NCBI GenBank assembly: GCA_965208575.1 | Contig: CBDBOV010000004.1 | Location: forward strand, 1,152,001-1,216,000 | Source of the DNA: Spirochaetia bacterium | GTDB lineage: Bacteria; Spirochaetota; Spirochaetia; SZUA-6; Bin103 | Reading direction: 5' to 3' | Length of the DNA stretch: 64,000 bases | In this document: positions 1 through 64,000 of the stretch, in pieces | How positions within the stretch are numbered: the first letter of the stretch is position 1 | Layout: the number at the start of each line of letters is the position of its first letter | Made by a program: the position numbers and the translations under genes | Notes under the pieces: model-generated | What the model was told of the DNA's origin: nothing | Database searches by the model: none | The model's input: only the letters and a program-made list of their open reading frames with translations

Positions 1-680
1 CGCTGGCGGCGGAAGGGCTTGCCGTGATGGTGGCTGACCGTGATGACGGCGGCGGCGAGGAGACGGTGCGGCGGATCGCCGCGGCCGGCGGGCGCGCCCG
101 CTTCGCGCCCTGCGACGTGCGTGATCCGCAACAGATCGAGGCCGCCGTGCGCACTGCCGCGGACGCACTCGGCCCGCTGAGCTGCGCGGTAAACAGCGCC
201 GGCGTGCTGCGCGCCGGCGGCACCCTGGAAGGCACGCCGGAGGACTGGCAGCTCACGCTGGCGGTCAACCTGACCGGCGTGTGGAACGCGATGCGCGCCG
301 AGATCGCGCACCTGCTGGAGCAGGGCGGCGGCGCCATCGTCAACGTGGCGTCGATCTACGGCGTGGTCGGCTCGGCATCCAGCGCCGCCTATACCGCCAG
401 CAAGCACGGCGTGGTCGGCCTCACCCGGTCGGCGGCCCTGCAGTACGCCGCGCGCTCGATCCGGATCAACGCCGTGTGCCCCGGCCACAGCCACACTCCG
501 ATGACCGCTCCCCTCCTGGACGACCCGGTCTGGCTGCCGCGGCGGCTCGCCCGCTACCCGATGGGCCGGCTGGCGCAGCCGGAGGAGACCGCCGAGCTGG
601 TGCGCTGGCTGTGCTCGGACGCGGCCTCGTTCGTCACCGGCCAGGCGCTGCCGGTGGACGGCGGCTATACGGCGCAATGA
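1..680 (+). CDS. SDR family NAD(P)-dependent oxidoreductase (5' end outside the window)
   Basis: NSAG, NVASI, catalytic YTASK, INAVCPG and a C-terminal VTGQALPVDGG. The Rossmann TGxxxGIG motif is absent and presumably lies upstream of the window. Confidence 0.9.
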   Translation, partial: LAAEGLAVMVADRDDGGGEETVRRIAAAGGRARFAPCDVRDPQQIEAAVRTAADALGPLSCAVNSAGVLRAGGTLEGTPEDWQLTLAVNLTGVWNAMRAEIAHLLEQGGGAIVNVASIYGVVGSASSAAYTASKHGVVGLTRSAALQYAARSIRINAVCPGHSHTPMTAPLLDDPVWLPRRLARYPMGRLAQPEETAELVRWLCSDAASFVTGQALPVDGGYTAQ

Positions 681-713
681 CGATTCCGGTAGCATAGCGA
701 GCCAGCCTGATCT

Positions 714-798
714 GCCGGAGTGGTGGAATTGGTAGACACTGGGGACTTAAAATCCCCTGGTTTTGACGACCGTGCCGGTTCGAGTCCGGTCTCCGGCA
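714..798 (+). tRNA. tRNA-Leu (TAA)
   Basis: Acceptor stem GCCGGAG/CTCCGGC, D-loop GGAATTGGTAGAC, anticodon arm GGGGA-CTTAAAA-TCCCC, long variable arm and T-loop GGTTCGAGTCC. CCA is not encoded. Confidence 0.96.
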
Positions 799-809
799 AC
801 CCGCCGCCG

Positions 810-1160
810 TCAGCCTGCGCGCAGACAGCCGTCGATAGCCGCGCGCAGGCGCTTGTCGGGAGCCGCCCACGCCAGACGGTATCCGCTGGCCGTCAGCCGC
901 AGTCCGCTCGCCGTCATCTGCGTCCGCCGGCCGAACACGCGTTCGGAGCCCACCACCCGCGCCCGCGCACAACTGAACCGCTCGCCCGGAGCCGCGATCA
1001 TCAGCTCCACATCCTCACCCACGTCCAGCAGTCCCAGGTCGTCGGCGGCGAGGAACAGGTGGCGGTGCGACAACTCGCGCGCATGGAACTGCATGAGCCG
1101 CGTTTTGCCGTCCGCCATCAACTGGCGCAGGTAGACCGGGACGGCAACGTGCTCAGCCAC
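810..1160 (-). CDS. Small hypothetical protein, possibly a PilZ-like beta-barrel
   Basis: C-terminal part of ORF 810..1562 taken from the GTG at 1160. ARELSHRHLFL...GEDVELMI...ARVV...GYRLAW resembles the PilZ D/NxSxxG pattern. Confidence 0.45.
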   Translation of the reverse strand: MAEHVAVPVYLRQLMADGKTRLMQFHARELSHRHLFLAADDLGLLDVGEDVELMIAAPGERFSCARARVVGSERVFGRRTQMTASGLRLTASGYRLAWAAPDKRLRAAIDGCLRAG

Positions 1161-1180
1161 GGGCGAAGGGCAGGTGGGGC

Positions 1181-1471
1181 TTACTTGCGGCGCCGCCAGA
1201 ACCGAAACTTCTCCACGTAACCGCAGTCGTCCGGCAGGTAGCGGGAGAACAGCGCGTGCAGGATGGTCACCTGCCGGCACTCCGCGCACTCCTTGAAGCG
1301 GGTGTCGTACGTCGTGCACAGGTTGCTTTCGGTATCCAGGAACCGGCACGGCAGATCCTTGTGCACCACCAACTCGCCGGCAACGCGGTCGCGCCGGTAG
1401 CAGCAGGCTCCGCACTGGGTACAGATGTCGTCCCACCACTCCCGCACCGGACGCGCAGTACCGCTCTCCAT
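1181..1471 (-). CDS. YcgN/YkgJ-like CxxCxxCC cysteine-cluster protein
   Basis: WDDICTQCGACC...PCRFLD...CTTYDTRF...C...LPDDCGY. Confidence 0.8.
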   Translation of the reverse strand: MESGTARPVREWWDDICTQCGACCYRRDRVAGELVVHKDLPCRFLDTESNLCTTYDTRFKECAECRQVTILHALFSRYLPDDCGYVEKFRFWRRRK

Positions 1472-1594
1472 CGCTGCGATGATACCCGGCCCGGCAGCCG
1501 TGCGCCACCCCACCGCCCCCGCACCGCCCCCGCACCGCCCCCGCCAGGCGTCTCACCGGCATCCGGCAGGCGCGCTACGCACCCACGTGACGGC

Positions 1595-1600
1595 TATAAT
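1595..1600 (+). promoter_or_regulatory. Perfect -10 box (TATAAT) just upstream of the lnt ATG; probable leaderless or short-leader transcript
   Basis: TATAAT lies 9 nt before ATG 1610, and no Shine-Dalgarno is visible. Confidence 0.5.
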
Positions 1601-1609
1601 CGCAACAGC

Positions 1610-3310
1610 ATGCGCTTCCGCGGCGCGGCGCTGGCGATCTTCTCGGCGCTGCTCTTGGCCCTGGCCCTGCCCAACGACCTGTTCCCCTACGGCAGCCCGC
1701 TGCTCGGCGTGTTCGCCCTGGCGCCGCTGCTGGCAGCCCTCTACCGCACCCCCAGCTACGCGGCCGCCGCCCGCATAGGGGTGATTTTCGGCGCCGTGTC
1801 GAGCGCTGCGAGCAACTTCTGGCTGATGTTCTTCCAGAGCTTCTCGGTGTGGACGCTCGGCGGCGTTACCCTCGCCTACGTCGCCTACTTCGCGGTACTC
1901 GGGCCGCTGCTGCGCTTCTTCGCCGGGGCGCCCGGCGGCAAGCCGCGCCGCACGTCGCCCGCCATGCCGGGCGGGAGTGCACTCGCCATGCCGGGCGGGA
2001 GTGCACTCGCCATGCCGGGCGGGATTGCACTCGCCATGCCGGGCGGGAGTGCACTCGCTATGCCGCGCGCGTATCGTCCCTTCGCCGTCGCCCTCCTGTG
2101 GACCCTGTACGAGTACCTCAAGTCGACCGGCTACCTCGGTTACCCGTGGGGCCTGATCGCCTACCCGATGCACGCCATCACGCCGCTGGTCCAGTTCGTG
2201 GACATCACCGGCGTGTGGGGGCTGTGCCTGTTGATGGCGCTGGTAAACGCCGCGGCCGCGGAGTGGCTCGACCTCGCACTCGACCGGCGCCGGCCGCCGC
2301 GCGTGCCGGCCCGCCTGTGGCAGGCCACCGCCGCCGTGGCGCTGCTGGCCGGAGCCGCTTTCGGTTACGGCGCCGCGGCGCTCGGGCGGCCGCTGCCGCG
2401 GACGGCGACGCTCGACGTCGTGCTGGTGCAGCACAACGCCAACCCGTGGCAGAGCGGCGACGACGACGCCGTGCTGGCCACGCTGCAGCGCCTCACCGGC
2501 GAAGGCCTGGCGGCCGCGCCGGCGCCGCCCGACCTGGTGGTATGGAGCGAGACGGCGCTGACCTGGCCGGTGATCGGGGCGCAGGCCGCGGACGCCGACA
2601 CGCCGGCGGTGCCCGCAGCGCTCACGGGGCTGACGGTGCCGCTGCTCACCGGCGTGCCGTGGGTGGTCGGCACCGAGCCCCTGCAGGCGATGAACGCCGC
2701 CGCGCTGGTGGCGCCCGCCGGGGCCGTGCTCGACCACTACGGCAAGCAGCATCTGGTGCCGTTCGCGGAGAGCGTGCCGTTCTGGGAGGTGCCGGCCATC
2801 CGCCGGCTGTTCAGGGACCTGATCGGCCTGCAGGCGCCCTGGGTGCCGGGCGCCGCGGCCACCGTCTTCCAACTGCCGGTGCGCGACGGCGGCCCGGTGC
2901 GGTTCGCCACCCCGATCTGCTTCGAGGATGCCTTCCCCTACCTGAATCGCCGCTTCGTGCGCGCCGGCGCCGACCTGCTGATCAACCTCACCAACGACGC
3001 CTGGTCGCAGACCGTATCCGCGGAGACGCAGCACTTCGTTGCCGCCCGGCTGCGCGCCGTCGAGAACCGGCGCGTGCTGATCCGCGCCACCAACGGCGGC
3101 GTCACCGCGGCGGTCGATCCGTGGGGCCGCCTGATCGGCACCGCGGCCCCGTTGTTCACGGAGGCCGCGCTACGCCTCCAGGTGCCGGTGTACCGCCCCG
3201 CCGCCGACACCGCGTATACCCGCTTCGGCGACTGGCTGCCGGCACTGCTCGGCATCCTGCTGGCGCTGCTCCTCGTTACCCGGCAGCGCGGCGCGGCGCG
3301 AACCGGATAG
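1610..3310 (+). CDS. lnt: Apolipoprotein N-acyltransferase (paralogue 1)
   Basis: N-terminal TM helices, GYPWG, WSET (E), KQHLVPF (K), PICFED (C), NLTNDAW and RAVENRR: the nitrilase-fold catalytic triad. Confidence 0.93.
   Translation: MRFRGAALAIFSALLLALALPNDLFPYGSPLLGVFALAPLLAALYRTPSYAAAARIGVIFGAVSSAASNFWLMFFQSFSVWTLGGVTLAYVAYFAVLGPLLRFFAGAPGGKPRRTSPAMPGGSALAMPGGSALAMPGGIALAMPGGSALAMPRAYRPFAVALLWTLYEYLKSTGYLGYPWGLIAYPMHAITPLVQFVDITGVWGLCLLMALVNAAAAEWLDLALDRRRPPRVPARLWQATAAVALLAGAAFGYGAAALGRPLPRTATLDVVLVQHNANPWQSGDDDAVLATLQRLTGEGLAAAPAPPDLVVWSETALTWPVIGAQAADADTPAVPAALTGLTVPLLTGVPWVVGTEPLQAMNAAALVAPAGAVLDHYGKQHLVPFAESVPFWEVPAIRRLFRDLIGLQAPWVPGAAATVFQLPVRDGGPVRFATPICFEDAFPYLNRRFVRAGADLLINLTNDAWSQTVSAETQHFVAARLRAVENRRVLIRATNGGVTAAVDPWGRLIGTAAPLFTEAALRLQVPVYRPAADTAYTRFGDWLPALLGILLALLLVTRQRGAARTG
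1960..2065 (+). repeat. In-frame 24-bp tandem repeat x4 (AMPGGSAL) inside lnt
   Basis: CGCCATGCCGGGCGGGAGTGCACT occurs four times plus a partial fifth copy. Confidence 0.95.
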
Positions 3311-4084
3311 CGTACCGGCCGCCGTGCTCCTGCAGCCGGCAGCGCGGCCCGAAGATCGCCTGCAGGTTGCGCCCGGTGAGGGCTTCGCGCGACGTCCCGC
3401 GCGCCACCGCCCGCCCGCGGTCGAGCAGCAGCACGCCGTCGTAGGAGCTGGTGATCTCGGCGATGTCGTGGGTCACGTACACCACCGTCAACTCCGGGCG
3501 CTGCCGGAACAGCGCGGCGAGGTCGTCGAGGAAGCGCTCGCGCGCCGCCGGGTCGAGGCCGATCGCCGGCTCGTCGAGCAGCAGCAGTTCCACGTCCGCG
3601 GCGAGGGCGCGCGCGATCAGCACCCGCTGCCGTTCTCCGGTCGACAGGGTGGCGAAGCGTCGCTCGGCCAAGTGTTCCACCGCCAACAGGGCAAGCTGGC
3701 GGGCGGCCCGCTCGCGGTCCGCCGCCGGCACCTCGCCATACAGCACCAGGCCGCCGCGCGCACGCGAGGCCACCACCTCGGCGGCGCTCATGAACGGCGG
3801 TATCTGGTAGCGTACGTCGCTGTGCACCCAGCCGATGCGGGCGCGCAGCAGGCGCAGGTCGGTGCGTCCGAAGCGCTCGCCGAGCACCTCGAGCGTACCC
3901 TCCGAGGGGTAGGAGTAGCCGGAGAACAGCCGCACCAGCGACGTCTTGCCGCTGCCGTTCGGGCCCAGCAGCACCCAGTGCTCGCCCGCCCCGACCGTCA
4001 GCGTGATGTCGTCGAGAATGCGCGCCCCGTCGATGATCAGCCCGATGCCGCGCGCCGCAACCGCCGCCGGCGGGCGCCGTCCAT
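3276..4084 (-). CDS. ABC transporter ATP-binding protein (ModF/YlmA-like); start region appears frameshifted
   Basis: Walker A GPNGSGKT, signature LSTGERQR, LLLLDEP and VTHD. Homology extends upstream of 3974 (IGLIIDGARILDDITLTV), but the only nearby ATG (4084) is 1 nt out of frame. Confidence 0.85.
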
Positions 4085-4100
4085 CACCGTCCGGCGTACG

Positions 4101-5822
<1,722 letters not shown>

Positions 5823-6108
5823 TGCGAGAACTCCGTGTGCCAAAGATGCACGTCGAACGAAACGCAGACGATGGTATGCCGTCGCTACGTCGTTTCTCGA
5901 TTGAAGAGAGATTCGCTCAGGATGAGCGTGCCGGGACACCTGCGCTTGTGCACGAGCTGTTCCTCGGGAGAGGAGCACCGAATACCGGCGACAAGCCCCG
6001 CGAGCGCCCGGTTCCGATCTAACTTTAATCCCCCGGCGCGCGAACGTCAATGGGGTAGGCCGTGCGAATTTCTCCTTTTTGCGCGCTCTGCCCGCAACGC
6101 GGGAGCGC

Positions 6109-6861
6109 TCACCGGTCAGCCTCCGGCGCCACTTCATGCCCGCTCAGCCGGTCGTGAATCAGCGCCTGCAACTCCTCCAGGCTGAGGTCTCCCTCTTTCA
6201 GGCGATCGCCCTCGCCGCGCACCTCGGAGATCTGCTCCTCCAGTTCGCCAAGCGTGGCAAGGACGTCGCGCGCCCGCTCCGATGCGGAAGCCGCGAATGC
6301 ACGCAGCGCATCGGCGTCGTTGTCCTCGTCGCGCAACAACGCCGCCGCGCGCTCGACCTGGTCTTCGAGCGGCGCGCGGACATGTTGCGAAAAGAAGATC
6401 AGAGACTCGTTGAGCGCCTCGATGATCCCCAGCCGGTGTTCGCGGCGTGCCAGTTGCCCGGCGAGCTCATGGCGATGCAGCACCGCACGAATGCGGGCCA
6501 GCACTTCCGAGAAGTTGAACGGCTTGGTGATGTAGTCGTCCACCCCCAACTCGAGCCCTTCGATGCGGTCCGCGATCTCGTCCATGGCGGTGAACATGAT
6601 GATCGGAACCTGCCGGAATGCGGCGTACTCCGGCGCGTTCTTGATGCGCTGCGTCACCTCCCAACCGGTAAGGCCGGGCATCATGTTGTCGAGCACGATG
6701 AGATCGGGCCTTACCTCGGGAAGCATCGCGAGTGCCTGCTCGCCGCCGCTGGCCATCTCGACCTCGAAACCGAGCCGGGAAAGCATGACCTCGAACAGTT
6801 CGAGATTGATCACCTCGTCGTCGACGATGAGGATGCGGGAAGTGGAAGAATGCGTTGACAT
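6109..6861 (-). CDS. Response regulator (REC domain plus helical C-terminus)
   Basis: ILIVDD, phosphoacceptor LIVLDNMMP and DDYITKPF. Confidence 0.9.
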
Positions 6862-6905
6862 GATGGAAGATGAGCGGCGTGTGCCGCGTCCGGCTGCCGA
6901 TCCTC

Positions 6906-8645
6906 TTATATCGCGCCGCCGCTGTCAACGGCCGTGGCGGGGCGGGCGCGGCGGGCGGTACGGGCCGTATCGGACGAGCGCGGCGCCGCCAGCCGGACTG
7001 CCAGGCCGGCCAGCAGTGCCGCGAGGCCCGCGCACAACGCCGCCACGCCGAACCAGTCGCCCCAGCGCGTGTACACGGTGGCCGGGCCGTCCACCACCGG
7101 CACGGTGCCGATCAGGTAGTCCGCGGTAAACGGCTCCAGCAGGCCGGTAATCCGCCCGTCGGGATCGATCGTCACCGTCATGCCGCCGTTCGTCGAGCGC
7201 ACCACCGAGCGGCGGTTCTCGACCGCCCGGAATACGCCCATCATCATGTGCTGCATCTCGGCCGGCACCGAGAACGACCACGAGTCGTTGGTCATGTTGA
7301 CCAGCACCTGCGCTCCATGGCGCACGAACTCGCGCCCCAGGTAGCCGAACGTGTCCTCGAAACAGATCGGCGTGGAGAAGCGCACGCCGCGCCCGCCGTC
7401 GATGCCGGAGTCGAACACCACGTACTCGGTGCCCTGCTTCCAGAAGTGGGTGTCCGCGTCCTTCAGCCACTGGTAGATGCCGGGCAACTGCTCCTTGAAG
7501 GGGAAGCTCTCGGTGAACGGCACCAGGCGGATCTTGCGGTAGGTGTCGACGATCTCACCCTTCTTGAACAGGATCGCGGCATTGTAGTCCACCCGCACCT
7601 CGCCTTCATCGGTGCGTTCCAACTGTCCGTCGTCGTTGCCCACCACGAACGGCACGGTCTGCCGGTCGAGGTAGGTGCGCAGCCGCTTCACGAGGGCGAA
7701 CCGCCGCGGATCACGGCGGTGACGCGTGTGCCAGTCGATGCCGGGCACGAACGAGGTCTCCGACCAGATCACGATGTCGGGATCTTCCCGCAACGCCGCG
7801 TCACTGAGGCGCAACAGGACATCGAGCGACTTCTCGTAGGCGTAGAACCCGCCGCGCCACGGGTCGATGTTCTGCTGCACCAGCGCCACGCGCCACTGCC
7901 GCTCGGCCTCGAAGTCGTTGCGCACGGCCGCGCCGTACGCCGCGTTGGCTGCCATCAGCAGCGCCCAGCACACGACCGGTATGCGCTGTTCGCGCCAGAA
8001 GCGCGCCAGCGTGCGGCGCCGCCAGGGGGCCGAGCGCGCGTCGAGAGCGTGCGCCAGCAGGCGGGCCACCAGCGCCGAGGCGGCAACCACCAGCAGCGAC
8101 ACCCCCCACACGCCGGTGACGCCGGCGATCTGGATGAAGTCGATCCAGCGGTACTGCGTGTAGCCCATGGTGCCGTAGCTGTAACCCAGGAATCCGAGAC
8201 TCTTGACCAGTTCGTAGCCCACCCAGAGCAGCACCTGCACCAGGTAGCCGTAGCGCGGGAACAGGTGGTCGGCCAGCTTCAACAGCGGGAACAGGATCAC
8301 CAGGTAGCCCATGTACACCACCGGCACGATGATGATCGCCAGCGGGTGGAAGGTGGCCAGCCAGTAATTGTACAGCGCGTAGCTTACGTAGCCGTACAGG
8401 GCGCCGTACAACACCGCCTGCAGCCAGCCGGCGCGGCGCAGCACCAGGAACACGGGTGCGACGGCGATGAAGGCCACCGGCCCGAGACCCCACTCGGATG
8501 CCAGGCTCGGGTGGGCGAGGGCGAACAGCAGCGCCGACAGCAGCAGCAGGCCCACCTCGCCCGCGCTGGTGCGCAACAGCCGCACCAGCGCGGGCGCAAA
8601 GCCGGCCTGCGGAGCGGATGCAGCACTGGACGACACCGAAGTCAT
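6906..8645 (-). CDS. lnt: Apolipoprotein N-acyltransferase (paralogue 2)
   Basis: WSETS, KIRLVPF, PICFED, NMTNDSW, RAVENRR and multiple TM segments. Confidence 0.94.
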   Translation of the reverse strand: MTSVSSSAASAPQAGFAPALVRLLRTSAGEVGLLLLSALLFALAHPSLASEWGLGPVAFIAVAPVFLVLRRAGWLQAVLYGALYGYVSYALYNYWLATFHPLAIIIVPVVYMGYLVILFPLLKLADHLFPRYGYLVQVLLWVGYELVKSLGFLGYSYGTMGYTQYRWIDFIQIAGVTGVWGVSLLVVAASALVARLLAHALDARSAPWRRRTLARFWREQRIPVVCWALLMAANAAYGAAVRNDFEAERQWRVALVQQNIDPWRGGFYAYEKSLDVLLRLSDAALREDPDIVIWSETSFVPGIDWHTRHRRDPRRFALVKRLRTYLDRQTVPFVVGNDDGQLERTDEGEVRVDYNAAILFKKGEIVDTYRKIRLVPFTESFPFKEQLPGIYQWLKDADTHFWKQGTEYVVFDSGIDGGRGVRFSTPICFEDTFGYLGREFVRHGAQVLVNMTNDSWSFSVPAEMQHMMMGVFRAVENRRSVVRSTNGGMTVTIDPDGRITGLLEPFTADYLIGTVPVVDGPATVYTRWGDWFGVAALCAGLAALLAGLAVRLAAPRSSDTARTARRARPATAVDSGGAI

Positions 8646-8717
8646 TGCAAGGACGGGGGAGCGGGGATCATGCGCGCGGCCCGCGCCAGACCCGGGCGCG
8701 GCGTTACCGGAGGCCGG

Positions 8718-9020
8718 CTAGTCGCGGATCTGCCACGCGCGCTTCTTGAGTTCCTGGCCGGGCCGGAATGCCACCACGCCGTGGTCGCCGACTTCGACCG
8801 ACGCTCCGGTTTTCGGATTGCGCGCCTTGCGCCCCTTGCGCACGCGAACCTCGAACGTCCCGAACCCGCGCAACTCGATGGTCTGCCGGTCGAACAGGCC
8901 GGCCTTGACCGCATCGAAGAACAGACCGAGCACCTGGTGGATGTGCTTCTTGCTGATGTCGACCTCGGGATGGATGATCTCGATGATCTCGGCTTTGGTC
9001 AGCTTGCGGTCGTGCCCCAT
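8718..9020 (-). CDS. HU/IHF family DNA-binding protein (Hbb-like)
   Basis: LTKAEI, IELRGFGTFEVR, KARNPKTG and FRPGQELK. Confidence 0.93.
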   Translation of the reverse strand: MGHDRKLTKAEIIEIIHPEVDISKKHIHQVLGLFFDAVKAGLFDRQTIELRGFGTFEVRVRKGRKARNPKTGASVEVGDHGVVAFRPGQELKKRAWQIRD

Positions 9021-9066
9021 TCAGCTCTCCACACACGGTGCGTGTCCGCGCACGTAAGCACCACGC

Positions 9067-9333
9067 TCAGGAAGCGAGCTTGCCGGCGACGAGCCGTTGC
9101 AGGCGGCGCTTGCGCCGCGCGGCGGTGTTGCGCTTCAGTACGCCCTTCGACACTGCGCGATCCAATTGCCGGGTAACTGCCGTCACCTGATCCGCGGTCA
9201 CGCTCTCGTCTGCTACCGCCTCGCGCAGGGTCCGGATGGTCGTGCGCACACGACTGAGAGCGGCGCGATTGCGCATCCGCCGCTTCTGATTCTGCCGCTG
9301 CCGCTTGGCCGCGGAAATGCTGCTTGGCAACAC
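9067..9333 (-). CDS. rpsT: 30S ribosomal protein S20
   Basis: SAAKRQRQNQKRRMRNR...LDRAVSKGVLKRNTAARRKRRL, with a GAGGAGG RBS before the TTG start. Confidence 0.95.
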   Translation of the reverse strand: MLPSSISAAKRQRQNQKRRMRNRAALSRVRTTIRTLREAVADESVTADQVTAVTRQLDRAVSKGVLKRNTAARRKRRLQRLVAGKLAS

Positions 9334-9387
9334 TGCCTCCTCAGGGTACGCCGACAGCGCAGGTGCTGCGCCACCGGTCCGCCCCCT

Positions 9388-9416
9388 AAACTACTGTACA
9401 CGCGAGGCATAGTCAA
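9388..9416 (-). promoter_or_regulatory. Putative sigma70 promoter of rpsT
   Basis: TTGACT-17 nt-TAGTTT on the minus strand. Confidence 0.6.
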
Positions 9417-9662
9417 TCCGCCGCGGGTAGCAGGTAGTGCGCTTCACGGCCAACCGGCACACATGGACTCCCCGCTGTAGCAATCGCTCGGTCGGTCGGT
9501 CGGGCCGCCGGCACTTGCACCTTGCGTGATTACGTAGTGGACACGTTGTATACATACACAACATGCTCTATACGAATTAAACACGCTGTACACCCAATAT
9601 TTTGATTATTTTGACATAGAACAGTAGACCGATCAGTCTCTCCAAGTTTATCATTCTGTGCC

Positions 9663-11156
9663 ATGAGAGAACTGTTCATGACCGCATGCGCGACGGTCGC
9701 AATCGGGTCGGGTCTCCTGCTGCTCGCACTTGCGGGGTGCGGGCAGGCTTCGCCTTCCGGTTCCGGTTCGCAGGTCCCCATGGTGACCATCGTCCGGGTC
9801 GTACCGTCCGTGACGTGGGGAGATCCGCTGCAGTTCCGTGTCCGGGCGGAACCGGCCCCGTCGGCGGACCTGACCGTCGGCGTGACGATCGCATCATCCG
9901 GCTGCAAGCTGGCGCAGTCGCCGACTTCGGTGACGATAGCCGCCGGTGCTCCGGCTGCCACGCTGGTGCTGCCGACGACCGGCGCCGAGGTGGGCGAGCA
10001 GGGGTGCGCGGTCACCGCCACGGTCGCCGCCGGCGAAGGCTACGCGGTCAGCGACGGCTCGTCACGCTCGGCCGCCGTCGCCATCACCGGCGGCGAAGCG
10101 CCCGGCGCCCCGCCCATCGTGGCCGGCGACGCGTTGTCAGCGGGGGTGCCGCCGCGGGTGACCATCGACGCAATCGTCCCGTATGTGACCGCGGGTGACG
10201 ATCTGCGGCTTACACTGAGCGCGGATCCGCCGCCCGCGAATGACTTTCAGGTCCAGTTGCTGTGGATTGATCCGGAAGGCGTCCTCGCCCGGGGGTTTAC
10301 GAATGTCTGGATCCGCACCTCCGGGAAGGGCGACGACACTTCGGTAGCTACCAGGGCCAACGCCAGTCTCGGAGATGACAACACCGCACAGGTGTACGTC
10401 ACCTTCGCACCATACCCGTGGTACACCTTCGATAACACGACGCGGGGCACTTTGGTACTGGGAAGAGCGCTTTCCCGCTCGCTGGTAAGCATCGTGGCAA
10501 ACCCCTTGAGCGTGGACGAGGGCGACGACGTGACGTTCACGGTGACCGCGGATCCGCCACCCGCGCGCCCGCTGCCCGTCACGTTGCATTGGCGAAACCG
10601 CGACCGGTTCGAGAAGAACCCTCCGCGGTCGGTCATGATTCCCACCCCCGGCAACGTGTCGTTCACGTTGGCCACAAAGGATGACCTCATCGACAACTTC
10701 AGTGACCTCGTAGGTGTCGTTGTCGATGAAGGCACCCGCAACGAGATCGGCAGGCCGGCGACGGCAACGGTTACCGTGGTAGACGACGATTATACCTCCG
10801 TGGTGAGCATCGTCGCAGACTCCACGGAGGTGGTGGAAGGCAACGACTTGTCCTTCACGCTGACCGCGAATCCGTCGCCCGCGTCGAACCTGAAGATCAA
10901 CTTGGATTGGACAGTCGAAGGCTATTTGTATGGAACACGCAGACGTGCACATGACCTTGCCGTGACCCCTCCGAAAACGGCCACAATCCCCGCCGAAGGC
11001 GCCACCAAAGGGACTGCCACGGTGACGGTGCCCATCGTCGATGATGACATCTTTACCTTTCCCACGACGGTGAGAGTTACGCTCCTGGCGGGCAACCTCT
11101 ACTTTGCGCCTCATGCTACTTCAAGGGCGAGCATCACCATCCGGGACAACGACTGA
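9663..11156 (+). CDS. Lipoprotein with about four Calx-beta/Ig-like repeats (putative adhesin)
   Basis: Lipobox LAGC, repeated ~100-aa modules (VSIVA..V.EG.D..FT.TA.P.P...L.V.L) and acidic ends VVDDD/IRDND. Confidence 0.7.
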   Translation: MRELFMTACATVAIGSGLLLLALAGCGQASPSGSGSQVPMVTIVRVVPSVTWGDPLQFRVRAEPAPSADLTVGVTIASSGCKLAQSPTSVTIAAGAPAATLVLPTTGAEVGEQGCAVTATVAAGEGYAVSDGSSRSAAVAITGGEAPGAPPIVAGDALSAGVPPRVTIDAIVPYVTAGDDLRLTLSADPPPANDFQVQLLWIDPEGVLARGFTNVWIRTSGKGDDTSVATRANASLGDDNTAQVYVTFAPYPWYTFDNTTRGTLVLGRALSRSLVSIVANPLSVDEGDDVTFTVTADPPPARPLPVTLHWRNRDRFEKNPPRSVMIPTPGNVSFTLATKDDLIDNFSDLVGVVVDEGTRNEIGRPATATVTVVDDDYTSVVSIVADSTEVVEGNDLSFTLTANPSPASNLKINLDWTVEGYLYGTRRRAHDLAVTPPKTATIPAEGATKGTATVTVPIVDDDIFTFPTTVRVTLLAGNLYFAPHATSRASITIRDND

Positions 11157-11243
11157 TGGAGGGGCGGCCGGTGCGGATCGGCCCGCACCGGCCAGGTTCG
11201 GTTACGGCAGGCGCGGGGTCCACCTCGCCGAACCGGCGCCCGG

Positions 11244-12497
11244 TCAGCGCACCAGGAAACGGAAATAGCGTTTTTTGCCGGCGCGCAGCACCAGTTCGCC
11301 GTCGTGCACGTCGCCGAGTGCGATGACTTCCTCGACGCTGGTGCGCGTGGTGTCCGCCACCCGCGCACCGCCCTGCTCGATGAGCCGCCGGGCGTCGCTC
11401 TTCGAGCCGCACAGGGAGCTGCGCGCCAGCAGGTCGACCAGGGGGATTCCGCCCGCCAGCTCGGCGGCGGAGAGGGCGGCGGTCGGCATCGAGTCGCGCG
11501 CGCCGCGGCCGCCGCCACCCTCGGCGAACAGTGCCCGGCTGGTGGCGCGCGCGCGCTCCGCCTCCGCGGCGCCGTGCACCATGGCGGTCAGCTCCAGCGC
11601 CAGCCGCTCCTTGGCGGCCATGATCGCCCGGTCGCGCAGCCGGCTCAGCTCCGCCACCTCCCCGTCCGGCAGCAGGGTGAGCAGCGCGAGCAGCTTGCCG
11701 ACGTCGGCATCCGGCACGTTGATCCAGTACTGGTAGAACTGGTATGGAGACACCCGCGCCGGGTCCAGGAACACCGCCCCCGCCGCCGTCTTGCCCATCT
11801 TCTTGCCGTCCGCGGTGGTCACCAGCGGCCAGGTAAGCGCGTGCGCCTCCGCCTGCTCCACCCGCCGGATCAGGTCGACGCCGGCCAGGATGTTGGCCCA
11901 CTGGTCGTCGCCGCCGATCTGCAGCAGGCAGCCGTGCTGCCGGTGCAGCACTAGGTAGTCGTACGCCTGCAGCAGCAGGTAGTTGAATTCCAGGAAACTC
12001 AAGCCGGTCTGCAGCCGCCGCCGGTAGGCTTCGAAGCTCAGCATGCGGTTCACCGAGAAGTGGCGCCCGATGTCGCGCAGAAAGTCCAGGTAGCCCAGGT
12101 CCGGCAGCCAGGCGGCGTTGTCGACCACGATGGTGCGCTGCAGGTCGATGAAGCGGCCCACCTGGCGCTGCATCAGCGCGGCGTTGCGGGCCACCGTCTC
12201 CACCGGCAGCAGCGGGCGCATGTCGTCCTTGTCGGACGGATCGCCCACCCGCGCGGTGCCGCCGCCGATCAGCAGCACCGGCCGGTGGCCGGCGCGCTGC
12301 AGGTGCGCCATCGCCAGCAGACCGACCAGGTGGCCGGCGTGCAGGCTCGGCCCGGTCGGATCGATGCCCAGGTAGAACGTGACCTCCTGCTCCGCCAGCA
12401 GCCGGCCCAGCGCGTCCGCGCCGGTGGTCTGCTTCACCAGCCCGCGCCGCCCGAGCGCCGCGACCAGGTCCCTTTCTGCCTCCACGGCGGTACTCAT
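11244..12497 (-). CDS. tyrS: Tyrosine--tRNA ligase
   Basis: YLGIDPTGPSLHAGH, QIGGDDQW, KMGKT and a C-terminal S4-like domain. Confidence 0.97.
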   Translation of the reverse strand: MSTAVEAERDLVAALGRRGLVKQTTGADALGRLLAEQEVTFYLGIDPTGPSLHAGHLVGLLAMAHLQRAGHRPVLLIGGGTARVGDPSDKDDMRPLLPVETVARNAALMQRQVGRFIDLQRTIVVDNAAWLPDLGYLDFLRDIGRHFSVNRMLSFEAYRRRLQTGLSFLEFNYLLLQAYDYLVLHRQHGCLLQIGGDDQWANILAGVDLIRRVEQAEAHALTWPLVTTADGKKMGKTAAGAVFLDPARVSPYQFYQYWINVPDADVGKLLALLTLLPDGEVAELSRLRDRAIMAAKERLALELTAMVHGAAEAERARATSRALFAEGGGGRGARDSMPTAALSAAELAGGIPLVDLLARSSLCGSKSDARRLIEQGGARVADTTRTSVEEVIALGDVHDGELVLRAGKKRYFRFLVR

Positions 12498-13849
12498 CAG
12501 CCGGCACCGGGACGCCGGTAGCTACCGGTGGCCTCGTGCAGGCGGGCCGCCAGGTCGCGCCGCGCCACCCGCACCTGCTCGGTGCTGTCGCGGAACCGCA
12601 GCGTCACCGTGTCGTCCGCCATGGTGTCGTAGTCGATGGTCACGCAGTAGGGGGTGCCGATCTCGTCCTGGCGCCGGTAGCGGCGCCCGATCGCCCCGCC
12701 CTGATCGTAGAACGTGGCGAACGACTCGCGCAGCTCCGCCTCGATCTCTCGCGCGCGCTCGGCGAGCCCGTCCTTCTTCACCAGCGGGAACACGCCCACG
12801 GTGATCGGCGCCACGCGCGGATGGAAGCGCAGCACCACGCGGCGCTCGCCGCCCACCTGGTCCTCGTCGTAGCCGTCCACCAGCGCCATCAGCACCGACC
12901 GGGTCAGACCGACCGCGGTCTCGATGATGAACGGCACGTAGCGTTCACGCGTGCTCTCGTCCAGGTAGGTCAGGTCCTTGCCGGCGAACTCCATGTGCCG
13001 CTTCAGGTCGAAGTCGGTGCGGTTGTGGATGCCCTCCAGCTCCTGCCAGCCGAACGGGAACCGGTACTGGATGTCGTACGCGTCGCGCGCGTAGTGCGCC
13101 AGCTCGTCCGGCCCGTGCTGGTGGAAGCGCAGGTTGTCGGGGTCGATGCCCAGGTCCAGGTAGTACTGGAAGCGGCGCGCCTTCCAATGCTCGAACCACC
13201 GCGTATCCTCGCTCGGGTGCACGAAGTACTGCATCTCCATCTGCTCGAACTCGCAGGTGCGGAAGATGAAGCTCTTGGTGGTAATCTCGTTGCGGAACGC
13301 CTTGCCCACCTGGGCGATGCCGAACGGCACCTTGAGGCGGCTCGACTGCAGCACGTTCTTGAAGTTCACGTAGCTGCCCTGCGCGGTCTCCGGGCGCAGG
13401 TACACCACGCTGCCGGCATCCTGCACCGGACCGAGGTGGGTGCGGAACATCAGGTTGAACTGCCGCGCGCCGGTCAGCTCGCGCTTGCCGCACTGCGGGC
13501 ACGCGCCTTCCGGGTCGTCGAGCTGGTCGGCGCGAAAGCGTGCCTTGCAGGCGCGGCAGTCGACCAGCGGATCGGTGAAGTTCTCCACGTGGCCGGAGGC
13601 TTCCCACACCCGCGGGTGCATCAGGATGGCGGCGTCGATGCCCACGATGTTGTCGTGCAACTGGGTCATCTCGCGCCACCACGCGTCGCGCAGCCGGTTC
13701 TTGAGGGCGGCGCCGAGCGGCCCGTAGTCCCACGCCGAGGCGAGCCCGCCGTACACGTCGCTCGACGGAAAGATGAACCCCCGCCGCTTGCACAGCGCAA
13801 CGACGGTGTCCATCGACACGGCGGGCGCGGACACGCCGGTGGCCGCCAC
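12497..13849 (-). CDS. glyQS: Glycine--tRNA ligase (homodimeric alpha2 type)
   Basis: KRRGFIF, YLRPETAQG, FRNEIT, EFEQMEMQ, ELEGIHNRTDFDL and IGRRYRRQDEIG. Confidence 0.97.
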   Translation of the reverse strand: MAATGVSAPAVSMDTVVALCKRRGFIFPSSDVYGGLASAWDYGPLGAALKNRLRDAWWREMTQLHDNIVGIDAAILMHPRVWEASGHVENFTDPLVDCRACKARFRADQLDDPEGACPQCGKRELTGARQFNLMFRTHLGPVQDAGSVVYLRPETAQGSYVNFKNVLQSSRLKVPFGIAQVGKAFRNEITTKSFIFRTCEFEQMEMQYFVHPSEDTRWFEHWKARRFQYYLDLGIDPDNLRFHQHGPDELAHYARDAYDIQYRFPFGWQELEGIHNRTDFDLKRHMEFAGKDLTYLDESTRERYVPFIIETAVGLTRSVLMALVDGYDEDQVGGERRVVLRFHPRVAPITVGVFPLVKKDGLAERAREIEAELRESFATFYDQGGAIGRRYRRQDEIGTPYCVTIDYDTMADDTVTLRFRDSTEQVRVARRDLAARLHEATGSYRRPGAG

Positions 13850-13850
13850 G

Positions 13851-15347
13851 TCAGTCCTCCTCCGCGGCCGCCGTCAGGGTAGCGAGCGCGCGCGCCAGAC
13901 GACCGCGCAGACGCTGTTCGCCGAGCAGCCGCAGCGAACCGAACAGGGGCGGCGACACCCTGCTGCCGGTGGTTGCCATTCGAATGGTCATCATCAGGTC
14001 TCCAAACTTCACGCCTTGGGCACGCGCCAGCTCGCGCAGCCGCTCCTCCAGCGCGTGCTCGCCTTCCGCGGCAGGAAGGTGCTCCAGCAGCGGCGACGCC
14101 TGCTGCAATATCGCGGCCGCCGCCGCCGCCGTCAAACGCCGCGGCACCAGTTCCGCCGCCGCCAGATCGGCATCGGGCCCGAGAAACGCCGCCCGCTGCG
14201 GCGCCTCGTCCAGGACCGATATGCGCTCCTGCAACAACGCGGCGAGCGCCGTCTCGGCGGGCGTCGCGGCCGCGCCTGCCTCGCCGGCGCCGACCCGGCC
14301 GCCGCTCGCCGGGTCGGCGGCGTCGATGCCGGCCTCGCGCAGGTAGGGGCGCAGCGCCACCGCCAGCCGCGCCGGCGGCAGGCGGCGAATGTAGTGGCCG
14401 TTGAACCACTCCAGCTTCTTGTGATCGAACACCGCGCCGGCTCGGCCGAGCCGCTCCATGCTGAACGAGCGCTCCAGTTCGTCGAGCGTAAAGAACTCGC
14501 GGTCGTCGCCCGGCGACCAGCCGAGCAGCGCGAGGTAGTTCACCAGCGCCTCCGGGAGGATGCCGCGGCGGCGGAACTCGTGCACGCCGGTGGCGCCGTG
14601 GCGCTTGCCGAGCTTCCTGCCGTCCGGCCCGTTCACCGCCGGCAGGTGGGCATAGCGCGGCGGTTGCCAGCCGCACGCCTCGAAGATCAAGAGGTGCAGC
14701 GGCGCCGAGGACACCCACTCCTGCGCACGCAGCACGTGGCTGATCGCCATCTCGTGGTCGTCGGCGATGGCCGCCAGGTGGTAGGTCGGGAAGCCGTCCG
14801 ACTTGAGCAGCACCGGATCGGGGTTGATGTCGCTGTTGCGGCGCTCGATGGAGCCGAGCAGCAGGTCGTCGTAGCGCGTGCTGCCTTCCAGCGGCACCCG
14901 GAAGCGGATCACCGAGGCGGCCCCGCCCTCCTCCCGCCGGCGGCGTTCCTCGGCGCTGAGGTTGCGGCACCGCCGGTCGTAACCGTTGTGGGTAGCGCGT
15001 ACCCGCTCCAGGCGTGCGGCGTCGCAGTAGCAGCGGTAGGCGCGGCCGGTGGCCACCAGGCGCTCGGCCACCGCGCGGTGGCCGGCCACCCGCTGCGACT
15101 GGACGTAGGGAGCGTACGGGCCACCGACGCCGGGCCCCTCGTCCCAGCGCAGGCCGAGCCAGGTCAGGTTGTCATAGACGTCGGCGAGCGCATCGGGATC
15201 GAAGCGGCGCCGGTCGGTGTCCTCGACGCGCAGCACGAAGGCACCGCCCGCGGCGCGCGCGAGCAGGTACACGAACAGCGCGGTACGGACGTTGCCGACG
15301 TGCAACCGGCCGGTCGGTGAAGGAGCGAAGCGAACCCGCAGGGCCAT
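13851..15347 (-). CDS. gltX: Glutamate--tRNA ligase
   Basis: RFAPSPTGRLHVGN, RVEDTD, PTYHLA, KLGKRHG and SPPLF. Confidence 0.96.
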   Translation of the reverse strand: MALRVRFAPSPTGRLHVGNVRTALFVYLLARAAGGAFVLRVEDTDRRRFDPDALADVYDNLTWLGLRWDEGPGVGGPYAPYVQSQRVAGHRAVAERLVATGRAYRCYCDAARLERVRATHNGYDRRCRNLSAEERRRREEGGAASVIRFRVPLEGSTRYDDLLLGSIERRNSDINPDPVLLKSDGFPTYHLAAIADDHEMAISHVLRAQEWVSSAPLHLLIFEACGWQPPRYAHLPAVNGPDGRKLGKRHGATGVHEFRRRGILPEALVNYLALLGWSPGDDREFFTLDELERSFSMERLGRAGAVFDHKKLEWFNGHYIRRLPPARLAVALRPYLREAGIDAADPASGGRVGAGEAGAAATPAETALAALLQERISVLDEAPQRAAFLGPDADLAAAELVPRRLTAAAAAAILQQASPLLEHLPAAEGEHALEERLRELARAQGVKFGDLMMTIRMATTGSRVSPPLFGSLRLLGEQRLRGRLARALATLTAAAEED

Positions 15348-15486
15348 AATGCGCGCTGAGCGTAGCGCCCCGCCGGTCCACGGTCAACGCCACTCCCTCT
15401 GCCGGGCGCCGCCGGCCGCTGCCGGCGCGGCTGTGCTGCCGTCAGCCGGCTTGTCCGCCGGGCGCCCTGTCGCTAGGATAGGAGTC

Positions 15487-16080
15487 ATGCTGGACGTTTC
15501 ACCGACCAAGTATGGCCACGGCGCGGGCACGCTGCCGGCCGGCACCCGGGTCATGACCGACATCGCGGCCGTGCTCGGCGGATCGCTGCTGGTGGCACTA
15601 TGTGCCCAGATACGCATCCCGCTGCCGTTCACGCCGGTTCCGATCACCGGCCAGACCTTCGCGGTGTTACTGTTGCCGGCCCTGCTCGGCGGCTGGCGCG
15701 GCCCCGCCGCGGTGGCGGCCTACCTGCTGCAGGGCGCTTTCGGGCTGCCGTTCTTCGCCGGCGGCACCGCCGGCTGGGCGACCCTGGCCGGGCCCACCGG
15801 CGGCTACCTGGTGGGGTTCTTCGCCGCCGCCGTGCTGATACCGGCCATCCTCGGAAGCGGCGCGGCCGGGCCGGCACGCGTCGTCGCGGCCCTGGTGGCC
15901 GGCAACGTGGCGATCTACCTGTTCGGGGTGCCGTGGCTGGATCGCTTCGTGGACGGTAACCTGCTCACCGCGACCCACCTGGGGCTGACCCCGTTCCTGG
16001 TCGGCGACGCCATCAAGCTGCTCGCCGCGGCCCTGGTGGTGGTGGCGGCCGAAAGCACGCGACGCCCGCCGCAACGCTGA
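15487..16080 (+). CDS. bioY: Biotin transporter BioY (ECF S component)
   Basis: PFTPVPITGQTFAV, GLPFFAGG, GPTGGYLVGF and PFLVGDAIK, with an AGGAG RBS. Confidence 0.92.
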   Translation: MLDVSPTKYGHGAGTLPAGTRVMTDIAAVLGGSLLVALCAQIRIPLPFTPVPITGQTFAVLLLPALLGGWRGPAAVAAYLLQGAFGLPFFAGGTAGWATLAGPTGGYLVGFFAAAVLIPAILGSGAAGPARVVAALVAGNVAIYLFGVPWLDRFVDGNLLTATHLGLTPFLVGDAIKLLAAALVVVAAESTRRPPQR

Positions 16081-16112
16081 GCGGCACGCTGCCTGCGCGC
16101 CCGCACCGGCAC

Positions 16113-16943
16113 ATGACCGCGCAGGCCGTGTCGATGCGTCCGCTCACCGGCGGCGCCATGATGCTGCCGGTCACCGCGCAGCGCACCGCCATCGTGTCGT
16201 TGCGCGCGGCCGGCGACATGCGCCGCGAACAGCCGTTGCGCCGCCTGCTCGGCGCGGCCGGGCTGACCCCGTCCCAGGTATGCCGCGTGGCGCAGATCCA
16301 CTCGCACCGGGTGGCAGCCGAACAGACGTGCCGCCGCCGGATACCGCCCGGCCGGCGTGGCCGGCACGCCCGGGCGTCGCTCGGCGAGCGCTGGGCGGCG
16401 CGCACCGCGGACGGGCTGGTGGCGGGGCCGGACAGCGCGGCCGCCGGTGTCGCGCTCATGGTCACCGCGGCCGACTGCGTACCGATCCTGCTCGCCGCGC
16501 CCGGCGGCGCCTACGCGCTGCTGCACTCGGGCTGGCGCGGCACCGGCATCGCGGCGGCCGCGGTACACCGCCTGCGCGAACGATACGGCGCCGACCCCGC
16601 GTCGCTGACCGTGGTGCTCGGCCCCGCCATCGGCGCCTGCTGTTACCATGTCGACGAGGAGCGCTACCGCCTGTTCCGGGAACGCTACGGCTCCGGCGCG
16701 GTGCGCACCGGCGCGCGGTGCGGCGGCGCGCGCACGCGCTACCTCGACCTGCACGCGGCCAACACCGTGCTGCTGCGGCGTCTCGGCGTACGCGACATAC
16801 GCGCCGTACCCACCTGCACCTCCTGCGATGCCCGGCTGTACTCCTCGCGCCGCGACGGCGGCGGCCTGCTGTGCCCGCTCATGGCGGTGCTGCTGGTGCC
16901 ACATGCACCGCGCGGCGCCGCGGCCGCCTGGGCTGCCCGTTGA
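16113..16943 (+). CDS. YfiH/PgeF (polyphenol oxidase/laccase-like) family protein
   Basis: QIHS, ADGL, ADCVPI, HSGWRG, GPAIGACCY and YSSRR. Confidence 0.88.
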   Translation: MTAQAVSMRPLTGGAMMLPVTAQRTAIVSLRAAGDMRREQPLRRLLGAAGLTPSQVCRVAQIHSHRVAAEQTCRRRIPPGRRGRHARASLGERWAARTADGLVAGPDSAAAGVALMVTAADCVPILLAAPGGAYALLHSGWRGTGIAAAAVHRLRERYGADPASLTVVLGPAIGACCYHVDEERYRLFRERYGSGAVRTGARCGGARTRYLDLHAANTVLLRRLGVRDIRAVPTCTSCDARLYSSRRDGGGLLCPLMAVLLVPHAPRGAAAAWAAR

Positions 16944-16993
16944 TTGCCGTGCTGCTGGTGCCGCGCGCACCGCGCGGAGCCGCCGCGGCCTAA
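16872..16993 (+). repeat. Imperfect ~62-bp direct duplication of the 3' end of the YfiH-like gene
   Basis: The segment encoding CPLMAVLLVPHAPRGAAAA is followed by a copy encoding CPLIAVLLVPRAPRGAAAA* in another frame. Confidence 0.8.
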
Positions 16994-17082
16994 CCGCACC
17001 GTACCCGCGCCACCGCGCTCCCACCCGGCCGCGCCCGGTAGCGGAGGAGCGCGCGAGTCGCTATAGTCACCGGCTGTCCGCC

Positions 17083-19110
17083 ATGGCGCAGGAAATTCGC
17101 AACATCGGCATCATCGCCCACATCGACGCCGGCAAGACCACCACCACCGAGCGTATCCTGTTCTACACCGGCATCAGCCACCGCATGGGCGAGGTGGATG
17201 ACGGCGAAGCCACCATGGACTGGATGAGCCAGGAACAGGAGCGCGGCATCACCATCACCGCCGCCGCCACCACCTGCTACTGGCGCGACCACCAGATCAA
17301 CCTCATCGACACCCCCGGCCACGTAGACTTCACGGCCGAGGTGGAGCGCGCCCTGCGCGTCCTGGACGGCGCCATCGGCGTGTTCTCCGCCGTGGAGGGG
17401 GTAGAGCCGCAATCGGAGCAGGTGTGGCGGCAGAGCGATCACTACCGGGTGCCGCGGGTGGCGTTCATCAACAAGCTCGACCGCATCGGCGCACGCTTTG
17501 CGGAGGTGGTGGCCGAGATGGGCGAACGCCTCGGCGGCTGCGCGTTGCCAGTGCAGCTTCCGTTCGGCACCGAATCAGAGTTCACCGGCGTCGCCGACCT
17601 GGTGGACGATGTCGGGCTGCGCTTCGCGGGCGCGCATGGCGAGCGCCTCGAGCGGATACCGATCCCGACCGCGTTGGGTGCGCAGGTGGAGGCGGCGCGT
17701 GACCGCATGATCGACGAGCTGGCCACCGAATCGGACGAGATCACCGCCCGTTACCTGGACGGCGAGCCGATACCGCCGGCGCTGCTGCGCCGCGAGATCC
17801 GCCGGCGCACCATGGCCGGCGACCTGTTCCCGGTGCTGTGCGGTGCCGCGCTGCGCAACACCGGCGTGCAGCCTCTGCTCGATGCGGTCGTCGACTACCT
17901 GCCCGCGCCCGACGAGGTCGCGCCGCCGATGGCGGTCGACCGCAGCGGCGCCGCGGTCGAGTTGCCGTGCGGCCGCGGAGCGGCACCGGCAGCCCTGGTA
18001 TTCAAGCTGCGCAACGACCGCGAGGCGGGCCTGCTCAGCTACGTGCGCGCCTACGCGGGCACCATCCGCACCGGCGCCACGGTGCACAACGTGGGCCGCG
18101 GCGGGCGCGAGCGCGTCGGGCGGCTGCTGCGCATGCATGCCAACCGCTCGCAGCCGTTGACCGAGTTGACCGCCGGCGACATCGCCGTGGCGGTCGGGTT
18201 CAAGCAGGTGCAGACCGGCGACACCGTGGGCGCTGCCGGCGCCACCCTGCTGCTGGAACGGATGAGCTTTCCGGAGCCGGTCATTTCCGCCGCCGTCGAG
18301 CCGCACACCGCCGCCGACACCGCCCGCCTGCGCGACGCGCTCGACATCGTGGCGCGCGAGGATCCCACCTTCCTGGTGCGCGAGAGCGCGGAGACGGGGC
18401 AGATTCTGATTTCCGGGATGGGAGAGCTGCATCTCGACGTGGTGATCCGCCGCATCGAGGAGGAATTCCGCGTGCCGGCGCGGATTGGGCAGCCGCAGGT
18501 GGCGTACCGGGAATCGATTGCCGCCGGCGCGCGCTACCGCCAACGCTACCAACGCACCATCGGCGGCGCCGTGCACAGCGCCGGGGTGACGCTGCGGGTG
18601 GCGCCGCAGCCGCGCGGCACCGGCAATGCCGTCGCCGGCGCGTTGCCCGCGGACACGCTGCCGGCGGAAACCGAAGCGGCCCTGCACGAGGGCATCCGCA
18701 ACGCCATGAATTCCGGCGTACTGTACGGCTACCCCACCATCGACATCGCGGCAACGGTGGAGGCGGTCGACTACGATCCCGCCACCTCGTCCCCCGCCGC
18801 GTTCGAGGCGGCCGGTGCGCTGGCCTTCCACGAGGCGTGCCGGCAGGGCGAACCCGCGCTGTTGGAGCCGGTCATGGAGGTGGAAATCTTCGTGCCGCGC
18901 GAGTCGCTCGGCGAGGTGATCGGCAACCTGGGCGCACGCGGCGCCGCCGTCACCGCCGTCGAATCGCGGCCCGCGGGCGAACAGGTAACCGCGCACGCGG
19001 CGCTGGCGAGGCTGTTCGGCTATTCGACCACGCTGCGCAGCCTGACCCAGGGCCGCGGTGTGTTCACCATGACATTCACCCACTTCGCGCCGCGCGCCGA
19101 ATCCGCTTGA
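17083..19110 (+). CDS. fusA: Elongation factor G paralogue with canonical G domain and divergent domain IV (EF-G2/spdEFG2-like)
   Basis: AHIDAGKTT, ERGITI, DTPGHVDF, NKLD, GMGELHL and PQVAYRE are present; KQxGG and HxVDS are absent. Confidence 0.9.
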   Translation: MAQEIRNIGIIAHIDAGKTTTTERILFYTGISHRMGEVDDGEATMDWMSQEQERGITITAAATTCYWRDHQINLIDTPGHVDFTAEVERALRVLDGAIGVFSAVEGVEPQSEQVWRQSDHYRVPRVAFINKLDRIGARFAEVVAEMGERLGGCALPVQLPFGTESEFTGVADLVDDVGLRFAGAHGERLERIPIPTALGAQVEAARDRMIDELATESDEITARYLDGEPIPPALLRREIRRRTMAGDLFPVLCGAALRNTGVQPLLDAVVDYLPAPDEVAPPMAVDRSGAAVELPCGRGAAPAALVFKLRNDREAGLLSYVRAYAGTIRTGATVHNVGRGGRERVGRLLRMHANRSQPLTELTAGDIAVAVGFKQVQTGDTVGAAGATLLLERMSFPEPVISAAVEPHTAADTARLRDALDIVAREDPTFLVRESAETGQILISGMGELHLDVVIRRIEEEFRVPARIGQPQVAYRESIAAGARYRQRYQRTIGGAVHSAGVTLRVAPQPRGTGNAVAGALPADTLPAETEAALHEGIRNAMNSGVLYGYPTIDIAATVEAVDYDPATSSPAAFEAAGALAFHEACRQGEPALLEPVMEVEIFVPRESLGEVIGNLGARGAAVTAVESRPAGEQVTAHAALARLFGYSTTLRSLTQGRGVFTMTFTHFAPRAESA

Positions 19111-19123
19111 CGGGCACCGTGGT

Positions 19124-19155
19124 GCACGGAGCGCACGGAGCGCACGGAGCGCACC
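19124..19155 (+). repeat. Intergenic 9-bp tandem repeat x3
   Basis: GCACGGAGC x3. Confidence 0.85.
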
Positions 19156-19180
19156 ATGCAGCAAACTGGGCGCGCACCGT

Positions 19181-19209
19181 TTGACAAGAGAGCGGCGCAT
19201 CCCTACGAT
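19181..19209 (+). promoter_or_regulatory. Putative sigma70 promoter of the second EF-G gene
   Basis: TTGACA-17 nt-TACGAT. Confidence 0.7.
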
Positions 19210-19316
19210 CCGTCTCGGTCCATCCCGAGCGGACGGCCCGTGCAGGGCGCTCCGGCGGCGCGCACGTGCACCGCTCTCGCTCGCACCGGCCGGTTCGAGA
19301 CAAGAGGAGACATTCC

Positions 19317-21356
19317 ATGAGCACGGCAGCTTCTGACATTCGTAACGTGGCGTTGATCGGCCACGGCGGCACCGGCAAGACCTCCCTGGTCGAGCAGGCG
19401 CTGGTACGCGGCAAGGTGGTGGCCAAGTTTGCCCCGGTGGACGGCGGCAAGTCGGTGAGCGACCACACGCCGGAGGAGGTCGCGCGCGGCATCTCGGTAC
19501 ACGCCGCGGTCGCTCACGTGCGCTGGCAGGGCGCCAAGATCAACCTGCTCGATACGCCGGGGTCCGCCGACTTCGTCGGCGAGGTCATTGCCGCGCTGCA
19601 CGTCAGCGACGTTGCCGTGCTGGTGGTGGGCGGCGACGTCGGCGTGCAGATCGAGACCGCCAAGCTGTGGCGCCGCCTGCAGGCGGCCGGCAAGCCGTGC
19701 ATCGTGTTCGTGAACCAGATGGACAAGGAGCACGCCAACTTCGCCAACACCCTCGCCGACCTGCGCGAGAAGCTGTCGGGCAGCTTCGTGCCGGCGGTGG
19801 TGCCGATCGGCGACGGCGCGGGATTCTCCGGAGTCGTGGACCTGCTGAGCGGCAAGGCCCTTACCCACATGGGCGGCCAGGAATCTCCCGGCACGGTTCC
19901 GGACGACCTGGCGGACACCGTCGAGGAGTACCGGCAGGGCCTGATCGAGGGCGCCGCCGACGGCAGCGACGAGCTGATGGAAAAATACCTCGACGAAGAG
20001 ACCTTGAGCGACGACGAGGTGCGCACCGGACTCGCCGCGTCGCTGCACGGCAACCTGGTGGTTCCGGTCGTGGCCGGATCGGCGACCCTGAATTCCGGCG
20101 TGGCGAGCCTGCTCGACGTGCTCGAAGCGGTGGCGCCGTCCGCGGCCACGGGCGTCGGCCTCGATGGCGACGGCGCGCCGGCCGCCTTCGTGTTCAAGAC
20201 CAGCCTCGACCAGTATTCCGGCCGGCTGTCATGGATCAAGGTGATGAGCGGAGAGATCACGCCCGACACCGAGCTCGTGGACACACGCGACGGCCGCAAG
20301 GAACGCATTACCAAGCTGTTTACCCTGTCCGGGTCGCAACTGGTCGACTGCGACGGCCTGGCGGCCGGCGACCTTGGCGTCCTCACCAAGCTGACCAGCG
20401 CCGCGACCGGCGACACCCTGGCCCAGCAGGCCGATCTGACCTATCCTCCGCTCGACCTGCCGCAACCGGTGCACGCGGTCACGCTGGCCGCCCAGTCCAA
20501 GAAGGACGAGGACAAGCTCGGCCAGTTCCTGTCGCGCGCCGCGGAGGAAGACCCCACGTTCAAGGTGCGCTACAACGGCGAGACGCGCGAGACGGTGGTG
20601 TCCGCGATGGGCGAGTTGCAGCTCTCGATCGCCCTGGAGCGGCTCAAGAACACCGCCAAGGTAGAGGTGGAGACCAACGTGCCGCGCGTTGCCTATCGCG
20701 AGACCATCACCAGGCCGGCCGGCGCCGAGTATCAGCACAAGAAACAGACCGGCGGCCACGGCCAGTACGCCAAGGTGGAGATCCGCATCAAGCCACTGCC
20801 GCGCGGCGGGGATTTCTCGTTCGTGAACCAGGTCGTCGGCGGGGCGATCTCCAAGGGATACATCCCCGGCGTCGAGAAAGGACTGCGCGAGGGCATGGCC
20901 GGCGGCGTGCTGGCCGGTTTTCCGGTGGTGGACGTGGAGGTTGCCCTGGTGGACGGCAAGGAGCACTCGGTCGACTCATCCGAGTTGGCGTTCTCGCTGG
21001 CGGCGAGGGGCGCGTTGCGCAGCGCGCTCGACCAGGCCAAGCCGGTGCTGCTGGAGCCGGTCGCCAACCTCACCGTGTACGTGGAGGAGAGCTATCTCGG
21101 CGACGTGCTGTCCGATCTGAGCGGCCGGCGCGGGCGCATCCAGGGCCAGGAACCGGTAGACGGCGGCATTCTGGAGGTGAAGGCACTGGTGCCGCAGGCC
21201 GAACTGGTGCGTTACGCCATCGACCTCAAGTCGATGACCTCCGGTACCGCGTCGTTCGAGATGGAGTTCGACAACTACGCTCCGCTCACCGGGCGCATGG
21301 CCGACGACATCATCAAACGGTCGCAGGAGCCGGACGCGGTAGCATCCGGTCGCTGA
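19317..21356 (+). CDS. Elongation factor G-like protein (EF-G II subfamily)
   Basis: GHGGTGKT, RGISV, DTPGSADF, NQMD, MGELQL, HKKQTGGHGQYA and DGKEHSVDSS, with a GAGGAG RBS. Confidence 0.9.
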   Translation: MSTAASDIRNVALIGHGGTGKTSLVEQALVRGKVVAKFAPVDGGKSVSDHTPEEVARGISVHAAVAHVRWQGAKINLLDTPGSADFVGEVIAALHVSDVAVLVVGGDVGVQIETAKLWRRLQAAGKPCIVFVNQMDKEHANFANTLADLREKLSGSFVPAVVPIGDGAGFSGVVDLLSGKALTHMGGQESPGTVPDDLADTVEEYRQGLIEGAADGSDELMEKYLDEETLSDDEVRTGLAASLHGNLVVPVVAGSATLNSGVASLLDVLEAVAPSAATGVGLDGDGAPAAFVFKTSLDQYSGRLSWIKVMSGEITPDTELVDTRDGRKERITKLFTLSGSQLVDCDGLAAGDLGVLTKLTSAATGDTLAQQADLTYPPLDLPQPVHAVTLAAQSKKDEDKLGQFLSRAAEEDPTFKVRYNGETRETVVSAMGELQLSIALERLKNTAKVEVETNVPRVAYRETITRPAGAEYQHKKQTGGHGQYAKVEIRIKPLPRGGDFSFVNQVVGGAISKGYIPGVEKGLREGMAGGVLAGFPVVDVEVALVDGKEHSVDSSELAFSLAARGALRSALDQAKPVLLEPVANLTVYVEESYLGDVLSDLSGRRGRIQGQEPVDGGILEVKALVPQAELVRYAIDLKSMTSGTASFEMEFDNYAPLTGRMADDIIKRSQEPDAVASGR

Positions 21357-21358
21357 CC

Positions 21359-21403
21359 CACGATCGGAGGCTGCACGATCGGAGGCTGCACGGTCGGAGG
21401 CTG
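21359..21403 (+). repeat. 15-bp tandem repeat x3 between convergent genes
   Basis: CACGATCGGAGGCTG x3 (one mismatch). Confidence 0.9.
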
Positions 21404-21423
21404 CCCGAGCCGGCGACGACCTG

Positions 21424-21897
21424 CTACAGGATAACCGAGCCCGGGAACAGGAAGTGGAGCAGGGCCACCGCAATGCCGGCCAGCCCGGCCGGCGTGCGGT
21501 AGCCGGCCGCCAGCCTGACCGCCTTGTCGGCCGCGCCGTCGGCCGCCACCACGTGGGAGGAGCCGTCGCGGGTGGTGTGGGCCGGACGCTCCGCCCCGCT
21601 CTCGGTTTCCGCCTCCTCGGCGTTCAGAGCCACCCCGATCAGCGAGCCGCCAAGCGCGATGCCCGCCAGCGCCGGCAGCAGGTCGCCCACCACCGCGGTC
21701 TGCAACGGGTCGGCGAGCACGAACAGTTTCAGTACCCCGACTCCGGCGGTGATGGCACCGATCGCCACCCCCGACGAGCGACTGCTGATCTCCGGCAGCA
21801 GCGTCCTCATCCACGGCAACCGTTCCGCCAGATAATCGCCGGCCAGAATCACGCCGGCCAGCAGGTTGATCACGATCGACAGAAAATAGAACTGCAT
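21424..21897 (-). CDS. Hypothetical membrane protein (about 4 TM)
   Basis: MQFYFLSIVINLLAG...VVGDLLPALAG...LLHFLFPGSVIL, with an AGGAAGGA RBS. Confidence 0.75.
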   Translation of the reverse strand: MQFYFLSIVINLLAGVILAGDYLAERLPWMRTLLPEISSRSSGVAIGAITAGVGVLKLFVLADPLQTAVVGDLLPALAGIALGGSLIGVALNAEEAETESGAERPAHTTRDGSSHVVAADGAADKAVRLAAGYRTPAGLAGIAVALLHFLFPGSVIL

Positions 21898-21943
21898 GGT
21901 GCGTTTCCTTCCTGGTGACGATACACCGCGGCACTCGGCCCGG

Positions 21944-23683
21944 TCAACGCGACCGGCGGCGCCGATACCGGAACGGCCGGTGGTACCGGCCACGCCGGTG
22001 TGCACCGTGTGGCGGCCGCGGCCAGGCGGCGCGTCCTATGTACGGCAGCAGGTCCTCGGCCACGATCCAGCCGCCGGCACGGGCCGCCTCGCGGCCGGCG
22101 CGCGAGTGCACCAGTACCGCCGCGCGGGCGGCGGCATCAGCGCTCACCCCGCGGCCCAACAAGCCGGCCACCACGCCGGCGAGCACGTCGCCGGAACCGC
22201 CGGTGGCCAGCGCCGGGTTGCCGGCATCGAGGATCGCCAACCCGGCCGCGCTCGCCACGCAGCTCACGTGGCCCTTGAGAATCACGGCCGCCTGCCATCG
22301 CTCGGCCGCGGCGGCCGCGGCCGCATACGGATCGGCCAACACCCGCGCGGTGGACGTGCCGAGCATGCGCCCCATCTCGCCGGGGTGCGGCGTGAGCACC
22401 CAGCGCCCGCCGAGCGGCCGCGGGCGTCCCTCTTCAGCGGCGAGTTCGGCGAGCAGGGTCAGGCCGTCCGCGTCCAGCACGCCGGGAAGCGGCGCCGCCA
22501 GCAACTCGCCGAGCAGCGAGCGCCGCTCGGTGCTTGTGCCCCACCCCGGCCCCACCAGCAGCGCCTGGTGACGCGCCAGCAACGCCTGCAACTGCGCGCC
22601 GCCGGCGGCATCCAGGCGGCGGCACATGGCCGAGCGCGCGGCCGGCGCCACCAGCGGGTAGGTGTCGCGGTCCGCGTACAATGTCACCAGGCCGGCGCCG
22701 GCGCGCGCCGCCGCGCCCGCCGCCAGGTACGCGGCGCCGGTGGTGCCGGGCGCGGCCGCGAAAACGCCGACGTGACCGCGCGTGCCCTTGTGCGCATCGG
22801 GCGCGGCCGGCGGCAGCAGGCCGGGCAGCAGGTCGCCGGTCAACAGGTGGCAGCCGAGGCTGCGATCGGCGAGCAGTTCGCGGGGGAATCCCACCGCCGC
22901 CACCAGGATCGCCCCCACCGCGGTCCGCACGCCCGGCAGGTACAGGCAGCGCTTCGGCAGCGCCATGGTGACGGTCGCGTTGGCGCGCACCAGCGGCCCG
23001 CCGTCGTAGCCGTCGTACAGCCCGCTCGGCACGTCGACGGCCACCACGGCAGCGGGCGCCGCGTTGATGCGCTCCACGGCCGCGGCCAGCGGCTCCGTCA
23101 GCGCCGACCGCAGGCCGGTCCCGGTGATGCCGTCGAAGATCCACGCGGCGCGGCGCAGCGCGGCGCCGCCCTGCTCGCCCGCCAGCACCGGGATGCGCAG
23201 CGCGCGGCAGGCGGCCAGGTTGGCAGCGGCGGCGGTGCCGCCGCGCGGTTCGCCGCCGGCCAGCACCACCACCGCTTGCTCGGCGCCGGCGAGGTGCGCG
23301 TGGCGCGCCATCACCAGCGCGTCGCCGCCGTTGTTGCCGCGCCCGGCCACGAATGCCAGCGTGCCCGGCGCGCCCGCCGGGTGGCTGTCCCACAGGTGCG
23401 ATCGCACCGCCGCGTAGGCGTTCGCACCGGCGTTCTCCATCAGAATGCCGCCCGGCAGCGCCCATTCGCGCTGCGCGCGGCGGTCGATCTCCGCCATCTG
23501 CGCGCCCGTCACCACCGCCAGCGGGCGCAGTGCGCGCCACGCCGCCGAGCCGACCTCCACGGTCCCTATCTCGAGCCGGGTTCCTCCCGCTGCCGCTTCC
23601 GGATCGCCAGCATCTCGCGCCACGCTCCCTGCAGCGTGCGCGGCTGCGCCACGTCGTTCGCCGATCATCCTCTTCTCCGCCAT
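21944..23683 (-). CDS. nnr: Bifunctional NAD(P)H-hydrate epimerase/dehydratase
   Basis: YjeF-N motifs LMENAG, GRGNNGGD and DVPSG; YjeF-C motifs HKGTRG, GPGWG, DADGL, TPHPGE and LATGGSGDVLAG. The start is uncertain. Confidence 0.93.
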   Translation of the reverse strand: MAEKRMIGERRGAAAHAAGSVARDAGDPEAAAGGTRLEIGTVEVGSAAWRALRPLAVVTGAQMAEIDRRAQREWALPGGILMENAGANAYAAVRSHLWDSHPAGAPGTLAFVAGRGNNGGDALVMARHAHLAGAEQAVVVLAGGEPRGGTAAAANLAACRALRIPVLAGEQGGAALRRAAWIFDGITGTGLRSALTEPLAAAVERINAAPAAVVAVDVPSGLYDGYDGGPLVRANATVTMALPKRCLYLPGVRTAVGAILVAAVGFPRELLADRSLGCHLLTGDLLPGLLPPAAPDAHKGTRGHVGVFAAAPGTTGAAYLAAGAAARAGAGLVTLYADRDTYPLVAPAARSAMCRRLDAAGGAQLQALLARHQALLVGPGWGTSTERRSLLGELLAAPLPGVLDADGLTLLAELAAEEGRPRPLGGRWVLTPHPGEMGRMLGTSTARVLADPYAAAAAAAERWQAAVILKGHVSCVASAAGLAILDAGNPALATGGSGDVLAGVVAGLLGRGVSADAAARAAVLVHSRAGREAARAGGWIVAEDLLPYIGRAAWPRPPHGAHRRGRYHRPFRYRRRRSR

Positions 23684-23793
23684 TGCCCCGCCTGGCCCTG
23701 CACCCGGCCCTGGCGCCCCGAGATCGCCGCCTGCCGGCGCCGCTCTCGGCCCAACCAGCCTACCACAGGAGTCTGTCTCAATCCGACAGACTC

Positions 23794-25035
23794 CTATGGC
23801 TCCACCAGGAGGTCGCCGCGCCACCACACCATCCGTGCCCGGTCGCCGGCCCCCAGCAGACCGTACAGGACCCCGCTTTCGTTCATCCCCAGGGTGACGA
23901 AGCCGAGCCCGGTCTCATCCAGCACCCACCGGCGCCGCACCAGCACCCGCCCGTTCCTGCCCAGCACCAGCAGCGAGCGTGTCCGGTCATTCTCCCGCCG
24001 GCTCAGGTACAGCAAACCGTCCGCGGTCACGCCGAGCGGATGGTACCGCGGCCCGGCCAGCGGCTCGCTCCCGACCTGTGCAGCGCCGCGCGGCGGCCCC
24101 GCCTCCGGCAGGCCGAACGCGGCCACCACGCTGCGCGAGGCCACGTCGTACAGGCGCACGCCGGGAACGGCACCGTTGCCGCCCCGCTCGGTGCCGCCGC
24201 CGCCGCCGTTGCCGCCGTGCTCGTCCGCCCACGACTCCACGAACACCAGCAGCCGCTGCCGCGACAGCAGCGGCAGCAGGTCGCGGATCACCAGCCCCCG
24301 TTCGTCGCCGAGCTGGCCGGCGTGCTCCAGTTCCAGCCGCTCCCGCAGGTGCCCGTCGGCGTCGTACCAGTAGGTGATCCACTGCACGTCGGTGCGCGCG
24401 GTGACCACCAGCATGTCATCCGCCATCACCGTGACGCGCTCCACGAACGGGAACGGCGTGCCGCCCGGACCCTCGCGCCCGATCGCGTCCAGGTAGCTGC
24501 CGTCCGGACCGAACCGCTTGACCAGTTGCCCGTAGCCGATCGCCGTCTCATCGCCGGCGGCGTCCACCACCAGTATCCGCCGGCGGCTGTCCACCGCGAT
24601 GTGGCCCAACTCGCGAAAGCGGTGCTCGACGGCGGTGCGGGTGGCGGCGCCGCTGCCGCCGGGCGCCAGACCCACCGGCTCCGGATTGCGCGCCGGGTCG
24701 TAGATCAGCAACAGCAGGTCGCCGTGCGACGAAAGTTGCATCACCTTGCGCGCGTTGCCGTTGGCTATGTAGAACAACCCGTCGCGCATTGCGACGCGGG
24801 TCGCGTGCGGCGCCGCGGCGCCGGACACGCGCACCAGGTCCAACTGCTCGTCGAGCGGTCCGATGCCGAGGCTGAACAGCTCGTCGCCGGTCAGTTCCAC
24901 CGGCGCTCTCGCCGCGCACGCCGCCAGGACGGCCATCGCGGCGACGCCGGCAGCGAACACGCCCAGCAGCGCGGCGGGAACGCGGAGCAGCAGGGCCGGG
25001 CGCGCTCGCAACAGGGGGCCGGACACGACGGTCAT
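23794..25035 (-). CDS. Spirochete LIC_12708-like exported beta-propeller/NHL-like protein
   Basis: Hydrophobic segment ending LAAC, ELFSLGIG, AMRDGLFYIAN and IGREGPGGTPF. Divergent from secA, as recalled for other spirochetes. Confidence 0.6.
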   Translation of the reverse strand: MTVVSGPLLRARPALLLRVPAALLGVFAAGVAAMAVLAACAARAPVELTGDELFSLGIGPLDEQLDLVRVSGAAAPHATRVAMRDGLFYIANGNARKVMQLSSHGDLLLLIYDPARNPEPVGLAPGGSGAATRTAVEHRFRELGHIAVDSRRRILVVDAAGDETAIGYGQLVKRFGPDGSYLDAIGREGPGGTPFPFVERVTVMADDMLVVTARTDVQWITYWYDADGHLRERLELEHAGQLGDERGLVIRDLLPLLSRQRLLVFVESWADEHGGNGGGGGTERGGNGAVPGVRLYDVASRSVVAAFGLPEAGPPRGAAQVGSEPLAGPRYHPLGVTADGLLYLSRRENDRTRSLLVLGRNGRVLVRRRWVLDETGLGFVTLGMNESGVLYGLLGAGDRARMVWWRGDLLVEP

Positions 25036-25130
25036 CCTACGGAGCATCGCGGGACGCGCACAACCGGCAGCCGCGGCTGCCGGCGCGCCGAGAGTAGACC
25101 GGCTTCGGCGGCACAAAGTACATTGCACGC

Positions 25131-27935
25131 ATGGGCAAGATCGTGGAACGGGTGCTCGGCTCCAAGAACCAGCGCGATCTGAAGGTGCTCATGCCCCTCG
25201 TGGGGCGCATCAACGAGCTGGAAGCGGGCATGATTGCCTTGCGGGAAGCCGACTTCCCGGCTGCCACCGAGCGCTTCCGCACGCGCCTCGCCGACGGTGA
25301 AGCACTGGACGACCTGGCGCCGGAGGCGTTCGCCCTGGTGCGCGAAGCGGCGCGCCGCCGGCTCGGTGAGCGGATCTACGACTGCCAGTTGATGGGCGGC
25401 CTGGTCCTGCACCGCGGCGCGATCCTGGAGATGAAGACCGGCGAGGGCAAGACCCTGTCCAGCGTCACCGCCGCCTACCTGAATGCGCTCACCGGCCGCG
25501 GCGTACACATCGTCACCGTCAACGACTACCTGGTGGAGCTGCAGGCCGCCTGGATGGGCCAGGTGTTCGACCTGCTCGGCATCACCGTGGGAGCGATTCT
25601 GGCCAACATGGACGGTCCGCGCCGGCGCGCCGCCTACCGCTGCGACGTGACCTACGGCACCAACAACGAGTTCGGATTCGACTACCTGCGCGACAACATG
25701 AACTGGGACGAGCGCCAGAAGGTGCAGCGCAGCCACCACTTCTGCATCGTCGACGAGATCGACTCCATCCTGATCGACGAGGCGCGCACGCCGCTGATCA
25801 TCTCCGGCGCCGCCGAAGACGACACCGCGCGCTTCGCGCAGATGAACGGACTGGTGGACCGCCTCACCGAGGTGGACAAGGATCCGGCCACCGGCGAATA
25901 CCCCGACGAAGCGGACGGCTACGTACCCGACGGAGACTACAAGGTGGACGAAAAGGGCAAGCGCATCTCGTTCACCGACCAGGGCATGTCCGCCATCGAG
26001 AAGCTGCTCCAGGACCGCCGCATCATCACCGACTCGCTGTTCACGGACGACAACTTCGAGCTCATTCACTACTTCACCCAGGCGATGCGCGCCCACCGCC
26101 TGTTCCAGCGTGACGTCGACTACGTGGTACAGGACGGCAAGGTCGAAATCGTGGACGAGTTCACGGGACGCATCCTGCACGGGCGCCGCTACTCGGACGG
26201 CCTGCACCAGGCGATCGAGGCGAAGGAGCGCATCAGGATACTGCAGCGCAACCGGACCCTGGCGTCGATCACCTTCCAGAACTTCTTCAAGCTGTACGAC
26301 AAGCTGGCCGGGATGACCGGGACCGCGGATACCGAGGCTACCGAGTTCAGCCGCATCTACGACCTCGACGTGGTGGTGGTTCCGACCAACCGCCCGGTGG
26401 CGCGCCTGGACGAGGACGACGTGATCTTCCTCTCCGAGAAAGACAAGCTGAACGCCATTTGCGACGAGATTTCCGAGTGCCACCAGCGCCGCCAGCCGGT
26501 GCTGGTCGGCACCGTGTCGATCGAGAAGTCGGAACAACTGTCACGCATGCTGATCGGGCGCGGCGTGCGGCACGAGGTGCTGAACGCGAAGAATCACGCC
26601 CGCGAGGCCGCCATCATCGCGCAGGCGGGAGCCCCCGGCGCGGTGACCATCGCCACCAACATGGCGGGCCGCGGCACCGACATCAAGCTCGGCGGCAACG
26701 TCGAGTTCGCGGCGCGCCGCAAGAGTGCCGGATCGGCGGCGGCGATGCGCAAGGCGCTGGCTACCGAGTTGCCCAAGTGGCAGGCCGACCATGACGTGGT
26801 GAAGGACGCCGGCGGACTCAACGTGATCGGCACCGAGCGCCATGAATCGCGCCGCATCGACAACCAGCTCCGCGGGCGCAGCGGACGGCAGGGCGACCCC
26901 GGCCGGTCCCGGTTTTTCATCTCTCTCGACGACGACCTGATGCGCCTGTTCGGCGAGAACATGCGCAGCGTCATCGCGCGCGTCGGTTTTACCGACGGCG
27001 AGCCGCTGGCGCATCCATGGATCAACAAGTCGCTGGAACGCGCGCAGCGCCGCGTCGAGGAGCGCAACTTCGAGACCCGCAAGCACCTGCTCGACTTCGA
27101 CAATGTCCTCAACGAGCAGCGCAAGTTCATCTACGGCAAGCGCGACGAAATCATGGCGTCCGGCCGCCTGGTGCAGCGCGTCGTCGACACCGCCGTGGAC
27201 GAGTTGACCGAGATGGTGGAGGAGTGCAGCAACGAGCACGGCGCCGGCGGCGACTGGCACACGGTCCTCGCCAACCTCAAGACGCGCTACTTTCTCACCC
27301 CGGAGCATCCCGCCGCCCACTACGAAGAGCTGCCGCGACAGGAACTGGAGCAGACGCTGGCGGGCGAACTGCGCGGCGCACTGGAAGAAAAAGAGGTCCA
27401 GATCGGCCGCGAGCCATTCAACCTGTTCATCCGCTACGAGTACCTGCGCGCCATCGACAGCCGCTGGCAGGACCATCTGGAGAACCTCAGCGCGCTCCAG
27501 GAGGCGGTGCGGCTGCGCGCCTACAGCCAGAAGAATCCGCTCCTGGAGTACAAGCTTGAAGGCTTCCAGATCTTCGACCGCATGCTCGACGAGATACGCG
27601 TCGCCATCGCCGAGAAGATTTACAAGGTCACCATCCGGCACAGCGAGCGGCAGCCGGCGCGGCGCGGCGCGATGTCGACGGCACGCCACGTGTCGATCGG
27701 CCAGTTCGCCTCCGGGGCCGGCGCGGCGCCGGCTCCGAGCGGCAATGGCACGGCGCAGAACGGCACCGCCGCGACCGGCGTAGCGGCTGCCCGGAGCGCC
27801 CTCGGGCGGCGCGCGGCCGCGGTGCAGAACGTGACCGGCACCGTGCAGGCGCAGCGCGCCGTGCCCAAGGTCGGGCGCAATGCGCCCTGCCCGTGCGGCA
27901 GCGGCAAGAAGTACAAGCACTGCCACGGCACCTGA
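25131..27935 (+). CDS. secA: Preprotein translocase ATPase SecA
   Basis: [50 protein letters not shown] and the C-terminal [13 protein letters not shown]. Confidence 0.99.
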
Positions 27936-27990
27936 CACGGCCGGAAACCTGCACGGCCGGAAACCTGCACGGCCGCAACCTGACACGGCC
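27936..27990 (+). repeat. 16-bp tandem repeat x3 immediately after the secA stop
   Basis: CACGGCCGGAAACCTG x2 plus a variant copy; it resembles the secA terminal CACGGCACCTGA. Confidence 0.85.
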
Positions 27991-28005
27991 GCCGCCGCGG
28001 CGCGG

Positions 28006-29076
28006 TCAACGCAGTCCGGGTATCAGGTCGGCCGGGTTCAGATGGAGCTGGCCGCGGCGCAATTCGAAGTGCAGGTGGGGGCCGGTGGAACGCCCCGTGG
28101 AGCCGATGGCGCCGATCGCCTCGCCGCCGCTCACGCCCTCGCCGCGCGCCACGTAGATCCGGCTCAGGTGTGCGTACAGCGAGGAGTAGCCGGCGAAGTG
28201 GGCCACGATGATGTACTTGCCGAGCACGCCGTTCGATCCCACCGCCGCCACCCGGCCATCCTGCACCGAGTACACGCGGGTACCGTGCGGCGCGGCGATG
28301 TCGACGCCGCGATGCTGCCGCCAGCCGCCGGTGAACGGGTCTCTGCGCGGCCCGAACCGTGAACTGACCCAACCGGTCCGGGCCGGGCGCCCGAACGCGG
28401 TGCCGATCGCCAGGCTCAGTTCCCGTCCGGAATGCTGCACGCCGGGAAAGAACAGCTCCATGGAGGGCGTCAACTCCTCGCGCGTGATGTCGTTGGTGCG
28501 CAGCACCGCGTCCGGCAGCACGCCGCGCTCCCGGCACACCTCGTCGAGATCGGTGACCGTCAGGTATATGCCGTCCTGGTTGGGCACCTTGATCATCTCG
28601 CCGATGTCAAGCCGGTGCACGCCCATGCCCGCGGTGCGGTTCAGCGAAGCCACGGTATCGAGACTCAACCCGAAGCGATGGGCGATGCCGCTCATGGTAT
28701 CGCCGCGCCGCACCCGGTACTGCTTGATGTCGAGAATCATCGGCGCCACGTCCAGGCCGCCGCCGTGACCGCCGGCCGCGGCCGAAGCGCGTTCGGCGGA
28801 CTGCCCGGCGGCTTCGTTCAGCGATTCGATGGCAAGGGTCTCTAACCACTCGTTCGGGTAGTACAGGTACTCCTGCTGATCGTAGAGAGGCTCCGCGGCG
28901 GGGCGCGGCAGCGCAACCAGCGCCAGCACCAGTGCCGCCGCAAGCACCGATCCGACCGCGGCCCAGGGCGCGCTCGAAACACGCCTGCGCCTGCGCGGTC
29001 GGTTGATCGTTCTTAATCGAACACTGCGTCCATATCGATCAGTCCAGATATTCCTGCGGGTCGACGTGCGTTCCAT
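28006..29076 (-). CDS. LysM + M23 metallopeptidase
   Basis: TM anchor, YRVRRGDTMSGIA LysM, and the zinc motifs HRGVD, YAHL and STGPHLHFE. Confidence 0.92.
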   Translation of the reverse strand: MERTSTRRNIWTDRYGRSVRLRTINRPRRRRRVSSAPWAAVGSVLAAALVLALVALPRPAAEPLYDQQEYLYYPNEWLETLAIESLNEAAGQSAERASAAAGGHGGGLDVAPMILDIKQYRVRRGDTMSGIAHRFGLSLDTVASLNRTAGMGVHRLDIGEMIKVPNQDGIYLTVTDLDEVCRERGVLPDAVLRTNDITREELTPSMELFFPGVQHSGRELSLAIGTAFGRPARTGWVSSRFGPRRDPFTGGWRQHRGVDIAAPHGTRVYSVQDGRVAAVGSNGVLGKYIIVAHFAGYSSLYAHLSRIYVARGEGVSGGEAIGAIGSTGRSTGPHLHFELRRGQLHLNPADLIPGLR

Positions 29077-30313
29077 TCAAAAAAATCGAGAAATGAAGAT
29101 GGTTGCCGGTACTATAGCCGGTATTTCCCATCTCGCCAAGTTGTTGTCCCTGGCGCACGCGATCGCCCTGCGCGACATGCGTTCTCGCGAGATGCGCGTA
29201 CAGGGTCTGGAAGCCGTCCGGGTGGCGCAGGATGACGTAGCGCCCGTAATTGCCATTGTAGCCGGCCGACGCCACGACGCCGCTCATCGATGCAACTACC
29301 GGCGTGCCGGGCCCGTTTGCGATGTCGACCCCATTGTGAAACTTGCGCAACCCGGTGAATGGATCGTTGCGGTATCCGTACGGCGACGACAGGCGGCCCC
29401 GGGCGGGTGCTATGAACAGCCGTCCGAGCACTCGATTGCGCACGTTCTCGCTCAATCCGGCGCCCGGAATCAGCAAGATCTGCCCCGGAGTGATGATCGA
29501 ACTCGCCACCTCATTGACATCGAGGATGGCCTCCAGGCCGACCTCGTGGCGGGCCGCTATCCGGCTCAGATTGTCACCGCGGCGCACCACGTATCGAATT
29601 CCCGAGTGGCTCGGAATGACCAACTCCAGGCCGTCCTTCAGATCGCGCTCGCGGCGCAGTTCGTTGAAACTGATAATGGTGTCCAGGGTAACGTCGAAGC
29701 GCTCCGCGATTGCGCCGAGCGTGTCGCCCGCCGCGACCTCGTAGCGCCGGAACTGCACGCCGCCGTCGGCGTACTGCGCGGCCGGCACGGCAGCAGTCGA
29801 GGTGCGCTCGCCGGCGGGCGCGCCGAGGCTCAGAAGCGTGTCGATGAGCGCTTCCTGGAGGCGCCCGTCGGGCGGCAGCAACGCGGCCGCCGCGCTCGCG
29901 CGGTCGCGCACCACGGCGCCCGACGGCGCGTAGTACAGCAGCAGCCCCACGGCGGCGGCGGCGAACGCGGTCAGCGCAGCCGGCACCAGCAGCGGACGGA
30001 TGCCGCGCGTCGCCACCCGCGCCACCGCACGCGCCGCGGCGGCGCGCGTCGATTCCCACAGGTCGCCGGCCGCCGCCGCCCAGCGTGCGCCGTCGGCGGC
30101 CGGCGGGAGCACCACCGAGAGGGCTGCTCCTGCGCCCGGCACCGGCGCGGCCATGGCCGTGCCGGTGCTCAGTCCCTCTACCTGAACCGCCCGCTTGTGG
30201 CGGCGTGGATGCTGCTTGTGCAGCGCCAGACGGCGGCCGCGGCCGCCGCGGCGGCGCAGCCTGCGGCGTGCGACACGCTGGCCGCGCAGCGCGTGGTGGG
30301 CGAAGTCCCGCAT
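29039..30313 (-). CDS. 2x LysM + M23 metallopeptidase
   Basis: YEVAAGDTL, YVVRRGDNL, HNGVD, YAHL and STGNHLHF. Confidence 0.92.
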   Translation of the reverse strand: MRDFAHHALRGQRVARRRLRRRGGRGRRLALHKQHPRRHKRAVQVEGLSTGTAMAAPVPGAGAALSVVLPPAADGARWAAAAGDLWESTRAAAARAVARVATRGIRPLLVPAALTAFAAAAVGLLLYYAPSGAVVRDRASAAAALLPPDGRLQEALIDTLLSLGAPAGERTSTAAVPAAQYADGGVQFRRYEVAAGDTLGAIAERFDVTLDTIISFNELRRERDLKDGLELVIPSHSGIRYVVRRGDNLSRIAARHEVGLEAILDVNEVASSIITPGQILLIPGAGLSENVRNRVLGRLFIAPARGRLSSPYGYRNDPFTGLRKFHNGVDIANGPGTPVVASMSGVVASAGYNGNYGRYVILRHPDGFQTLYAHLARTHVAQGDRVRQGQQLGEMGNTGYSTGNHLHFSIFLNGTHVDPQEYLD

Positions 30314-30322
30314 TCATTTTGC

Positions 30323-30350
30323 ATATCGACACTTCGGACGCTCGCCATTA
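30323..30350 (-). promoter_or_regulatory. Putative sigma28 (FliA/SigD-type) promoter for the M23 peptidase pair
   Basis: TAAT-16 nt-GTCGATAT, compared with the consensus TAAA-N14-16-GCCGATAT. Confidence 0.5.
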
Positions 30351-30785
30351 CCGGCGCGGGGCGCGCGTGCCGGCGGCGAGGTTGACGATCAGCTCCACCT
30401 CGGCCGGGCTGGTGGCGAGATGGTCGACTATGGCGGCGTTGGACATTCCCATGCGGCGCAGGCGCAACACCTCCGCACGCCGGTCGGCGGACTCACGTGC
30501 AGGCCGGTCCGCCGGTGGCCGCTCGCTCGCGGCGGGCGCCGCGCCGACCTCGTCGACGCGCGCGAGCAGATCCTGCAGGCGACCGACCCCGTCCTCCAGC
30601 AGCGCCACGTTGCGCTCCGTGGCGGCATTCAGTTCGGTGACCAGGGCGGCAACTTCGGCACGCAGTTCGGACACCACGTCCGGATCGTTCATGCGGCGCG
30701 CCAGCGCCCGTCTCAGCAGCACGTAGAGGATCACCAATCCAGCCGCTTGCAACACCAGCAGAGCGATCACCATCGATCCCGCCAC
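30348..30785 (-). CDS. Single-pass membrane protein downstream of fliA (DUF6115/DUF2802/SwrB-like)
   Basis: N-terminal TM, a coiled coil (ELNAATERNVALLED) and an HTH-like C-terminus ending EVELIVNL. Confidence 0.65.
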   Translation of the reverse strand: MAGSMVIALLVLQAAGLVILYVLLRRALARRMNDPDVVSELRAEVAALVTELNAATERNVALLEDGVGRLQDLLARVDEVGAAPAASERPPADRPARESADRRAEVLRLRRMGMSNAAIVDHLATSPAEVELIVNLAAGTRAPRR

Positions 30786-30797
30786 GGCACAGCGCGT

Positions 30798-31610
30798 TCA
30801 GCTTATTCCGCGCTTCAGGTTGGTCAGTTTGGCGCGCAGCCGGATTATCGCCTTGGTGTGAAGCTGGGACACGCGCGACTCGGTGACCTGCAGCACTTCG
30901 CCGATCTCACGCAACGTCAAGTCCTCGTAGTAGTAGAGCGCCAACACGCGTTGTTCCTTCGCCGGCAACTCCTGCAGAGCCTCCAACATGACGCGCTTGA
31001 TCTCGTCCCGTTCGGCAATCGAGTCAGGGTTCAAACTGGACGGCGACTCGACACTCTCAGCGATCGAGATACGATCGCTGTCTTCGCTGTTGTAGCGCAG
31101 ATCGTTCAACGACATGACCGCGGTACTGCTGATCTTCAGGAGCAGATCCTGGAACTCCTTGAGCGTCAGATTCATCTCACGGGCGATCTCGGCGTCGACC
31201 GCCGAGCGGCCGAGCGTGGCCTCCAATTCGCGTACCGTATCTTCCACTTCACGCGCCTTTTGGCGGACCGATCTCGGTACCCAGTCGTTGCTGCGCAACT
31301 CGTCGAAGATGGCCCCGCGAATACGGGTCACGGCGTACGTCTTGAACTTGACGTGCTTGGACGGGTCGAACTTGTCGATCGCGTCGAACAGCCCGAATAC
31401 CCCATATCCGACCAGGTCGTCGAACTCCACGCTGCCGGGCATGCGAACCGCCACCTTGCCGGCAACATACTTCACCAGGGGCGCGTACTGGCGTACGAAG
31501 TAGTCGCGGATAGCCTGGTCCTTGCCGCGTCGATAGCTGGTCCAAAGCTGTTCTTCGGTCGCCTGGCTCAACGGCTCCGCCAAGCTTCGTTCACGGGTCT
31601 CAGGCGGCAT
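30798..31610 (-). CDS. fliA: RNA polymerase sigma28 factor (FliA/WhiG)
   Basis: YAPLVKYVA, DDLVGYG, FKTYAVTRIRGAIFDELR..DWVPRSVR and LTLREIGEVLQVTESRVSQLH. Confidence 0.96.
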   Translation of the reverse strand: MPPETRERSLAEPLSQATEEQLWTSYRRGKDQAIRDYFVRQYAPLVKYVAGKVAVRMPGSVEFDDLVGYGVFGLFDAIDKFDPSKHVKFKTYAVTRIRGAIFDELRSNDWVPRSVRQKAREVEDTVRELEATLGRSAVDAEIAREMNLTLKEFQDLLLKISSTAVMSLNDLRYNSEDSDRISIAESVESPSSLNPDSIAERDEIKRVMLEALQELPAKEQRVLALYYYEDLTLREIGEVLQVTESRVSQLHTKAIIRLRAKLTNLKRGIS

Positions 31611-31732
31611 GATCAGTCAGCACCGCGCCCACCGGCGACTGCGATGCCGCCCAGGAAACGCCCTTGAGGCCGCGGTCGCCCCGTATTCGGCTCGTCTGAT
31701 GCAGCGAATCGTGTCTGATTCCAAGTACCGTC

Positions 31733-31761
31733 AGGGTATGTGATCTGATGATTCGGGTCAA
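31733..31761 (-). promoter_or_regulatory. Putative internal sigma70 promoter upstream of fliA
   Basis: TTGACC-17 nt-TACCCT in the flhF-fliA gap. Confidence 0.45.
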
Positions 31762-31802
31762 CATCCCAAGCGCCTCCCGGTCGCGTACGGAAGAACCGCG
31801 GC

Positions 31803-33041
31803 TCACGGCTCACCGGCAGCCCCGACGACCACGCCGTTCGACGGCGCGTGCTCGCCGAACTCTTTCTCCAGCCAGGTGCGGCCGAGCCGGAAGCCATCCA
31901 GGTTCAGCAGCAGTTGCAACGTCGATGCGGGCGCGATGTCCTGCGGCACCACCTGGCCATCGCACAGGTAGGAGACCGGCTTGCGGGCGTCGGCGAGGGC
32001 CGCGATCACGTTGCCGACCGAACCGGTCTCGTCGAGCTTGGTCACGATCACGCTCTCGTAACCGAATGGCTCGAACTGCCGCACGATCTGCAGCAGGTCG
32101 GCTCCCTTCGTGGTCGCGCTTACCACGAGTTGGGTGGTGGCGCCGTGGCCCATCGCATCGAGCACGCTCCGCATCTGTGCGATGCGCGCGTAGTCGGTGG
32201 GACTGCGGCCCACGGTGTCGACGAATATGACGTCGGCGTCGCTGCCGAGGGCGATCGCCTTGCGCAACTCATCGGCGGTCTCGGCGGTGGTCACCGGAAT
32301 ACGCATGATGTCGCCGTACGTTTCGATCTGCGCTCGTGCCCCGATGCGGTAGTTGTCGATGGTCACGATGCGTACCGGCGGCGCCGGCACACCGTTGCCG
32401 AATCCGTGCAGCGCCGCCAGCTTGGCGATCGTGGTGGTCTTGCCGACCCCGGTCGGACCGACCAGGGTGCACACGCGCGGGCCGTCGGCCGGGGCGGGAA
32501 GCTGCTGCAGCGGCGGTGCGATCTTCAGCTCCGCGGCAATCTGCCGCACCACGAACCGGTGTACCGCGCCCTGATCCCGCAGGCTGGACACCGGCAGTTC
32601 GGTGCGCACCGCGTCGATCAGGCGGCCGCGCATCGGCGCCGCGAAGTCGTTGGCCGCGAGCAGCGCGCGCAACTCGGCGAGGGACGGGTGATCGTCGCGC
32701 CGCACGGTCACTTCCGATCCGGGCGGAAGCGATTCGTCCAACCGCTCCCGCAACGCCGCAACCTCGCCGAGCAGCCGGGCAAGACTGGGTGCCTGCTGCG
32801 CCCGCGCCGCCTCGCCGGCGACCGCGCGCGGCGCGCCGTCGTCCGCGGGCGGCGTGGTGGCGTCCGGCGGCGTGCCGTCGACGTAACCGGTAATCTCCAC
32901 GGCCGGACGCGCGAACAGCCCCAGCACGCCGCCGACGCGAACCGTGCGGTGGGACTGGATGCAGGCGTCGGGGCCGTACTTCCGCATCATCTCCGCCAGC
33001 GCCGCCTGCGAGTTGGCGCCGCGTACCGTGAAATAGCGCAT
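31803..33041 (-). CDS. flhF: Flagellar SRP-type GTPase FlhF
   Basis: [34 protein letters not shown] and GQVVPQDI. Confidence 0.95.
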   Translation of the reverse strand: MRYFTVRGANSQAALAEMMRKYGPDACIQSHRTVRVGGVLGLFARPAVEITGYVDGTPPDATTPPADDGAPRAVAGEAARAQQAPSLARLLGEVAALRERLDESLPPGSEVTVRRDDHPSLAELRALLAANDFAAPMRGRLIDAVRTELPVSSLRDQGAVHRFVVRQIAAELKIAPPLQQLPAPADGPRVCTLVGPTGVGKTTTIAKLAALHGFGNGVPAPPVRIVTIDNYRIGARAQIETYGDIMRIPVTTAETADELRKAIALGSDADVIFVDTVGRSPTDYARIAQMRSVLDAMGHGATTQLVVSATTKGADLLQIVRQFEPFGYESVIVTKLDETGSVGNVIAALADARKPVSYLCDGQVVPQDIAPASTLQLLLNLDGFRLGRTWLEKEFGEHAPSNGVVVGAAGEP

Positions 33042-33045
33042 CCCC

Positions 33046-35013
33046 TCAGCGCTCCTCTGCCCGGCCGCCCGCGGCGAGTCCCGACACCTCCGCGAGGCGG
33101 CGCACGGAGCGGGCGGCCGCCACCTCGCTGGTCGCCAGGCACACCAGGTCGGGTATGCGGCGCTCGGTACTGCGCTTCACCAGCGGCCGCACTTCCTCGG
33201 AAGCCAACACCGCCGGCCGGCAGTCCTGCCGCGCACTCTGCCCGAGGGTGGCGGCCAACTCCTCGACCCAGCGGCCGAACTCCGCCGCGGCGCCCGGCCG
33301 GAGGTCCTGCCCCGCCTGCGCGGCCAGCAGCTCCCGCTCCAGCTCCGGCGCCAGCGTGACCACGTGCAACACGCCCTGCGCGTCGCTGTGCTGCGCGCTG
33401 ATCTGGCGGCCGAGCGAGCGCCGCACCCGGCGCACCAGGTAGTCCACGTCGCGCTGCCGGCCGGCCTCGTCCGCGAGCGTCTCCAGTATGGTTACCAGGT
33501 CGCGGATCGATACCCGTTCACGCAACAGCCCCTGCAATACCGCGCGGATCTCGCCCACCGACAGCGCCGCGGTGGCCTCTTCCACCACCGTCGGACAGCT
33601 CTCGCGCAATTCGTCGATCATCGCCCGCACCTGGTCGCGGCCGAGCAGTTCCGCCGCGTGACGCATGAGGACGGCGCGGAACTGCCCCACCAGGGTATCC
33701 ACCGTGTCGGAGCAGCCGGCACCGGGACGGCAGCGTCCGCCGCCGGCTTCGACACCGCGAATCTTGAACCGGTACGCGGTGGGCGGAAGCTGCAGGTTGT
33801 CGGTAACGTGCAGCGCCGGCACCTGCAGCCCCCAGTCGCGCGCCGCCCGGTCGCGTACGCCGCGGGCGCCGCGCAGCAGCTCGGCGCCCGCATTCCCGTC
33901 GGTCGCCGCCAGCAGACCGTACCCCAGTTCCAGCGCCAACGCCGGCGGCAGCGCAGGCGCGGCCCCGCCGGCAGGGTTCGGCGCCGCCGTTGCCCCCGCG
34001 TCGGACGTCGGCGGCGCTGCTTCGGTACCAGGATTGCGCCGGCCGACCGCGCGGCCCAGCCCCGCCACCGCGCCGGCCAGCGGCAGCAACAACCAGGGCG
34101 GGAACCCGGGCAGCAGGCCGAGCAGGGCGAGAAAGCCGGCGGTGACGTAGAATGGACGGTCGTAGCGGGCGAGCTGCAGCGCGGCGTCGATCCCGAACGG
34201 CTGGTCCGAGGCGGCGCGCGTAACGATGATGCCGGTGGCGGTGGAGACGAGCAGCGCGGGAAGCTGGGTTACCAGCCCGTCGCCGATGGTCAGTGCGACG
34301 TAGTGATGCGCCGCGGATGCCAGGTCCTCGCCGTGCACGCTGACGCCGATGATGAAGCCGCCGGCGAGATTGACCGCGGTGATGAACAATGCCACCCGCA
34401 CGTTGCCGGCCACGAACTTGGAAGCACCGTCCATGGCACCGTAGAAGTCCGCCTGGCGCTGCAACTCCTGCTGCCGGAGCCGCGCCTGCGCCTCGGTGAG
34501 CCGCCCGGAGTGGTATTCCGCGTCGATCGCCATCTGCCGGCCGGGCAGGGCGTCGAGCGTGAAGCGCGCCGCCACCTCCGCCACCCGGGTCGATCCGCGC
34601 GTAATCACCACCACCTGCACGGCGATGATGATGATGAAGATGATCAGGCCGATCACCACCCCCGCGGTGCCGGAAGATCCGACCACGAAACTGCCGAACG
34701 CGCGCACGATGCGGCCGTCGAAGGCGGCCCCCTGCGACAGGATCAGCCGCGTCGAGGAGACATTGAGCGCCAGCCCGAACACGGTGGCCAACAGCAGCAA
34801 GGTAGGGAAGCTGCTGAACTCGGCGCTGTTGCGCACACTCAGCACGACCAGGATCACCAGCAGGCTGATGCCTATGTTGAGCGCCATGCCGAGGTCGAGC
34901 AGCACGGCCGGCAGCGGAATCAGCAGCATCAGCACCGCGACGCACACGAACACGGCGACCAGCGCGTCGCCGCGCTGCAGCCAGGCGCCGGAGGGATTGC
35001 CGGCCCTGCTCAT
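33046..35013 (-). CDS. flhA: Flagellar export gate protein FlhA (cytoplasmic domain internally shortened)
   Basis: FSSFPTLLL, RVAEVAARFTLDALPGRQMAID, FYGAMDGASKFV, TIGDGLVTQLPAL, LELGYGL and ERVSIRDL. Confidence 0.93.
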   Translation of the reverse strand: MSRAGNPSGAWLQRGDALVAVFVCVAVLMLLIPLPAVLLDLGMALNIGISLLVILVVLSVRNSAEFSSFPTLLLLATVFGLALNVSSTRLILSQGAAFDGRIVRAFGSFVVGSSGTAGVVIGLIIFIIIIAVQVVVITRGSTRVAEVAARFTLDALPGRQMAIDAEYHSGRLTEAQARLRQQELQRQADFYGAMDGASKFVAGNVRVALFITAVNLAGGFIIGVSVHGEDLASAAHHYVALTIGDGLVTQLPALLVSTATGIIVTRAASDQPFGIDAALQLARYDRPFYVTAGFLALLGLLPGFPPWLLLPLAGAVAGLGRAVGRRNPGTEAAPPTSDAGATAAPNPAGGAAPALPPALALELGYGLLAATDGNAGAELLRGARGVRDRAARDWGLQVPALHVTDNLQLPPTAYRFKIRGVEAGGGRCRPGAGCSDTVDTLVGQFRAVLMRHAAELLGRDQVRAMIDELRESCPTVVEEATAALSVGEIRAVLQGLLRERVSIRDLVTILETLADEAGRQRDVDYLVRRVRRSLGRQISAQHSDAQGVLHVVTLAPELERELLAAQAGQDLRPGAAAEFGRWVEELAATLGQSARQDCRPAVLASEEVRPLVKRSTERRIPDLVCLATSEVAAARSVRRLAEVSGLAAGGRAEER

Positions 35014-36140
35014 TGCGGCCACCGCACGCCTCCGAAACGCGCGCCGACGCCGGGCTCGCGGCGGTCGCGGCTCGCCGCGCCGTGCGCCGCCAGCATCGCG
35101 GCCACCGCCGGCTCGTACGACCGCGGGATGGGGTCGCCGAGCGCGACGCGGCGAAACAGGGCGCCGGCCAGCGCCGCGCGTTCGATCACGGCCACGCCGC
35201 TCGACTCGGCCGCCTGCCGCATCCGCGGTGCGCTGTCGGCAGCCGCCTTGGCGACCACCACCGGCGCGGTCATGGTGTCGGGGTCCCACCGCAAGGCCAC
35301 CACGGTACGCGCCGCGTCGGCGCACACCACGTCCGCGGCCGCGACCTGCTCGGCGGCCGTGCGCGCGAGCAGTGCGCGCGTGCGGGCGCGCAACCGATCG
35401 CGCACCATCGGGTCGCCCTCCTGCAGGCGCCGTTCCTCGCGCTCCCGTGCCACCGAACGGTGCGCCCGCCGGCGGGCGCGGAAATTGCGCAACAGGTAGT
35501 CGGCCGCCGCCAGCAGCAACAGGGCACCCGCCGCCTGCACGGCCAGGCGCAGCGCCGCGCCGTACGCCGCCTCGGCCATGGCTGCGCCGGCCGCGATCGC
35601 GCGCAGCGCGGCGCCGATGTTGAGCACCGCGATCACCGCCACCCCGCCCACCTTGAGCAGTTCCCGGCCGAGGCCGATCGCGGTGTCTGCCGACCACAGC
35701 CGGCGGCCGACGCGTCCCCAACTCGGGGTGATGCGGTGCCAGCGCGGCGTCACGCTTCGCAACCTGATCGGCAAACCTTGCTGGACGAGATGTCCGGCCA
35801 CGGCGCCCGCGATCGCTGCCGCCAGCAGCGGCGCCGCCAGCCGGCCCGCATGGCCGAGCGCCGCCGGCAGCAGGCCGGCCAGCGCGGCGGCGTCGCCCGC
35901 GGCCGCCACGCGACCGAAGCACAGGCGCAGCAATTCGCCGCCGGCGGCGGCGATGGCGGGGCCGGTCAGCGCCGCCGCGCCAATCCCGGCCAGCAGGATC
36001 ACCGCCGCGGTCACCTCCGGCGAGCGCACCGGCTCGGCGGAGTCGCGGGACGCACCGGCGCGCGCAGCGGACGCGCGCAGCCGATCGTCGGCGCCGGCCC
36101 GCCCGCCGCCGACGAGAGCGGACCGGAACGCGCCGCTCAC
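35010..36140 (-). CDS. flhB: Divergent FlhB lacking the NPTH autocleavage motif
   Basis: EGDPMVR, ADVV...VVALRWD, APVVVAK and LAGALF..V..GDPIP; located between fliR and flhA. Confidence 0.85.
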   Translation of the reverse strand: MSGAFRSALVGGGRAGADDRLRASAARAGASRDSAEPVRSPEVTAAVILLAGIGAAALTGPAIAAAGGELLRLCFGRVAAAGDAAALAGLLPAALGHAGRLAAPLLAAAIAGAVAGHLVQQGLPIRLRSVTPRWHRITPSWGRVGRRLWSADTAIGLGRELLKVGGVAVIAVLNIGAALRAIAAGAAMAEAAYGAALRLAVQAAGALLLLAAADYLLRNFRARRRAHRSVAREREERRLQEGDPMVRDRLRARTRALLARTAAEQVAAADVVCADAARTVVALRWDPDTMTAPVVVAKAAADSAPRMRQAAESSGVAVIERAALAGALFRRVALGDPIPRSYEPAVAAMLAAHGAASRDRREPGVGARFGGVRWPQ

Positions 36141-36970
36141 GGCACCGCTCCCGCGCCCGCCGGCGGCGTGGCCGTCAGCCCGTCCAGCATCCGGCGCAGC
36201 GTGGCAAAGCCGTCGTCGAGCGCCGCCGCGGCGGCGCTCAGCAGCAATGGCAGCGTGACCAGGAGGATCACCAGGCCGGCGCCGAGCGACAACGGCAGCC
36301 CCAGCATGAGCAGGTTCATGTGCGGCGCGACGCGCGCGAGCAGGGCAAGCGCGAGTGACACCAGCAGCAGTGCCGCGAATATCGGCAGCGCGATCGCCAT
36401 GGCGGTGCCGAACAGGCGCGCAAGGCTGCCCGCCACGGTGTGCAGCAGCAACCCGGCGCCGCGGCCCGTGCCGGCCGCGAAGCTCACCACCAGGTCGGCG
36501 GCGCGCAGGGCGTGAAAGGAACCCGCCACGCCGTCGAGCATCAGCCGGTGCAGTCCGCCCACCGACAGGAACGCCATCACGGCGAGCACGTGGAACAACT
36601 GGCCCAAAAGCGGAGAACGGCCCGCGGTGAACGGATCGAGCAGCTCGACCACGCCGAACCCGACGGGCAGCGAGATGAACGCGCCGGCGGTCTGCAGGGC
36701 GGTGAACCCCAGGAGCACCAGGAAGCCGAGCAGCACACCCACGAGCGCCTCGCCGAGCAGCAGCAACGCGAACTGTACCCCGGACGCCGGTACCGGGTAG
36801 CCGCCGGCGATCACCCCGGGCAGCGCTACCACGGCGATGAACAGCGCCAGCCCCAACCGCCCCGGTTGCGGAATGGCCGCCGACGAGAACAGCGGCGCCA
36901 CCTGCATCATCGCCACCACGCGCGCCAACACCAGCAGCCCGATCCCCAGGTCATCGGCAAGCAGCCGCAT
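36137..36970 (-). CDS. fliR: Flagellar export protein FliR
   Basis: LARV...APLFSS, GEALVG, TAGAFI, ALPI and RVAPHMNLLMLGLP. Confidence 0.9.
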   Translation of the reverse strand: MRLLADDLGIGLLVLARVVAMMQVAPLFSSAAIPQPGRLGLALFIAVVALPGVIAGGYPVPASGVQFALLLLGEALVGVLLGFLVLLGFTALQTAGAFISLPVGFGVVELLDPFTAGRSPLLGQLFHVLAVMAFLSVGGLHRLMLDGVAGSFHALRAADLVVSFAAGTGRGAGLLLHTVAGSLARLFGTAMAIALPIFAALLLVSLALALLARVAPHMNLLMLGLPLSLGAGLVILLVTLPLLLSAAAAALDDGFATLRRMLDGLTATPPAGAGAVP

Positions 36971-37257
36971 CACGGCCTCGCCGCCATGGCCGGGATGCTC
37001 TCGAACAACCGGGTAGTGAAGTCGATCATCGACGCCCCCAGCCACGGGCCCAACAGCAGGGCGACCCCGATGACCGCAAAGATCTTCGGCACGAAGGACA
37101 GCGTCTGCTCCTGGATCGAGGTGGCAGCCTGCACGATCGACACCACGAGCCCCACCAGCACGCTCGCCACCATCAGCGGCGCCGCCAGCACGAGGAGCTG
37201 CAGCACCGCCTCGCGCGCCAGGGTCACGACGGTACCGAGCGTCATCGCCGCCGCCAT
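36970..37257 (-). CDS. fliQ: Flagellar export protein FliQ
   Basis: VGLVVSIVQAATSIQEQTLSFVPKI. Confidence 0.96.
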   Translation of the reverse strand: MAAAMTLGTVVTLAREAVLQLLVLAAPLMVASVLVGLVVSIVQAATSIQEQTLSFVPKIFAVIGVALLLGPWLGASMIDFTTRLFESIPAMAARP

Positions 37258-38102
37258 CAGCGGAAACTCTCGATCAGTTGCATGACCAGCAGATCCCAGC
37301 CATCGACCAGTACGAACAGCACCAGCTTGAACGGCAGCGAAATGAGCACCGGGGGAAGTACGATGATCCCCATCGAGATCAGCGTGGTGGCCACCACCAT
37401 GTCGATGATCACGAACGGAATGAATATGAGCACGCCTATTTTGAATGCCACGGTGAGCTCATGCAGAATGAACGCCGGGATCAGGATGTAAGTGGGCACG
37501 TCGGCGCGCGTGTTCGGCTTGGGCAGATCGCGCATGCTCATGAACAGGCGGATGTTGTCGGCGTCGTTGCCGAGCTGGCGAAACATGAATTCGCGTACCG
37601 GGGCCTGGGCGCGTTGCAACAGCTCCTGCCCGTGCAGCTCGCCGCGCGAGAACGGCTGCAGGGCGTCGCGGTTGATCGCCTCGAAGGTCGGCCACATGAT
37701 GAACGCGGTCAGAAACAGGGCTACGCCCATCAACACCTGGTTGGGCGGCATGTCGGTGAGCGAAAGCGCGCGCTTCACGAACTGCAGCACGATGGCAAGG
37801 CGCAGGAACGAGGTAGTCAGGATCACGATCGACGGCGCCAGCGACAGCACCGCGAGCAGCAGCAGCAACTGCAGCGACAGCGCCAGCTCCTGATTGGTGT
37901 ACGCGTCGCGCAGGCTGAGGTCCAGGAACGGCACGCTGCTGACGGCCGGCGCCGCGGCGGCTGCGATGCCCGCGGCCGCGGCAGCCGCCGCGTCGGGCGC
38001 GGGCGCCGGCGTCTGCGCCGCCACCGGGGCGGCGATGAGCAACGCCGCGCACAAGGCCGCGCCGGCGGCAGCACGGCGGCGCAGGATGCTAGGTAGCCGC
38101 AC
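37257..38102 (-). CDS. fliP: Flagellar export pore protein FliP
   Basis: LAPSI..LTTSFLR, PPNQVL, IPAFILHEL..AFKIG and ISLPFKLVLFVLVDGW; GTG start with a GGAGG RBS. Confidence 0.96.
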   Translation of the reverse strand: MRLPSILRRRAAAGAALCAALLIAAPVAAQTPAPAPDAAAAAAAGIAAAAAPAVSSVPFLDLSLRDAYTNQELALSLQLLLLLAVLSLAPSIVILTTSFLRLAIVLQFVKRALSLTDMPPNQVLMGVALFLTAFIMWPTFEAINRDALQPFSRGELHGQELLQRAQAPVREFMFRQLGNDADNIRLFMSMRDLPKPNTRADVPTYILIPAFILHELTVAFKIGVLIFIPFVIIDMVVATTLISMGIIVLPPVLISLPFKLVLFVLVDGWDLLVMQLIESFR

Positions 38103-39036
38103 GGACCTCTTCCTCCACCGCCGGGGTGCGGCCCAGGCGGCGCGCGCGATCCCGTTGGCGGGGCGCCCGATCACCCAGGCGGCGCGCTCGATCCCGTTGG
38201 AGGGGCGCCCGATCCCGTTGGAGGGGCGCCCGATCCCGTTGGAGGGGCGCCCGATCCCGTTGGAGGGGCGCCCGATCCCGTTGGAGGGGCGCCCGATCCC
38301 GTTGGAGGGGTGCCCGATCCCGCTGGAGGGGCGCCCGATCACCCAGGCGGCGCGCCCGCTCCCGCTGCCGGCGCAGGAACGCGGTGTGGCCGGAGTCCGC
38401 GCTGCGCGCATCGGAGGGCGTGCCGATGCCGGCCTCGGCGAGCAGGTCGGCAAACCGGCTGCGCGCGGAAGCGCCCTGCCCGGCGGGGTGCGCCGCGAGC
38501 CGATCGAGGCGCTCGGGATCGGTGATCTCGGCCACCAGGTTTACCGCCTGGTCGCCGGCTCCCACCAGGTAGTAGCCGCCGGCCGCACGCACCAGGTGCA
38601 GGCTGCGGTTGCCGCCGAGCGAACGCGAACCGAGCACGGCGATCAGCTCGCTGTTGCCGAGCCGGCCCGCGGCGCCGCGCCGGAAGAGCCGGAACAGCAG
38701 GTAGATCGCGCCGAGCACCGCGGCAAGCACCACCACCATGCGCACGAAGTCGCCGGTCGAGACCACGCCGCCGGCCGCGGCGCCGGAGGTGCGGCCGGCC
38801 TCGGGCAGCGGCGTCGCGTCGACCGGCGGCGCGCCGGCAACCGACGCCTGTGGCTGCGGTTGCGGCTGCTGCGCGGACAACGGACACACCGCGACCAGCA
38901 GCGCGCCCGCGATCAGCAGCGCCGGAGCACCGATGGCAGAGCGCCGCGCACGCTTGGTCGAAGCGCGGGCGGCTGTCGCGTTGTACAGGTCTGTTCCCCT
39001 CCCAGGAACGCAGCCTTGCGTCCTTTCCTTCGCCAT
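38089..39036 (-). CDS. fliO: FliO/FliZ-type export chaperone with a repeat-expanded C-terminus
   Basis: TM (FVRMVVVLAAVLGAIYL), SLGGNRSLHLVRA...YLVGAGDQAVNLVAEI, and position immediately before fliP. Confidence 0.85.
   Translation of the reverse strand: MAKERTQGCVPGRGTDLYNATAARASTKRARRSAIGAPALLIAGALLVAVCPLSAQQPQPQPQASVAGAPPVDATPLPEAGRTSGAAAGGVVSTGDFVRMVVVLAAVLGAIYLLFRLFRRGAAGRLGNSELIAVLGSRSLGGNRSLHLVRAAGGYYLVGAGDQAVNLVAEITDPERLDRLAAHPAGQGASARSRFADLLAEAGIGTPSDARSADSGHTAFLRRQRERARRLGDRAPLQRDRAPLQRDRAPLQRDRAPLQRDRAPLQRDRAPLQRDRAPLQRDRARRLGDRAPRQRDRARRLGRTPAVEEEVRAAT
38148..38340 (-). repeat. 21-bp tandem repeat x7 (DRAPLQR) in the fliO 3' end, plus degenerate flanking copies
   Basis: CGATCCCGTTGGAGGGGCGCC occurs seven times on the plus strand at 38189-38335. 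Confidence 0.95.
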
Positions 39037-39044
39037 CGCCGGCG

Positions 39045-39953
39045 CTATCGGTCTCTCCCCCCGGAGTCAAGAATCTCCGTGACCCGGATGCCGTAACTGT
39101 CTTCCAATGCCACGACCCGCCCGCGCGCGACCGGCTCGCGGTTCATCTCGATCGCGACCGACTGGCCGGCGAATCGACTCATGCCGATTACCATGCCCTC
39201 GTCGAGGGCGGGCGCGCCGCCGCTGCGCAGCCCGCCGGCGCCCAGTTCAACGGTCACCATGGCATCGGCGCGAGCGGCGCGCGACGGTCGCGGCGGCGCC
39301 ACTTCGCGGGCCAGCAAGCGGTGGCCGATCGCCGCCAGACTTGCCTCCGCCACCGCCAGGTACAGTTGGCCCTCCTGTCCGCCGGCGGCCGCCGCGAAGG
39401 TGGCGCACACCAGCCGGGTGTCCGGCGCCGGCAGTTCGGTGGTGTCGGCCTGCCGCTCGAGGTACTCGAGGCGCGGTACGACGCCGCACACCGGCGCCCA
39501 CGCGCGCTGCAGGTCGGGCAGCAGCGCCGCGATGCCGCGCCGCAGCACCATGCCCTCGATCTCGCTCAAGCCGCGCTCCGGCACCATGGGTACGCCGCGC
39601 CCGCCCAGCAGCCGGTCGATCAGCAGGAATGCAAGCACCCGGTCGACGGCAAACAGCGCCGCCCCCGGCAGCGGGTCGAGCGCCACGCCCGCCAGCGCCG
39701 CCGGCGCCCACCGGGCTCGCAGTTCACTGCATGACCGGCGCTCCGCCGCGGCAAGCCGAACCCGGCACGGCGTGCGCACGAGCGTGCTGAGCGACTCGGA
39801 GGCGAAGCGCGCGAATCGGCGATGTACCGCGCTCACGATGGCGACCTGCTCGCCGGCCAGCGGCCCCGCGCCGGACGGCAAACCGCCGGGGGGCATACTG
39901 CCGGACGGCATACTGCCGGACGACCAGCGGTCATGCGGCACGCCCTCACCCAT
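39045..39953 (-). CDS. FliM middle domain plus FliN-type SPOA domain (C-ring chimera); start uncertain
   Basis: EQVAIVSAVHRRFAR..SLS, LDPLPG and IDRLLGG..LSEIE are FliM-like; VELG...GRVVALEDSYGIRVTEI is FliN-like. Confidence 0.75.
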   Translation of the reverse strand: MGEGVPHDRWSSGSMPSGSMPPGGLPSGAGPLAGEQVAIVSAVHRRFARFASESLSTLVRTPCRVRLAAAERRSCSELRARWAPAALAGVALDPLPGAALFAVDRVLAFLLIDRLLGGRGVPMVPERGLSEIEGMVLRRGIAALLPDLQRAWAPVCGVVPRLEYLERQADTTELPAPDTRLVCATFAAAAGGQEGQLYLAVAEASLAAIGHRLLAREVAPPRPSRAARADAMVTVELGAGGLRSGGAPALDEGMVIGMSRFAGQSVAIEMNREPVARGRVVALEDSYGIRVTEILDSGGRDR

Positions 39954-40080
39954 CGGCGCCCCCGGCGCCCGGCCGGCAAGGCGCGACGAATGCGCACACC
40001 GGTGGTACGCGAGCGGGGAGCAACGCAGCCAGCCGGGAGGGATCGCCGCGTTCATGCAGCCGGAGTTGCGCCATCGGCTG

Positions 40081-41718
40081 CTAGTCCTCGACCAGCCACC
40101 GGCGCAGCGCGCGCGCCGCGTCTTGCGGTCGCCGGCGGGCCAGGTGCTCGGCGCTGCGGCGCATCTGCTCCTGGTCCGCCAGGCCACCCGGTCTCCCGGT
40201 CCCGAACACCCGCGTCGCGCTGCTCAAGCGCGCCGTGCCGCCGGCGGCGCGCGCCGCCCGGCGGCGGCGCTGCCGCCGGCGCACCACCACGACCAGGGCG
40301 AGCAGCAGCAGCGCGGCGGCCGCCGCGGCGGCCGCCGGCAACATGCTCAGCAGCCATGCCTCCCGGCGCAGCAGCACGTCTTCCTGCGCGAACTGACTGC
40401 TGCGGTCGAACTGCAGATGCTCCACCGTGACCGAGTCGCCACGCTGCCGGTCCCAGCCGATGGCGTCCTGAACCAGCAGCGTCGCCTTGCGCAACTCGTC
40501 GCCGGGAACCGGGGTGTACGTGCGCCGCACGCTGCCGTCCTGGTTCAGGGCGACGCCGCCGTCGGGCCGGAACTCGGTGCGCCACACGCCGTCGAGGGCC
40601 ACGCTCACCGTGATGCGGTTGATCGCCCAGGGGCTCTCCTCGCGCACCGTGTTGCGCCGGTTCACCACCTCGCTGCGGCTCGTCGAGCGGCGCTCGTAGT
40701 GCTCGCCGGCAGCGCCGTCGCCGCTGCTCCTGGTCTCCGTCTCCTCGTCCTCGGCGACCGTGATCGAGGGCACCCGCAGCGCTTCGTCGGCGTCGGTGAG
40801 CGGATCGTCCTCGCGCAAGGCGATCGGGAAATGCTCCTCCGTGGTGGTCGACTGCGAAGACAGGTCGAGGTCGATGTCGAGGCGGACGATCTGCACCCGG
40901 TCGGCGGAGAAGATATTGCCGAGGGCGGCGACGATTTCCCGCGTGTAGCGCTGCTCCAAGCCGTACTTGGTATCCAGTTGGCGCTCCACCAGGGTCATCC
41001 GGCTGCGTCCCGAAACGCCGCCCGGATCGTTCACCTGGACGCCGCGAGGATCGAGGATCACGATGTGCTCGGCGCTCAGGCCGGCCACCGCAAACTGTAC
41101 GAGCCGCTGGATGCCGTGCACCCGATGGTGGTCGTCGAGAATCCCGGAGCCCTGGCGGGGCGTTATCACGATGGAAGCGGTGGTAGGGAGTTGATCCTCC
41201 GCGAACAGTTCGCGTTCCGGCACTACCAGGGTGACGTGGGCGGCGGCGACGTCGTCGAGCGCCTCGAGGTGCTGTTCGAGGCTGCGCGTGAGGGCGCGCT
41301 GAAGGTTGACGCTGCGTTCGAAGTCGGTGACCGAGAATCGCCCGAGGTCGAATATCGAGAACGGGTCGGTTTGCGAGGGTACCAGGTCTTCGCGAATCAG
41401 GATGCCGCGCAACCGGCGCGCCGAGTCCTGGTCGGACACGAAGATGCGGTCACCGGCGCGGATTTCGTACTCCACGCCTTCCTGATCGAGCCGGCCGGCG
41501 ATGCGCAGCAGTTGCCCGGCGTCCTCGACGGGGGCATTGATCAGTGGCACCATCCGCACACCGGCGTTCAATGGCCCGCCCTCGCGTGATGCCCCGATCA
41601 ACCCAGCGGCGACCACCGCGACGGCGAGCGCGCCGCCGAGCGACCAACGCTGCGCCCCGGTCAATCTGCCCCAAAAGCCAAACGCCTGTTGCCGCATACG
41701 CGGCAGTACGTCGAGCAT
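40081..41718 (-). CDS. fliF: Flagellar MS-ring protein FliF
   Basis: Two TM segments, TDFER.VN.QRAL, AHVTLVVPERELF, VQFAVAGL..E.IVILD, RITVSVALDG and RGDSVTV. Confidence 0.93.
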   Translation of the reverse strand: MLDVLPRMRQQAFGFWGRLTGAQRWSLGGALAVAVVAAGLIGASREGGPLNAGVRMVPLINAPVEDAGQLLRIAGRLDQEGVEYEIRAGDRIFVSDQDSARRLRGILIREDLVPSQTDPFSIFDLGRFSVTDFERSVNLQRALTRSLEQHLEALDDVAAAHVTLVVPERELFAEDQLPTTASIVITPRQGSGILDDHHRVHGIQRLVQFAVAGLSAEHIVILDPRGVQVNDPGGVSGRSRMTLVERQLDTKYGLEQRYTREIVAALGNIFSADRVQIVRLDIDLDLSSQSTTTEEHFPIALREDDPLTDADEALRVPSITVAEDEETETRSSGDGAAGEHYERRSTSRSEVVNRRNTVREESPWAINRITVSVALDGVWRTEFRPDGGVALNQDGSVRRTYTPVPGDELRKATLLVQDAIGWDRQRGDSVTVEHLQFDRSSQFAQEDVLLRREAWLLSMLPAAAAAAAALLLLALVVVVRRRQRRRRAARAAGGTARLSSATRVFGTGRPGGLADQEQMRRSAEHLARRRPQDAARALRRWLVED

Positions 41719-41795
41719 GTTCCCCTCCCACGGCACGGATCGACTTGCCGCCGCCGCAGGGTAGACGGCCGCGGACAAGCCCTTCCGGTACCATA

Positions 41796-41824
41796 GTTAT
41801 GCGTGAGCGGCGCGCTATTGTCAA
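41796..41824 (-). promoter_or_regulatory. Putative sigma70 promoter of the reduced fliF operon
   Basis: TTGACA-17 nt-CATAAC; a GGGAGG RBS precedes the fliF ATG. Confidence 0.65.
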
Positions 41825-41835
41825 CCGCGGCCGGC

Positions 41836-41855
41836 ACGAAAAAACGCTTTTTCGT
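41836..41855. terminator. Weak AT-rich inverted repeat just downstream of hslU
   Basis: ACGAAAAA-ACGC-TTTTTCGT; could be a weak terminator or an operator. Confidence 0.3.
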
Positions 41856-41859
41856 AGCG

Positions 41860-43284
41860 CTAAAGGATGAACCGCGTCAGGTCGCGATCTTCTATTATCT
41901 TGACCAACCGTTCGTCCACGTAGCCGGTCGTAATGGTAACGGTCTGGCCCTTCAGATCGGGCGCGTTGAAGGACAGATCCTCGAGCAGATGCTCCATGAT
42001 GGTGTGCAGGCGGCGCGCACCGATGTTCTCGGTGCTGCGGTTCACTTCCGCGGCCAGTTCCGACAACCGGTCGACCGCGTCATCGGTGAATACCAGGGTC
42101 ACGTCCTCGGTGGCGAGCAGCGCCTCGTACTGGGTAATCAACGCGTTGCGCGGCTGTGTGAGAATGCGTTTGAAGTCGTCGCGACCGAGATCGTCGAGCT
42201 CGACACGAATCGGAAAGCGGCCCTGCAGTTCGGGGATCAGGTCGGATGGTTTGCTCATGTGAAACGCGCCGGCGGCAATGAACAGGACGTGCGCGGTGTC
42301 GACCACTCCCCACTTGGTGGTTACCGTACTTCCTTCGACGATCGGCAGTATGTCACGCTGTACCCCTTCACGGGAAACGTCGGCGCCGCCGCGGGTGTCC
42401 TTGGCCGCCACCTTGTCGATTTCGTCGAGGAAGATTATTCCCATCTGCTCGACGCGTTCGATCGCCAGCTCCGACACACGCTCCTTGTCGACCAGCCGGT
42501 CGATCTCCTCGGCCATCAGGATCGCGCGCGCGCGGCGGATCGGCACCTTCTTCTTTTTCTTGCGGCCACCAAACAAATTGCCAAGACTGCCGAGATTGAT
42601 GTCCATCTCCTCGAAGCTCTGACCGGAGAAGATTTCGATTGCCGGTCCGCTGCTGTCGGCGACGCTCACCTCGACCAGCTTGTCCTCCAGCTCGCCCGCC
42701 CGAAGACGCTCGCGAAACCTGTTTACCGTGCCGTTTTCCGGCGCCGCGGGAGACGCGGTGGGCGGCGGCGGCGGCGGCGCAAACCCGGCCGGCGTTGCGG
42801 CCGGCGTTGCGGCCGGTGCTGCGGCCGTCTGCGGCTTCCTGGGCTGGCCCGGCGACAGACCGGGCAGCAGCAACTCGATGAGCTGCTGTTCGACGCGATT
42901 CTCGGCCTCTTCCTGAATGCCTTCCTGCAACTCGGTCTTGACCATCGACACCGCCACCGAGGCGAGATCGCGCACCATCGACTCGACGTCGCGGCCGACA
43001 TACCCGACCTCGGTGTACTTGGTGGCCTCCACCTTGACGAACGGCGCTCGGCACAGCTTCGCCAGGCGGCGCGCAATCTCGGTTTTGCCGACACCCGTGG
43101 GACCGATCAGGATGATGTTCTTCGGCGTAACCTCATCGCGCAACTCGTCCGGCAACTTGCGCCGGCGCAGGCGATTGCGGAGCGCAATCGCAACCGCTTT
43201 CTTGGCTTGTTGCTGGCCCACGATGTAGCGGTCGAGCTCGCTCACGATCTCGGTCGGGCTGAGCTTGTCCAGGTCGATGCTCAT
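41860..43284 (-). CDS. hslU: ATP-dependent protease ATPase subunit HslU
   Basis: [41 protein letters not shown] and [10 protein letters not shown]. Confidence 0.98.
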
Positions 43285-43808
43285 GACAGCTCCTCGACGG
43301 TGATTTCTCGGTTGGTGTACACGCAAATGTCGGCCGCGATCTGCAACGAACGGACCGCGATGTCGCGTGGGCCGTGGTCGGAGCTGTCCAGGAAGGCGCG
43401 CGCGGCGGCCAGGGCGTAGTTACCCCCGGAACCGATGGCGATGGCGCCGTGATCGGGCTCCAGCACATCGCCGTTGCCGGAGATGAGCAGGGTCTTGCCG
43501 GCATCGGCCGCCAGCAGCAGCGCCTCCAGGCGACGCAGCAGGCGGTCCGATCGCCACTCCCGCGCCAGCTCCACCGACGCCCGCGTCAGGTCGCCGCCAA
43601 ATTCCTTCACCTTGCCTTCGAACCGGTCGAACAGCGTGAACGCATCCGCCGTGCCACCCGCGAACCCGACCAGGATAGCACCGTCGGCGATCGCGCGCAC
43701 CTTGCGCGCGCCGCCCTTGACGATGGTCGCGTCCATGGTCACCTGACCGTCGCCGGCCATCGCCACCCGCGTGCCGCGGCGCACGGCGACGATCGTCGTA
43801 CCGTGCAT
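43281..43808 (-). CDS. hslV: ATP-dependent protease subunit HslV
   Basis: [32 protein letters not shown] and ICVYTN. Confidence 0.97.
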
Positions 43809-43855
43809 TGCCGTTCCAAGCATTGAATTGCCGTACATGGAAGTACCTGCTCCCC

Positions 43856-45043
43856 TCATTGGTCTTCTGCCCGGCCCGATTGCGCAGCGCTCGCCCGGCC
43901 GGGCTTGCCCGTGTTGCGATTCTTGCCGTCGTCCGCGCCGTGGCGGGGCGGCGGCGACTCCGATTCCGCGACCGCGCGCGGATGCGCGCCGCGGTGCACC
44001 TCCCGCAGACGCGCCAGACTGGTGTGGGTATAGACCTGCGTGGTAGAGATGCTTGCGTGCCCGAGCAGCTCCTGCACGACACGCACGTTGGCCCCGGCGT
44101 CCAGCAGGTGGGTCGCGAACGAGTGGCGCAGGCTGTGCGGGGTCACGCGCTTGTCGATTCCGGCTGCCGCCGTGGCGGCGCTGACGATGCGGCGCGCGGC
44201 GCGGTCGCCAAGGCGCCCGCCGCGGCGACCCAGAAACAGTGCGTGGCGAGCCACCGGCGCGGGTGCCGAAGGCGGCTTGCTCCAGGCGCGCAACAGGGCG
44301 GCGCGCAGCGGCAGGTAGTGCTGCAGCAGCGTGCGGCACGCGGCGCCGAAGAACACGACCCGCTCCTTGTTGCCCTTGCCCAACACGCGCGCGCGGCCCG
44401 CGTCAGGCTCGACGTCCGCGACGTCGAGGCCGACCGCTTCCGACACGCGGCAGCCGCTGCCATACAGGAACTCCAGCAGAAGCACGTCGCGCAGGTTCCA
44501 GAAGTCGTCCTCTGCGCCGTCCGTGGTGTCGGTGGTGTCGGTGGTGTCGGTGGTGTCGGCGGCGCTGGCGTGCGCGCCGCCCGCGTCGATCAGTCTCTGC
44601 GCCTCGGCGGCGAACAGAAAGCCCGGCAGGCGCTTGCCGGCTTTCAGGCCGCGCTGGCCCTGCGCGGGGTTGGCGTCCGGCGCCGCCGGCGTGCCTTCCA
44701 GATAGCGATAGAAGCCGCGCACGGCCGACACCGCGCGGTTGACGCTGGCCGCGCTTTGCCCGGCGCGCGTCAAATGGCCCACGAAACCGCGAACCTGGCG
44801 CGGCGTCGCCTGTGCCGCGGGCACCCCGACGCTGGCCAGGTACCCAAGGTAGCGCGCCAGGTCGCCGCGATAGGCGCGCACGGTCTGCGCGGAGTAGCCG
44901 CGTACCACGGCAAGGTAGCTCAGGTAACGCTGCACGCCGCCGTCGGCAGGCGCGGGCGCCGCCGGCTGCGGCCGCGCCGCGGCTGCGGCGGCGTTCGGGT
45001 CGGTGGCCGCCGGCGGCTCTGTCGGTGCCCGGTAACTCTTCAT
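43856..45043 (-). CDS. xerC: Tyrosine recombinase XerC-like
   Basis: [28 protein letters not shown] and [15 protein letters not shown]; located between dprA and hslV. Confidence 0.88.
44523..44558 (-). repeat. In-frame 9-bp repeat x4 (DTT) in xerC
   Basis: GTGGTGTCG x4 on the plus strand. Confidence 0.9.
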
Positions 45044-45045
45044 CC

Positions 45046-46125
45046 TCACCTTTCGGTTCCGTCGATTCCGCGATCGTCGCCGGCAGCGGCGATGCCGCCG
45101 TGCGCCGGTGCCGCCCGCCCGGCCTGCTCGGCGGCAAACATCCTTGCCAGCCACGTTCCCGCGGCACGCTGCCGGGGCGGCGGCGCCAGCGTACGCAGCC
45201 GCCCGCCGCCGCCGAGCGGATGCGGCACGCCGGCCTCGCGCAACACGTCGCCGGCATCGGTCGCCGGCAGCGCCCCCTCCTCGACCAACTGCGCACCGCC
45301 CGCGGCACGCGGCCCGTCCAGACCGTCCGCCGCCACCAGCACGTCGCGGCCCTGGTCGGCCGCGCAACGCGCCGTGATGAGAGCCCCCGACCGGGCCGGC
45401 GCCTCGACCACGACCACCGCACGGCTCAGACCCGCCACGATGCGGTTGCGCTGGGGGAAATGGTGCGCGAGCGGCGCCACTCCGGGTGGGAACTCGCTCA
45501 CCAGACAGCCGCTCCGCAGGATCCGCATTGCCACCTCCCGGCTGCTCGCGGGGTAGATCCGGTCGATGCCGCAACCGAGCACCGCGACCGTGGCGCACCC
45601 CTCACCCCGCCAGCCGGCCAGACTGCCGCGGTGGACCTCCAGGTCGATCCCGCGCGCCAGACCCGAAACCGACGTGACCCCGGCACGCGCCAAGTCGAAA
45701 CCGAACGCATACGCGGTCCATCGGCCGCGACCGGTGGGCTGCCGCGTGCCCACCACCGACACCAGCGGCGCCGGCGGCGGCGGCAGGCGGCCGCCGCGAT
45801 GAAAGAGTACTACCGGTGGATCGAAAATCTCCCGCAGGATCCGCGGGTAGCGGGGCTCCCACAGAAAAGTGCACTGCCACACCTCTCGGGTCAAGCGTTC
45901 GGCATCGGCGCGGGCGCGCTCCAGCCATGTGGACGGCGAGAGCGTCGGCTTGCGCAGCCGCCGCCCCAGCAGCGCCGCCAGCCGCTCCGCCGACAGGTCG
46001 GCGAACTCGGCCAGCCGACAGCGGCGCAGCACCGTGCAGCGCTCGATCGGCCGCAGGAAAGACATTCTCGCCAGCGCCAGCGCAAGCAGCCGGCGCGCAC
46101 CAGGTTCTCGTTCTGCCCATCTCAC
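45046..46125 (-). CDS. dprA: DNA-processing protein DprA (Smf)
   Basis: [36 protein letters not shown] and SGALITA. Confidence 0.95.
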
Positions 46126-46157
46126 GCCTCATATAACGGAATCGGAACCGTCGCGCT

Positions 46158-47114
46158 TCATCCGCGCGGATGGTAGCGGCGGTGCTCGGCGTGCAGTTGC
46201 TCGCGCTCGACGTGCGTATAGATCTGCGTGGTAGCAAGATCGGCGTGGCCGAGCAGTTCCTGCACCGAGCGCAGATCGGCGCCGCCGGCGAGCAGGTGGG
46301 TGGCGAACGAGTGGCGCAGCGTGTGCACCTTGGCGTCGATTCCGGCACCCACGCACACCTGCTGAAAGCGTTTCCAGATGCCCTTGCGGGACAGACGCCC
46401 GCCGCGCTGGTTGAGAAATGCCGCGTCGGTGGCGGCGCCGCGGCGCACCAGGTGCGGGCGCGCTTCGGTAAGGTAGCGGCCGAGCCACGCGACCGCCGGC
46501 TCCCCGAGCGGCACGATGCGTTCGCGCGAACCCTTGCCGAACACGCGCACGCACGCCTGGGCAAGGTACAGGCGCCCGCGGTCGAGCGCCACCACCTCCC
46601 CGACCCGCAGCCCGGCGGAGTAGATCAACTCGAACAGCGCACGGTCGCGGATGCCGGCCGGGGTGCCGGTGTCGATGGCGGCCAGGAAGCGCTCCACCTG
46701 CGCCACCGACAGCACGCGGGGGATGCGCCGTCCGGAGCGCGGCGGCGCGACCCGCGCCGCCGGGTTGTCCGCTTCTCCGGCGCCATCGGCGAGGCCGGGA
46801 GCGTGCGGACGCTCCGCGCGCAGGAACCGGTACCAGGCGCGCAACGCGCTGAGCGCCTTGGCCAGCGTGCCGCTTCCGGCGCCTTCGCCCTGGCGCACCA
46901 TCAGATAGGCGACCACCTCGCCGGCGGCGCCGTCCGGCGCCGCCGGTTCCGGCGGCGGGGCGGCGGGGCGCGCCGCCAGGTGGGCGATGTAGCGGCGTGC
47001 CTCGGCGGCGTACGCCTCCACCGTCAACTCGGCAAGCCGTTCGACCGAGCGCAGGTAGTCGGCGAACTCGCCGACCAGCGCGCCGTTGGCATCGGTTGCC
47101 GGTTGTGCCGCCAC
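46158..47114 (-). CDS. xerD: Tyrosine recombinase XerD-like
   Basis: [35 protein letters not shown] and TTQIYTH. Confidence 0.9.
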   Translation of the reverse strand: MAAQPATDANGALVGEFADYLRSVERLAELTVEAYAAEARRYIAHLAARPAAPPPEPAAPDGAAGEVVAYLMVRQGEGAGSGTLAKALSALRAWYRFLRAERPHAPGLADGAGEADNPAARVAPPRSGRRIPRVLSVAQVERFLAAIDTGTPAGIRDRALFELIYSAGLRVGEVVALDRGRLYLAQACVRVFGKGSRERIVPLGEPAVAWLGRYLTEARPHLVRRGAATDAAFLNQRGGRLSRKGIWKRFQQVCVGAGIDAKVHTLRHSFATHLLAGGADLRSVQELLGHADLATTQIYTHVEREQLHAEHRRYHPRG

Positions 47115-47155
47115 GGACGGCTACCGCGCGCGCCGCCGCGGCTCCGTGATTCGGG

Positions 47156-48328
47156 TCAGGACGAGGCCGCCTCGCCGCCGCGGCGGTTGCGCAGCACCGT
47201 CGGCACGCTCAGGTCGTCGAGCGAGGTGGCGCGCGAACTGGCCACCGGCTCGTGCTGGCTCAGCACGTCGGCGCGCTTTCCGAGCCCTTTGTTGAGCTCG
47301 ACCCACTCGTGGTACGAGATGATCTCGGGACTGGAGTCGGAGCTGTCGGCGACCGCGGCGGCGCCCTCGCGCTGGAACCCGGTGGCGATCACCGTGACGC
47401 GGATCTCGTCGTCGAGCGTATCGTTGATACTGGTTCCGCAGATGATCATGGCATCGTCCGAAGCACTGGTGGTGATGATCTGCAGCACCTCCTCGTACTC
47501 GGTCAGCGACATGCCGTCGTCGCCGGTAACGTTGACCAGGATGCCGCGCGCACCCTCGATGCGGGCGTCTTCGAGCAGCGGGTTGTTGATGGCGTTGGTC
47601 GCCGCGTCGACGGCGCGGTTGTCGCCGCCGCCGATGCCGATGCCCATCAGCGCATCGCCCTGGCCCTGCATGATGGTGCGCACGTCGGCGAAGTCGATGT
47701 TGATGACGCCGGGCACCGTGATCAGGTCGGAGATGCCTTGCACACCCTGCCGCAGCACGTCGTCGGCGAGCATGAACGCTTCCCGCAGCGGCGTGCGCCG
47801 CTCCACGATCTTCAGCAGATGCTGGTTGGGAATCACGATCAGGGTATCCACTTCCTTGCGCAGGCTCTCGATGCCCTCATCCGCGAGGCCCATCTTGCGG
47901 CGCCCCTCGAAGTCGAACGGCTTGGTCACCACGGCGACGGTAAGTATGTCGTGCTCGCGGGCGGTGCGCGCGATCACCGGGGCCGCACCGGTGCCGGTGC
48001 CGCCGCCGAGGCCGGCCGTGATGAACACCATGTCCGCACCCTTCAGGACGTTCTCGATCGAACCCTGGTCCTCAAGCGCCGCCTTTTCGCCCATCTCCGG
48101 TATGCCGCCGGCGCCGAGACCGGCGGTGAGCTTGCTGCCGATCGGCACCTTGGTCTCCGCATGGCACAGATCGAGCGCCTGCAGGTCGGTGTTCACGGCA
48201 ACGAAGTGTACGTTGCGCAGGCCCGACTCGATCATCCTGTTGGTGGCGTTGTTGCCACCGCCCCCGACGCCGATCACCTTGATGTCGGTGATCCCCGGAG
48301 TGTGCTCGTTGTGCAGTTCAAACGTCAT
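47156..48328 (-). CDS. ftsZ: Cell division protein FtsZ
   Basis: [25 protein letters not shown] and the C-terminal DLSVPTVLR. Confidence 0.99.
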
Positions 48329-48380
48329 GGTTCCCCTCCCGTTACGTTTGGCCTAGTCGTGTCTCGCCGGAGATTCCTGT

Positions 48381-49619
48381 TCAGAAGAATTCCCCGAACC
48401 ATTTCCTCATGCGGGCCCACACGCTGGTGAATCCCGCTTCGCTGGTATCCAGATTGAGTTGCTCGACCCCCAGGTGGGCGGCGCCATACTGCACCAGTCC
48501 CACTCCGGTGGCGAAAATGGGACTGTGGTATTCCTCCACCAGTCCTCCGAGGCGCGCCGGATAGCCGATGCGTGCCGGCAGGCCGAAGATCTCCGATGCC
48601 AGTTCCTCGGTGCCCGGCAGCAGCGACCCGCCGCCGGTCATCACCACGCCGCCGGCGAGGCGCGACAGGTAGCCGGCGCGCTCGATCTGCGTGCGTACGC
48701 TGCCGAGCATCTCCGACATGCGCGGTTGAATGATCTCGGTCAGTTCGCGGCGCGTGATGATGCGCGGTGGACGCCCGCCGACCCCCGGAATGCTGGTTTC
48801 CGCATCGGGCTCATCGAGCATCGGCAGAAAGCAGCAGCCGGCGTCGCGCTTGACCTGCTCCGCGGCCTCGTTGGGCGTGCGCAGCATGATCGACAGGTCG
48901 CTGGTCACGTGGTCGCCGCCGACCGCAAGCACCTCGGTGTGATAGGGAGACCCCTCGATGTGCACCAGCACGTCGGTGGTGCCGCCGCCGAGATCGACCA
49001 GCAGCACGCCCAGCTCCTTCTCGTCGTCGGTCAGCACGGAACGCGCGGAGGCGAGCGGTTCCAGCACAATGTCGCTGACCTTGAACCCCGAGCGATTGAC
49101 GCACCGGATGATGTTCTGCGCCGACGACACCGCGCCGGTCACGATGTGTACTTCCGCCTCCAGGCGCACGCCGGTCATGCCCAGCGGACTGCGGATGCCG
49201 GCCTGACCATCAACGATGTACTCCTGAGTGATGACATGCAGCACCTCGCGGTCCATCGGGATCACGATCGCGCCGGCCGCTTCCTTGACGCGGTCGATGT
49301 CGTCCTGGTCGATCTCGCGCTTCTTGCCGGTAACGGCCACCACGCCGCGCGAGTTGACGCTCTCGATGTGGCCGCCCGCAATGCCGGCGTAGACGTCCTG
49401 CACCTCGCGCCCGGACATCATCTCGGCCTCTTCCACCGCCGCCGCGATCGACTTGACCGTGGCGTCGATGTTGATCACCACGCCGCGCCGCAGCCCGCGC
49501 GACGGTGTGATGCCGACGCCGGTAATCTCGAGACTGCCCTGCTCACCGATCTGGCCGATGATGACGCACACCTTGGTCGTGCCGATGTCGAGGCCGACAA
49601 TCAGATCGTCAGTCGCCAT
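48381..49619 (-). CDS. ftsA: Cell division protein FtsA
   Basis: GLDIGTTKV, DLGGGTTD, VMTGGGS and the amphipathic tail KWFGEFF. Confidence 0.97.
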   Translation of the reverse strand: MATDDLIVGLDIGTTKVCVIIGQIGEQGSLEITGVGITPSRGLRRGVVINIDATVKSIAAAVEEAEMMSGREVQDVYAGIAGGHIESVNSRGVVAVTGKKREIDQDDIDRVKEAAGAIVIPMDREVLHVITQEYIVDGQAGIRSPLGMTGVRLEAEVHIVTGAVSSAQNIIRCVNRSGFKVSDIVLEPLASARSVLTDDEKELGVLLVDLGGGTTDVLVHIEGSPYHTEVLAVGGDHVTSDLSIMLRTPNEAAEQVKRDAGCCFLPMLDEPDAETSIPGVGGRPPRIITRRELTEIIQPRMSEMLGSVRTQIERAGYLSRLAGGVVMTGGGSLLPGTEELASEIFGLPARIGYPARLGGLVEEYHSPIFATGVGLVQYGAAHLGVEQLNLDTSEAGFTSVWARMRKWFGEFF

Positions 49620-50539
49620 CAGCCGCTCCCCTCGGCAACCGCCACCGGGGAGGCGCCGCGCAAGTCGAGCTCGGCGAACTGCGCCATGGCGCCCTCCGCG
49701 GACCGGGTGCGCACCAGGTCGAGCAGCACCAGTGCCTCCGCCAGGTGGCTCTCGTTCAACTCGGGGCCGAAGCGCAGCACGGTGTCGAAACCGATCGGAA
49801 ACAAGAGCAGGTCGAATCCGGCGGCGATCGCTTCGGCGCCGAGCGGGGCGGCGGTCGACGGCGCGCCGATCGGCACCAGCCGGATCTCGGAGATCAGGGT
49901 GGCGAGCACCGGATCCGACGCCGTCAGCGCGGACAGGTCTGCAAGCACGCCGCACACCGGTTCCGGAAGGTGTGCGCCCGGCTGCAGCAGTTCCGCGGCC
50001 AGTCCGCTCAGCGCCGGCACGTCGGCGGCGTCGTGGTGTCCCCACGGCGCGACGCCGGCCAGAAACACCAGGCCGTCCCGGTCGACCAGCGCCGCGCGCG
50101 AGGAGCCGTCCGGTTCCACCGCCAGCAGCACCGCCGCCGCCGTGCGCGCCGCAAGATCGAGGCGCAGCGTGTCCGGGAAGCGCATCGACACGGCGGCGTC
50201 GCGCACGAGCAGGTTCTGCTCCAGGCGCGCTTCAATGGCGGCCGCGTCCAGCGAGAAAAACTGTTCGTCGCCGGTAAGCCCGGCCATCGCCAGCACCTCC
50301 GCGTCGCTCAATGCCAGTTCGGTGGCCACGTTCACGGTAGTCAGGTGCAGGCGCGGCGCCAGCAGCAGGAGGAACACCGCCTCCAGGGCCAGCATCAGCA
50401 GCAGCGTGGCGATGACGAGTCTCAGCACGCGCCGCATGCGCGCGCGCCACGGGTGCAACCGGCGCGCCAGCCAGCCCCGCTGCGCACCGCTCAGCGTGCC
50501 GCTGCCCGGCAGATTGGCGCCTTGCGCAACGGTGCTCAC
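49619..50539 (-). CDS. ftsQ: FtsQ/DivIB-like POTRA protein
   Basis: TM followed by POTRA (LSDAEVL..AGL, VRDAAV.MRFPDTL) and a C-terminal LDLR; located between ftsW and ftsA. Confidence 0.82.
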   Translation of the reverse strand: MSTVAQGANLPGSGTLSGAQRGWLARRLHPWRARMRRVLRLVIATLLLMLALEAVFLLLLAPRLHLTTVNVATELALSDAEVLAMAGLTGDEQFFSLDAAAIEARLEQNLLVRDAAVSMRFPDTLRLDLAARTAAAVLLAVEPDGSSRAALVDRDGLVFLAGVAPWGHHDAADVPALSGLAAELLQPGAHLPEPVCGVLADLSALTASDPVLATLISEIRLVPIGAPSTAAPLGAEAIAAGFDLLLFPIGFDTVLRFGPELNESHLAEALVLLDLVRTRSAEGAMAQFAELDLRGASPVAVAEGSG

Positions 50540-51891
50540 AGTTGCTCCACTCCCCCGCCCCGGTCGTTCTGCCGTACCGACAGGCGCTCCGCGTCCACCT
50601 CCGCCGATCGCCGCGACAGCCCCACCAGCAGCCCGCACATGACGAACGTGGTCAGCAGCGCCGACCCGCCCGACGAATAGAACGGCAGCGGCAGCCCGGT
50701 CGCGGGCACCAGGCTCGACACCACGGCCAGGTTGAGAAACGCCTGGGCGACGATGCTGGTGGTAAGCCCGAACGCCAGGTAGCGGGCGAACCGGTCGCGG
50801 TGATGGCGCACGATCAGGTAGCCGCGCCACGCCAGTACCGCGAACAGGCCCAGGATCAGGATGACGCCGACCAGGCCGAGCTCCTCTCCCGCCACCGCGA
50901 AGATGAAGTCGGAGTGCGCCTCCGGCAGGGGACCCAGCTTCATCTGTCCGCGCCCGATGCCGGTGCCCCACACGCCGCCGCGCGCCAGCGCGTCACGGGC
51001 GGCCAGCACCTGGTAGCCGCTGCCGGCGGGGTCCGCCGTCGGCTCCAGGAAGGCGATCAGGCGCAGCACGCGGTGCTCCTTGGTCAGCAGCAGCATCAGC
51101 GCGAGCGGCGTGCCGGCCATGGTCAGAGCGGCGAACAGGCCCATTCTCACCCCCGCCAGCCACAGCATGGCCATGGCCAGGAACACCAGGAAGATGGGCG
51201 TCGAAAAGTCGTTCTGCAGGTACACCAGCGCGGCGAACAGGCCCGCAACCAGCATCGGCGGAACGATCACCCGCATGGTGCGGCCGTAGCTGAGCTCGGC
51301 CAGGTTGCCCTTGCGATCGAGAATGTGGGCGAGGTACACCACCAGCGCCAGCTTGGCGAGTTCCGACGGCTGGAACGACAGTCCGCCGATCACGATCCAG
51401 CGCTGCGCCCCCATCGCCCACAGCCCGATGCCGGGCACCGACGTGAGCACGACCAGCGGCAGGCTGACCGCCACCAGCGGCAGCACCGCGCGGCGCACGT
51501 AGCGCAGCGGAACGGAGGCGGCAACGGTGGCCAGCAGCGTGCCGAGCGCGACCCACAGCACCTGGCGGCGAAAGAAGCGCAGCGGATCGTCGAACAGCCG
51601 GTCACCGTAGAAGTAGGACGCGGACAGCAGTACCGCGAGACCGCTGCCGGTGAGCACGATCAGCGCCGCCACCAGCACGCTGTCGCTCGGCATGGCCAGG
51701 GTCGGCTGCAGCGTGTCGCGCAGCCGCACCCAGCGGGTCCGCACCGTCCGCCGCCGGCCGGACGGCCGCTGCGCCAGCATGAGGCGGCGCAGGACGCGCG
51801 GCAGGTGCGTAACCTTGACGGATGGCTGCGCCATGCGCTGCGCTTGCGGACGCCCGCCGTTCACTACCGGTGCCATCGCCGATACCGTCAC
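50536..51891 (-). CDS. ftsW: SEDS peptidoglycan polymerase FtsW
   Basis: GAQRWI, FQPSELAK, LPEAHSDFIF, GEELG and PATGLPLPFYSSGGS. Confidence 0.95.
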   Translation of the reverse strand: MTVSAMAPVVNGGRPQAQRMAQPSVKVTHLPRVLRRLMLAQRPSGRRRTVRTRWVRLRDTLQPTLAMPSDSVLVAALIVLTGSGLAVLLSASYFYGDRLFDDPLRFFRRQVLWVALGTLLATVAASVPLRYVRRAVLPLVAVSLPLVVLTSVPGIGLWAMGAQRWIVIGGLSFQPSELAKLALVVYLAHILDRKGNLAELSYGRTMRVIVPPMLVAGLFAALVYLQNDFSTPIFLVFLAMAMLWLAGVRMGLFAALTMAGTPLALMLLLTKEHRVLRLIAFLEPTADPAGSGYQVLAARDALARGGVWGTGIGRGQMKLGPLPEAHSDFIFAVAGEELGLVGVILILGLFAVLAWRGYLIVRHHRDRFARYLAFGLTTSIVAQAFLNLAVVSSLVPATGLPLPFYSSGGSALLTTFVMCGLLVGLSRRSAEVDAERLSVRQNDRGGGVEQL

Positions 51892-53294
51892 GCCGCCTGC
51901 AGCGGCTCCACCAGCCGGTCGAGCGCGACGCCGCGCGAGCCCTTGAGCAGCACGGTGTCGCCGGGGCGCACCGATGCAACCACCGCCGCCTCCAGCTCCT
52001 CGTAGAGCGTCGTCCACAGCAGCGGCCGGCCGAAGCCGGCGGCCTGCAGGGCATCCGCGGTAGCGGCGGTTTCCGCCCCGAACAGGAACACGGCATCCGG
52101 GTCGACGGCCGTGACCACCTCGGCCAGCGCGGCGTGGGCGGCCCGCGTCGCGGTGCCGAGTTCCAGCATGCTGCCGAGCACCACCAGGACGCGCCCGCGA
52201 CCGGGCAATTCGGCGAGGAAGGTGAGCGCGGCCGCCATCGACTCCGGATTGGCGTTGTACGCATCGTTGATGATGGTCAGCCGCCCGCGGACAACCTGCG
52301 AGCGGCCCGCCACCGCCTCCACGGCCTCGATGCCGTGCTTGATAGCGGCCGCCGACACTCCCAGGGTAGACGCCACCGTGATTGCGGCCAGCACGTTGGT
52401 GACGTTGTGATTGCCAAACAGAGGGAAGTGAATCTGGAGCCCCTCCCAGTGGATGGTGGAACCATCAAGCCCCAGAGATTCACTTCCCTCGTAACCTTTC
52501 GTCTTGGTTGGGCCGAATTGGACCAGCGCAACTTCCGGTGCCAACGGCAGCCGGGAGTGCGCCAGCAACTCCTCCCCTTCCGGCACGAATGCGTGCCCGC
52601 CGCGCGGCAGGTAGGCCAGCACGCGCGCCTTCTCGGCGGCTATGGTGGGCCGCGATTCGAACGCGGCCAGGTGTGCGGTGCCGATGCCGGTGATCAGCGC
52701 GTGGTGAGGCGCCGCCAGCCGGCCCAGCTCGTCCATCTCGCCGCGGTAGTCGATGCCCAGTTCCAGCACCGCCATGCGATGGCGCCGCTCGATGCCCAGC
52801 AGCGCCAGCGGCAGCCCGATCACCGAGTTGTAGTTGCGCTGTGCCTCGTAGGTCGGCGCGCACTGTTGCAGGATCGACGCGAGGATGCGCCGCGTGGTGG
52901 TCTTGCCGCTCGATCCGGTCACCGCCACGCGCTGCGCCGCGCTGTGCGATCGATGTGCCTCGGCGAGCCGATGCAGCGCCTGCAGCGGGTCGTCCACCAC
53001 GGCCAGCGTGGCGCCGTAGCGGCTCGCTGTGGCCTGCAGCTCGGCGCCGCGCGCGTACCACTGCCGCCGCGCTATGAGGGCGGCGGCGGCGCCCGCTGCG
53101 AACGCGTCGGCCAAGTAGTCGTGGCCGTCGGCGCGGCTTCCGGCCAGGGCCACGAACAGCGCGTCGGCGGCCGCGGCGCGCGAGTCCACGACCACCCGGC
53201 GCAACGGCGCCTGCGCAGCCGCCAGCGGCCCCCGGTCGGAGCCGACAAGCCGCGCGCCGGTGAGCCCGGCGAGTGCTTCGGTGGTCACCGTCAC
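51888..53294 (-). CDS. murF: UDP-N-acetylmuramoyl-tripeptide--D-alanyl-D-alanine ligase
   Basis: VDSR, VTGSSGKTTT, NYNSVIGLP, NDAYNANPESM and LLKGSRG. Confidence 0.96.
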   Translation of the reverse strand: MTVTTEALAGLTGARLVGSDRGPLAAAQAPLRRVVVDSRAAAADALFVALAGSRADGHDYLADAFAAGAAAALIARRQWYARGAELQATASRYGATLAVVDDPLQALHRLAEAHRSHSAAQRVAVTGSSGKTTTRRILASILQQCAPTYEAQRNYNSVIGLPLALLGIERRHRMAVLELGIDYRGEMDELGRLAAPHHALITGIGTAHLAAFESRPTIAAEKARVLAYLPRGGHAFVPEGEELLAHSRLPLAPEVALVQFGPTKTKGYEGSESLGLDGSTIHWEGLQIHFPLFGNHNVTNVLAAITVASTLGVSAAAIKHGIEAVEAVAGRSQVVRGRLTIINDAYNANPESMAAALTFLAELPGRGRVLVVLGSMLELGTATRAAHAALAEVVTAVDPDAVFLFGAETAATADALQAAGFGRPLLWTTLYEELEAAVVASVRPGDTVLLKGSRGVALDRLVEPLQAA

Positions 53295-53623
53295 GGTTGC
53301 TCTCCCGGGGCGGAGGGCGGTTCAGGAAGCGCGAAGCGCACCAACAGCCGGCGCCCCGGCGCCATTCGCTCCAGGCCCTGCTCGGCGGCGGCGGCGTCCA
53401 CGCGTTGCGGAGAACCGAGCGCCGCCAAGTCTGCCATCGCCTGCTTGTTGCGTTCGTGCCAGTGGCGCTGTTCCAGTTCCAGCGCGCCTACCGTGTGCAG
53501 CAGGCGCTCGTAACGATACCCTTGCCAGGCGCTGAGCATCAGCGCCGCGCCGAGCAGCGCGGCGCTCAGGAACAGCAGCATTCGTCCGCGCGCGGTGTCG
53601 CGCGTGCGCGCGCCGTCAGCCAT
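53291..53623 (-). CDS. ftsL: Cell division protein FtsL-like
   Basis: Single TM plus coiled coil, SPQRVD...LGL-like end; located between rsmH and murF. Confidence 0.75.
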   Translation of the reverse strand: MADGARTRDTARGRMLLFLSAALLGAALMLSAWQGYRYERLLHTVGALELEQRHWHERNKQAMADLAALGSPQRVDAAAAEQGLERMAPGRRLLVRFALPEPPSAPGEQP

Positions 53624-54545
53624 GATCCGCCACCTTGCGGGCGACCCGCAGGCGCGCGCTGCGCGACCGGGGGTTGGCCTGCACCTCGGCCGGGGTCGGG
53701 CGCAACGGCCGCTTGGTACACACTTCCCAGGCCGCGCCGGCGCCGCCCGCCGGCGGCTCCTGCGCGGCACGCCGCAGGTGCTGCTTGACGATGCGGTCCT
53801 CCAGCGAGTGAAACGCGATCACCCCGATGCTGCCGCCGGCGGCCAGGCAGCGCAGCGCGGCCGCCAGGCCGGTCTCGAGACGCCGCAGTTCGTCATTGAC
53901 CGCGATTCGCAACGCCTGGAACGAGCGCGTGGCCGGGTGTATGGCGCCGCGGTGGCGCTGCGCCGGTGGATAGGCGCGCCACACCAGCTCCTCCAGCTCG
54001 CCGGTAGTGCGCAGGGGACGTTCCGCCCGCCGGCGGGCCACGGCACGCGCGATCCGCCGAGCATGGCGCTCCTCCCCGTACTGATGGAAGAGATCCGCCA
54101 ATGCCGATTCCGGCTCCTCATTGAGAATATCGGCAGCCGTGCGGGGCAACCGTTCATCGAGCCGCATGTCCAACGGCTCGGAGCCGCGAAACGAGAACCC
54201 GCGGGCGCTGCAGTCGAAGTGGTAGCTCGCCAGCCCCAGGTCGAGCAGCACCAGGTGCGCCGAGCCGCTGCGGCGCGCCATGACATCGGCAAACCAGCCG
54301 CGCTCGAACTCGACGCGGCGCCCGAAGCGGCCCAGGGTGCGGCGGGCGCGCGCCAGCATGTGCGCGTCGACGTCCACGGCCAGGAGCGACAGCGAGGGGT
54401 AGCGGTCGAGGAACCGCTGCGCATGTCCACCATCGCCGACAGTGCCGTCGATCATCAGGCCGCCGCGATCCGGCGCGGTCAGCCAGTGCAGACATTCCTG
54501 CACCATCACTGGTTCATGTACCGATACCGGTTCACGCACACCCAT
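53616..54545 (-). CDS. rsmH: 16S rRNA m4C1402 methyltransferase
   Basis: HEPVM, DGTVGDGGH, PLDMR, FQALRIAVNDE, FHSLEDR and NPRSRSARLR. Confidence 0.97.
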   Translation of the reverse strand: MGVREPVSVHEPVMVQECLHWLTAPDRGGLMIDGTVGDGGHAQRFLDRYPSLSLLAVDVDAHMLARARRTLGRFGRRVEFERGWFADVMARRSGSAHLVLLDLGLASYHFDCSARGFSFRGSEPLDMRLDERLPRTAADILNEEPESALADLFHQYGEERHARRIARAVARRRAERPLRTTGELEELVWRAYPPAQRHRGAIHPATRSFQALRIAVNDELRRLETGLAAALRCLAAGGSIGVIAFHSLEDRIVKQHLRRAAQEPPAGGAGAAWEVCTKRPLRPTPAEVQANPRSRSARLRVARKVADHG

Positions 54546-54985
54546 CAGAACGTTATCGCTCCGCCGATCTCCTCGGCGGCCTCCTTGAACCTCTCCTCGT
54601 TCGCCTCCAGGTAGGCCGTGTACGTTGGCTCGTCCCAGATTTCGAGGTATTTGACCATGCCGAGGATCGTGCAGTCCTTCCTCAGCGCGGCGAACTCACG
54701 CAGCGTCGGCGGAATGGCGATGCGGCCGCTGCGGTCGATCTCCACCTCCTGCGCGGGTGCCAGGATGCGGCGCTGGATGAGACGCGCCCGCTCCGAGAAC
54801 GGCGAAGTCGCCGCTATCAGGTTCTCGGACAGCTTGCGCCACTCGTCGGAGGGGAACAGCCACAGGCAGCGATCCACGCCGCGCGTCAGGATCATCACGT
54901 TGCCGACCACCTCGGAGCGCACCTTGGCGGGCACCATCAAGCGGCCCTTCTCGTCGAGGGCGTAACGGTATTCGCCGGAAATCAT
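54545..54985 (-). CDS. mraZ: Division/cell wall cluster repressor MraZ
   Basis: LDEKGRL, IDRSGRI and LEIWD. Confidence 0.97.
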   Translation of the reverse strand: MISGEYRYALDEKGRLMVPAKVRSEVVGNVMILTRGVDRCLWLFPSDEWRKLSENLIAATSPFSERARLIQRRILAPAQEVEIDRSGRIAIPPTLREFAALRKDCTILGMVKYLEIWDEPTYTAYLEANEERFKEAAEEIGGAITF

Positions 54986-55068
54986 GATCGCTCCTTACGC
55001 ACGGTCTCCTGCCGCATTCCCACGGTGATGCCTGACCCTCAGGGGAATGAGGGATATTATGGGTCTAT

Positions 55069-55109
55069 CTTCCACCATAGTCCAATATCTCCCACTTTCT
55101 CCCACCACC
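55069..55109 (-). promoter_or_regulatory. MraZ-box direct repeats
   Basis: The minus strand reads GTGGGAGAAA-GTGGGAGATA-TTGGACTATG-GTGGAAG, with 10-nt periodicity, upstream of mraZ. Confidence 0.75.
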
Positions 55110-55314
55110 TTGCAGATTAATCACCGTGCTTCTACCGGGTGTCAACATCGAGAATCCGGGCGGGAGCGAAATTCGGCGGCGGCCGCGGCGCCGAACACTA
55201 CATGTTTGTATAGTATTGGCGAGTAGGCGGCGATGCCGCTACATTGGCGGCCACGGTGGCGCCCGACGCGAGCGGGCTGGTGCGGGCCGCTTCTTCGGTT
55301 TTACGGGTTTACGG

Positions 55315-55647
55315 TTGTATCGGGTACATTTCAAGTGGAAGGGCAAGGAAGTACAGCTCACGGCGAAGAGCCTTGACCTTACGCATCCCTACTTCGTGTC
55401 CATCAAGGACATCGTCTTCGAGCGCGACCAGCAGATCATCATCAACCCCACCGCGGAGGACGTGCGGCGCACATTCGGACGCGCCGAGCACCTGATGATC
55501 CCGTTTCAGACCGTTGCGCTGATCGAGGAGTTCCCGGAGGCTGATTCCAACCGGATCCGGCCGTTTACGCTGGTGGAGGAAGAGGTGGACGGGGCGGCCG
55601 ACGACGGCCTCGACGACGACATCGACAGCGACGACTCTTCCCCCTGA
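55315..55647 (+). CDS. DUF1820-like protein
   Basis: YRVHF...V.L.AK.L....FVSI.DIVF......INP..E..R..F...LMIP...V..IEE with an acidic tail; TTG start assumed. Confidence 0.65.
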   Translation: MYRVHFKWKGKEVQLTAKSLDLTHPYFVSIKDIVFERDQQIIINPTAEDVRRTFGRAEHLMIPFQTVALIEEFPEADSNRIRPFTLVEEEVDGAADDGLDDDIDSDDSSP

Positions 55648-55663
55648 CGCCCGCGCCCGGCGG

Positions 55664-57355
55664 TCAACGGCGTGACGGCGTGCGCATCAGCAGATCCTCG
55701 GCGTGGCGCAGCGACACGTCACGGGCATCGTGGCCCGACAACATGCGCGCCACTTCCACCACCCGCGCGCGTCCGCTGACCTCCCTTACGGCGGTGAGCG
55801 TGCGACCGGCGCGCTCTTCCTTGGACACCTGGAGGTGGGTGTGGGCACGGGCGGCCACGGTGGCGAGATGGGTGATGCACAGGATCTGCCGGCGGCGGGC
55901 GATACCGGCAAGCTTGTCGCCCACCGCGATCGCCACGTCGCCGCCGATGCCGGCGTCGACTTCGTCGAACACCAGGGTGCCTACCGGGTCGCTGGCGGCG
56001 AGGATCGACTTCAACGCCAACATGATGCGCGACACCTCACCGCCGGAAGCGCTGGAGCGGAGCGGGCGCAGCGGCTCGCCCGCGTTGGCCGAAATGAGGA
56101 ATGCCACCGCTTCGGCGCCGGCGGGGCCAATCTCCGGCACGCCGCGCTCGAGCCGCGGCTGCAGGTGCACGGCGAAGCGCGCCTTGGGCATGCCGAGTTC
56201 GTGCAGGCTGTCCTCGACCAGCCCGCGCAGGCGGCCGGCAGCCTGCCGGCGGCGCTCGCTCAGTTCGCCGGCATGCTCGCTCAGCGCGGCGGCGAGACGC
56301 TGTACCTCGGCGCCGGCGGCGGCGTGCGCCCCGGCCGCATCCTCGAGGCCGGCCAGTGTGGCGCGCGCCTGGCGCGCGTGCTCCAGCACGTGCTCCACGG
56401 TGGCGCCGTACTTGCGCTGCAAGGCGTGGATCTGCTCCAGCCGCTCGACCACGGCCGCCAGCCGCGCGCCGTCGAAATAGAGGCCGCTCTGGTAGCGGCG
56501 CACATCGGCCGCGACATCTTCCAGTTCGTAGAATGCGCTTTCGACGCGCGCGCGCAGCGGCTCGAAGGCGGCGTCGTAGGAGGCCAGCGTGCGCAGTTCG
56601 TCGAGCGCGCCGCGCACCGACGCCAGCGCGCCGCCACGCGCCTCGACAGTCAGGTCGTACACCCGGTGCGCGGCCTCCGAGATGCGCTCGAACGCGGTGA
56701 GGCGGCGCCGCTCCTGATCCAGCTCCTCCTCCTCTCCGGCGCTCAGGCGCGCCGCGTCTATCTCGTCCGCGGCGTGCCGCAACAGCTCCGCCTGCCGTTC
56801 GCGGCGCTCGCCGCCCGACTCCAGCTCCACGACCCGGGCACGCGCCGCGGCCAGTCGGCGATGCACCGCGGCCACCACGCCGGCGAGCGGCACCAGGTCC
56901 GCGAAGTGGTCGAGCAGGCGGCGGTGCTCGATCTCGCGCAGCAGGCTCTGGTGCCGGTGCTGGCCATGCAGGTCGAACAGCCGCCGGCCGAGCTCGCCGA
57001 GCTGGGCGGTGGGAACCGGTACGCCCGCTATGAAGCAGCCTGAGCGCCCAGTACGGCGCACGACGCGCCGTACGATGAGCGTGTCGTCGTCCGCCGCAAG
57101 CTCACGCTCGGCGAGCCAGTCGCGCACCTCGCCGTCCCGAGGCTGCAGGCGAACCACGCCGGAGACCTCGGCGCGATCGGCGCCGGCACGAATGTCGGCT
57201 GCCGTGGCGCGGGCGCCGAGCAGCAGACCGACGGCGCCGATGATGATCGACTTGCCGGCGCCGGTCTCGCCGCTGAGCACGTTCAGATGCGGGCCGAAGC
57301 CCACCTCGACGTGCTCGATCAGCGCGTAGTTGCGCACCGTCAGCGACTCAAGCAC
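55664..57355 (-). CDS. recN: DNA repair protein RecN
   Basis: SGETGAGKS, HGQH, ASGGEVSR, FDEVDAGIGG and CITHL. Confidence 0.97.
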   Translation of the reverse strand: MLESLTVRNYALIEHVEVGFGPHLNVLSGETGAGKSIIIGAVGLLLGARATAADIRAGADRAEVSGVVRLQPRDGEVRDWLAERELAADDDTLIVRRVVRRTGRSGCFIAGVPVPTAQLGELGRRLFDLHGQHRHQSLLREIEHRRLLDHFADLVPLAGVVAAVHRRLAAARARVVELESGGERRERQAELLRHAADEIDAARLSAGEEEELDQERRRLTAFERISEAAHRVYDLTVEARGGALASVRGALDELRTLASYDAAFEPLRARVESAFYELEDVAADVRRYQSGLYFDGARLAAVVERLEQIHALQRKYGATVEHVLEHARQARATLAGLEDAAGAHAAAGAEVQRLAAALSEHAGELSERRRQAAGRLRGLVEDSLHELGMPKARFAVHLQPRLERGVPEIGPAGAEAVAFLISANAGEPLRPLRSSASGGEVSRIMLALKSILAASDPVGTLVFDEVDAGIGGDVAIAVGDKLAGIARRRQILCITHLATVAARAHTHLQVSKEERAGRTLTAVREVSGRARVVEVARMLSGHDARDVSLRHAEDLLMRTPSRR

Positions 57356-58280
57356 GCGGCTCCCCGGCCCAGTCGAGCTTGGACCTCAATACCTGGTAGA
57401 AGTTGCGCTTGCCGGAGCGCACGATGTGGGTCTGGTGGACGGAACGGGAAAAGTCGATCTGATCGCCCGGCTGCAGCGCCTCCACGTCGACGCCGTCGAC
57501 GGCGAGGCTGATCTCGGTGCGCTGGTTCATTTCGATCTCCACCCGCACCGGTTCCGCGGCCGGCACCAGCAGCGGCCGGTTGGCCAGGGTAAAGGGGCAG
57601 ATCGGGGTGATGACGAAGGCGTCCATCTCGGGATGGACGATCGGCCCGCCGGCCGCCATCGAGTACGCCGTGGATCCGGTCGGCGTCGCGAATACCATTC
57701 CGTCGGCGCGGTAGTTGGCGACCCAGGTACCCGCCAGGTGCACCCGCAAGCGCACGATCTTGGAGCGTCCGTAGCCGGCGATTACCGCATCGTTGAGGCC
57801 GTCGATGCAGGCCACCGGCCGCCCGCACCGCAGCACCTCGGCGCGCACCATGACCCGGGTGCTGATGCCGAGCGATCCGGAGGCGTAGGCGTCGTACGCC
57901 TGCCGCCACTCGCCGACCGGGATCTCGGTGATGAATCCCACGGTGCCGAGGTTGACCGGCAGGATCGGGATGTCGCTGCCCGCCAGCAGGCGCGCGCACC
58001 CGAGCAGCGTGCCGTCGCCGCCGAGCGACACCGCCAGGTCGATGCTGCCGCGCTGCGCGATGGGAGCGGCGGAGGTGGCGCCGCGCGCCATCGAGGAACT
58101 GCCCACTTCCGCCTCCACCACCTCGACCTGGCGGCGCCGGAAGAAGTCGCGCACCTCGGCGATGATCTGCGCGCTGGCTCGGGCCCGGTTGAGCAACACG
58201 AACACGCGGCGAATCGTTCGCGGTCGCGACCCACTGTCTGCAGCACCGGTCTCGGCCGGCTTCCCCGTACCGACTGTCAT
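57348..58280 (-). CDS. nadK: NAD kinase
   Basis: LGGDGT, GLND, ADG...TPTGSTAYSMAAGG and ITPICPF. Confidence 0.95.
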   Translation of the reverse strand: MTVGTGKPAETGAADSGSRPRTIRRVFVLLNRARASAQIIAEVRDFFRRRQVEVVEAEVGSSSMARGATSAAPIAQRGSIDLAVSLGGDGTLLGCARLLAGSDIPILPVNLGTVGFITEIPVGEWRQAYDAYASGSLGISTRVMVRAEVLRCGRPVACIDGLNDAVIAGYGRSKIVRLRVHLAGTWVANYRADGMVFATPTGSTAYSMAAGGPIVHPEMDAFVITPICPFTLANRPLLVPAAEPVRVEIEMNQRTEISLAVDGVDVEALQPGDQIDFSRSVHQTHIVRSGKRNFYQVLRSKLDWAGEPRA

Positions 58281-58337
58281 CGGATCGCGGGCAAGTATAG
58301 CGCGCCCCGAAGCAGCGCGGCCACAGCCGCGGTGGCG

Positions 58338-59675
58338 TTACGGCAGCGTAGCGAGCACGCGAGCCACCTGGCTGGCCTGGGCATCGCGCAGGTCGGGATA
58401 GAGCGGGAACAGCAGACAGCGGCGAGCGAGCTCCTGGGCACCGGCGAGCCGCTCCCCGGTTGCCGCGCCGCCCGACGGGTCGGGCGCCGAATCATGCGCC
58501 GTTGACGGCGGCGGGTCGGCATCGTCCTCCGCCGGAAGCAGGCCGGTGATGGCCGACCCCTCACAGGCAAGCCTGGTCTCCACGTGGTGGCGGGTGGCGT
58601 AGCGCTGTGCCGCGCGCAACCCGTCGGCGACCACGACCGGAAACAGCGGACCCGGCGTTGCGGCCGGCGCCAGCGTGCGGTGGCGGCTCCTCGCCACTGC
58701 GTCGCGAAAGCGCGCGGCAAGCTCGGCGCAGCGCACGCGCCCGGCAGCCAGGTCGTGCCACTGCGCAAGCGCGAGCGCGGCGTTCACGTCGGCCAGTTCC
58801 GCCCAGCCGAAGCGCGCGCGGTAGCCTGCGAGCGACCGGCGGCCGCGCGGGCTGCGCGCCAACACCAGGCCGCCGCCCCCGGCCGCCAGTATGCCGGGCG
58901 CTTGCAGGCCGATCACCAGCACGTCGCCGGCGGGCTCCCGAAGGGCCGGCGATGCCGGGTGACCGGGCGGCTGATCGGCCGGTGAGTCGGCCGCATCGCC
59001 GGCGGGCGCGCCGTTGGCGCGCGCTCGGCGGGCCGCGGGCACTCTGCCGGACGCGGATTGAACCCGGTCCATTTCCATTCCGAGCATCCCGGCCGAGACA
59101 TCCTCCACGATCGGCACGCCGGCGGCGCGCACCTCGTCGAGCGGCTCGTCGGCGCCGAGCACGTGACCGATCACCAATGCGCACGGCCGATGCGCGAGCA
59201 TGCGCTGTATCGACTCGCCATCGAGGCACCCCGTTTCCGGGTCGACATCGACCAGCAGCGGCTGCCGGCCGGCGGCGCGCGCCGCGTACACGTAGCGCAA
59301 CGAAGCGAGCGCCGACATCAGCACCGGCCGCGGGCCGCCGGCAGGCGAATCCTCATCGCCGGCGGCCATCTCGGTTGCCAGGTGCAGCGCGGCCGTTGCC
59401 GCGGCGCCGTAGTCGGCCAGTGCGAGGCCGCCGCGGCAGTCGAGTGCCGCCGCCGCCGCCCCGATCAACTGCTCGGCGATCGGGCCGGGGCCGACCTCCT
59501 CCGACACCAGGCACTCCAGGACCGCGTGCATCTGGCGGCGGCGAACGACAGGCCGGAACAACGGAACCCGCGCGGCCACCGGCTTGCGCGCCGGCCTGCC
59601 GGACGACGCCGGGCGGCCGCGAGCCTGCTCACGGCGCGGCGAAGGGCGGCCGTCGCCGCCGGGAGTGCGCTTCAC
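58338..59675 (-). CDS. DegT/DnrJ/EryC1/StrS-like PLP aminotransferase homologue (degenerate)
   Basis: VDVDPETG, IVED, GGGGLV and LFPLYPDL; the catalytic Lys is not seen. The start may be later than annotated. Confidence 0.7.
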   Translation of the reverse strand: MKRTPGGDGRPSPRREQARGRPASSGRPARKPVAARVPLFRPVVRRRQMHAVLECLVSEEVGPGPIAEQLIGAAAAALDCRGGLALADYGAAATAALHLATEMAAGDEDSPAGGPRPVLMSALASLRYVYAARAAGRQPLLVDVDPETGCLDGESIQRMLAHRPCALVIGHVLGADEPLDEVRAAGVPIVEDVSAGMLGMEMDRVQSASGRVPAARRARANGAPAGDAADSPADQPPGHPASPALREPAGDVLVIGLQAPGILAAGGGGLVLARSPRGRRSLAGYRARFGWAELADVNAALALAQWHDLAAGRVRCAELAARFRDAVARSRHRTLAPAATPGPLFPVVVADGLRAAQRYATRHHVETRLACEGSAITGLLPAEDDADPPPSTAHDSAPDPSGGAATGERLAGAQELARRCLLFPLYPDLRDAQASQVARVLATLP

Positions 59676-59717
59676 GGAGCGTCGGTACCGGCGCGGCGAA
59701 CCGCGCCGGCGGCGCTG

Positions 59718-59933
59718 CTAGCCGGCTCGATTGGCGGCGGGGCGCAACGGAAGCGAGCCGGGGTCACGCTCGCGGGCATCCTTGAGGTGAAGTTTGGATA
59801 TCTTGTAGTTCTTGAGCAGTACGCGGATTGCGTCGTTCACCGCCTCGCTGCGGTCGCGATAAAACCCCTGCTGGATCATCTCATCGAGTCCTTCGAGCAG
59901 GAATTCCGACGTCTCCACGTATGCCTTCGACAC
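59718..59933 (-). CDS. Ribbon-helix-helix (CopG/Arc/MetJ) protein
   Basis: LLEGLDEMIQQGFYRDRSEAVNDAIRVLL, with a GAGGAG RBS. Confidence 0.75.
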   Translation of the reverse strand: MSKAYVETSEFLLEGLDEMIQQGFYRDRSEAVNDAIRVLLKNYKISKLHLKDARERDPGSLPLRPAANRAG

Positions 59934-59982
59934 TGATAGTACTCCTCAACCGCGGCCACCCGTCCAAACGCGGCCGGGTATG

Positions 59983-60056
<74 letters not shown>

Positions 60057-60079
60057 CGGGGAAACCGCGTCACACCCGA

Positions 60080-60108
60080 ATGATGGCGGTGCGAACGACT
60101 CCTGTCAA
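60080..60108 (-). promoter_or_regulatory. Putative sigma70 promoter of tRNA-Ile
   Basis: TTGACA-17 nt-CATCAT. Confidence 0.55.
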
Positions 60109-60166
60109 TGCGAACCTCGCGCCGCCGCCAGTGGCCGGCCGCGAGCCGGCACGCTCCCGCGCCGGC

Positions 60167-60520
60167 TTACGGGGTGTTGCCGTTTGCGGATCCTGCATCG
60201 TCGTGGCTGGCGAGCCGCGCGAGCGCGCTCTCCTTCTCCTCGATGCGCCGCTCGATGTCGCCGAGTTCGACGACCAGTTCCTTCACACCGACGGTGTCGC
60301 GCGCAACGCTGTTCTCATTGCGTACGCTGAACGCGTCGTAGACTTCCTGGCCGAGTCGCGACAGCACCTTCATCGACTGCCGCTCAAGCTGCATGATGTC
60401 GAACTTGAGCACACCCTTCTCGCTCAGATCCTTGGCACCCTCGCGCGCCTTGTCCAGAACCTCGCGCGATACGTCGAGCCCCTGGCCCACCGCTTTTTCG
60501 ATTCGATTCCAAAGGTTCAT
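60167..60520 (-). CDS. Hypothetical coiled-coil protein
   Basis: MNLWNRIEKAVGQG...LSEKGVLKFDIMQLE...LGQEVY, with an AGGAGG RBS. Confidence 0.75.
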   Translation of the reverse strand: MNLWNRIEKAVGQGLDVSREVLDKAREGAKDLSEKGVLKFDIMQLERQSMKVLSRLGQEVYDAFSVRNENSVARDTVGVKELVVELGDIERRIEEKESALARLASHDDAGSANGNTP

Positions 60521-60667
60521 GCAACCCCCTCCTGCGCCACGCTTCGCGGCGTGCCGAATGATCGCTCTCGGTATGCAATGTAAGGCTTCCGTGCGGCGCG
60601 CGACCACATCAACGCGGCCACCCTTTGCACAAATCACGCGCCGCCCTCTATAGTGGCGGGCATTCCC

Positions 60668-61921
60668 GTGGCGAGACACAAGATTCGAGATCGTTCACTG
60701 GCCGATCGGGGCGCGTTGAAGATCCGCTGGGCGCAGTCGCGGATGCCGGTCCTCGCGCACCTGCAGCGCCGCTTCGAGGACAGCAAGCCGCTCGCCGGGC
60801 AGCGGATCGCTGGCTGCCTGCACGTCACCAAGGAGACCGCGGTCCTGGTCCGAGCGTTGCGCGCGGCCGGCGCCGAGGTGGCGTGGTCGGGCTGCAATCC
60901 GCTGTCCACGCAGGATGACGTGGCCGCCGCGCTCGCCGCCGACGGCATCAGCATCTTCGCCTGGCACGGATTGTCGGTGGACGAGTTCTACTGGTGCATC
61001 GACGCCACGCTGGAGAGCCTGCCGACGCTGACCCTCGACGACGGCGCGGACCTCATCTTTCGCGTCCATTCGCGGTTTCCCGAGCTGGCGGGCCAAATCC
61101 GCGGCGGCACCGAGGAAACCACCACCGGCGTACAGCGCCTGCAGGCGATGGCCGTCGACGGCAAGCTGCGGTACCCGGTGATCGCCGTGAACAACGCGGA
61201 GACCAAGTGGGACTTCGACAACGTGTACGGGACCGGACAATCCGCCCTCGACGGGCTGCTGCGCGCTACCTCGATACTGCTGGCCGGCAAGACGCTGGTG
61301 GTGGCCGGCTTCGGGCACTGCGGGCGCGGCACCGCGGCGCGCGCGCGCGGCATGGGAGCGCGCGTGGTGATCACCGAGGTGGACCCGATCGCTGCGCTCA
61401 AGGCTACCCTGGACGGGTTCGAGGTGCTGCCGATGGCGGAGGCTGCGCGGCTCGGCGAGGTATTCATTACCACCACCGGCATGCGCGACGTCATTACGCG
61501 CCGCCACTTCGCGGTGATGAAGGACGGCGCGGTAATCTGCAACGCGGGCCACTACGATTGTGAGCTGAACCTCGATGATCTGAAGGAGATGGCGGCGCCG
61601 CCGACGGAGGTCCGCGCCAACAACCAGGAGTACGTGCTCGCCGACGGACGCCGGATCTACCTGCTGGCGCAGGGACGGCTGATCAACCTGGCGGCTGCCG
61701 AGGGCCATCCGCCGGAAGTGATGGACATGTCGTTCGCAAATCAGTTCCTTAGCATGGTGTCGTTGGCGGACGGTTGCGCGCGGCACAACGGGGTATACCC
61801 GATCTCCGCGGAACAGGATCGGGAGATCGCGGCCATCAAGCTGCGCACGATGGGCATCGACATCGACGCGCTGTCGTCCACACAACAGGCCTACTTGCAG
61901 GACTACTCGCAGGGCACGTAA
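60668..61921 (+). CDS. ahcY: Adenosylhomocysteinase
   Basis: MPVL, GCLHVT, CNPLSTQD, DDGAD, EETTTG, FDNVYGT and GHPPEVMDMSF. A TTGCAC-18-TATAGT promoter lies at 60625-60654. Confidence 0.97.
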   Translation: MARHKIRDRSLADRGALKIRWAQSRMPVLAHLQRRFEDSKPLAGQRIAGCLHVTKETAVLVRALRAAGAEVAWSGCNPLSTQDDVAAALAADGISIFAWHGLSVDEFYWCIDATLESLPTLTLDDGADLIFRVHSRFPELAGQIRGGTEETTTGVQRLQAMAVDGKLRYPVIAVNNAETKWDFDNVYGTGQSALDGLLRATSILLAGKTLVVAGFGHCGRGTAARARGMGARVVITEVDPIAALKATLDGFEVLPMAEAARLGEVFITTTGMRDVITRRHFAVMKDGAVICNAGHYDCELNLDDLKEMAAPPTEVRANNQEYVLADGRRIYLLAQGRLINLAAAEGHPPEVMDMSFANQFLSMVSLADGCARHNGVYPISAEQDREIAAIKLRTMGIDIDALSSTQQAYLQDYSQGT

Positions 61922-62664
61922 TGAATTCGGCTATCGGCACACAGTCTCCAAAGGCGCCTGAGGCACCGGAGGCGGTCGCGGAAACGCCCGCCGCCGACAC
62001 CGCGGAGGGCGCTCACCACGGTCCGACCAACCTGGTTCTGTTGGGGCCGCCGGGTGCGGGCAAGGGTACGGTGGCGGAGCTGCTGAGCACGCGCCTGGGC
62101 ATTCCGCACATCTCGTCGGGGGACATGTTCCGCGCCGCCATCGGCGCCGGCACCAGGCTGGGCAGGGAGGTAGCCGCCACCATCAAGCGCGGCGAGCTGG
62201 TTGCCGACCAGGTGACCGTGGCATTGATCCGGGAGCGGCTCGCCGCCAAGGACGCAGGCAGAGGCTATCTGCTGGACGGATTCCCGCGCACCATCGCCCA
62301 GGCCGAGGCGCTGCAGGCGCTCAGCGACGTGAATGCCGTCATCAACCTCGACGTGTCGGACGATCTGGCAGTGCTGCGCATCTCCGGTCGCCGGGTATGT
62401 ACCGCCGACGGCGAAATCTACCATCTCGCCAACCGTCCGCCGCGGGTGGCCGGAACATGCGACCGGTGCGGCCGGGCGCTGATCCAACGCGACGACGACC
62501 GCCCGTCCGCGGTGCGCCACCGCCTGCAGGTGTACCAGCGCCAGACCGCGCCGCTGGTGGACTTCTACGCCAACCGCCGACTGCTGTTCGGCATCGACGG
62601 CACCCCGCCCGCGCTGCAGGTTCGCGATCAAATCCTGTTGCGCCTGCGCACCCGCGCCACCTGA
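61921..62664 (+). CDS. adk: Adenylate kinase
   Basis: GPPGAGKGT, HISSGDMFR, LDGFPRT and a LID with C..D...C..C. Confidence 0.96.
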   Translation: MNSAIGTQSPKAPEAPEAVAETPAADTAEGAHHGPTNLVLLGPPGAGKGTVAELLSTRLGIPHISSGDMFRAAIGAGTRLGREVAATIKRGELVADQVTVALIRERLAAKDAGRGYLLDGFPRTIAQAEALQALSDVNAVINLDVSDDLAVLRISGRRVCTADGEIYHLANRPPRVAGTCDRCGRALIQRDDDRPSAVRHRLQVYQRQTAPLVDFYANRRLLFGIDGTPPALQVRDQILLRLRTRAT

Positions 62665-62700
62665 CCGCGGGCCAACGGATCCGTCTCCCGCGGGTGCCGG

Positions 62701-63690
62701 TTACTCGTCCGGCGCGCCGTGCCTGGCCAGCAGGTCCAGCACCATCGGACGGTACAGCAGGTCGTCGCGGGACAGCAGGTCCGCGAGCCGCTCCTCATCC
62801 TTGAAGCCTCTCTGCAGCGCGGTCCGGAGCGCCTCCAGCCCGGCGATCGGGTCCTCCACCGCGGTGAGCAGAATCACGGCGCGTTCGAACGCCGCCTCGC
62901 CGCGGTACGGGTCCTCCTCCTGCAGCCGCTGCTCGGCGTCGGCGTACAGTTCGAGGGCTGCGTCGTAGCGGCCCTGAATGCGCTCTACCCGCGCCAGCGC
63001 CAGCAGGGCGTCGGCGGCGTCGGGATGCTCTTCCAGGTACTGGCGCAACAGGTTGGACGCCTCCGCCGGCGCGCCCACCACGGCGTCGCCGGCGTCGGCG
63101 ATCAGCAATCCGAGGTGCAGGCGCGCATCCTGGTCGTCGGGGTGCTCGGCCAGCAGCGCGCGCAGTTGGACCGCCGCCGCCGGTTTGTCGCCCAGCGTCC
63201 ACAGCAGAATCGCCCGGTTGAAGCGCGCCGCCGCGTGACGGGGCTGCACCTCCAGCAGGCGCACGTAGGTCGCCAGCGCATCGCCCCAGCGCCCGCCGCG
63301 CCGGTGACTCTCCGCCTGCAGCTCCAGCACGCGCACGTTGTCCGGGCTGGCCGCCAGCAGCCGCTCCAGGTGGCCGCTTGCCGCCGCGGAGTCGCCGGAC
63401 TCAAGGAGCGCGGCAGCCAGGTTGAAGCGCGCGTCGGAGGCATCCGGCCGCAACGCGACGGCGCGCTCCAGGTAGCGCACGGCGCGCTCATGGTCTCCCG
63501 ACTCCAGGAAGCCGGTGCCGAGGTTGTAGTACTCGTGGGCGAACTGCTCGCGGGTCAGGTCGCTCGATGCGCACCCCGCGGCCAGCGCGGACGCCAGCAG
63601 GGCCAGGCCCGCGCCGATGCGGCGGAACCACCGCTCCGGCCGCCACGACCGGGCGCGCACTGCCAGGCGGCAATCCATACGTGCCGCCAT
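62701..63690 (-). CDS. Tetratricopeptide-repeat lipoprotein
   Basis: Lipobox-like LAAGC and repeated TPR patterns (YYNLG...A...L..A..L.P, ARFNLA). Confidence 0.85.
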   Translation of the reverse strand: MAARMDCRLAVRARSWRPERWFRRIGAGLALLASALAAGCASSDLTREQFAHEYYNLGTGFLESGDHERAVRYLERAVALRPDASDARFNLAAALLESGDSAAASGHLERLLAASPDNVRVLELQAESHRRGGRWGDALATYVRLLEVQPRHAAARFNRAILLWTLGDKPAAAVQLRALLAEHPDDQDARLHLGLLIADAGDAVVGAPAEASNLLRQYLEEHPDAADALLALARVERIQGRYDAALELYADAEQRLQEEDPYRGEAAFERAVILLTAVEDPIAGLEALRTALQRGFKDEERLADLLSRDDLLYRPMVLDLLARHGAPDE

Positions 63691-63845
63691 TATGCCCTGC
63701 CCGGCAGCCGGGGGCGAAACGCCGGCCGCAGGCGGGCAGCGCCGCGTCGTGTCCGGCCGCTCCCGGTGCGACGCCGGGTTCCACCGCGCCCGCTGGTCGC
63801 GGCGGCGCGGGTGACAGCTTGCATCGCCGGCGGTAGCCTTGTGGC

Positions 63846-64000
63846 GTGACCGCCGCCACCCGACGCGACCCGCGCAAGCTGCTCGCCTGCGCCATGACCG
63901 CGGCAGTGTTGACCGTGTCCGCCGTCGCGTGCCAGCGCGGAGCCGCCGGCGAGGCGACCACCAGCCGTTACCAGGAGGCGCCGATGTTGCGCGAACGGGT
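63846..64000 (+). CDS. Probable ABC substrate-binding lipoprotein (family 5), 5' fragment running off the window
   Basis: Translated by hand as VTAATRRDPRKLLACAMTAAVLTVSAVAC...YQEAPMLRERV: a lipobox plus the EAPML..V motif seen in peptide-SBP N-termini. Confidence 0.6.
   Translation, partial: MTAATRRDPRKLLACAMTAAVLTVSAVACQRGAAGEATTSRYQEAPMLRER

Follow-up and report, generated by a model that had tools for sequence, protein, structure and literature searches.

A probable, selectively maintained basal-body remnant in a spirochete lineage that appears no longer to build flagella

The flagellar gene cluster described here is probably (a chance of roughly 60%) a selectively maintained remnant of the basal body of the spirochete periplasmic flagellum, carried by a lineage that no longer builds flagella. 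The retained set consists of the MS ring, parts of the C ring, the export gate, FlhF, FliA and a putative FlgM. Partial flagellar type III secretion systems have precedent in non-flagellated bacteria, and the cluster is therefore a variant of something known. The window, meaning the whole stretch of 64,000 nucleotides that was analysed, comes from a sponge-associated, high-GC spirochete with a genome of 6.5 Mb in 6 contigs (95.2% complete, 5.75% contamination), the DNA of which occurs mostly in sponge and marine metagenome runs.

All genes of the cluster lie on the minus strand. Calling of ORFs guided by GC3, together with Pfam and NCBIfam profiles, gives the order xerC, hslV, hslU, fliF, FliM-FliN, fliO, fliP, fliQ, fliR, flhB, flhA, flhF, fliA/whiG and a gene for a 145-aa membrane protein (Table 1). 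The ORFs are free of stops throughout and the majority overlap or abut, which confirms the order and intactness put forward in the original prediction. The TTGACA-17-CATAAC promoter named there is also present, with a conserved leader and GGGAGGGG-ATG downstream. TTGACA is identical in all five aligned genomes of the genus and the -10 element reads CATAA[CA] in four of them; a consensus scanner left this promoter unlisted because its -10 lacks the final T. The hslU stop lies 142 nt from the fliF ATG, and ∼125-190 nt separate the fliF stop from the probable start of fliM. Both gaps had been described as free of recognisable remnants, and nothing rod-, hook-, stator- or ATPase-like is found in either; the ancestral positions of the deleted genes are now such short gaps. 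Contigs from a run of another study span the hslU-fliF junction (40973-42249) and the fliF 3′ end (39951-40680), and the same junctions are present in two complete chromosomes of related species.

Table 1. Features of the cluster and its upstream boundary, in window positions
Feature	Position	Strand	Evidence and remarks
hslU	41860..43326	-	Pfam AAA_2 and others; 64% to G009 HslU; included as context, anchored the ancestral superoperon upstream
Terminator-like hairpin and T-run	41843..41861	-	Sequence; directly 3′ of the hslU stop
Sigma-70-like promoter	41795..41823	-	Sequence; upstream of fliF
fliF, MS-ring protein	40081..41778 (ORF)	-	TIGR00206 232.9 bits (cut-off 129.75); Pfam YscJ_FliF and YscJ_FliF_C
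FliM-FliN chimera	39045..40187 (ORF)	-	Pfam FliM 85 bits and FliMN_C 33 bits
fliO	38089..39036	-	Pfam FliO 47 bits; 42% to G009 FliO
fliP	37257..38453	-	TIGR01103 265 bits (cut-off 217); 67% to G009
fliQ	36970..37257	-	Pfam Bac_export_3 95 bits
fliR	36137..37045	-	Pfam Bac_export_1 176 bits
flhB	35010..36140	-	TIGR00328 153 bits, below cut-off 349; C-terminal fold region kept
flhA	33046..35100, start near 35050	-	Pfam FHIPEP 635 bits; TIGR01398 620 bits, below cut-off 772
flhF, SRP-type GTPase	31803..33041	-	Pfam SRP54; TIGR03499 168.5 bits, just under cut-off 174; 47% to G009 FlhF
fliA/whiG, sigma-28 factor	30798..31610	-	TIGR02479 288 bits (cut-off 189.6); 75% to G009 FliA
145-aa protein	30348..30785	-	DUF6115 weak match, 18 bits, below cut-off; 32% to a 185-aa DUF6115-like gene of G009

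The likely true start of fliF is the ATG at 41717, giving a protein of 545 aa that keeps the FliG-binding motif at its C-terminus. The FliM-FliN protein itself has ∼280 aa, starts near 39956-39890 and consists of the FliM middle domain followed by a FliN-type C-terminal domain. Its CheY-binding N-terminus is missing, as is the LSQDEIDQLL motif present in the FliM of G009, a flagellated relative of the same order. The proposed chimera is borne out by its C-terminus, which matches the separate FliN of four other genomes of the genus (41-47%) and no FliM C-terminus; the separate fliN is lost in the subclade of the window. An intact fliG with all three of its N, M and C domains lies on another contig, in a synteny kept in 6/6 genomes of the genus, and FliG_C is found in 11/11. 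The original prediction of an MS ring plus export gate only, with the rotor deleted, is not supported, as both fliG and a C-ring protein, FliM-FliN, are kept.

Pfam matches for the gate (FliP, FliQ, FliR, FlhB, FlhA), and for FliO, are all above cut-off, and with most flagellar structural genes gone the cluster belongs with the CORE-only or partial flagellar T3SS of non-flagellated bacteria as defined in PMC6456723 and PMC3459982. The homologous part of fliP begins near position 37946, at ORF residue ∼170. The NPTH autocleavage site of FlhB is present in 3/3 flagellated relatives versus 0/7 genomes of the genus, which have DAAR (window), DPAR, DGRR, HGER or GGAR at this position. The C-terminal domain of FlhA is divergent, with an HMM match in two pieces (2-405 and 450-654). 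In G015 and G052, both members of the genus, FlhA has only 480-510 aa and profile positions 450-654 are missing; omega of the N part is 0.13 despite this loss. Flagellar models outscore their injectisome (Sct) counterparts for FliF (233 versus 37 bits for SctJ), FliP (265 versus 159 for SctR) and FlhA (620 versus 450 for SctV), and in the window SctJ, SctR, SctU and SctV all stay below cut-off and below the flagellar models. These scores and the failure to find a FliI/YscN-family ATPase speak against an injectisome identity, in line with the predicted separation from the injectisome lineage.

FlhF retains the G1 (GPTGVGKT) and G4 (TKLD) motifs. FliA ranks with the best-conserved proteins encoded here (93-94% identity, omega 0.05-0.09); it also exceeds the cut-off of the WhiG model NF004935 (399 bits versus 343), and FliA is over cut-off in 23/24 genomes of the family. 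A putative 95-aa FlgM ortholog is kept in 23/24 as well. The putative FlgM of the source genome reaches only 17.9 bits with Pfam FlgM (cut-off 25), compared with 35.5-35.8 in G038 and G009, and aligns end to end with the FlgM of these two at 40-43% identity. Alignment, hydrophobicity and an AlphaFold model (pLDDT 77) give the 145-aa protein an N-terminal transmembrane helix, a long helix and a C-terminal three-helix, HTH-like bundle, and by sequence it is an ortholog of a gene in the superoperon of the flagellated relative. The swrB gene of Bacillus subtilis stands after fliA. The 145-aa protein and SwrB are alike in this position and in topology only, with an N-terminal transmembrane segment and the rest of cytoplasmic type, as SwrB is described in bioRxiv 10.1101/2021.04.30.442225.

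Absences were established by tblastn with Pfam-verified proteins from the superoperon of G009. In the 6.5 Mb genome, queries for flgB, flgC, fliE, fliH, fliJ, fliK, flgD, flgE, flbD, motA, motB, fliL, fapA and cheW gave no match; in the same search, G009 queries match the retained proteins at 30-75%. The fliI and flhG queries found only paralogs, those of FliI being F1/V1. Profile searches of the same genome gave no match to Flg_bb_rod (PF00460) or Flagellin_N and no FliI over cut-off. Across the family, none of 24 genomes has FliI over cut-off, FliE or MotB_plug, and rod matches occur in 1/24 (G070 only). Flagellin is present in 1/19 other family genomes sampled (again G070), versus 61/61 in the sister families, and FliS in 0/4 reduced genomes versus 1/1 flagellated control. 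Neither flagellin nor rod motifs were found in G007, G015, G033 and G052, four members of the genus with single-contig genomes. The predicted absence of rod, hook, filament, stator, FliH/I/J, FliE, FliL and FlhG thus extends to the whole genome by HMM and tblastn, and these genes have not moved elsewhere. The genome also has two MotA_ExbB-family genes, each followed by an ORF of 143-145 aa, the size of ExbD.

Sharing of the minimal set among relatives, named in the original prediction as a check, is seen in the six other genomes of the genus that were fetched, in which cluster order and open frames are common, except that in G046 fliF lies ∼120 kb away and the 145-aa gene is absent. FlhA and FliF are each present in 10/11 genomes genus-wide. 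Subclade divergence among the seven genomes reaches dS ∼0.6-1.3 with every retained ORF open. The dN/dS ratio is far below 1 (0.05-0.54, a simple Nei-Gojobori estimate on tblastn-derived alignments). In close pairs the values are 0.05-0.09 for whiG, 0.10-0.15 for fliP, 0.12-0.19 for fliG, 0.14-0.28 for fliQ, fliF, fliR, flhA and flhF, 0.29-0.39 for fliMN and 0.39-0.54 for flhB and fliO, with controls (dprA, xerC and DUF1223 among them) at 0.05-0.29. FliP and FliA show the slow evolution of housekeeping genes. The fraction of residues invariant in three flagellated families that is also kept across the genus is 0.82 for hslU, 0.79 for FliA, 0.68 for FliP and 0.61 for the N part of FlhA; it is 0.27 for FlhA C, 0.29 for both FlhB C and FliG C, and 0.11 for FliM. 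Divergence is fast in FliM, FliG, FlhB and the FlhA C domain, and in FliM, FliG, FlhB and FliF it is far above that between flagellated families. The acceleration of these four proteins may reflect relaxation rather than new function.

A sister genus has, in three genomes, fliF, fliG (N and M domains), fliOPQR, flhBA and fliA, with dN/dS of 0.09-0.48 for this core except flhB (0.74). The FlhB C domain is deleted in all three copies and the FliG C domain is lost. FliF is absent from the other 10 of the 13 genomes, and FlhA from 6/9 examined; close relatives can therefore do without the core. In two gate-less loci that were fetched, hslU reaches fliA within ∼350-530 bp. One family thus holds a graded series from the full superoperon to fliA alone, and the loss of most of FlhA C in G015 and G052 together with the FliF losses indicates that reduction is ongoing on long time scales. 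On the tree, a contig with hslU-flgB-flgC is sister to the reduced genus (100/99), and monophyly of the reduced genomes taken together is rejected (p-AU 0.0009). Judged by these sequences, the sister genus is reduced to its core independently.

The graded series, the FliF losses, the truncated FlhA of G015 and G052, the deleted FlhB C domain (omega 0.74) and the strong acceleration of FliM, FliG and FlhB would also be expected of a functionless relic in slow decay, one protected from deletion only by its position between the essential hslU and fliA, the penultimate gene of the operon and still in use. This is improbable, however, given open ORFs in all seven genomes of the genus at the subclade dS cited and an omega of 0.10-0.28 for fliP, fliQ, fliR, fliF, fliG, flhA and flhF, values like those of dprA, xerC and DUF1223. 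The unlinked fliG is kept in 6/6 genomes and tracks the gate in the sister genus (3/3 gate-bearing versus 0/2 gate-less genomes examined), and two lineages retained the same core independently. Evidently, deletion can be clean and leave hslU and fliA in place, so that constraint from the flanks is no explanation for retention. A similarly low probability is given to a regulatory checkpoint, in which the gate is kept for FlgM export and thereby switches on a FliA/WhiG regulon of non-flagellar genes. The conservation of FliA, the FlgM ortholog in 23/24 genomes and the operon shared by fliA and the gate are consistent with it, and FlgM is described as the classical regulator exported by the flagellar system (PMC13063649; bioRxiv 10.1101/2021.04.30.442225). 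Against it, FliA and FlgM are present in all 13 sister-genus genomes, 10 of them without FliF, FlgM including its N-terminal segment is conserved equally in gate-less and gate-bearing genomes, and an attempt to define a sigma-28 regulon gave none. FlhB also lacks the NPTH site that late-substrate export needs in Salmonella, and in model organisms a non-cleaving FlhB blocks export of the FlgM type.

Less likely still is a membrane platform that is not a protein exporter, be it a conduit or a site of nucleation (for instance the base of a CORE-type nanotube, or a 'hat-like' structure related to the flagellar system) or a polar landmark positioned by FlhF. Its membrane parts are conserved, unlike FlhA C, FlhB C and the ATPase, each of which is degraded or lost; the FlhA N part remains constrained in G015 and G052, and the sponge and marine runs suggest a dense community. 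FlhF, however, is missing from the sister-genus version. The link between nanotubes and CORE is also disputed. In composition the gate kept here is identical to CORE, given as FliO/P/Q/R, FlhB and FlhA in PMC6456723, and inner-membrane structures related to the flagellar system and without known function are described in PMC9380563; yet the nanotubes of B. subtilis are reported as independent of FliF (PMC6456723), and here FliF and FliG always accompany the gate. That the organism is flagellated after all, its missing genes lying in DNA that was not assembled or on a replicon outside the bin, or having diverged beyond detection, is close to refuted. The completeness and contamination of the six-contig genome and the flagellin and rod genes of the genus-level bin G070 leave some room for it, but the four single-contig genomes lack flagellin and rod motifs too, same-order queries found none of 14 other proteins, short gaps at ancestral positions show deletions, and the tree places G070 on a basal lineage of its own.

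For a selectively maintained basal-body remnant, FliF, FliG and FliM-N would still assemble in the inner membrane around a FliPQR-FlhB-FlhA gate. Since the ATPase complex is absent, this gate could run on proton-motive force only; since FliE and the rod are absent, the periplasm would be the endpoint of anything that passes it; and since FlhB would be unable to autocleave, the early-to-late substrate switch would be absent. Selection would be tightest on the membrane channel (FliP, FliQ and the N-terminal part of FlhA), and the docking, switching and torque surfaces in the cytoplasm (FlhA C, FlhB C, FliM and FliG C) would be relaxed or remodelled. The activity of the gate would most likely be a simplified PMF-driven translocation or conduit. 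FlgM is the sole canonical substrate still encoded, and a search for candidate cargo found none. More tentatively, it is possible that two sponge-associated sister lineages independently stripped the flagellum to the same ATPase-less, rod-less and switch-less core of MS ring and gate, and kept it as a working, proton-driven translocase or conduit into the periplasm. If so, the system would be a present-day counterpart of the 'deletion intermediate' that has been proposed between flagellum and injectisome, and a natural minimal flagellar secretion system with a ready-made deletion series in which the C ring, FlhF and the C domains of FlhA and FlhB may each be present or missing.

Buchnera aphidicola, a host-associated bacterium, reportedly has no flagellin and keeps basal-body and export genes, thought to serve as a secretion device; it is said to keep rod, hook, P/L rings and FliH/I/J. 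By comparison, fewer genes are left in the spirochete, and an axial structure is lacking altogether. WhiG of Streptomyces is an example of the orphan FliA-type sigma-28 factors of non-flagellated bacteria, kept and reused once flagella were lost, whereas the FliA of the window is still encoded where a partial operon of flagellar genes ends and has a putative FlgM partner. The 'Myxo' NF-T3SS of Myxococcales keeps its ATPase. As described in PMC3459982, that system has no outer-membrane channel or needle, its sequence and order have long been conserved, and the case is made that it functions, perhaps without the ability to secrete past the envelope. It resembles the spirochete system as a reduced T3SS conserved over long times, but belongs to the injectisome (Sct) lineage; the spirochete system is flagellar, with FliF and FliP equivalogs over cut-off, and arose separately inside Spirochaetota.

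The 'CORE-only' genomes listed in PMC6456723 (Myxococci, Chloracidobacterium thermophilum and Succinatimonas hippei) have the six gate genes with most flagellar and injectisome genes absent. The spirochete additionally has FliF, FliG, FliM-N, FlhF, FliA and the putative FlgM, and its set is flagellar by descent and position. Sphaerochaeta, non-motile spirochetes reported to lack motility and chemotaxis genes (PMC3372971), are likewise Spirochaetota without periplasmic flagella; the lineage of the window, in contrast, keeps a defined core, FliA and FlgM. In Lysobacter enzymogenes OH11, a bacterium without flagella, flhA, flhB, fliP/Q/R and fliF are also kept, and according to PMC7688988 they are expressed and co-opted for non-flagellar protein secretion and twitching control. 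OH11 differs in having fliI, which is needed for secretion, as well as flgC, flgG, flgE, flgD, flgH, flgI and fliN (PMC7688988). In the spirochete no ATPase, rod or hook and no ring beyond the MS ring is present, and FlhB is predicted to be non-cleavable.

Because the G+C content of the window is ~67-70%, raw ORF lists are full of spurious frames; frames were picked by third-position G+C and then scanned against Pfam and NCBIfam. The chosen frames line up as one series of genes, all running in the same direction on the minus strand, and the gene order and promoter originally predicted for the flagellar cluster are right in every detail that can be checked by ORF, Pfam/NCBIfam, sequence, or alignment. 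The hslU stop is followed by a terminator-like hairpin, TTGACA-17 nt-CATAAC, a conserved leader, and GGGAGGGG-ATG at 41717; in an alignment of five genomes of the genus, TTGACA is invariant and the flanking spacer variable. The hslU-fliF junction is bridged by independent contigs of another study. FliF and FliP exceed the NCBIfam flagellar equivalog cut-offs, with injectisome models scoring lower and below cut-off, and the sigma factor exceeds the cut-off of the FliA/WhiG family model as well as that of the WhiG equivalog. The order ftsZ-xer-dprA-xerC-hslVU-flagellar operon-sigma-28 is reminiscent of the fla/che region of Bacillus and of where whiG lies in actinomycetes, a likeness that would suggest a very old linkage. 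The LysM-M23 tandem pair lies directly 3' of the cluster in both genera of the family, and at least one of the two peptidases carries, at its N-terminus, a hydrophobic stretch of the kind usual in Sec-exported proteins. The 145-aa protein consists of a transmembrane helix, a long helix, and a three-helix bundle, as judged from alignment, hydrophobicity, and predicted structure, and resembles Bacillus subtilis SwrB in position and topology as far as passages of bioRxiv 10.1101/2021.04.30.442225 describe the latter.

Features of the window, of its genome (G000), and of one locus (L025) in a genome of the same genus (G052)
Feature	Coordinates	Strand	Content
Genes 5' of cluster	window 43281-48328	-	ftsZ, xer recombinase, dprA, xerC, hslV, hslU, in order
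Cluster		-	fliF, FliM+FliN_C protein, fliO, fliP, fliQ, fliR, flhB, flhA, flhF, fliA/whiG, 145-aa protein, in order
Genes 3' of cluster	window 28006-30313	-	two tandem LysM-M23 peptidase genes
fliG	G000:C5:1154636-1155682	-	complete, N+M+C domains, 348 aa; alone, outside window
DDE transposase	C5:1151036-1152772		~2 kb from fliG
flgM	G000:C2:30750-31037	+	probable anti-sigma-28 ortholog, 95 aa; outside window
Apparent rotary ATPase locus	G000:C5:1158407-1167312
Apparent rotary ATPase locus	C4:7665-11248
Apparent rotary ATPase locus	C5:1246061-1249632
Insert between hslU and fliF	L025:13385-17344		MmeI-type restriction-modification gene, 121-aa ORF

The rod, hook, stator, and ATPase (FliH/I/J) genes predicted to be lost, and filament genes as well, are gone not only from the cluster; whole-genome searches find none of them elsewhere. 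An HMM search of all six frames of the genome (6.50 Mb, six contigs, 95.2% complete, 5.75% contamination) detects neither a Flg_bb_rod motif nor Flagellin_N, and nothing above cut-off for FliI/YscN, the top ATPase matches being F1-/V1-type paralogs. A more sensitive test relies on the Pfam-verified proteins of the complete hslVU-flgB superoperon of G009, a flagellated genome of the same order, as tblastn queries against the whole genome (E <= 0.01). FlgB, FlgC, FliE, FliH, FliJ, FliK, FlgD, FlgE, FlbD, MotA, MotB, FliL, FapA, CheW, and two unnamed superoperon proteins of 203 and 106 aa have no match in that search; FliI finds only ATP-synthase paralogs (29-31%) and FlhG only ParA/MinD-like genes (24-31%). 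Two MotA_ExbB-family genes are present, each 5' of an ExbD-sized ORF, and a profile search of the 24 genomes of the family reveals no MotB plug domain. Rotary ATPases seem to be encoded at three loci in the genome: a V/A-type operon (V_ATPase_I and A/B-like subunits) within a few kb of fliG, and two separate F1-like alpha/beta pairs elsewhere.

The original prediction counted fliG among the deleted rotor genes and overlooked FlgM as well; a complete FliG is present on contig C5 and a probable FlgM on contig C2. The fliG gene is flanked by an RRM RNA-binding protein on one side and a DUF1223 protein on the other, and these neighbours are the same in all six other genomes of the genus that were fetched. 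The reading of the orphan as an old second paralog of FliG1 type is rejected: its identity is 47-49% to the operon-type FliG of flagellated relatives vs 24-39% to their other paralogs, and DUF1223/RRM synteny occurs at none of the paralog loci. FlgM gives a weak Pfam match in this genome but can be aligned over its full length with its counterparts in G009 and in one sister-genus genome.

The cluster is probably preserved by selection rather than in slow decay. Nei-Gojobori dN/dS was calculated on codon alignments of the three closest genomes (dS 0.35-0.6), leaving out as alignment artefacts two hslU pairs, those with G033. Values in the genus lie between 0.05 and 0.54 with all frames open, and similar values are found in a second subclade of the genus, including 0.13 for the remaining flhA in two genomes without its C domain. 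In three genomes of the sister genus, dN/dS is 0.09-0.15 for fliQ, 0.16-0.30 for fliP, 0.23-0.34 for fliR, 0.28-0.35 for fliF, 0.31-0.41 for flhA, and 0.33-0.47 for fliG (N+M); flhB reaches 0.74 in one pair, the two pairs with G038 being left out as artefacts. These values in both genera therefore argue against random pseudogenisation with dN/dS near 1.

Divergence and constraint of the retained proteins: tblastn identity to G009, dN/dS among the three closest genomes, and fraction of residues invariant in three flagellated families that is retained in all genomes of the genus
Protein or gene	Identity	dN/dS	Fraction kept
FliF	39%	0.21-0.26	0.42
FliG	48%	0.12-0.19	N+M 0.35; C 0.29
FliM (FliM-N)	30%; FliN C-terminus 38%	0.29-0.39	FliM 0.11
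FliO	42%	0.42-0.52	0.42
FliP	67%	0.10-0.15	0.68
FliQ	55%	0.14-0.24	0.55
FliR	40%	0.21-0.26	0.42
FlhB	31%	0.39-0.54	C 0.29
FlhA	46%	0.23-0.27	N-terminal part 0.61; C 0.27
FlhF	47%	0.22-0.28	0.58
FliA/WhiG	75%	0.05-0.09	0.79
145-aa protein		0.26-0.32
DUF6115-like gene of G009 (its match is the 145-aa protein)	32%
HslV	70%
HslU (control)	64%		0.82
Controls ftsZ, hslU, RRM		0.05-0.12
Controls xer, dprA, DUF1223, exonuclease		0.15-0.29

The membrane channel is under the tightest constraint, and the surfaces for cytoplasmic docking and switching are under the loosest. Between flagellated families, identity is 88-94% for FliG, 82-87% for FliM, 74-76% for FlhA, 71-73% for FliP, and 72-73% for HslU, levels to be set against the window's identities to G009 in the table. 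The specific losses fit the missing partners. The NPTH autocleavage site of FlhB, present in three of three flagellated relatives, is replaced in seven of seven genomes of the genus, and in the sister genus a deletion has taken the entire FlhB C domain. The window's C-ring protein lacks the CheY-binding N-terminus of FliM (LSQDEIDQLL in G009). It is the true FliM/N chimera that had been proposed: its middle part matches FliM, whereas the C-terminal domain resembles no FliM C-terminus and instead matches FliN, which is a separate protein in other members of the genus. In the C domain of FliG, the charged segment KEDMD of flagellated relatives, presumably the stator-contact helix, has its second acidic residue changed to Ala or Ser in 7/7 genomes of the genus. 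Both genera conserve the C-terminal motif of FliF, the FliG-binding peptide, in keeping with FliG N+M at least having been retained.

Among public loci, the nearest are on two complete chromosomes with the label 'MAG: Spirochaetia bacterium'. The 21 runs found with window positions 31803-41778 carry mostly sponge, marine, and coral-reef metagenome labels; three, from two studies, hold at least half of the words of this segment, and one of these three is possibly the source sample. None of the 21 runs listed is an RNA data set. Among 81 genomes of the order, flagellin is present in 61/61 genomes of seven sister families, with full-length FlhA in 59/61, and in one of the 19 other genomes of the window's family. 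The family of 24 genomes is divided into the window's genus (11, own genome included) and a sister genus (13). The window's genus harbors FlhA and FliF in 10/11 genomes, FliG_C in 11/11, FliA above cut-off in 10/11, FlgM in 10/11, and rod motifs in 1/11. The genome without FlgM, G076, is 76% complete; the one without FlhA, FliF, and FliA is the fragmented bin G070, the sole carrier of rod and flagellin.

Related MAGs do share the minimal set, the same gene order with all frames open being found in six other genomes of the genus. Variation within the genus includes a separate fliN 3' of fliM in four more distant members, a FlhA of only 480-510 aa with most of the C-terminal domain gone in G015 and G052, and, in G046, a fliF ~120 kb away and a missing 145-aa gene. 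The insert in G052 parts the operon from its usual upstream neighbour and leaves the operon itself unbroken. In the sister genus, three of 13 genomes, forming one clade, have hslU, fliF, fliOPQR, flhB, flhA, and fliA in the same place; these three contain no fliM or flhF, their flhB ends before the C domain, and their FliG (193-216 aa, N and M domains only) lies beside DUF1223. FliF is absent from the other ten, FlhA is absent from six of the nine sister-genus genomes examined, and hslU is followed directly by fliA in the two such loci fetched. All five sister-genus genomes examined (L042-L046), with or without the gate, have an extra 131-177-aa ORF that encodes a FliG_N/MgtE_N-like domain and precedes a 437-502-aa ORF; the small ORF probably has nothing to do with the flagellar remnant. 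No cargo candidate emerges from lineage-specific DNA within the cluster or next to it: the 4.7 kb insert of G052 is the MmeI-type gene, a 2.4 kb segment in the sister genus is a PBP, and the segment 5' of fliM in G046 holds metabolic genes.

Whether the core was reduced once or twice is addressed by contig C79 of G070 (9 kb, L034), which reads xer, dprA, xerC, hslV, hslU, flgB, flgC, then ends. In a maximum-likelihood tree of HslU, HslV, and XerC (957 columns, 15 taxa, three flagellated outgroups), C79 is sister to the reduced genus (support 100/99), and the sister genus falls outside both (100/100). A single clade of all 11 reduced genomes, a group named after the tree was seen, costs 22.9 log-likelihood units (p-AU 0.0009). 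On the simplest reading of these sequences, each genus would have lost its rod, hook, stator, and ATPase genes on its own, with the same core left in both. As a caution, at least the rearrangement that brought fliG to DUF1223 is older than the split of the two genera, since the linkage is common to both and the copy derives from operon-type FliG; perhaps it arose by duplication in an ancestor that still had flagella. G070, which branches as a flagellated sister to the reduced genus, offers an outgroup suited to dating the loss. Its loci (L034, L035, L066, L084) comprise hslU-flgB-flgC, three flagellin matches, and FlgM, at a similar G+C of 0.65-0.68.

Based on established knowledge of flagellar assembly, FliF, FliG, and FliM-N may still assemble into an MS/C-ring around the FliPQR-FlhB-FlhA gate. 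Since FliH/I/J are missing, proton-motive force would be the gate's sole energy source; lacking FliE and a rod, the gate would open into the periplasm, and lacking NPTH, it would have no switch of substrate class. The channel more likely serves in simplified translocation or as a conduit than in a conventional chaperone-guided export programme, because the channel is the most constrained part and two species manage even without the FlhA C domain. The gate might instead be kept to export FlgM in the genomes that bear it. FlgM is kept together with FliA in 23/24 genomes of the family, yet both are present in 13/13 sister-genus genomes, ten of them without FliF, and in those ten the FlgM N-terminus is equally conserved, with no decay where the gate is lost. 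This conservation gives no support to gate-dependent FlgM export, an explanation that is possible for the gate-bearing genomes but not needed, and the regulatory pair is therefore autonomous: sigma and anti-sigma factor have outlived the flagellum.

The sigma-28 consensus, TAAA-N15-GCCGATAA, gives a single weak match among the regions 5' of seven flaB genes of flagellated relatives, and a scan of the genome for a sigma-28 regulon was dropped with five real matches vs ten in a reversed-sequence control. The flaB leaders of flagellated relatives (L060-L066), in which no canonical sigma-28 box is seen, form hairpins presenting CAAGGA/GGA beside an AGGAGG ribosome site, an arrangement that looks like CsrA/FliW-type translational control.

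The question at stake is whether the gate is workable and worth keeping without ATPase, rod, hook-length switch, and chaperones. These genomes are natural experiments, long held by selection, with graded further losses. Their pattern reveals the parts constrained on their own (FliP, FliQ, the membrane part of FlhA, and FliF with FliG N+M) and those needed only for building and turning a flagellum. They also show a FliA-FlgM pair surviving complete flagellum loss, and a cargo or conduit function, if found, would bear directly on the exaptation of secretion systems from flagella.

Partial flagellar type III secretion systems in non-flagellated bacteria are already on record. Passages of Abby and Rocha (PMC3459982) list partial loci in 61 replicons, all but two flagellar in origin, and point to a dozen or so species without flagella that carry flagella-like loci; Bhattacharya et al. 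(PMC6456723) describe, in part of their text, CORE genes kept by Myxococci, Chloracidobacterium, and Succinatimonas. No description of the spirochete case was found in article text, although supplementary gene tables could mention it, and the sponge-spirochete paper PMC11656744 contains 0 occurrences of 'motil' or 'flagell'. Gate function without the ATPase and other parts has so far been studied mainly in engineered Salmonella mutants (PMC4230889). The Lysobacter enzymogenes remnant used for secretion differs in still having FliI, rod, and hook genes, as stated in passages of PMC7688988. Sphaerochaeta, the known non-motile spirochetes, differ in having no motility genes at all in the account given in parts of PMC3372971, and non-motile spirochetes now extend beyond them. 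New here are how far and how cleanly the system has been reduced, with no ATPase, axial part, or switch, its occurrence in Spirochaetota, the graded natural series, and the apparently independent replicate in a sister genus.

Follow-up and report, generated by a model that had tools for sequence, protein, structure and literature searches.

The FlhB protein encoded in the window, the 64,000-nucleotide stretch of a Spirochaetia bacterium genome analysed here, is probably an FlhB orthologue that has lost its autocleavage site and is kept by selection within the flagellar remnant of a flagellum-less genus of sponge and marine spirochaetes. To our knowledge, self-cleavage of FlhB/SctU is regarded as universal in type III export. 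A literature search of mostly open-access coverage returned neither a description of a natural FlhB/SctU without NPTH nor a paper on how sponge spirochaetes lost flagellar genes.

Identity of flhB and loss of its cleavage site

The flhB gene (35010..36140, minus strand) is an open reading frame of 376 aa, assigned by Pfam PF01312 and a structure model. PF01312 (Bac_export_2) matches its product with an E value of 1e-54 and 186.5 bits (curated cut-off 24.4) along residues 23-351, i.e. profile positions 7-333 of 335, the extent of a full-length family member. The gene occupies the operon place of flhB in the order fliP-fliQ-fliR-flhB-flhA, a synteny conserved in 7/7 relatives fetched. Both of its junctions are 4-nt start/stop overlaps, GTGA where its GTG start meets the fliR stop and ATGA where its TGA stop meets the ATG of flhA.

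The lost autocleavage site is located at 35307..35318 (minus strand), where the codons GAC GCG GCG CGT encode D275 A276 A277 R278. DAAR (residues 275-278) occupies the position of N269 P270 T271 H272 in the 383-aa FlhB of PDB 36hu. In phmmer comparisons with PDB sequences, ADVVCADAARTVVALRWD aligns ungapped with advvitNPEHfavaikwd (12du), advivtNPTHysvalqyd (36hu) and advivtNPEHfsvalryk (8z5s). A preliminary description of this DNA had reported that DAAR replaces NPTH without gaps at exactly these codons, which is confirmed by the phmmer and clade alignments. The NP.H loop between the first two FlhB-C strands, characteristic of the self-cleaving switch class, is thus absent here.

The N-terminal cytoplasmic segment of FlhB (residues 1-40; 36021..36140, minus strand), delimited by alignment, lacks the motif [KR]TE.[PA]T. 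All 10 of the 10 outgroup FlhB possess this motif, the window protein and its closer relatives do not, and RTVAP or RTEPP is retained by the deepest clade members only; the earlier observation that KTE-PT is unrecognisable is therefore borne out. PVRSPEV (canonical G.v.RS.E), which follows this segment in the alignment, is retained, and the EGDP linker is conserved.

The preliminary description had also proposed a search for a second flhB. The 6.5-Mb, 95%-complete genome contains one Bac_export_2 match and no second such gene in a profile search, and the short FlhB-CC-like gene carried by flagellated relatives is absent from it. RNA-library contigs on flhB measure 216 nt (35210-35422, 9 differences) and 198 nt (36100-36291); such contigs may derive from DNA present in these libraries, and they are at most a hint of flhB expression.

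Distribution of the Asn-Pro loss

The clade alignment comprises 28 of 40 collected sequences (18 clade and 10 outgroup). Asn-Pro is absent in 18/18 clade FlhB, including 10/10 full-length FlhB of the genus of the window genome (g1), but present in 10/10 outgroups. FlhB of flagellated families of the same order possess it in 12/12 cases (NPTH in 11, NPVH in one). The clade shows the motif forms DAAR, DPAR, DAER, GAAR, AAAR, ATGR, HGDR, HGER, GGAR, DGRR, DASR and DSAR, with free variation at the first three former-motif positions. At position 1 the window protein and many relatives carry Asp, other clade members G, A or H, and Pro is retained in the DPAR forms only. Three further metagenome studies (X3, X4, X5) supply contigs that span 35266-35434; where these differ at the DAAR codons they encode DASR or DSAR, never NP. 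Since the loss is conserved across genus and clade (10/10 and 18/18), an origin by chance or sequencing error is excluded; a sequencing or assembly artefact at these codons, of negligible probability, is already refuted by the same loss in 10 genomes, 18 proteins and the contigs of three other studies.

Among the query and its best 150 representatives, NPTH occurs in 86/151, NP.H in 109/151 and NP in 140/151 sequences. Asn-Pro, not NPTH, is the near-constant core of the site, and the earlier wording of an "invariant" NPTH is overstated. Loss of Asn-Pro is recurrent in other lineages, with at least 3-4 origins among the best 150 representatives, six of which are other NP-less proteins.

Predicted fold and docking pocket

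An AF2 model of the whole FlhB protein has a pTM of 0.40, its membrane part being of low to medium confidence. Four long N-terminal helices (41-80, 90-121, 151-183 and 188-226) can be read off the model. pLDDT is 84-94 across residues 251-350, where the strands 271-275 and 279-284 flank the lost site. The top Foldseek matches are YscU-C, FlhB-C and EscU-C, with E values down to 7e-07 and target-normalised TM-scores of 0.69-0.93; the FlhB chain of 6s3l is matched as well. The model thus combines the four helices and the alpha/beta FlhB-C fold of FlhB/SctU proteins. Hydrophobic docking-pocket residues of FlhB-C are defined in PMC9307174. Of these, A286, P287 and A341 have an identical counterpart, and L344 a hydrophobic one, in 18/18 clade FlhB. 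By model and alignment, FlhB-C retains both its fold and the substrate-docking hydrophobic pocket.

Selection on the remnant genes

Selection was estimated within genus g1 under a maximum-likelihood (ML) codon model (GY+F3X4; 10 taxa and 326 gap-free codons for FlhB). Omega is 0.195 for FlhB, with 0.213 in the N part and 0.165 in the C domain. With omega constrained to 1, lnL falls from -7048.7 to -7356.0 for FlhB (2*delta-lnL ~615) and from -2260.7 to -2382.3 for its C domain (2*delta-lnL ~243). The corresponding ML values are 0.047 for FliP, 0.043 for FliQ, 0.108 for FliR, 0.170 for FliO, 0.088 for FlhA (mostly membrane-domain columns), 0.100 for FlhF, 0.111 for FliF, 0.163 for FliM, 0.056 for sigma-28 and 0.054 for HslV. 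FlhB is the least constrained and fastest-evolving gene of the remnant set; its omega in flagellated relatives is 0.027 on a saturated tree (length 39). Pairwise NG86 dN/dS values for FlhB range from 0.28 to 0.57, with an upper 95% limit of 0.87 in the closest pair; these Nei-Gojobori values are treated as inflated by extreme GC3 bias, and the ML values are preferred. The hslU ratios for pairs with one genome (G001; 1.67 and 1.94) are artefacts of alignment or frame and were set aside.

All 10 of the 10 full-length g1 FlhB are intact (357-383 aa) despite ~40% identity and synonymous distances of 0.7-1.2. The remnant genes are under purifying selection and do not decay neutrally, and flhB is no pseudogene. 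The constraint on FliP and FliQ reaches the level of housekeeping genes.

Gene content of the flagellar remnant

The genome retains 11 genes of the system: FliF, FliG, FliM, FliOPQR, FlhB, FlhA, FlhF and sigma-28. Those that lie in the window are on the minus strand. The sigma-28-type sigma factor (30798..31610) is a FliA orthologue by synteny and shares 75% identity with its counterpart in a flagellated relative (G026), and flhF (31803..33041), an SRP-type GTPase, is 47% identical to the G026 FlhF. Next come flhA (33046..35013; ATG at 35013-35011), with a well conserved membrane domain, and, beyond flhB, fliR (36137..37045; PF01311, E 1.3e-51), fliQ (36970..37257; PF01313, E 2.5e-27) and fliP (37257..38453; PF00813, E 7.3e-71). 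The coordinates of fliP are those of the longest open reading frame; the true start is probably near 38100, because the FliP domain begins only at residue 199 of the 398 aa. Further genes are fliO (38089..39036; PF04347, E 2.7e-12), with a C-terminal tail of DRAPLQR repeats, fliM (39045..40187), whose FliN-type C-terminal domain is the sole FliMN_C match in the genome, and fliF, encoding the MS ring (40081..41778), directly after hslVU. In G026 fliF is flanked by flgB, flgC, fliE and fliG-fliJ, which are missing there in the window genome.

Flagellin and Flg_bb_rod have no matches in the window genome and in 17/18 other family genomes searched, among them four single-contig genomes of genus g1, but are matched in 12/12 genomes of other families. 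Profiles of FliE, FliK (Flg_hook), FliH, T3SS-ATPase-C and Flg_bbr_C find nothing in the 95%-complete genome. Tblastn with the G026 flagellar cluster recovers no FlgB, FlgC, FliE, FliH, FliJ, FliK, FlgD or FlgE, and no FlbD, MotA, MotB, FliL, FapA, CheW or CheA; the matches of G026 FliI are V/F-type ATPase subunits only (29-31% identity). Neither the FliH-FliI-FliJ ATPase complex of a complete export apparatus nor, in this 95%-complete genome, the ruler FliK/SctP and the two substrate classes on which a switch would act were found. In line with the preliminary description, no hook or filament appears to be built, as profile searches and tblastn find no rod, hook or filament genes.

FlgM was considered because the need to export this anti-sigma factor could explain why the gate is kept; its profile yields sub-threshold matches only (best E 0.025, 17.9 bits against a cut-off of 25), and the control search matched archaea too, which makes it uninformative. 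A genome-wide scan with a sigma-28 promoter consensus gives 0-2 matches, none convincing. The M23/LysM peptidases downstream were considered as type III substrates and rejected, as they carry N-terminal hydrophobic membrane anchors (by eye).

One family member (G002; 81% complete, 510 contigs) is the sole one with flagellin, rod and the short FlhB-CC-like gene, while a full flhB and flhA are both absent from it. G+C is 65.5% on the contig that carries its short gene, compared with 69-72% at the flhB loci of other g1 genomes. It may be either a mixed bin or a flagellated member.

Comparison with known export systems

Canonical FlhB (36hu; FlhB-C 3b0z; core 6s3l; spirochaete-like 12du) shares Pfam family, length, the place between fliR and flhA, four membrane helices, EGDP linker, FlhB-C fold and hydrophobic pocket with the window FlhB. 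It differs in possessing Asn-Pro and KTE.PT; the window FlhB lacks both, and also FliK, the ATPase and a known substrate. The engineered mutants FlhB N269A/P270A, EscU N262A/P263A and YscU N263A miss the nucleophile or the Pro, as the window protein does. Structures of uncut mutants (2v5g, 2jlh, 3bzp, 3c03) have an unchanged fold and rank with the best structural hits to the model. Non-cleaving mutants fail to switch and produce polyhooks or very low effector secretion, according to PMC9307174, PMC3189125 and PMC13639345. Those mutants are single laboratory substitutions in complete machines, whereas here all four positions have drifted naturally in a stripped one.

Buchnera aphidicola, which has flagellar basal bodies without a filament, keeps rod, hook and ATPase genes, and the remnant described here is much smaller, within a 6.5-Mb genome. 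Like the present case, Buchnera is a host-associated non-swimmer; its genes for the basal body and for type III export are retained and expressed (PMC8109811). Non-flagellar type III secretion systems are likewise flagellum-derived, with motility parts lost and the FliF/FliPQR/FlhAB core retained (Abby and Rocha 2012, PMC3459982). Injectisomes, in contrast, keep the ATPase and the NPTH site of SctU and have gained needle and secretin; ATPase and NPTH are absent here.

Interpretation of the presumably uncleaved FlhB

Autocleavage between N269 and P270 of FlhB is needed for the substrate switch (PMC9307174 and PMC13639345). EscU N262A stays uncleaved and P263A is cleaved only partly (PMC3189125). 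By analogy with these EscU mutants, the window FlhB would remain uncleaved: autocleavage is not expected, because both Asn and Pro are gone. The earlier reading of a non-switching gate stands as far as the missing hook, filament and rod genes and the missing second flhB are concerned. Its further claim, that the gate is locked in early mode, finds no support in this wording, as the early substrates FlgB, FlgC, FliE, FlgD and FlgE, the ruler FliK and the ATPase components FliH/I/J are also missing. The FlhB switch is obsolete rather than stuck, because early substrates, the ruler FliK and the ATPase complex are absent alike.

Selection on switching probably relaxed once the ruler, the FliH/I/J ATPase and every known substrate, early or late, were gone, and this relaxation would have led to the loss of the FlhB cleavage site, the protein itself being still retained. 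The remnant would still assemble in the inner membrane. It may serve to export proteins to the periplasm in a single mode and in no set order; a non-export role, e.g. in a membrane or polar complex or as a path for ions, is almost as likely, and a remnant with nothing of use is improbable.

As to export, an active exporter fixed in the early (rod/hook-type) mode, delivering one class of FlhB-pocket-binding substrates to the periplasm, is a tentative alternative. The docking pocket is conserved in 18/18 clade proteins, FlhB-C is under purifying selection (omega 0.165), and the constraint on FliP and FliQ equals that on housekeeping genes. FliO, whose usual role is to help FliP assemble, is retained as well. 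Uncleaved mutants in model systems export early substrates and form polyhooks (PMC9307174). However, the genome searches detected neither FliK nor the ATPase nor any gene for an early substrate, the docking ring FlhA-C is ~45 residues short genus-wide and mostly missing in two genomes (G009, G010), and the neighbouring M23/LysM peptidases are, by eye, membrane-anchored, unlike type III substrates.

An equally tentative reading assumes no protein export and another job altogether, such as a polar landmark (FlhF-FliF-FliG-FliM), an ion path through the FlhA membrane domain or a partner of the highly conserved sigma-28, with FlhB retained for its structural part in the FliPQR-FlhB core. The membrane parts are indeed best conserved (FliP 0.047, FliQ 0.043, FlhA 0.088) and the cytoplasmic sorting domains erode; the C-terminal part of FliF tracks the presence of FliG in g1 and its absence in the sister genus g2, and the sigma factor shares 75% identity with its counterpart in a flagellated relative (omega 0.056). 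Against this, FlhB-C and most of FlhA-C are still selected in most of the genus, and a purely structural role needs neither; FlgM (sub-threshold only) and a sigma-28-type promoter set were not found, and the reading has no citable precedent.

A functionless relic heading for deletion, with DAAR as ordinary decay, is quite improbable and already disfavoured for genus g1. The sister genus shows such an end state (10/13 genomes without flhA, 5/8 without flhB, one copy with an in-frame TGA), and no gene of the set evolves faster than flhB, with free drift at the first three former-motif positions. Neutrality is nevertheless rejected for FlhB and its C domain (2*delta-lnL ~615 and ~243), all 10 full-length g1 copies are intact at ~40% identity, and FliP and FliQ are constrained like housekeeping genes.

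N-to-D mutants of YscU and EscU cleave slowly. Structures of such mutants have been solved (2w0r, 3bzs), Asp stands at position 1 in the window and many relatives, and flagellated relatives carry a free FlhB-CC-like gene; it is all the same very improbable that the site still cleaves or switches otherwise, by slow Asp-mediated chemistry, a protease or a separate FlhB-CC, given G, A or H at position 1 elsewhere, Pro in the DPAR forms only, and neither a free FlhB-CC gene nor the FliK trigger in this genome.

Under the preferred reading of a selected FlhB orthologue without its site, the protein represents a natural counterpart of the N269/P270 mutagenesis, retained long under selection with the membrane core only. 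The roles of FlhB would then be separable: the switch is dispensable with nothing to order, and the subunit, its fold and the docking pocket are not. The real puzzle is the housekeeping-level constraint on FliP and FliQ in a cell without rod, hook, filament and ATPase. A rather speculative reading is that the g1 core (MS ring, C ring, FliOPQR-FlhB-FlhA and FlhF) forms a new switch-less, ATPase-less inner-membrane machine in a sponge symbiont, its job being periplasmic export of one class of proteins or a non-secretory role. If true, the flagellar export core would have been exapted twice independently, once for the injectisome and once, at an early stage, for this machine.

Erosion of the sorting domains

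FlhA-C is short by ~45 residues across the whole genus g1, in comparison with flagellated relatives and the FlhA of the sister genus. The FHIPEP match on FlhA falls into two parts, positions 2-405 and about 450-654, and the full four-subdomain cytoplasmic ring is not present; the missing stretch is presumably subdomain D2. In G009 and G010 FlhA lacks everything past about residue 480, yet FlhB-C is retained. In the sister genus g2, flhA is kept in only 3/13 genomes and flhB in 3/8 genomes searched, always without the C domain and in one copy with the in-frame TGA; some g2 genomes have lost the entire cluster. Of the 24 genomes of the family, the core is retained by 10 of 11 in g1, the window genome among them, and by 3 in g2, whereas 10 g2 genomes have lost it. 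From these losses it follows that the remnant can be lost. The cytoplasmic sorting parts are eroding, FlhA-C in genus g1 and FlhB-C in the sister genus, and this speaks against type III export of the ordinary kind. The family thus provides a graded series from complete flagella to a core in which FlhB is uncut and FlhA shortened, to a core without FlhB-C, to nothing. Such a series lends itself to asking how the parts of the export gate depend on one another, and what use a "half motor" has. The C-terminal part of FliF is kept where FliG is present (g1) and missing where FliG was not found (g2).

Loss of the cleavage motif in FlhB

The window has a G+C content of 70% and carries flhB as an ORF of 376 aa on the minus strand (36140 to 35010), which matches Pfam Bac_export_2 (FlhB/YscU/SpaS) over profile positions 7-333 of 335 (E 1e-54, 186.5 bits). 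Its GTG start shares GTGA (36140-36137) with the stop of fliR, and its TGA stop shares ATGA (35013-35010) with the ATG of flhA. As the preliminary description had claimed, the canonical self-cleavage motif Asn-Pro-Thr-His (NPTH) is replaced: codons 35307-35318 encode D-A-A-R, residues 275-278, and in ungapped phmmer alignments with three full-length FlhB chains from solved structures this block faces NPEH or NPTH. The offset to the 383-aa FlhB of 36hu is a constant 6, with D275-A276-A277-R278 at the place of N269-P270-T271-H272. The reported degeneration of the N-terminal motif holds as well, since [KR]TE.[PA]T is present in 10/10 outgroup FlhB of our alignment and absent from the window FlhB, though the adjoining PVRSPEV is retained. 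The genome (6.5 Mb, 6 contigs, 95.2% complete, 5.75% contamination) yields a single Bac_export_2 match, i.e. no second flhB, and no free short FlhB-CC-like ORF with the same profile.

A search of 5.8 billion proteins with the window FlhB returned 39 matches at E <= 1e-5, of which 29 are 48-100% and ten distant ones 27-39% identical to the query; the NCBI name of one close match starts "MAG: EscU/YscU/HrcU ... [Spirochae". The query was aligned with 27 of the 39 (28 rows: 18 clade, 10 distant). Asn-Pro is missing from all 18 clade rows (DAAR, DPAR, DAER, GAAR, AAAR, ATGR, HGDL, HGDR) and present in all distant rows (NPTH in nine, NPAE in one). Whole genomes give the same picture, with no Asn-Pro in any of the ten full-length FlhB of the genus, the window's genome included, and NPTH (11) or NPVH (1) in 12 genomes from seven other families of the order. 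Contigs of three other sponge and marine metagenome studies that cover the site read DASR or DSAR, never Asn-Pro; the loss is real and lineage-wide rather than a sequencing error. All 12 flagellated relatives carry an extra free ORF of ~80-120 aa, matching only FlhB positions 262-335 and beginning directly behind the NPTH point; non-flagellated genomes lack it, the doubtful bin G002 excepted.

NPTH is less invariant than initially stated. Searching 1.84 billion cluster representatives exhaustively with HMMER yielded 5286 FlhB relatives at E <= 0.001. Among the query and the best 150 of these, a sample biased toward query-like sequences, NPTH occurs in 86/151, NP.H in 109/151 and NP in 140/151. 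NP is missing from 11 sequences, five of them from this clade (P0001, P0006, P0042, P0044 and the fragment P0116) and six from outside it. In a FastTree phylogeny with 150 rows (P0116, <250 aa, omitted) the NP trait requires at least four changes, three of them forced by well-supported branches. The fourth position is other than His in 31/151 of this query-biased sample, including NPTE (11) and NPTR (5); it is so commonly non-His that the NPTH signature is looser than usually stated. In the literature, which was incompletely covered, we found no description of a natural NPTH-less FlhB/SctU.

Flagellar gene content

Profile searches for Flagellin_N and Flg_bb_rod gave no match in the window's genome and in 17 of 18 other family genomes, four single-contig genomes of the genus among them, against 3-5 or 5 matches per genome in 12/12 genomes of other families. 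The sole exception within the family, G002, is a bin 81% complete in 510 contigs. Profiles of FliE, FliK (Flg_hook), FliH, the T3SS ATPase C domain and Flg_bbr_C likewise found nothing in the window's genome.

The flagellar cluster of a flagellated relative (G026) was excised, annotated with Pfam and its proteins used as tblastn queries against the window's genome. Matches were obtained for FliF (39% identity), FliQ, FliR, FlhA (46%), FlhF (47%), the sigma-28-type factor (75%) and FliG (48%, all three domains, on a different contig); flhB and fliP were established by Pfam. No match was found for FlgB, FlgC, FliE, FliH, FliJ, FliK, FlgD, FlgE, FlbD, MotA, MotB, FliL, a separate FliN, FapA, CheW or CheA, and the MinD-like FlhG gave weak partial matches only, outside the cluster. 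The only matches for FliI were V/F-type ATPase subunits (29-31% identity). From this comparison and the Pfam census, the window contains hslV-hslU followed by fliF-fliM-fliO-fliP-fliQ-fliR-flhB-flhA-flhF-sigma28, with fliG elsewhere; profiles and tblastn detected no further flagellar genes, in agreement with the initial claim that neither hook nor filament is built.

The fliG gene, complete with its N, M and C domains, is isolated among unrelated genes (G000:C5:1154669-1155631; L042 6636-7682), with a DDE transposase gene ~1.9 kb away. The flagellar genes of the window are preceded by a xerC/D-like recombinase, dprA, a second recombinase, hslV and hslU (43281-47114), the arrangement known from Bacillus and other spirochaetes; this order is retained despite the missing flgB, flgC and fliE behind hslU.

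Selection on the remnant

The order of the remnant genes is identical in 7/7 relatives of the genus (16 kb fetched each). For FlhB, pairwise Nei-Gojobori dN/dS ranges from 0.28 to 0.57 (all upper bootstrap limits <1; closest pair 0.87); two pairs of flagellated relatives gave 0.16-0.19. Because third positions are ~85-95% G+C, an ML codon model (GY+F3X4) was added. Omega is 0.195 for whole FlhB (10 taxa, 326 gap-free codons), 0.213 for its N-terminal part and 0.165 for the C domain (EGDP onward); fixing omega at 1 lowers lnL by 307 and, for the C domain, 122 units. The other values are 0.043 (FliQ), 0.047 (FliP), 0.056 (sigma factor), 0.088 (FlhA), 0.100 (FlhF), 0.108 (FliR), 0.111 (FliF), 0.163 (FliM) and 0.170 (FliO), with 0.054 for HslV; FlhB of the flagellated set has 0.027 on a saturated tree (length 39). 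By these omega values every remnant gene is under purifying selection. FliP and FliQ match housekeeping genes in constraint; among the remnant genes FlhB is the least constrained, yet far from neutral.

Structure and putative function of the presumably uncut FlhB

The AlphaFold2 model computed from the 28-row alignment averages pLDDT 69.9, reaches 84-94 for residues 251-350, and places strands (271-275 and 279-284) on either side of the former cleavage loop. Its top Foldseek matches are YscU-C, FlhB-C and EscU-C (target-normalised TM-scores 0.69-0.93), many of them uncut N-to-A, N-to-D or P-to-A mutants. [quoted passage not shown]

The FliK-triggered switch requires autocleavage between N269 and P270, and uncut mutants form polyhooks (PMC9307174, PMC13639345); EscU N262A is uncut with very low secretion only, and P263A is cut in part (PMC3189125). 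By analogy, a FlhB without both Asn and Pro should stay uncut. The non-cleaving gate of the preliminary description is thereby supported; its "locked in early mode" is not, as the known early substrates are absent too. With neither ruler nor late nor known early substrate in the lineage, the switch is obsolete and the first three motif positions drift freely. Selection nevertheless retains the FlhB subunit together with its fold and pocket, as part of a remnant with a strongly constrained membrane core. This remnant may export proteins into the periplasm in a single mode or, about equally likely, serve a role other than export.

FlhA and the sister genus

All FlhA of the genus lack ~45 residues (window 33680-33725, within flhA, 33046-35013) that are present in G026 and in the sister genus, and their Pfam match is broken at profile positions 405 and 450; the stretch is presumably subdomain D2 of FlhA-C, adjoining the chaperone-binding site. 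In two genomes of the genus (G009, G010) nothing of FlhA follows beyond ~residue 480, and flhF is directly next. In the sister genus, flhA is absent from 10/13 genomes, flhB from 5/8 searched, and FliG was found in none of eight searched. Three genomes keep a cluster of fliF, fliO, fliP, fliQ, fliR, flhB, full-length flhA and the sigma factor, with fliM and flhF missing; their fliF lacks the C-terminal part, and their flhB stops right behind the linker, one with an internal TGA. The sister genus demonstrates that the remnant can be lost, although neutral decay is unlikely in the window's genus, where all remnant genes are constrained. Judged by sequence, the family forms a series from complete flagella over a core with uncut FlhB and a core without FlhB-C to nothing.

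Neighbouring genes

The sigma-28-type factor gene (30798-31610) is conserved far above any adjacent flagellar gene (75% identity, omega 0.056) and probably now controls other genes; no regulon emerged from a simple scan for promoters. It is adjoined across the genus by a gene (30348-30785) for a 145-aa protein without Pfam match, which has a membrane helix at its N terminus and a helix-turn-helix-like C-terminal end; the G026 cluster has a 32% identical gene downstream of its sigma factor. Directly downstream lie two membrane-anchored LysM + M23 peptidase genes (28006-30313), a pair syntenic in the fetched relatives of the genus and one genome of the sister genus. In fliO, the DRAPLQR repeats of the C-terminal tail are encoded by a 21-bp tandem repeat (38142-38340, 9.5 copies, 90% match); its copy number seems strain-variable, as the tblastn match in a close relative (G006) skips FliO residues 235-284.
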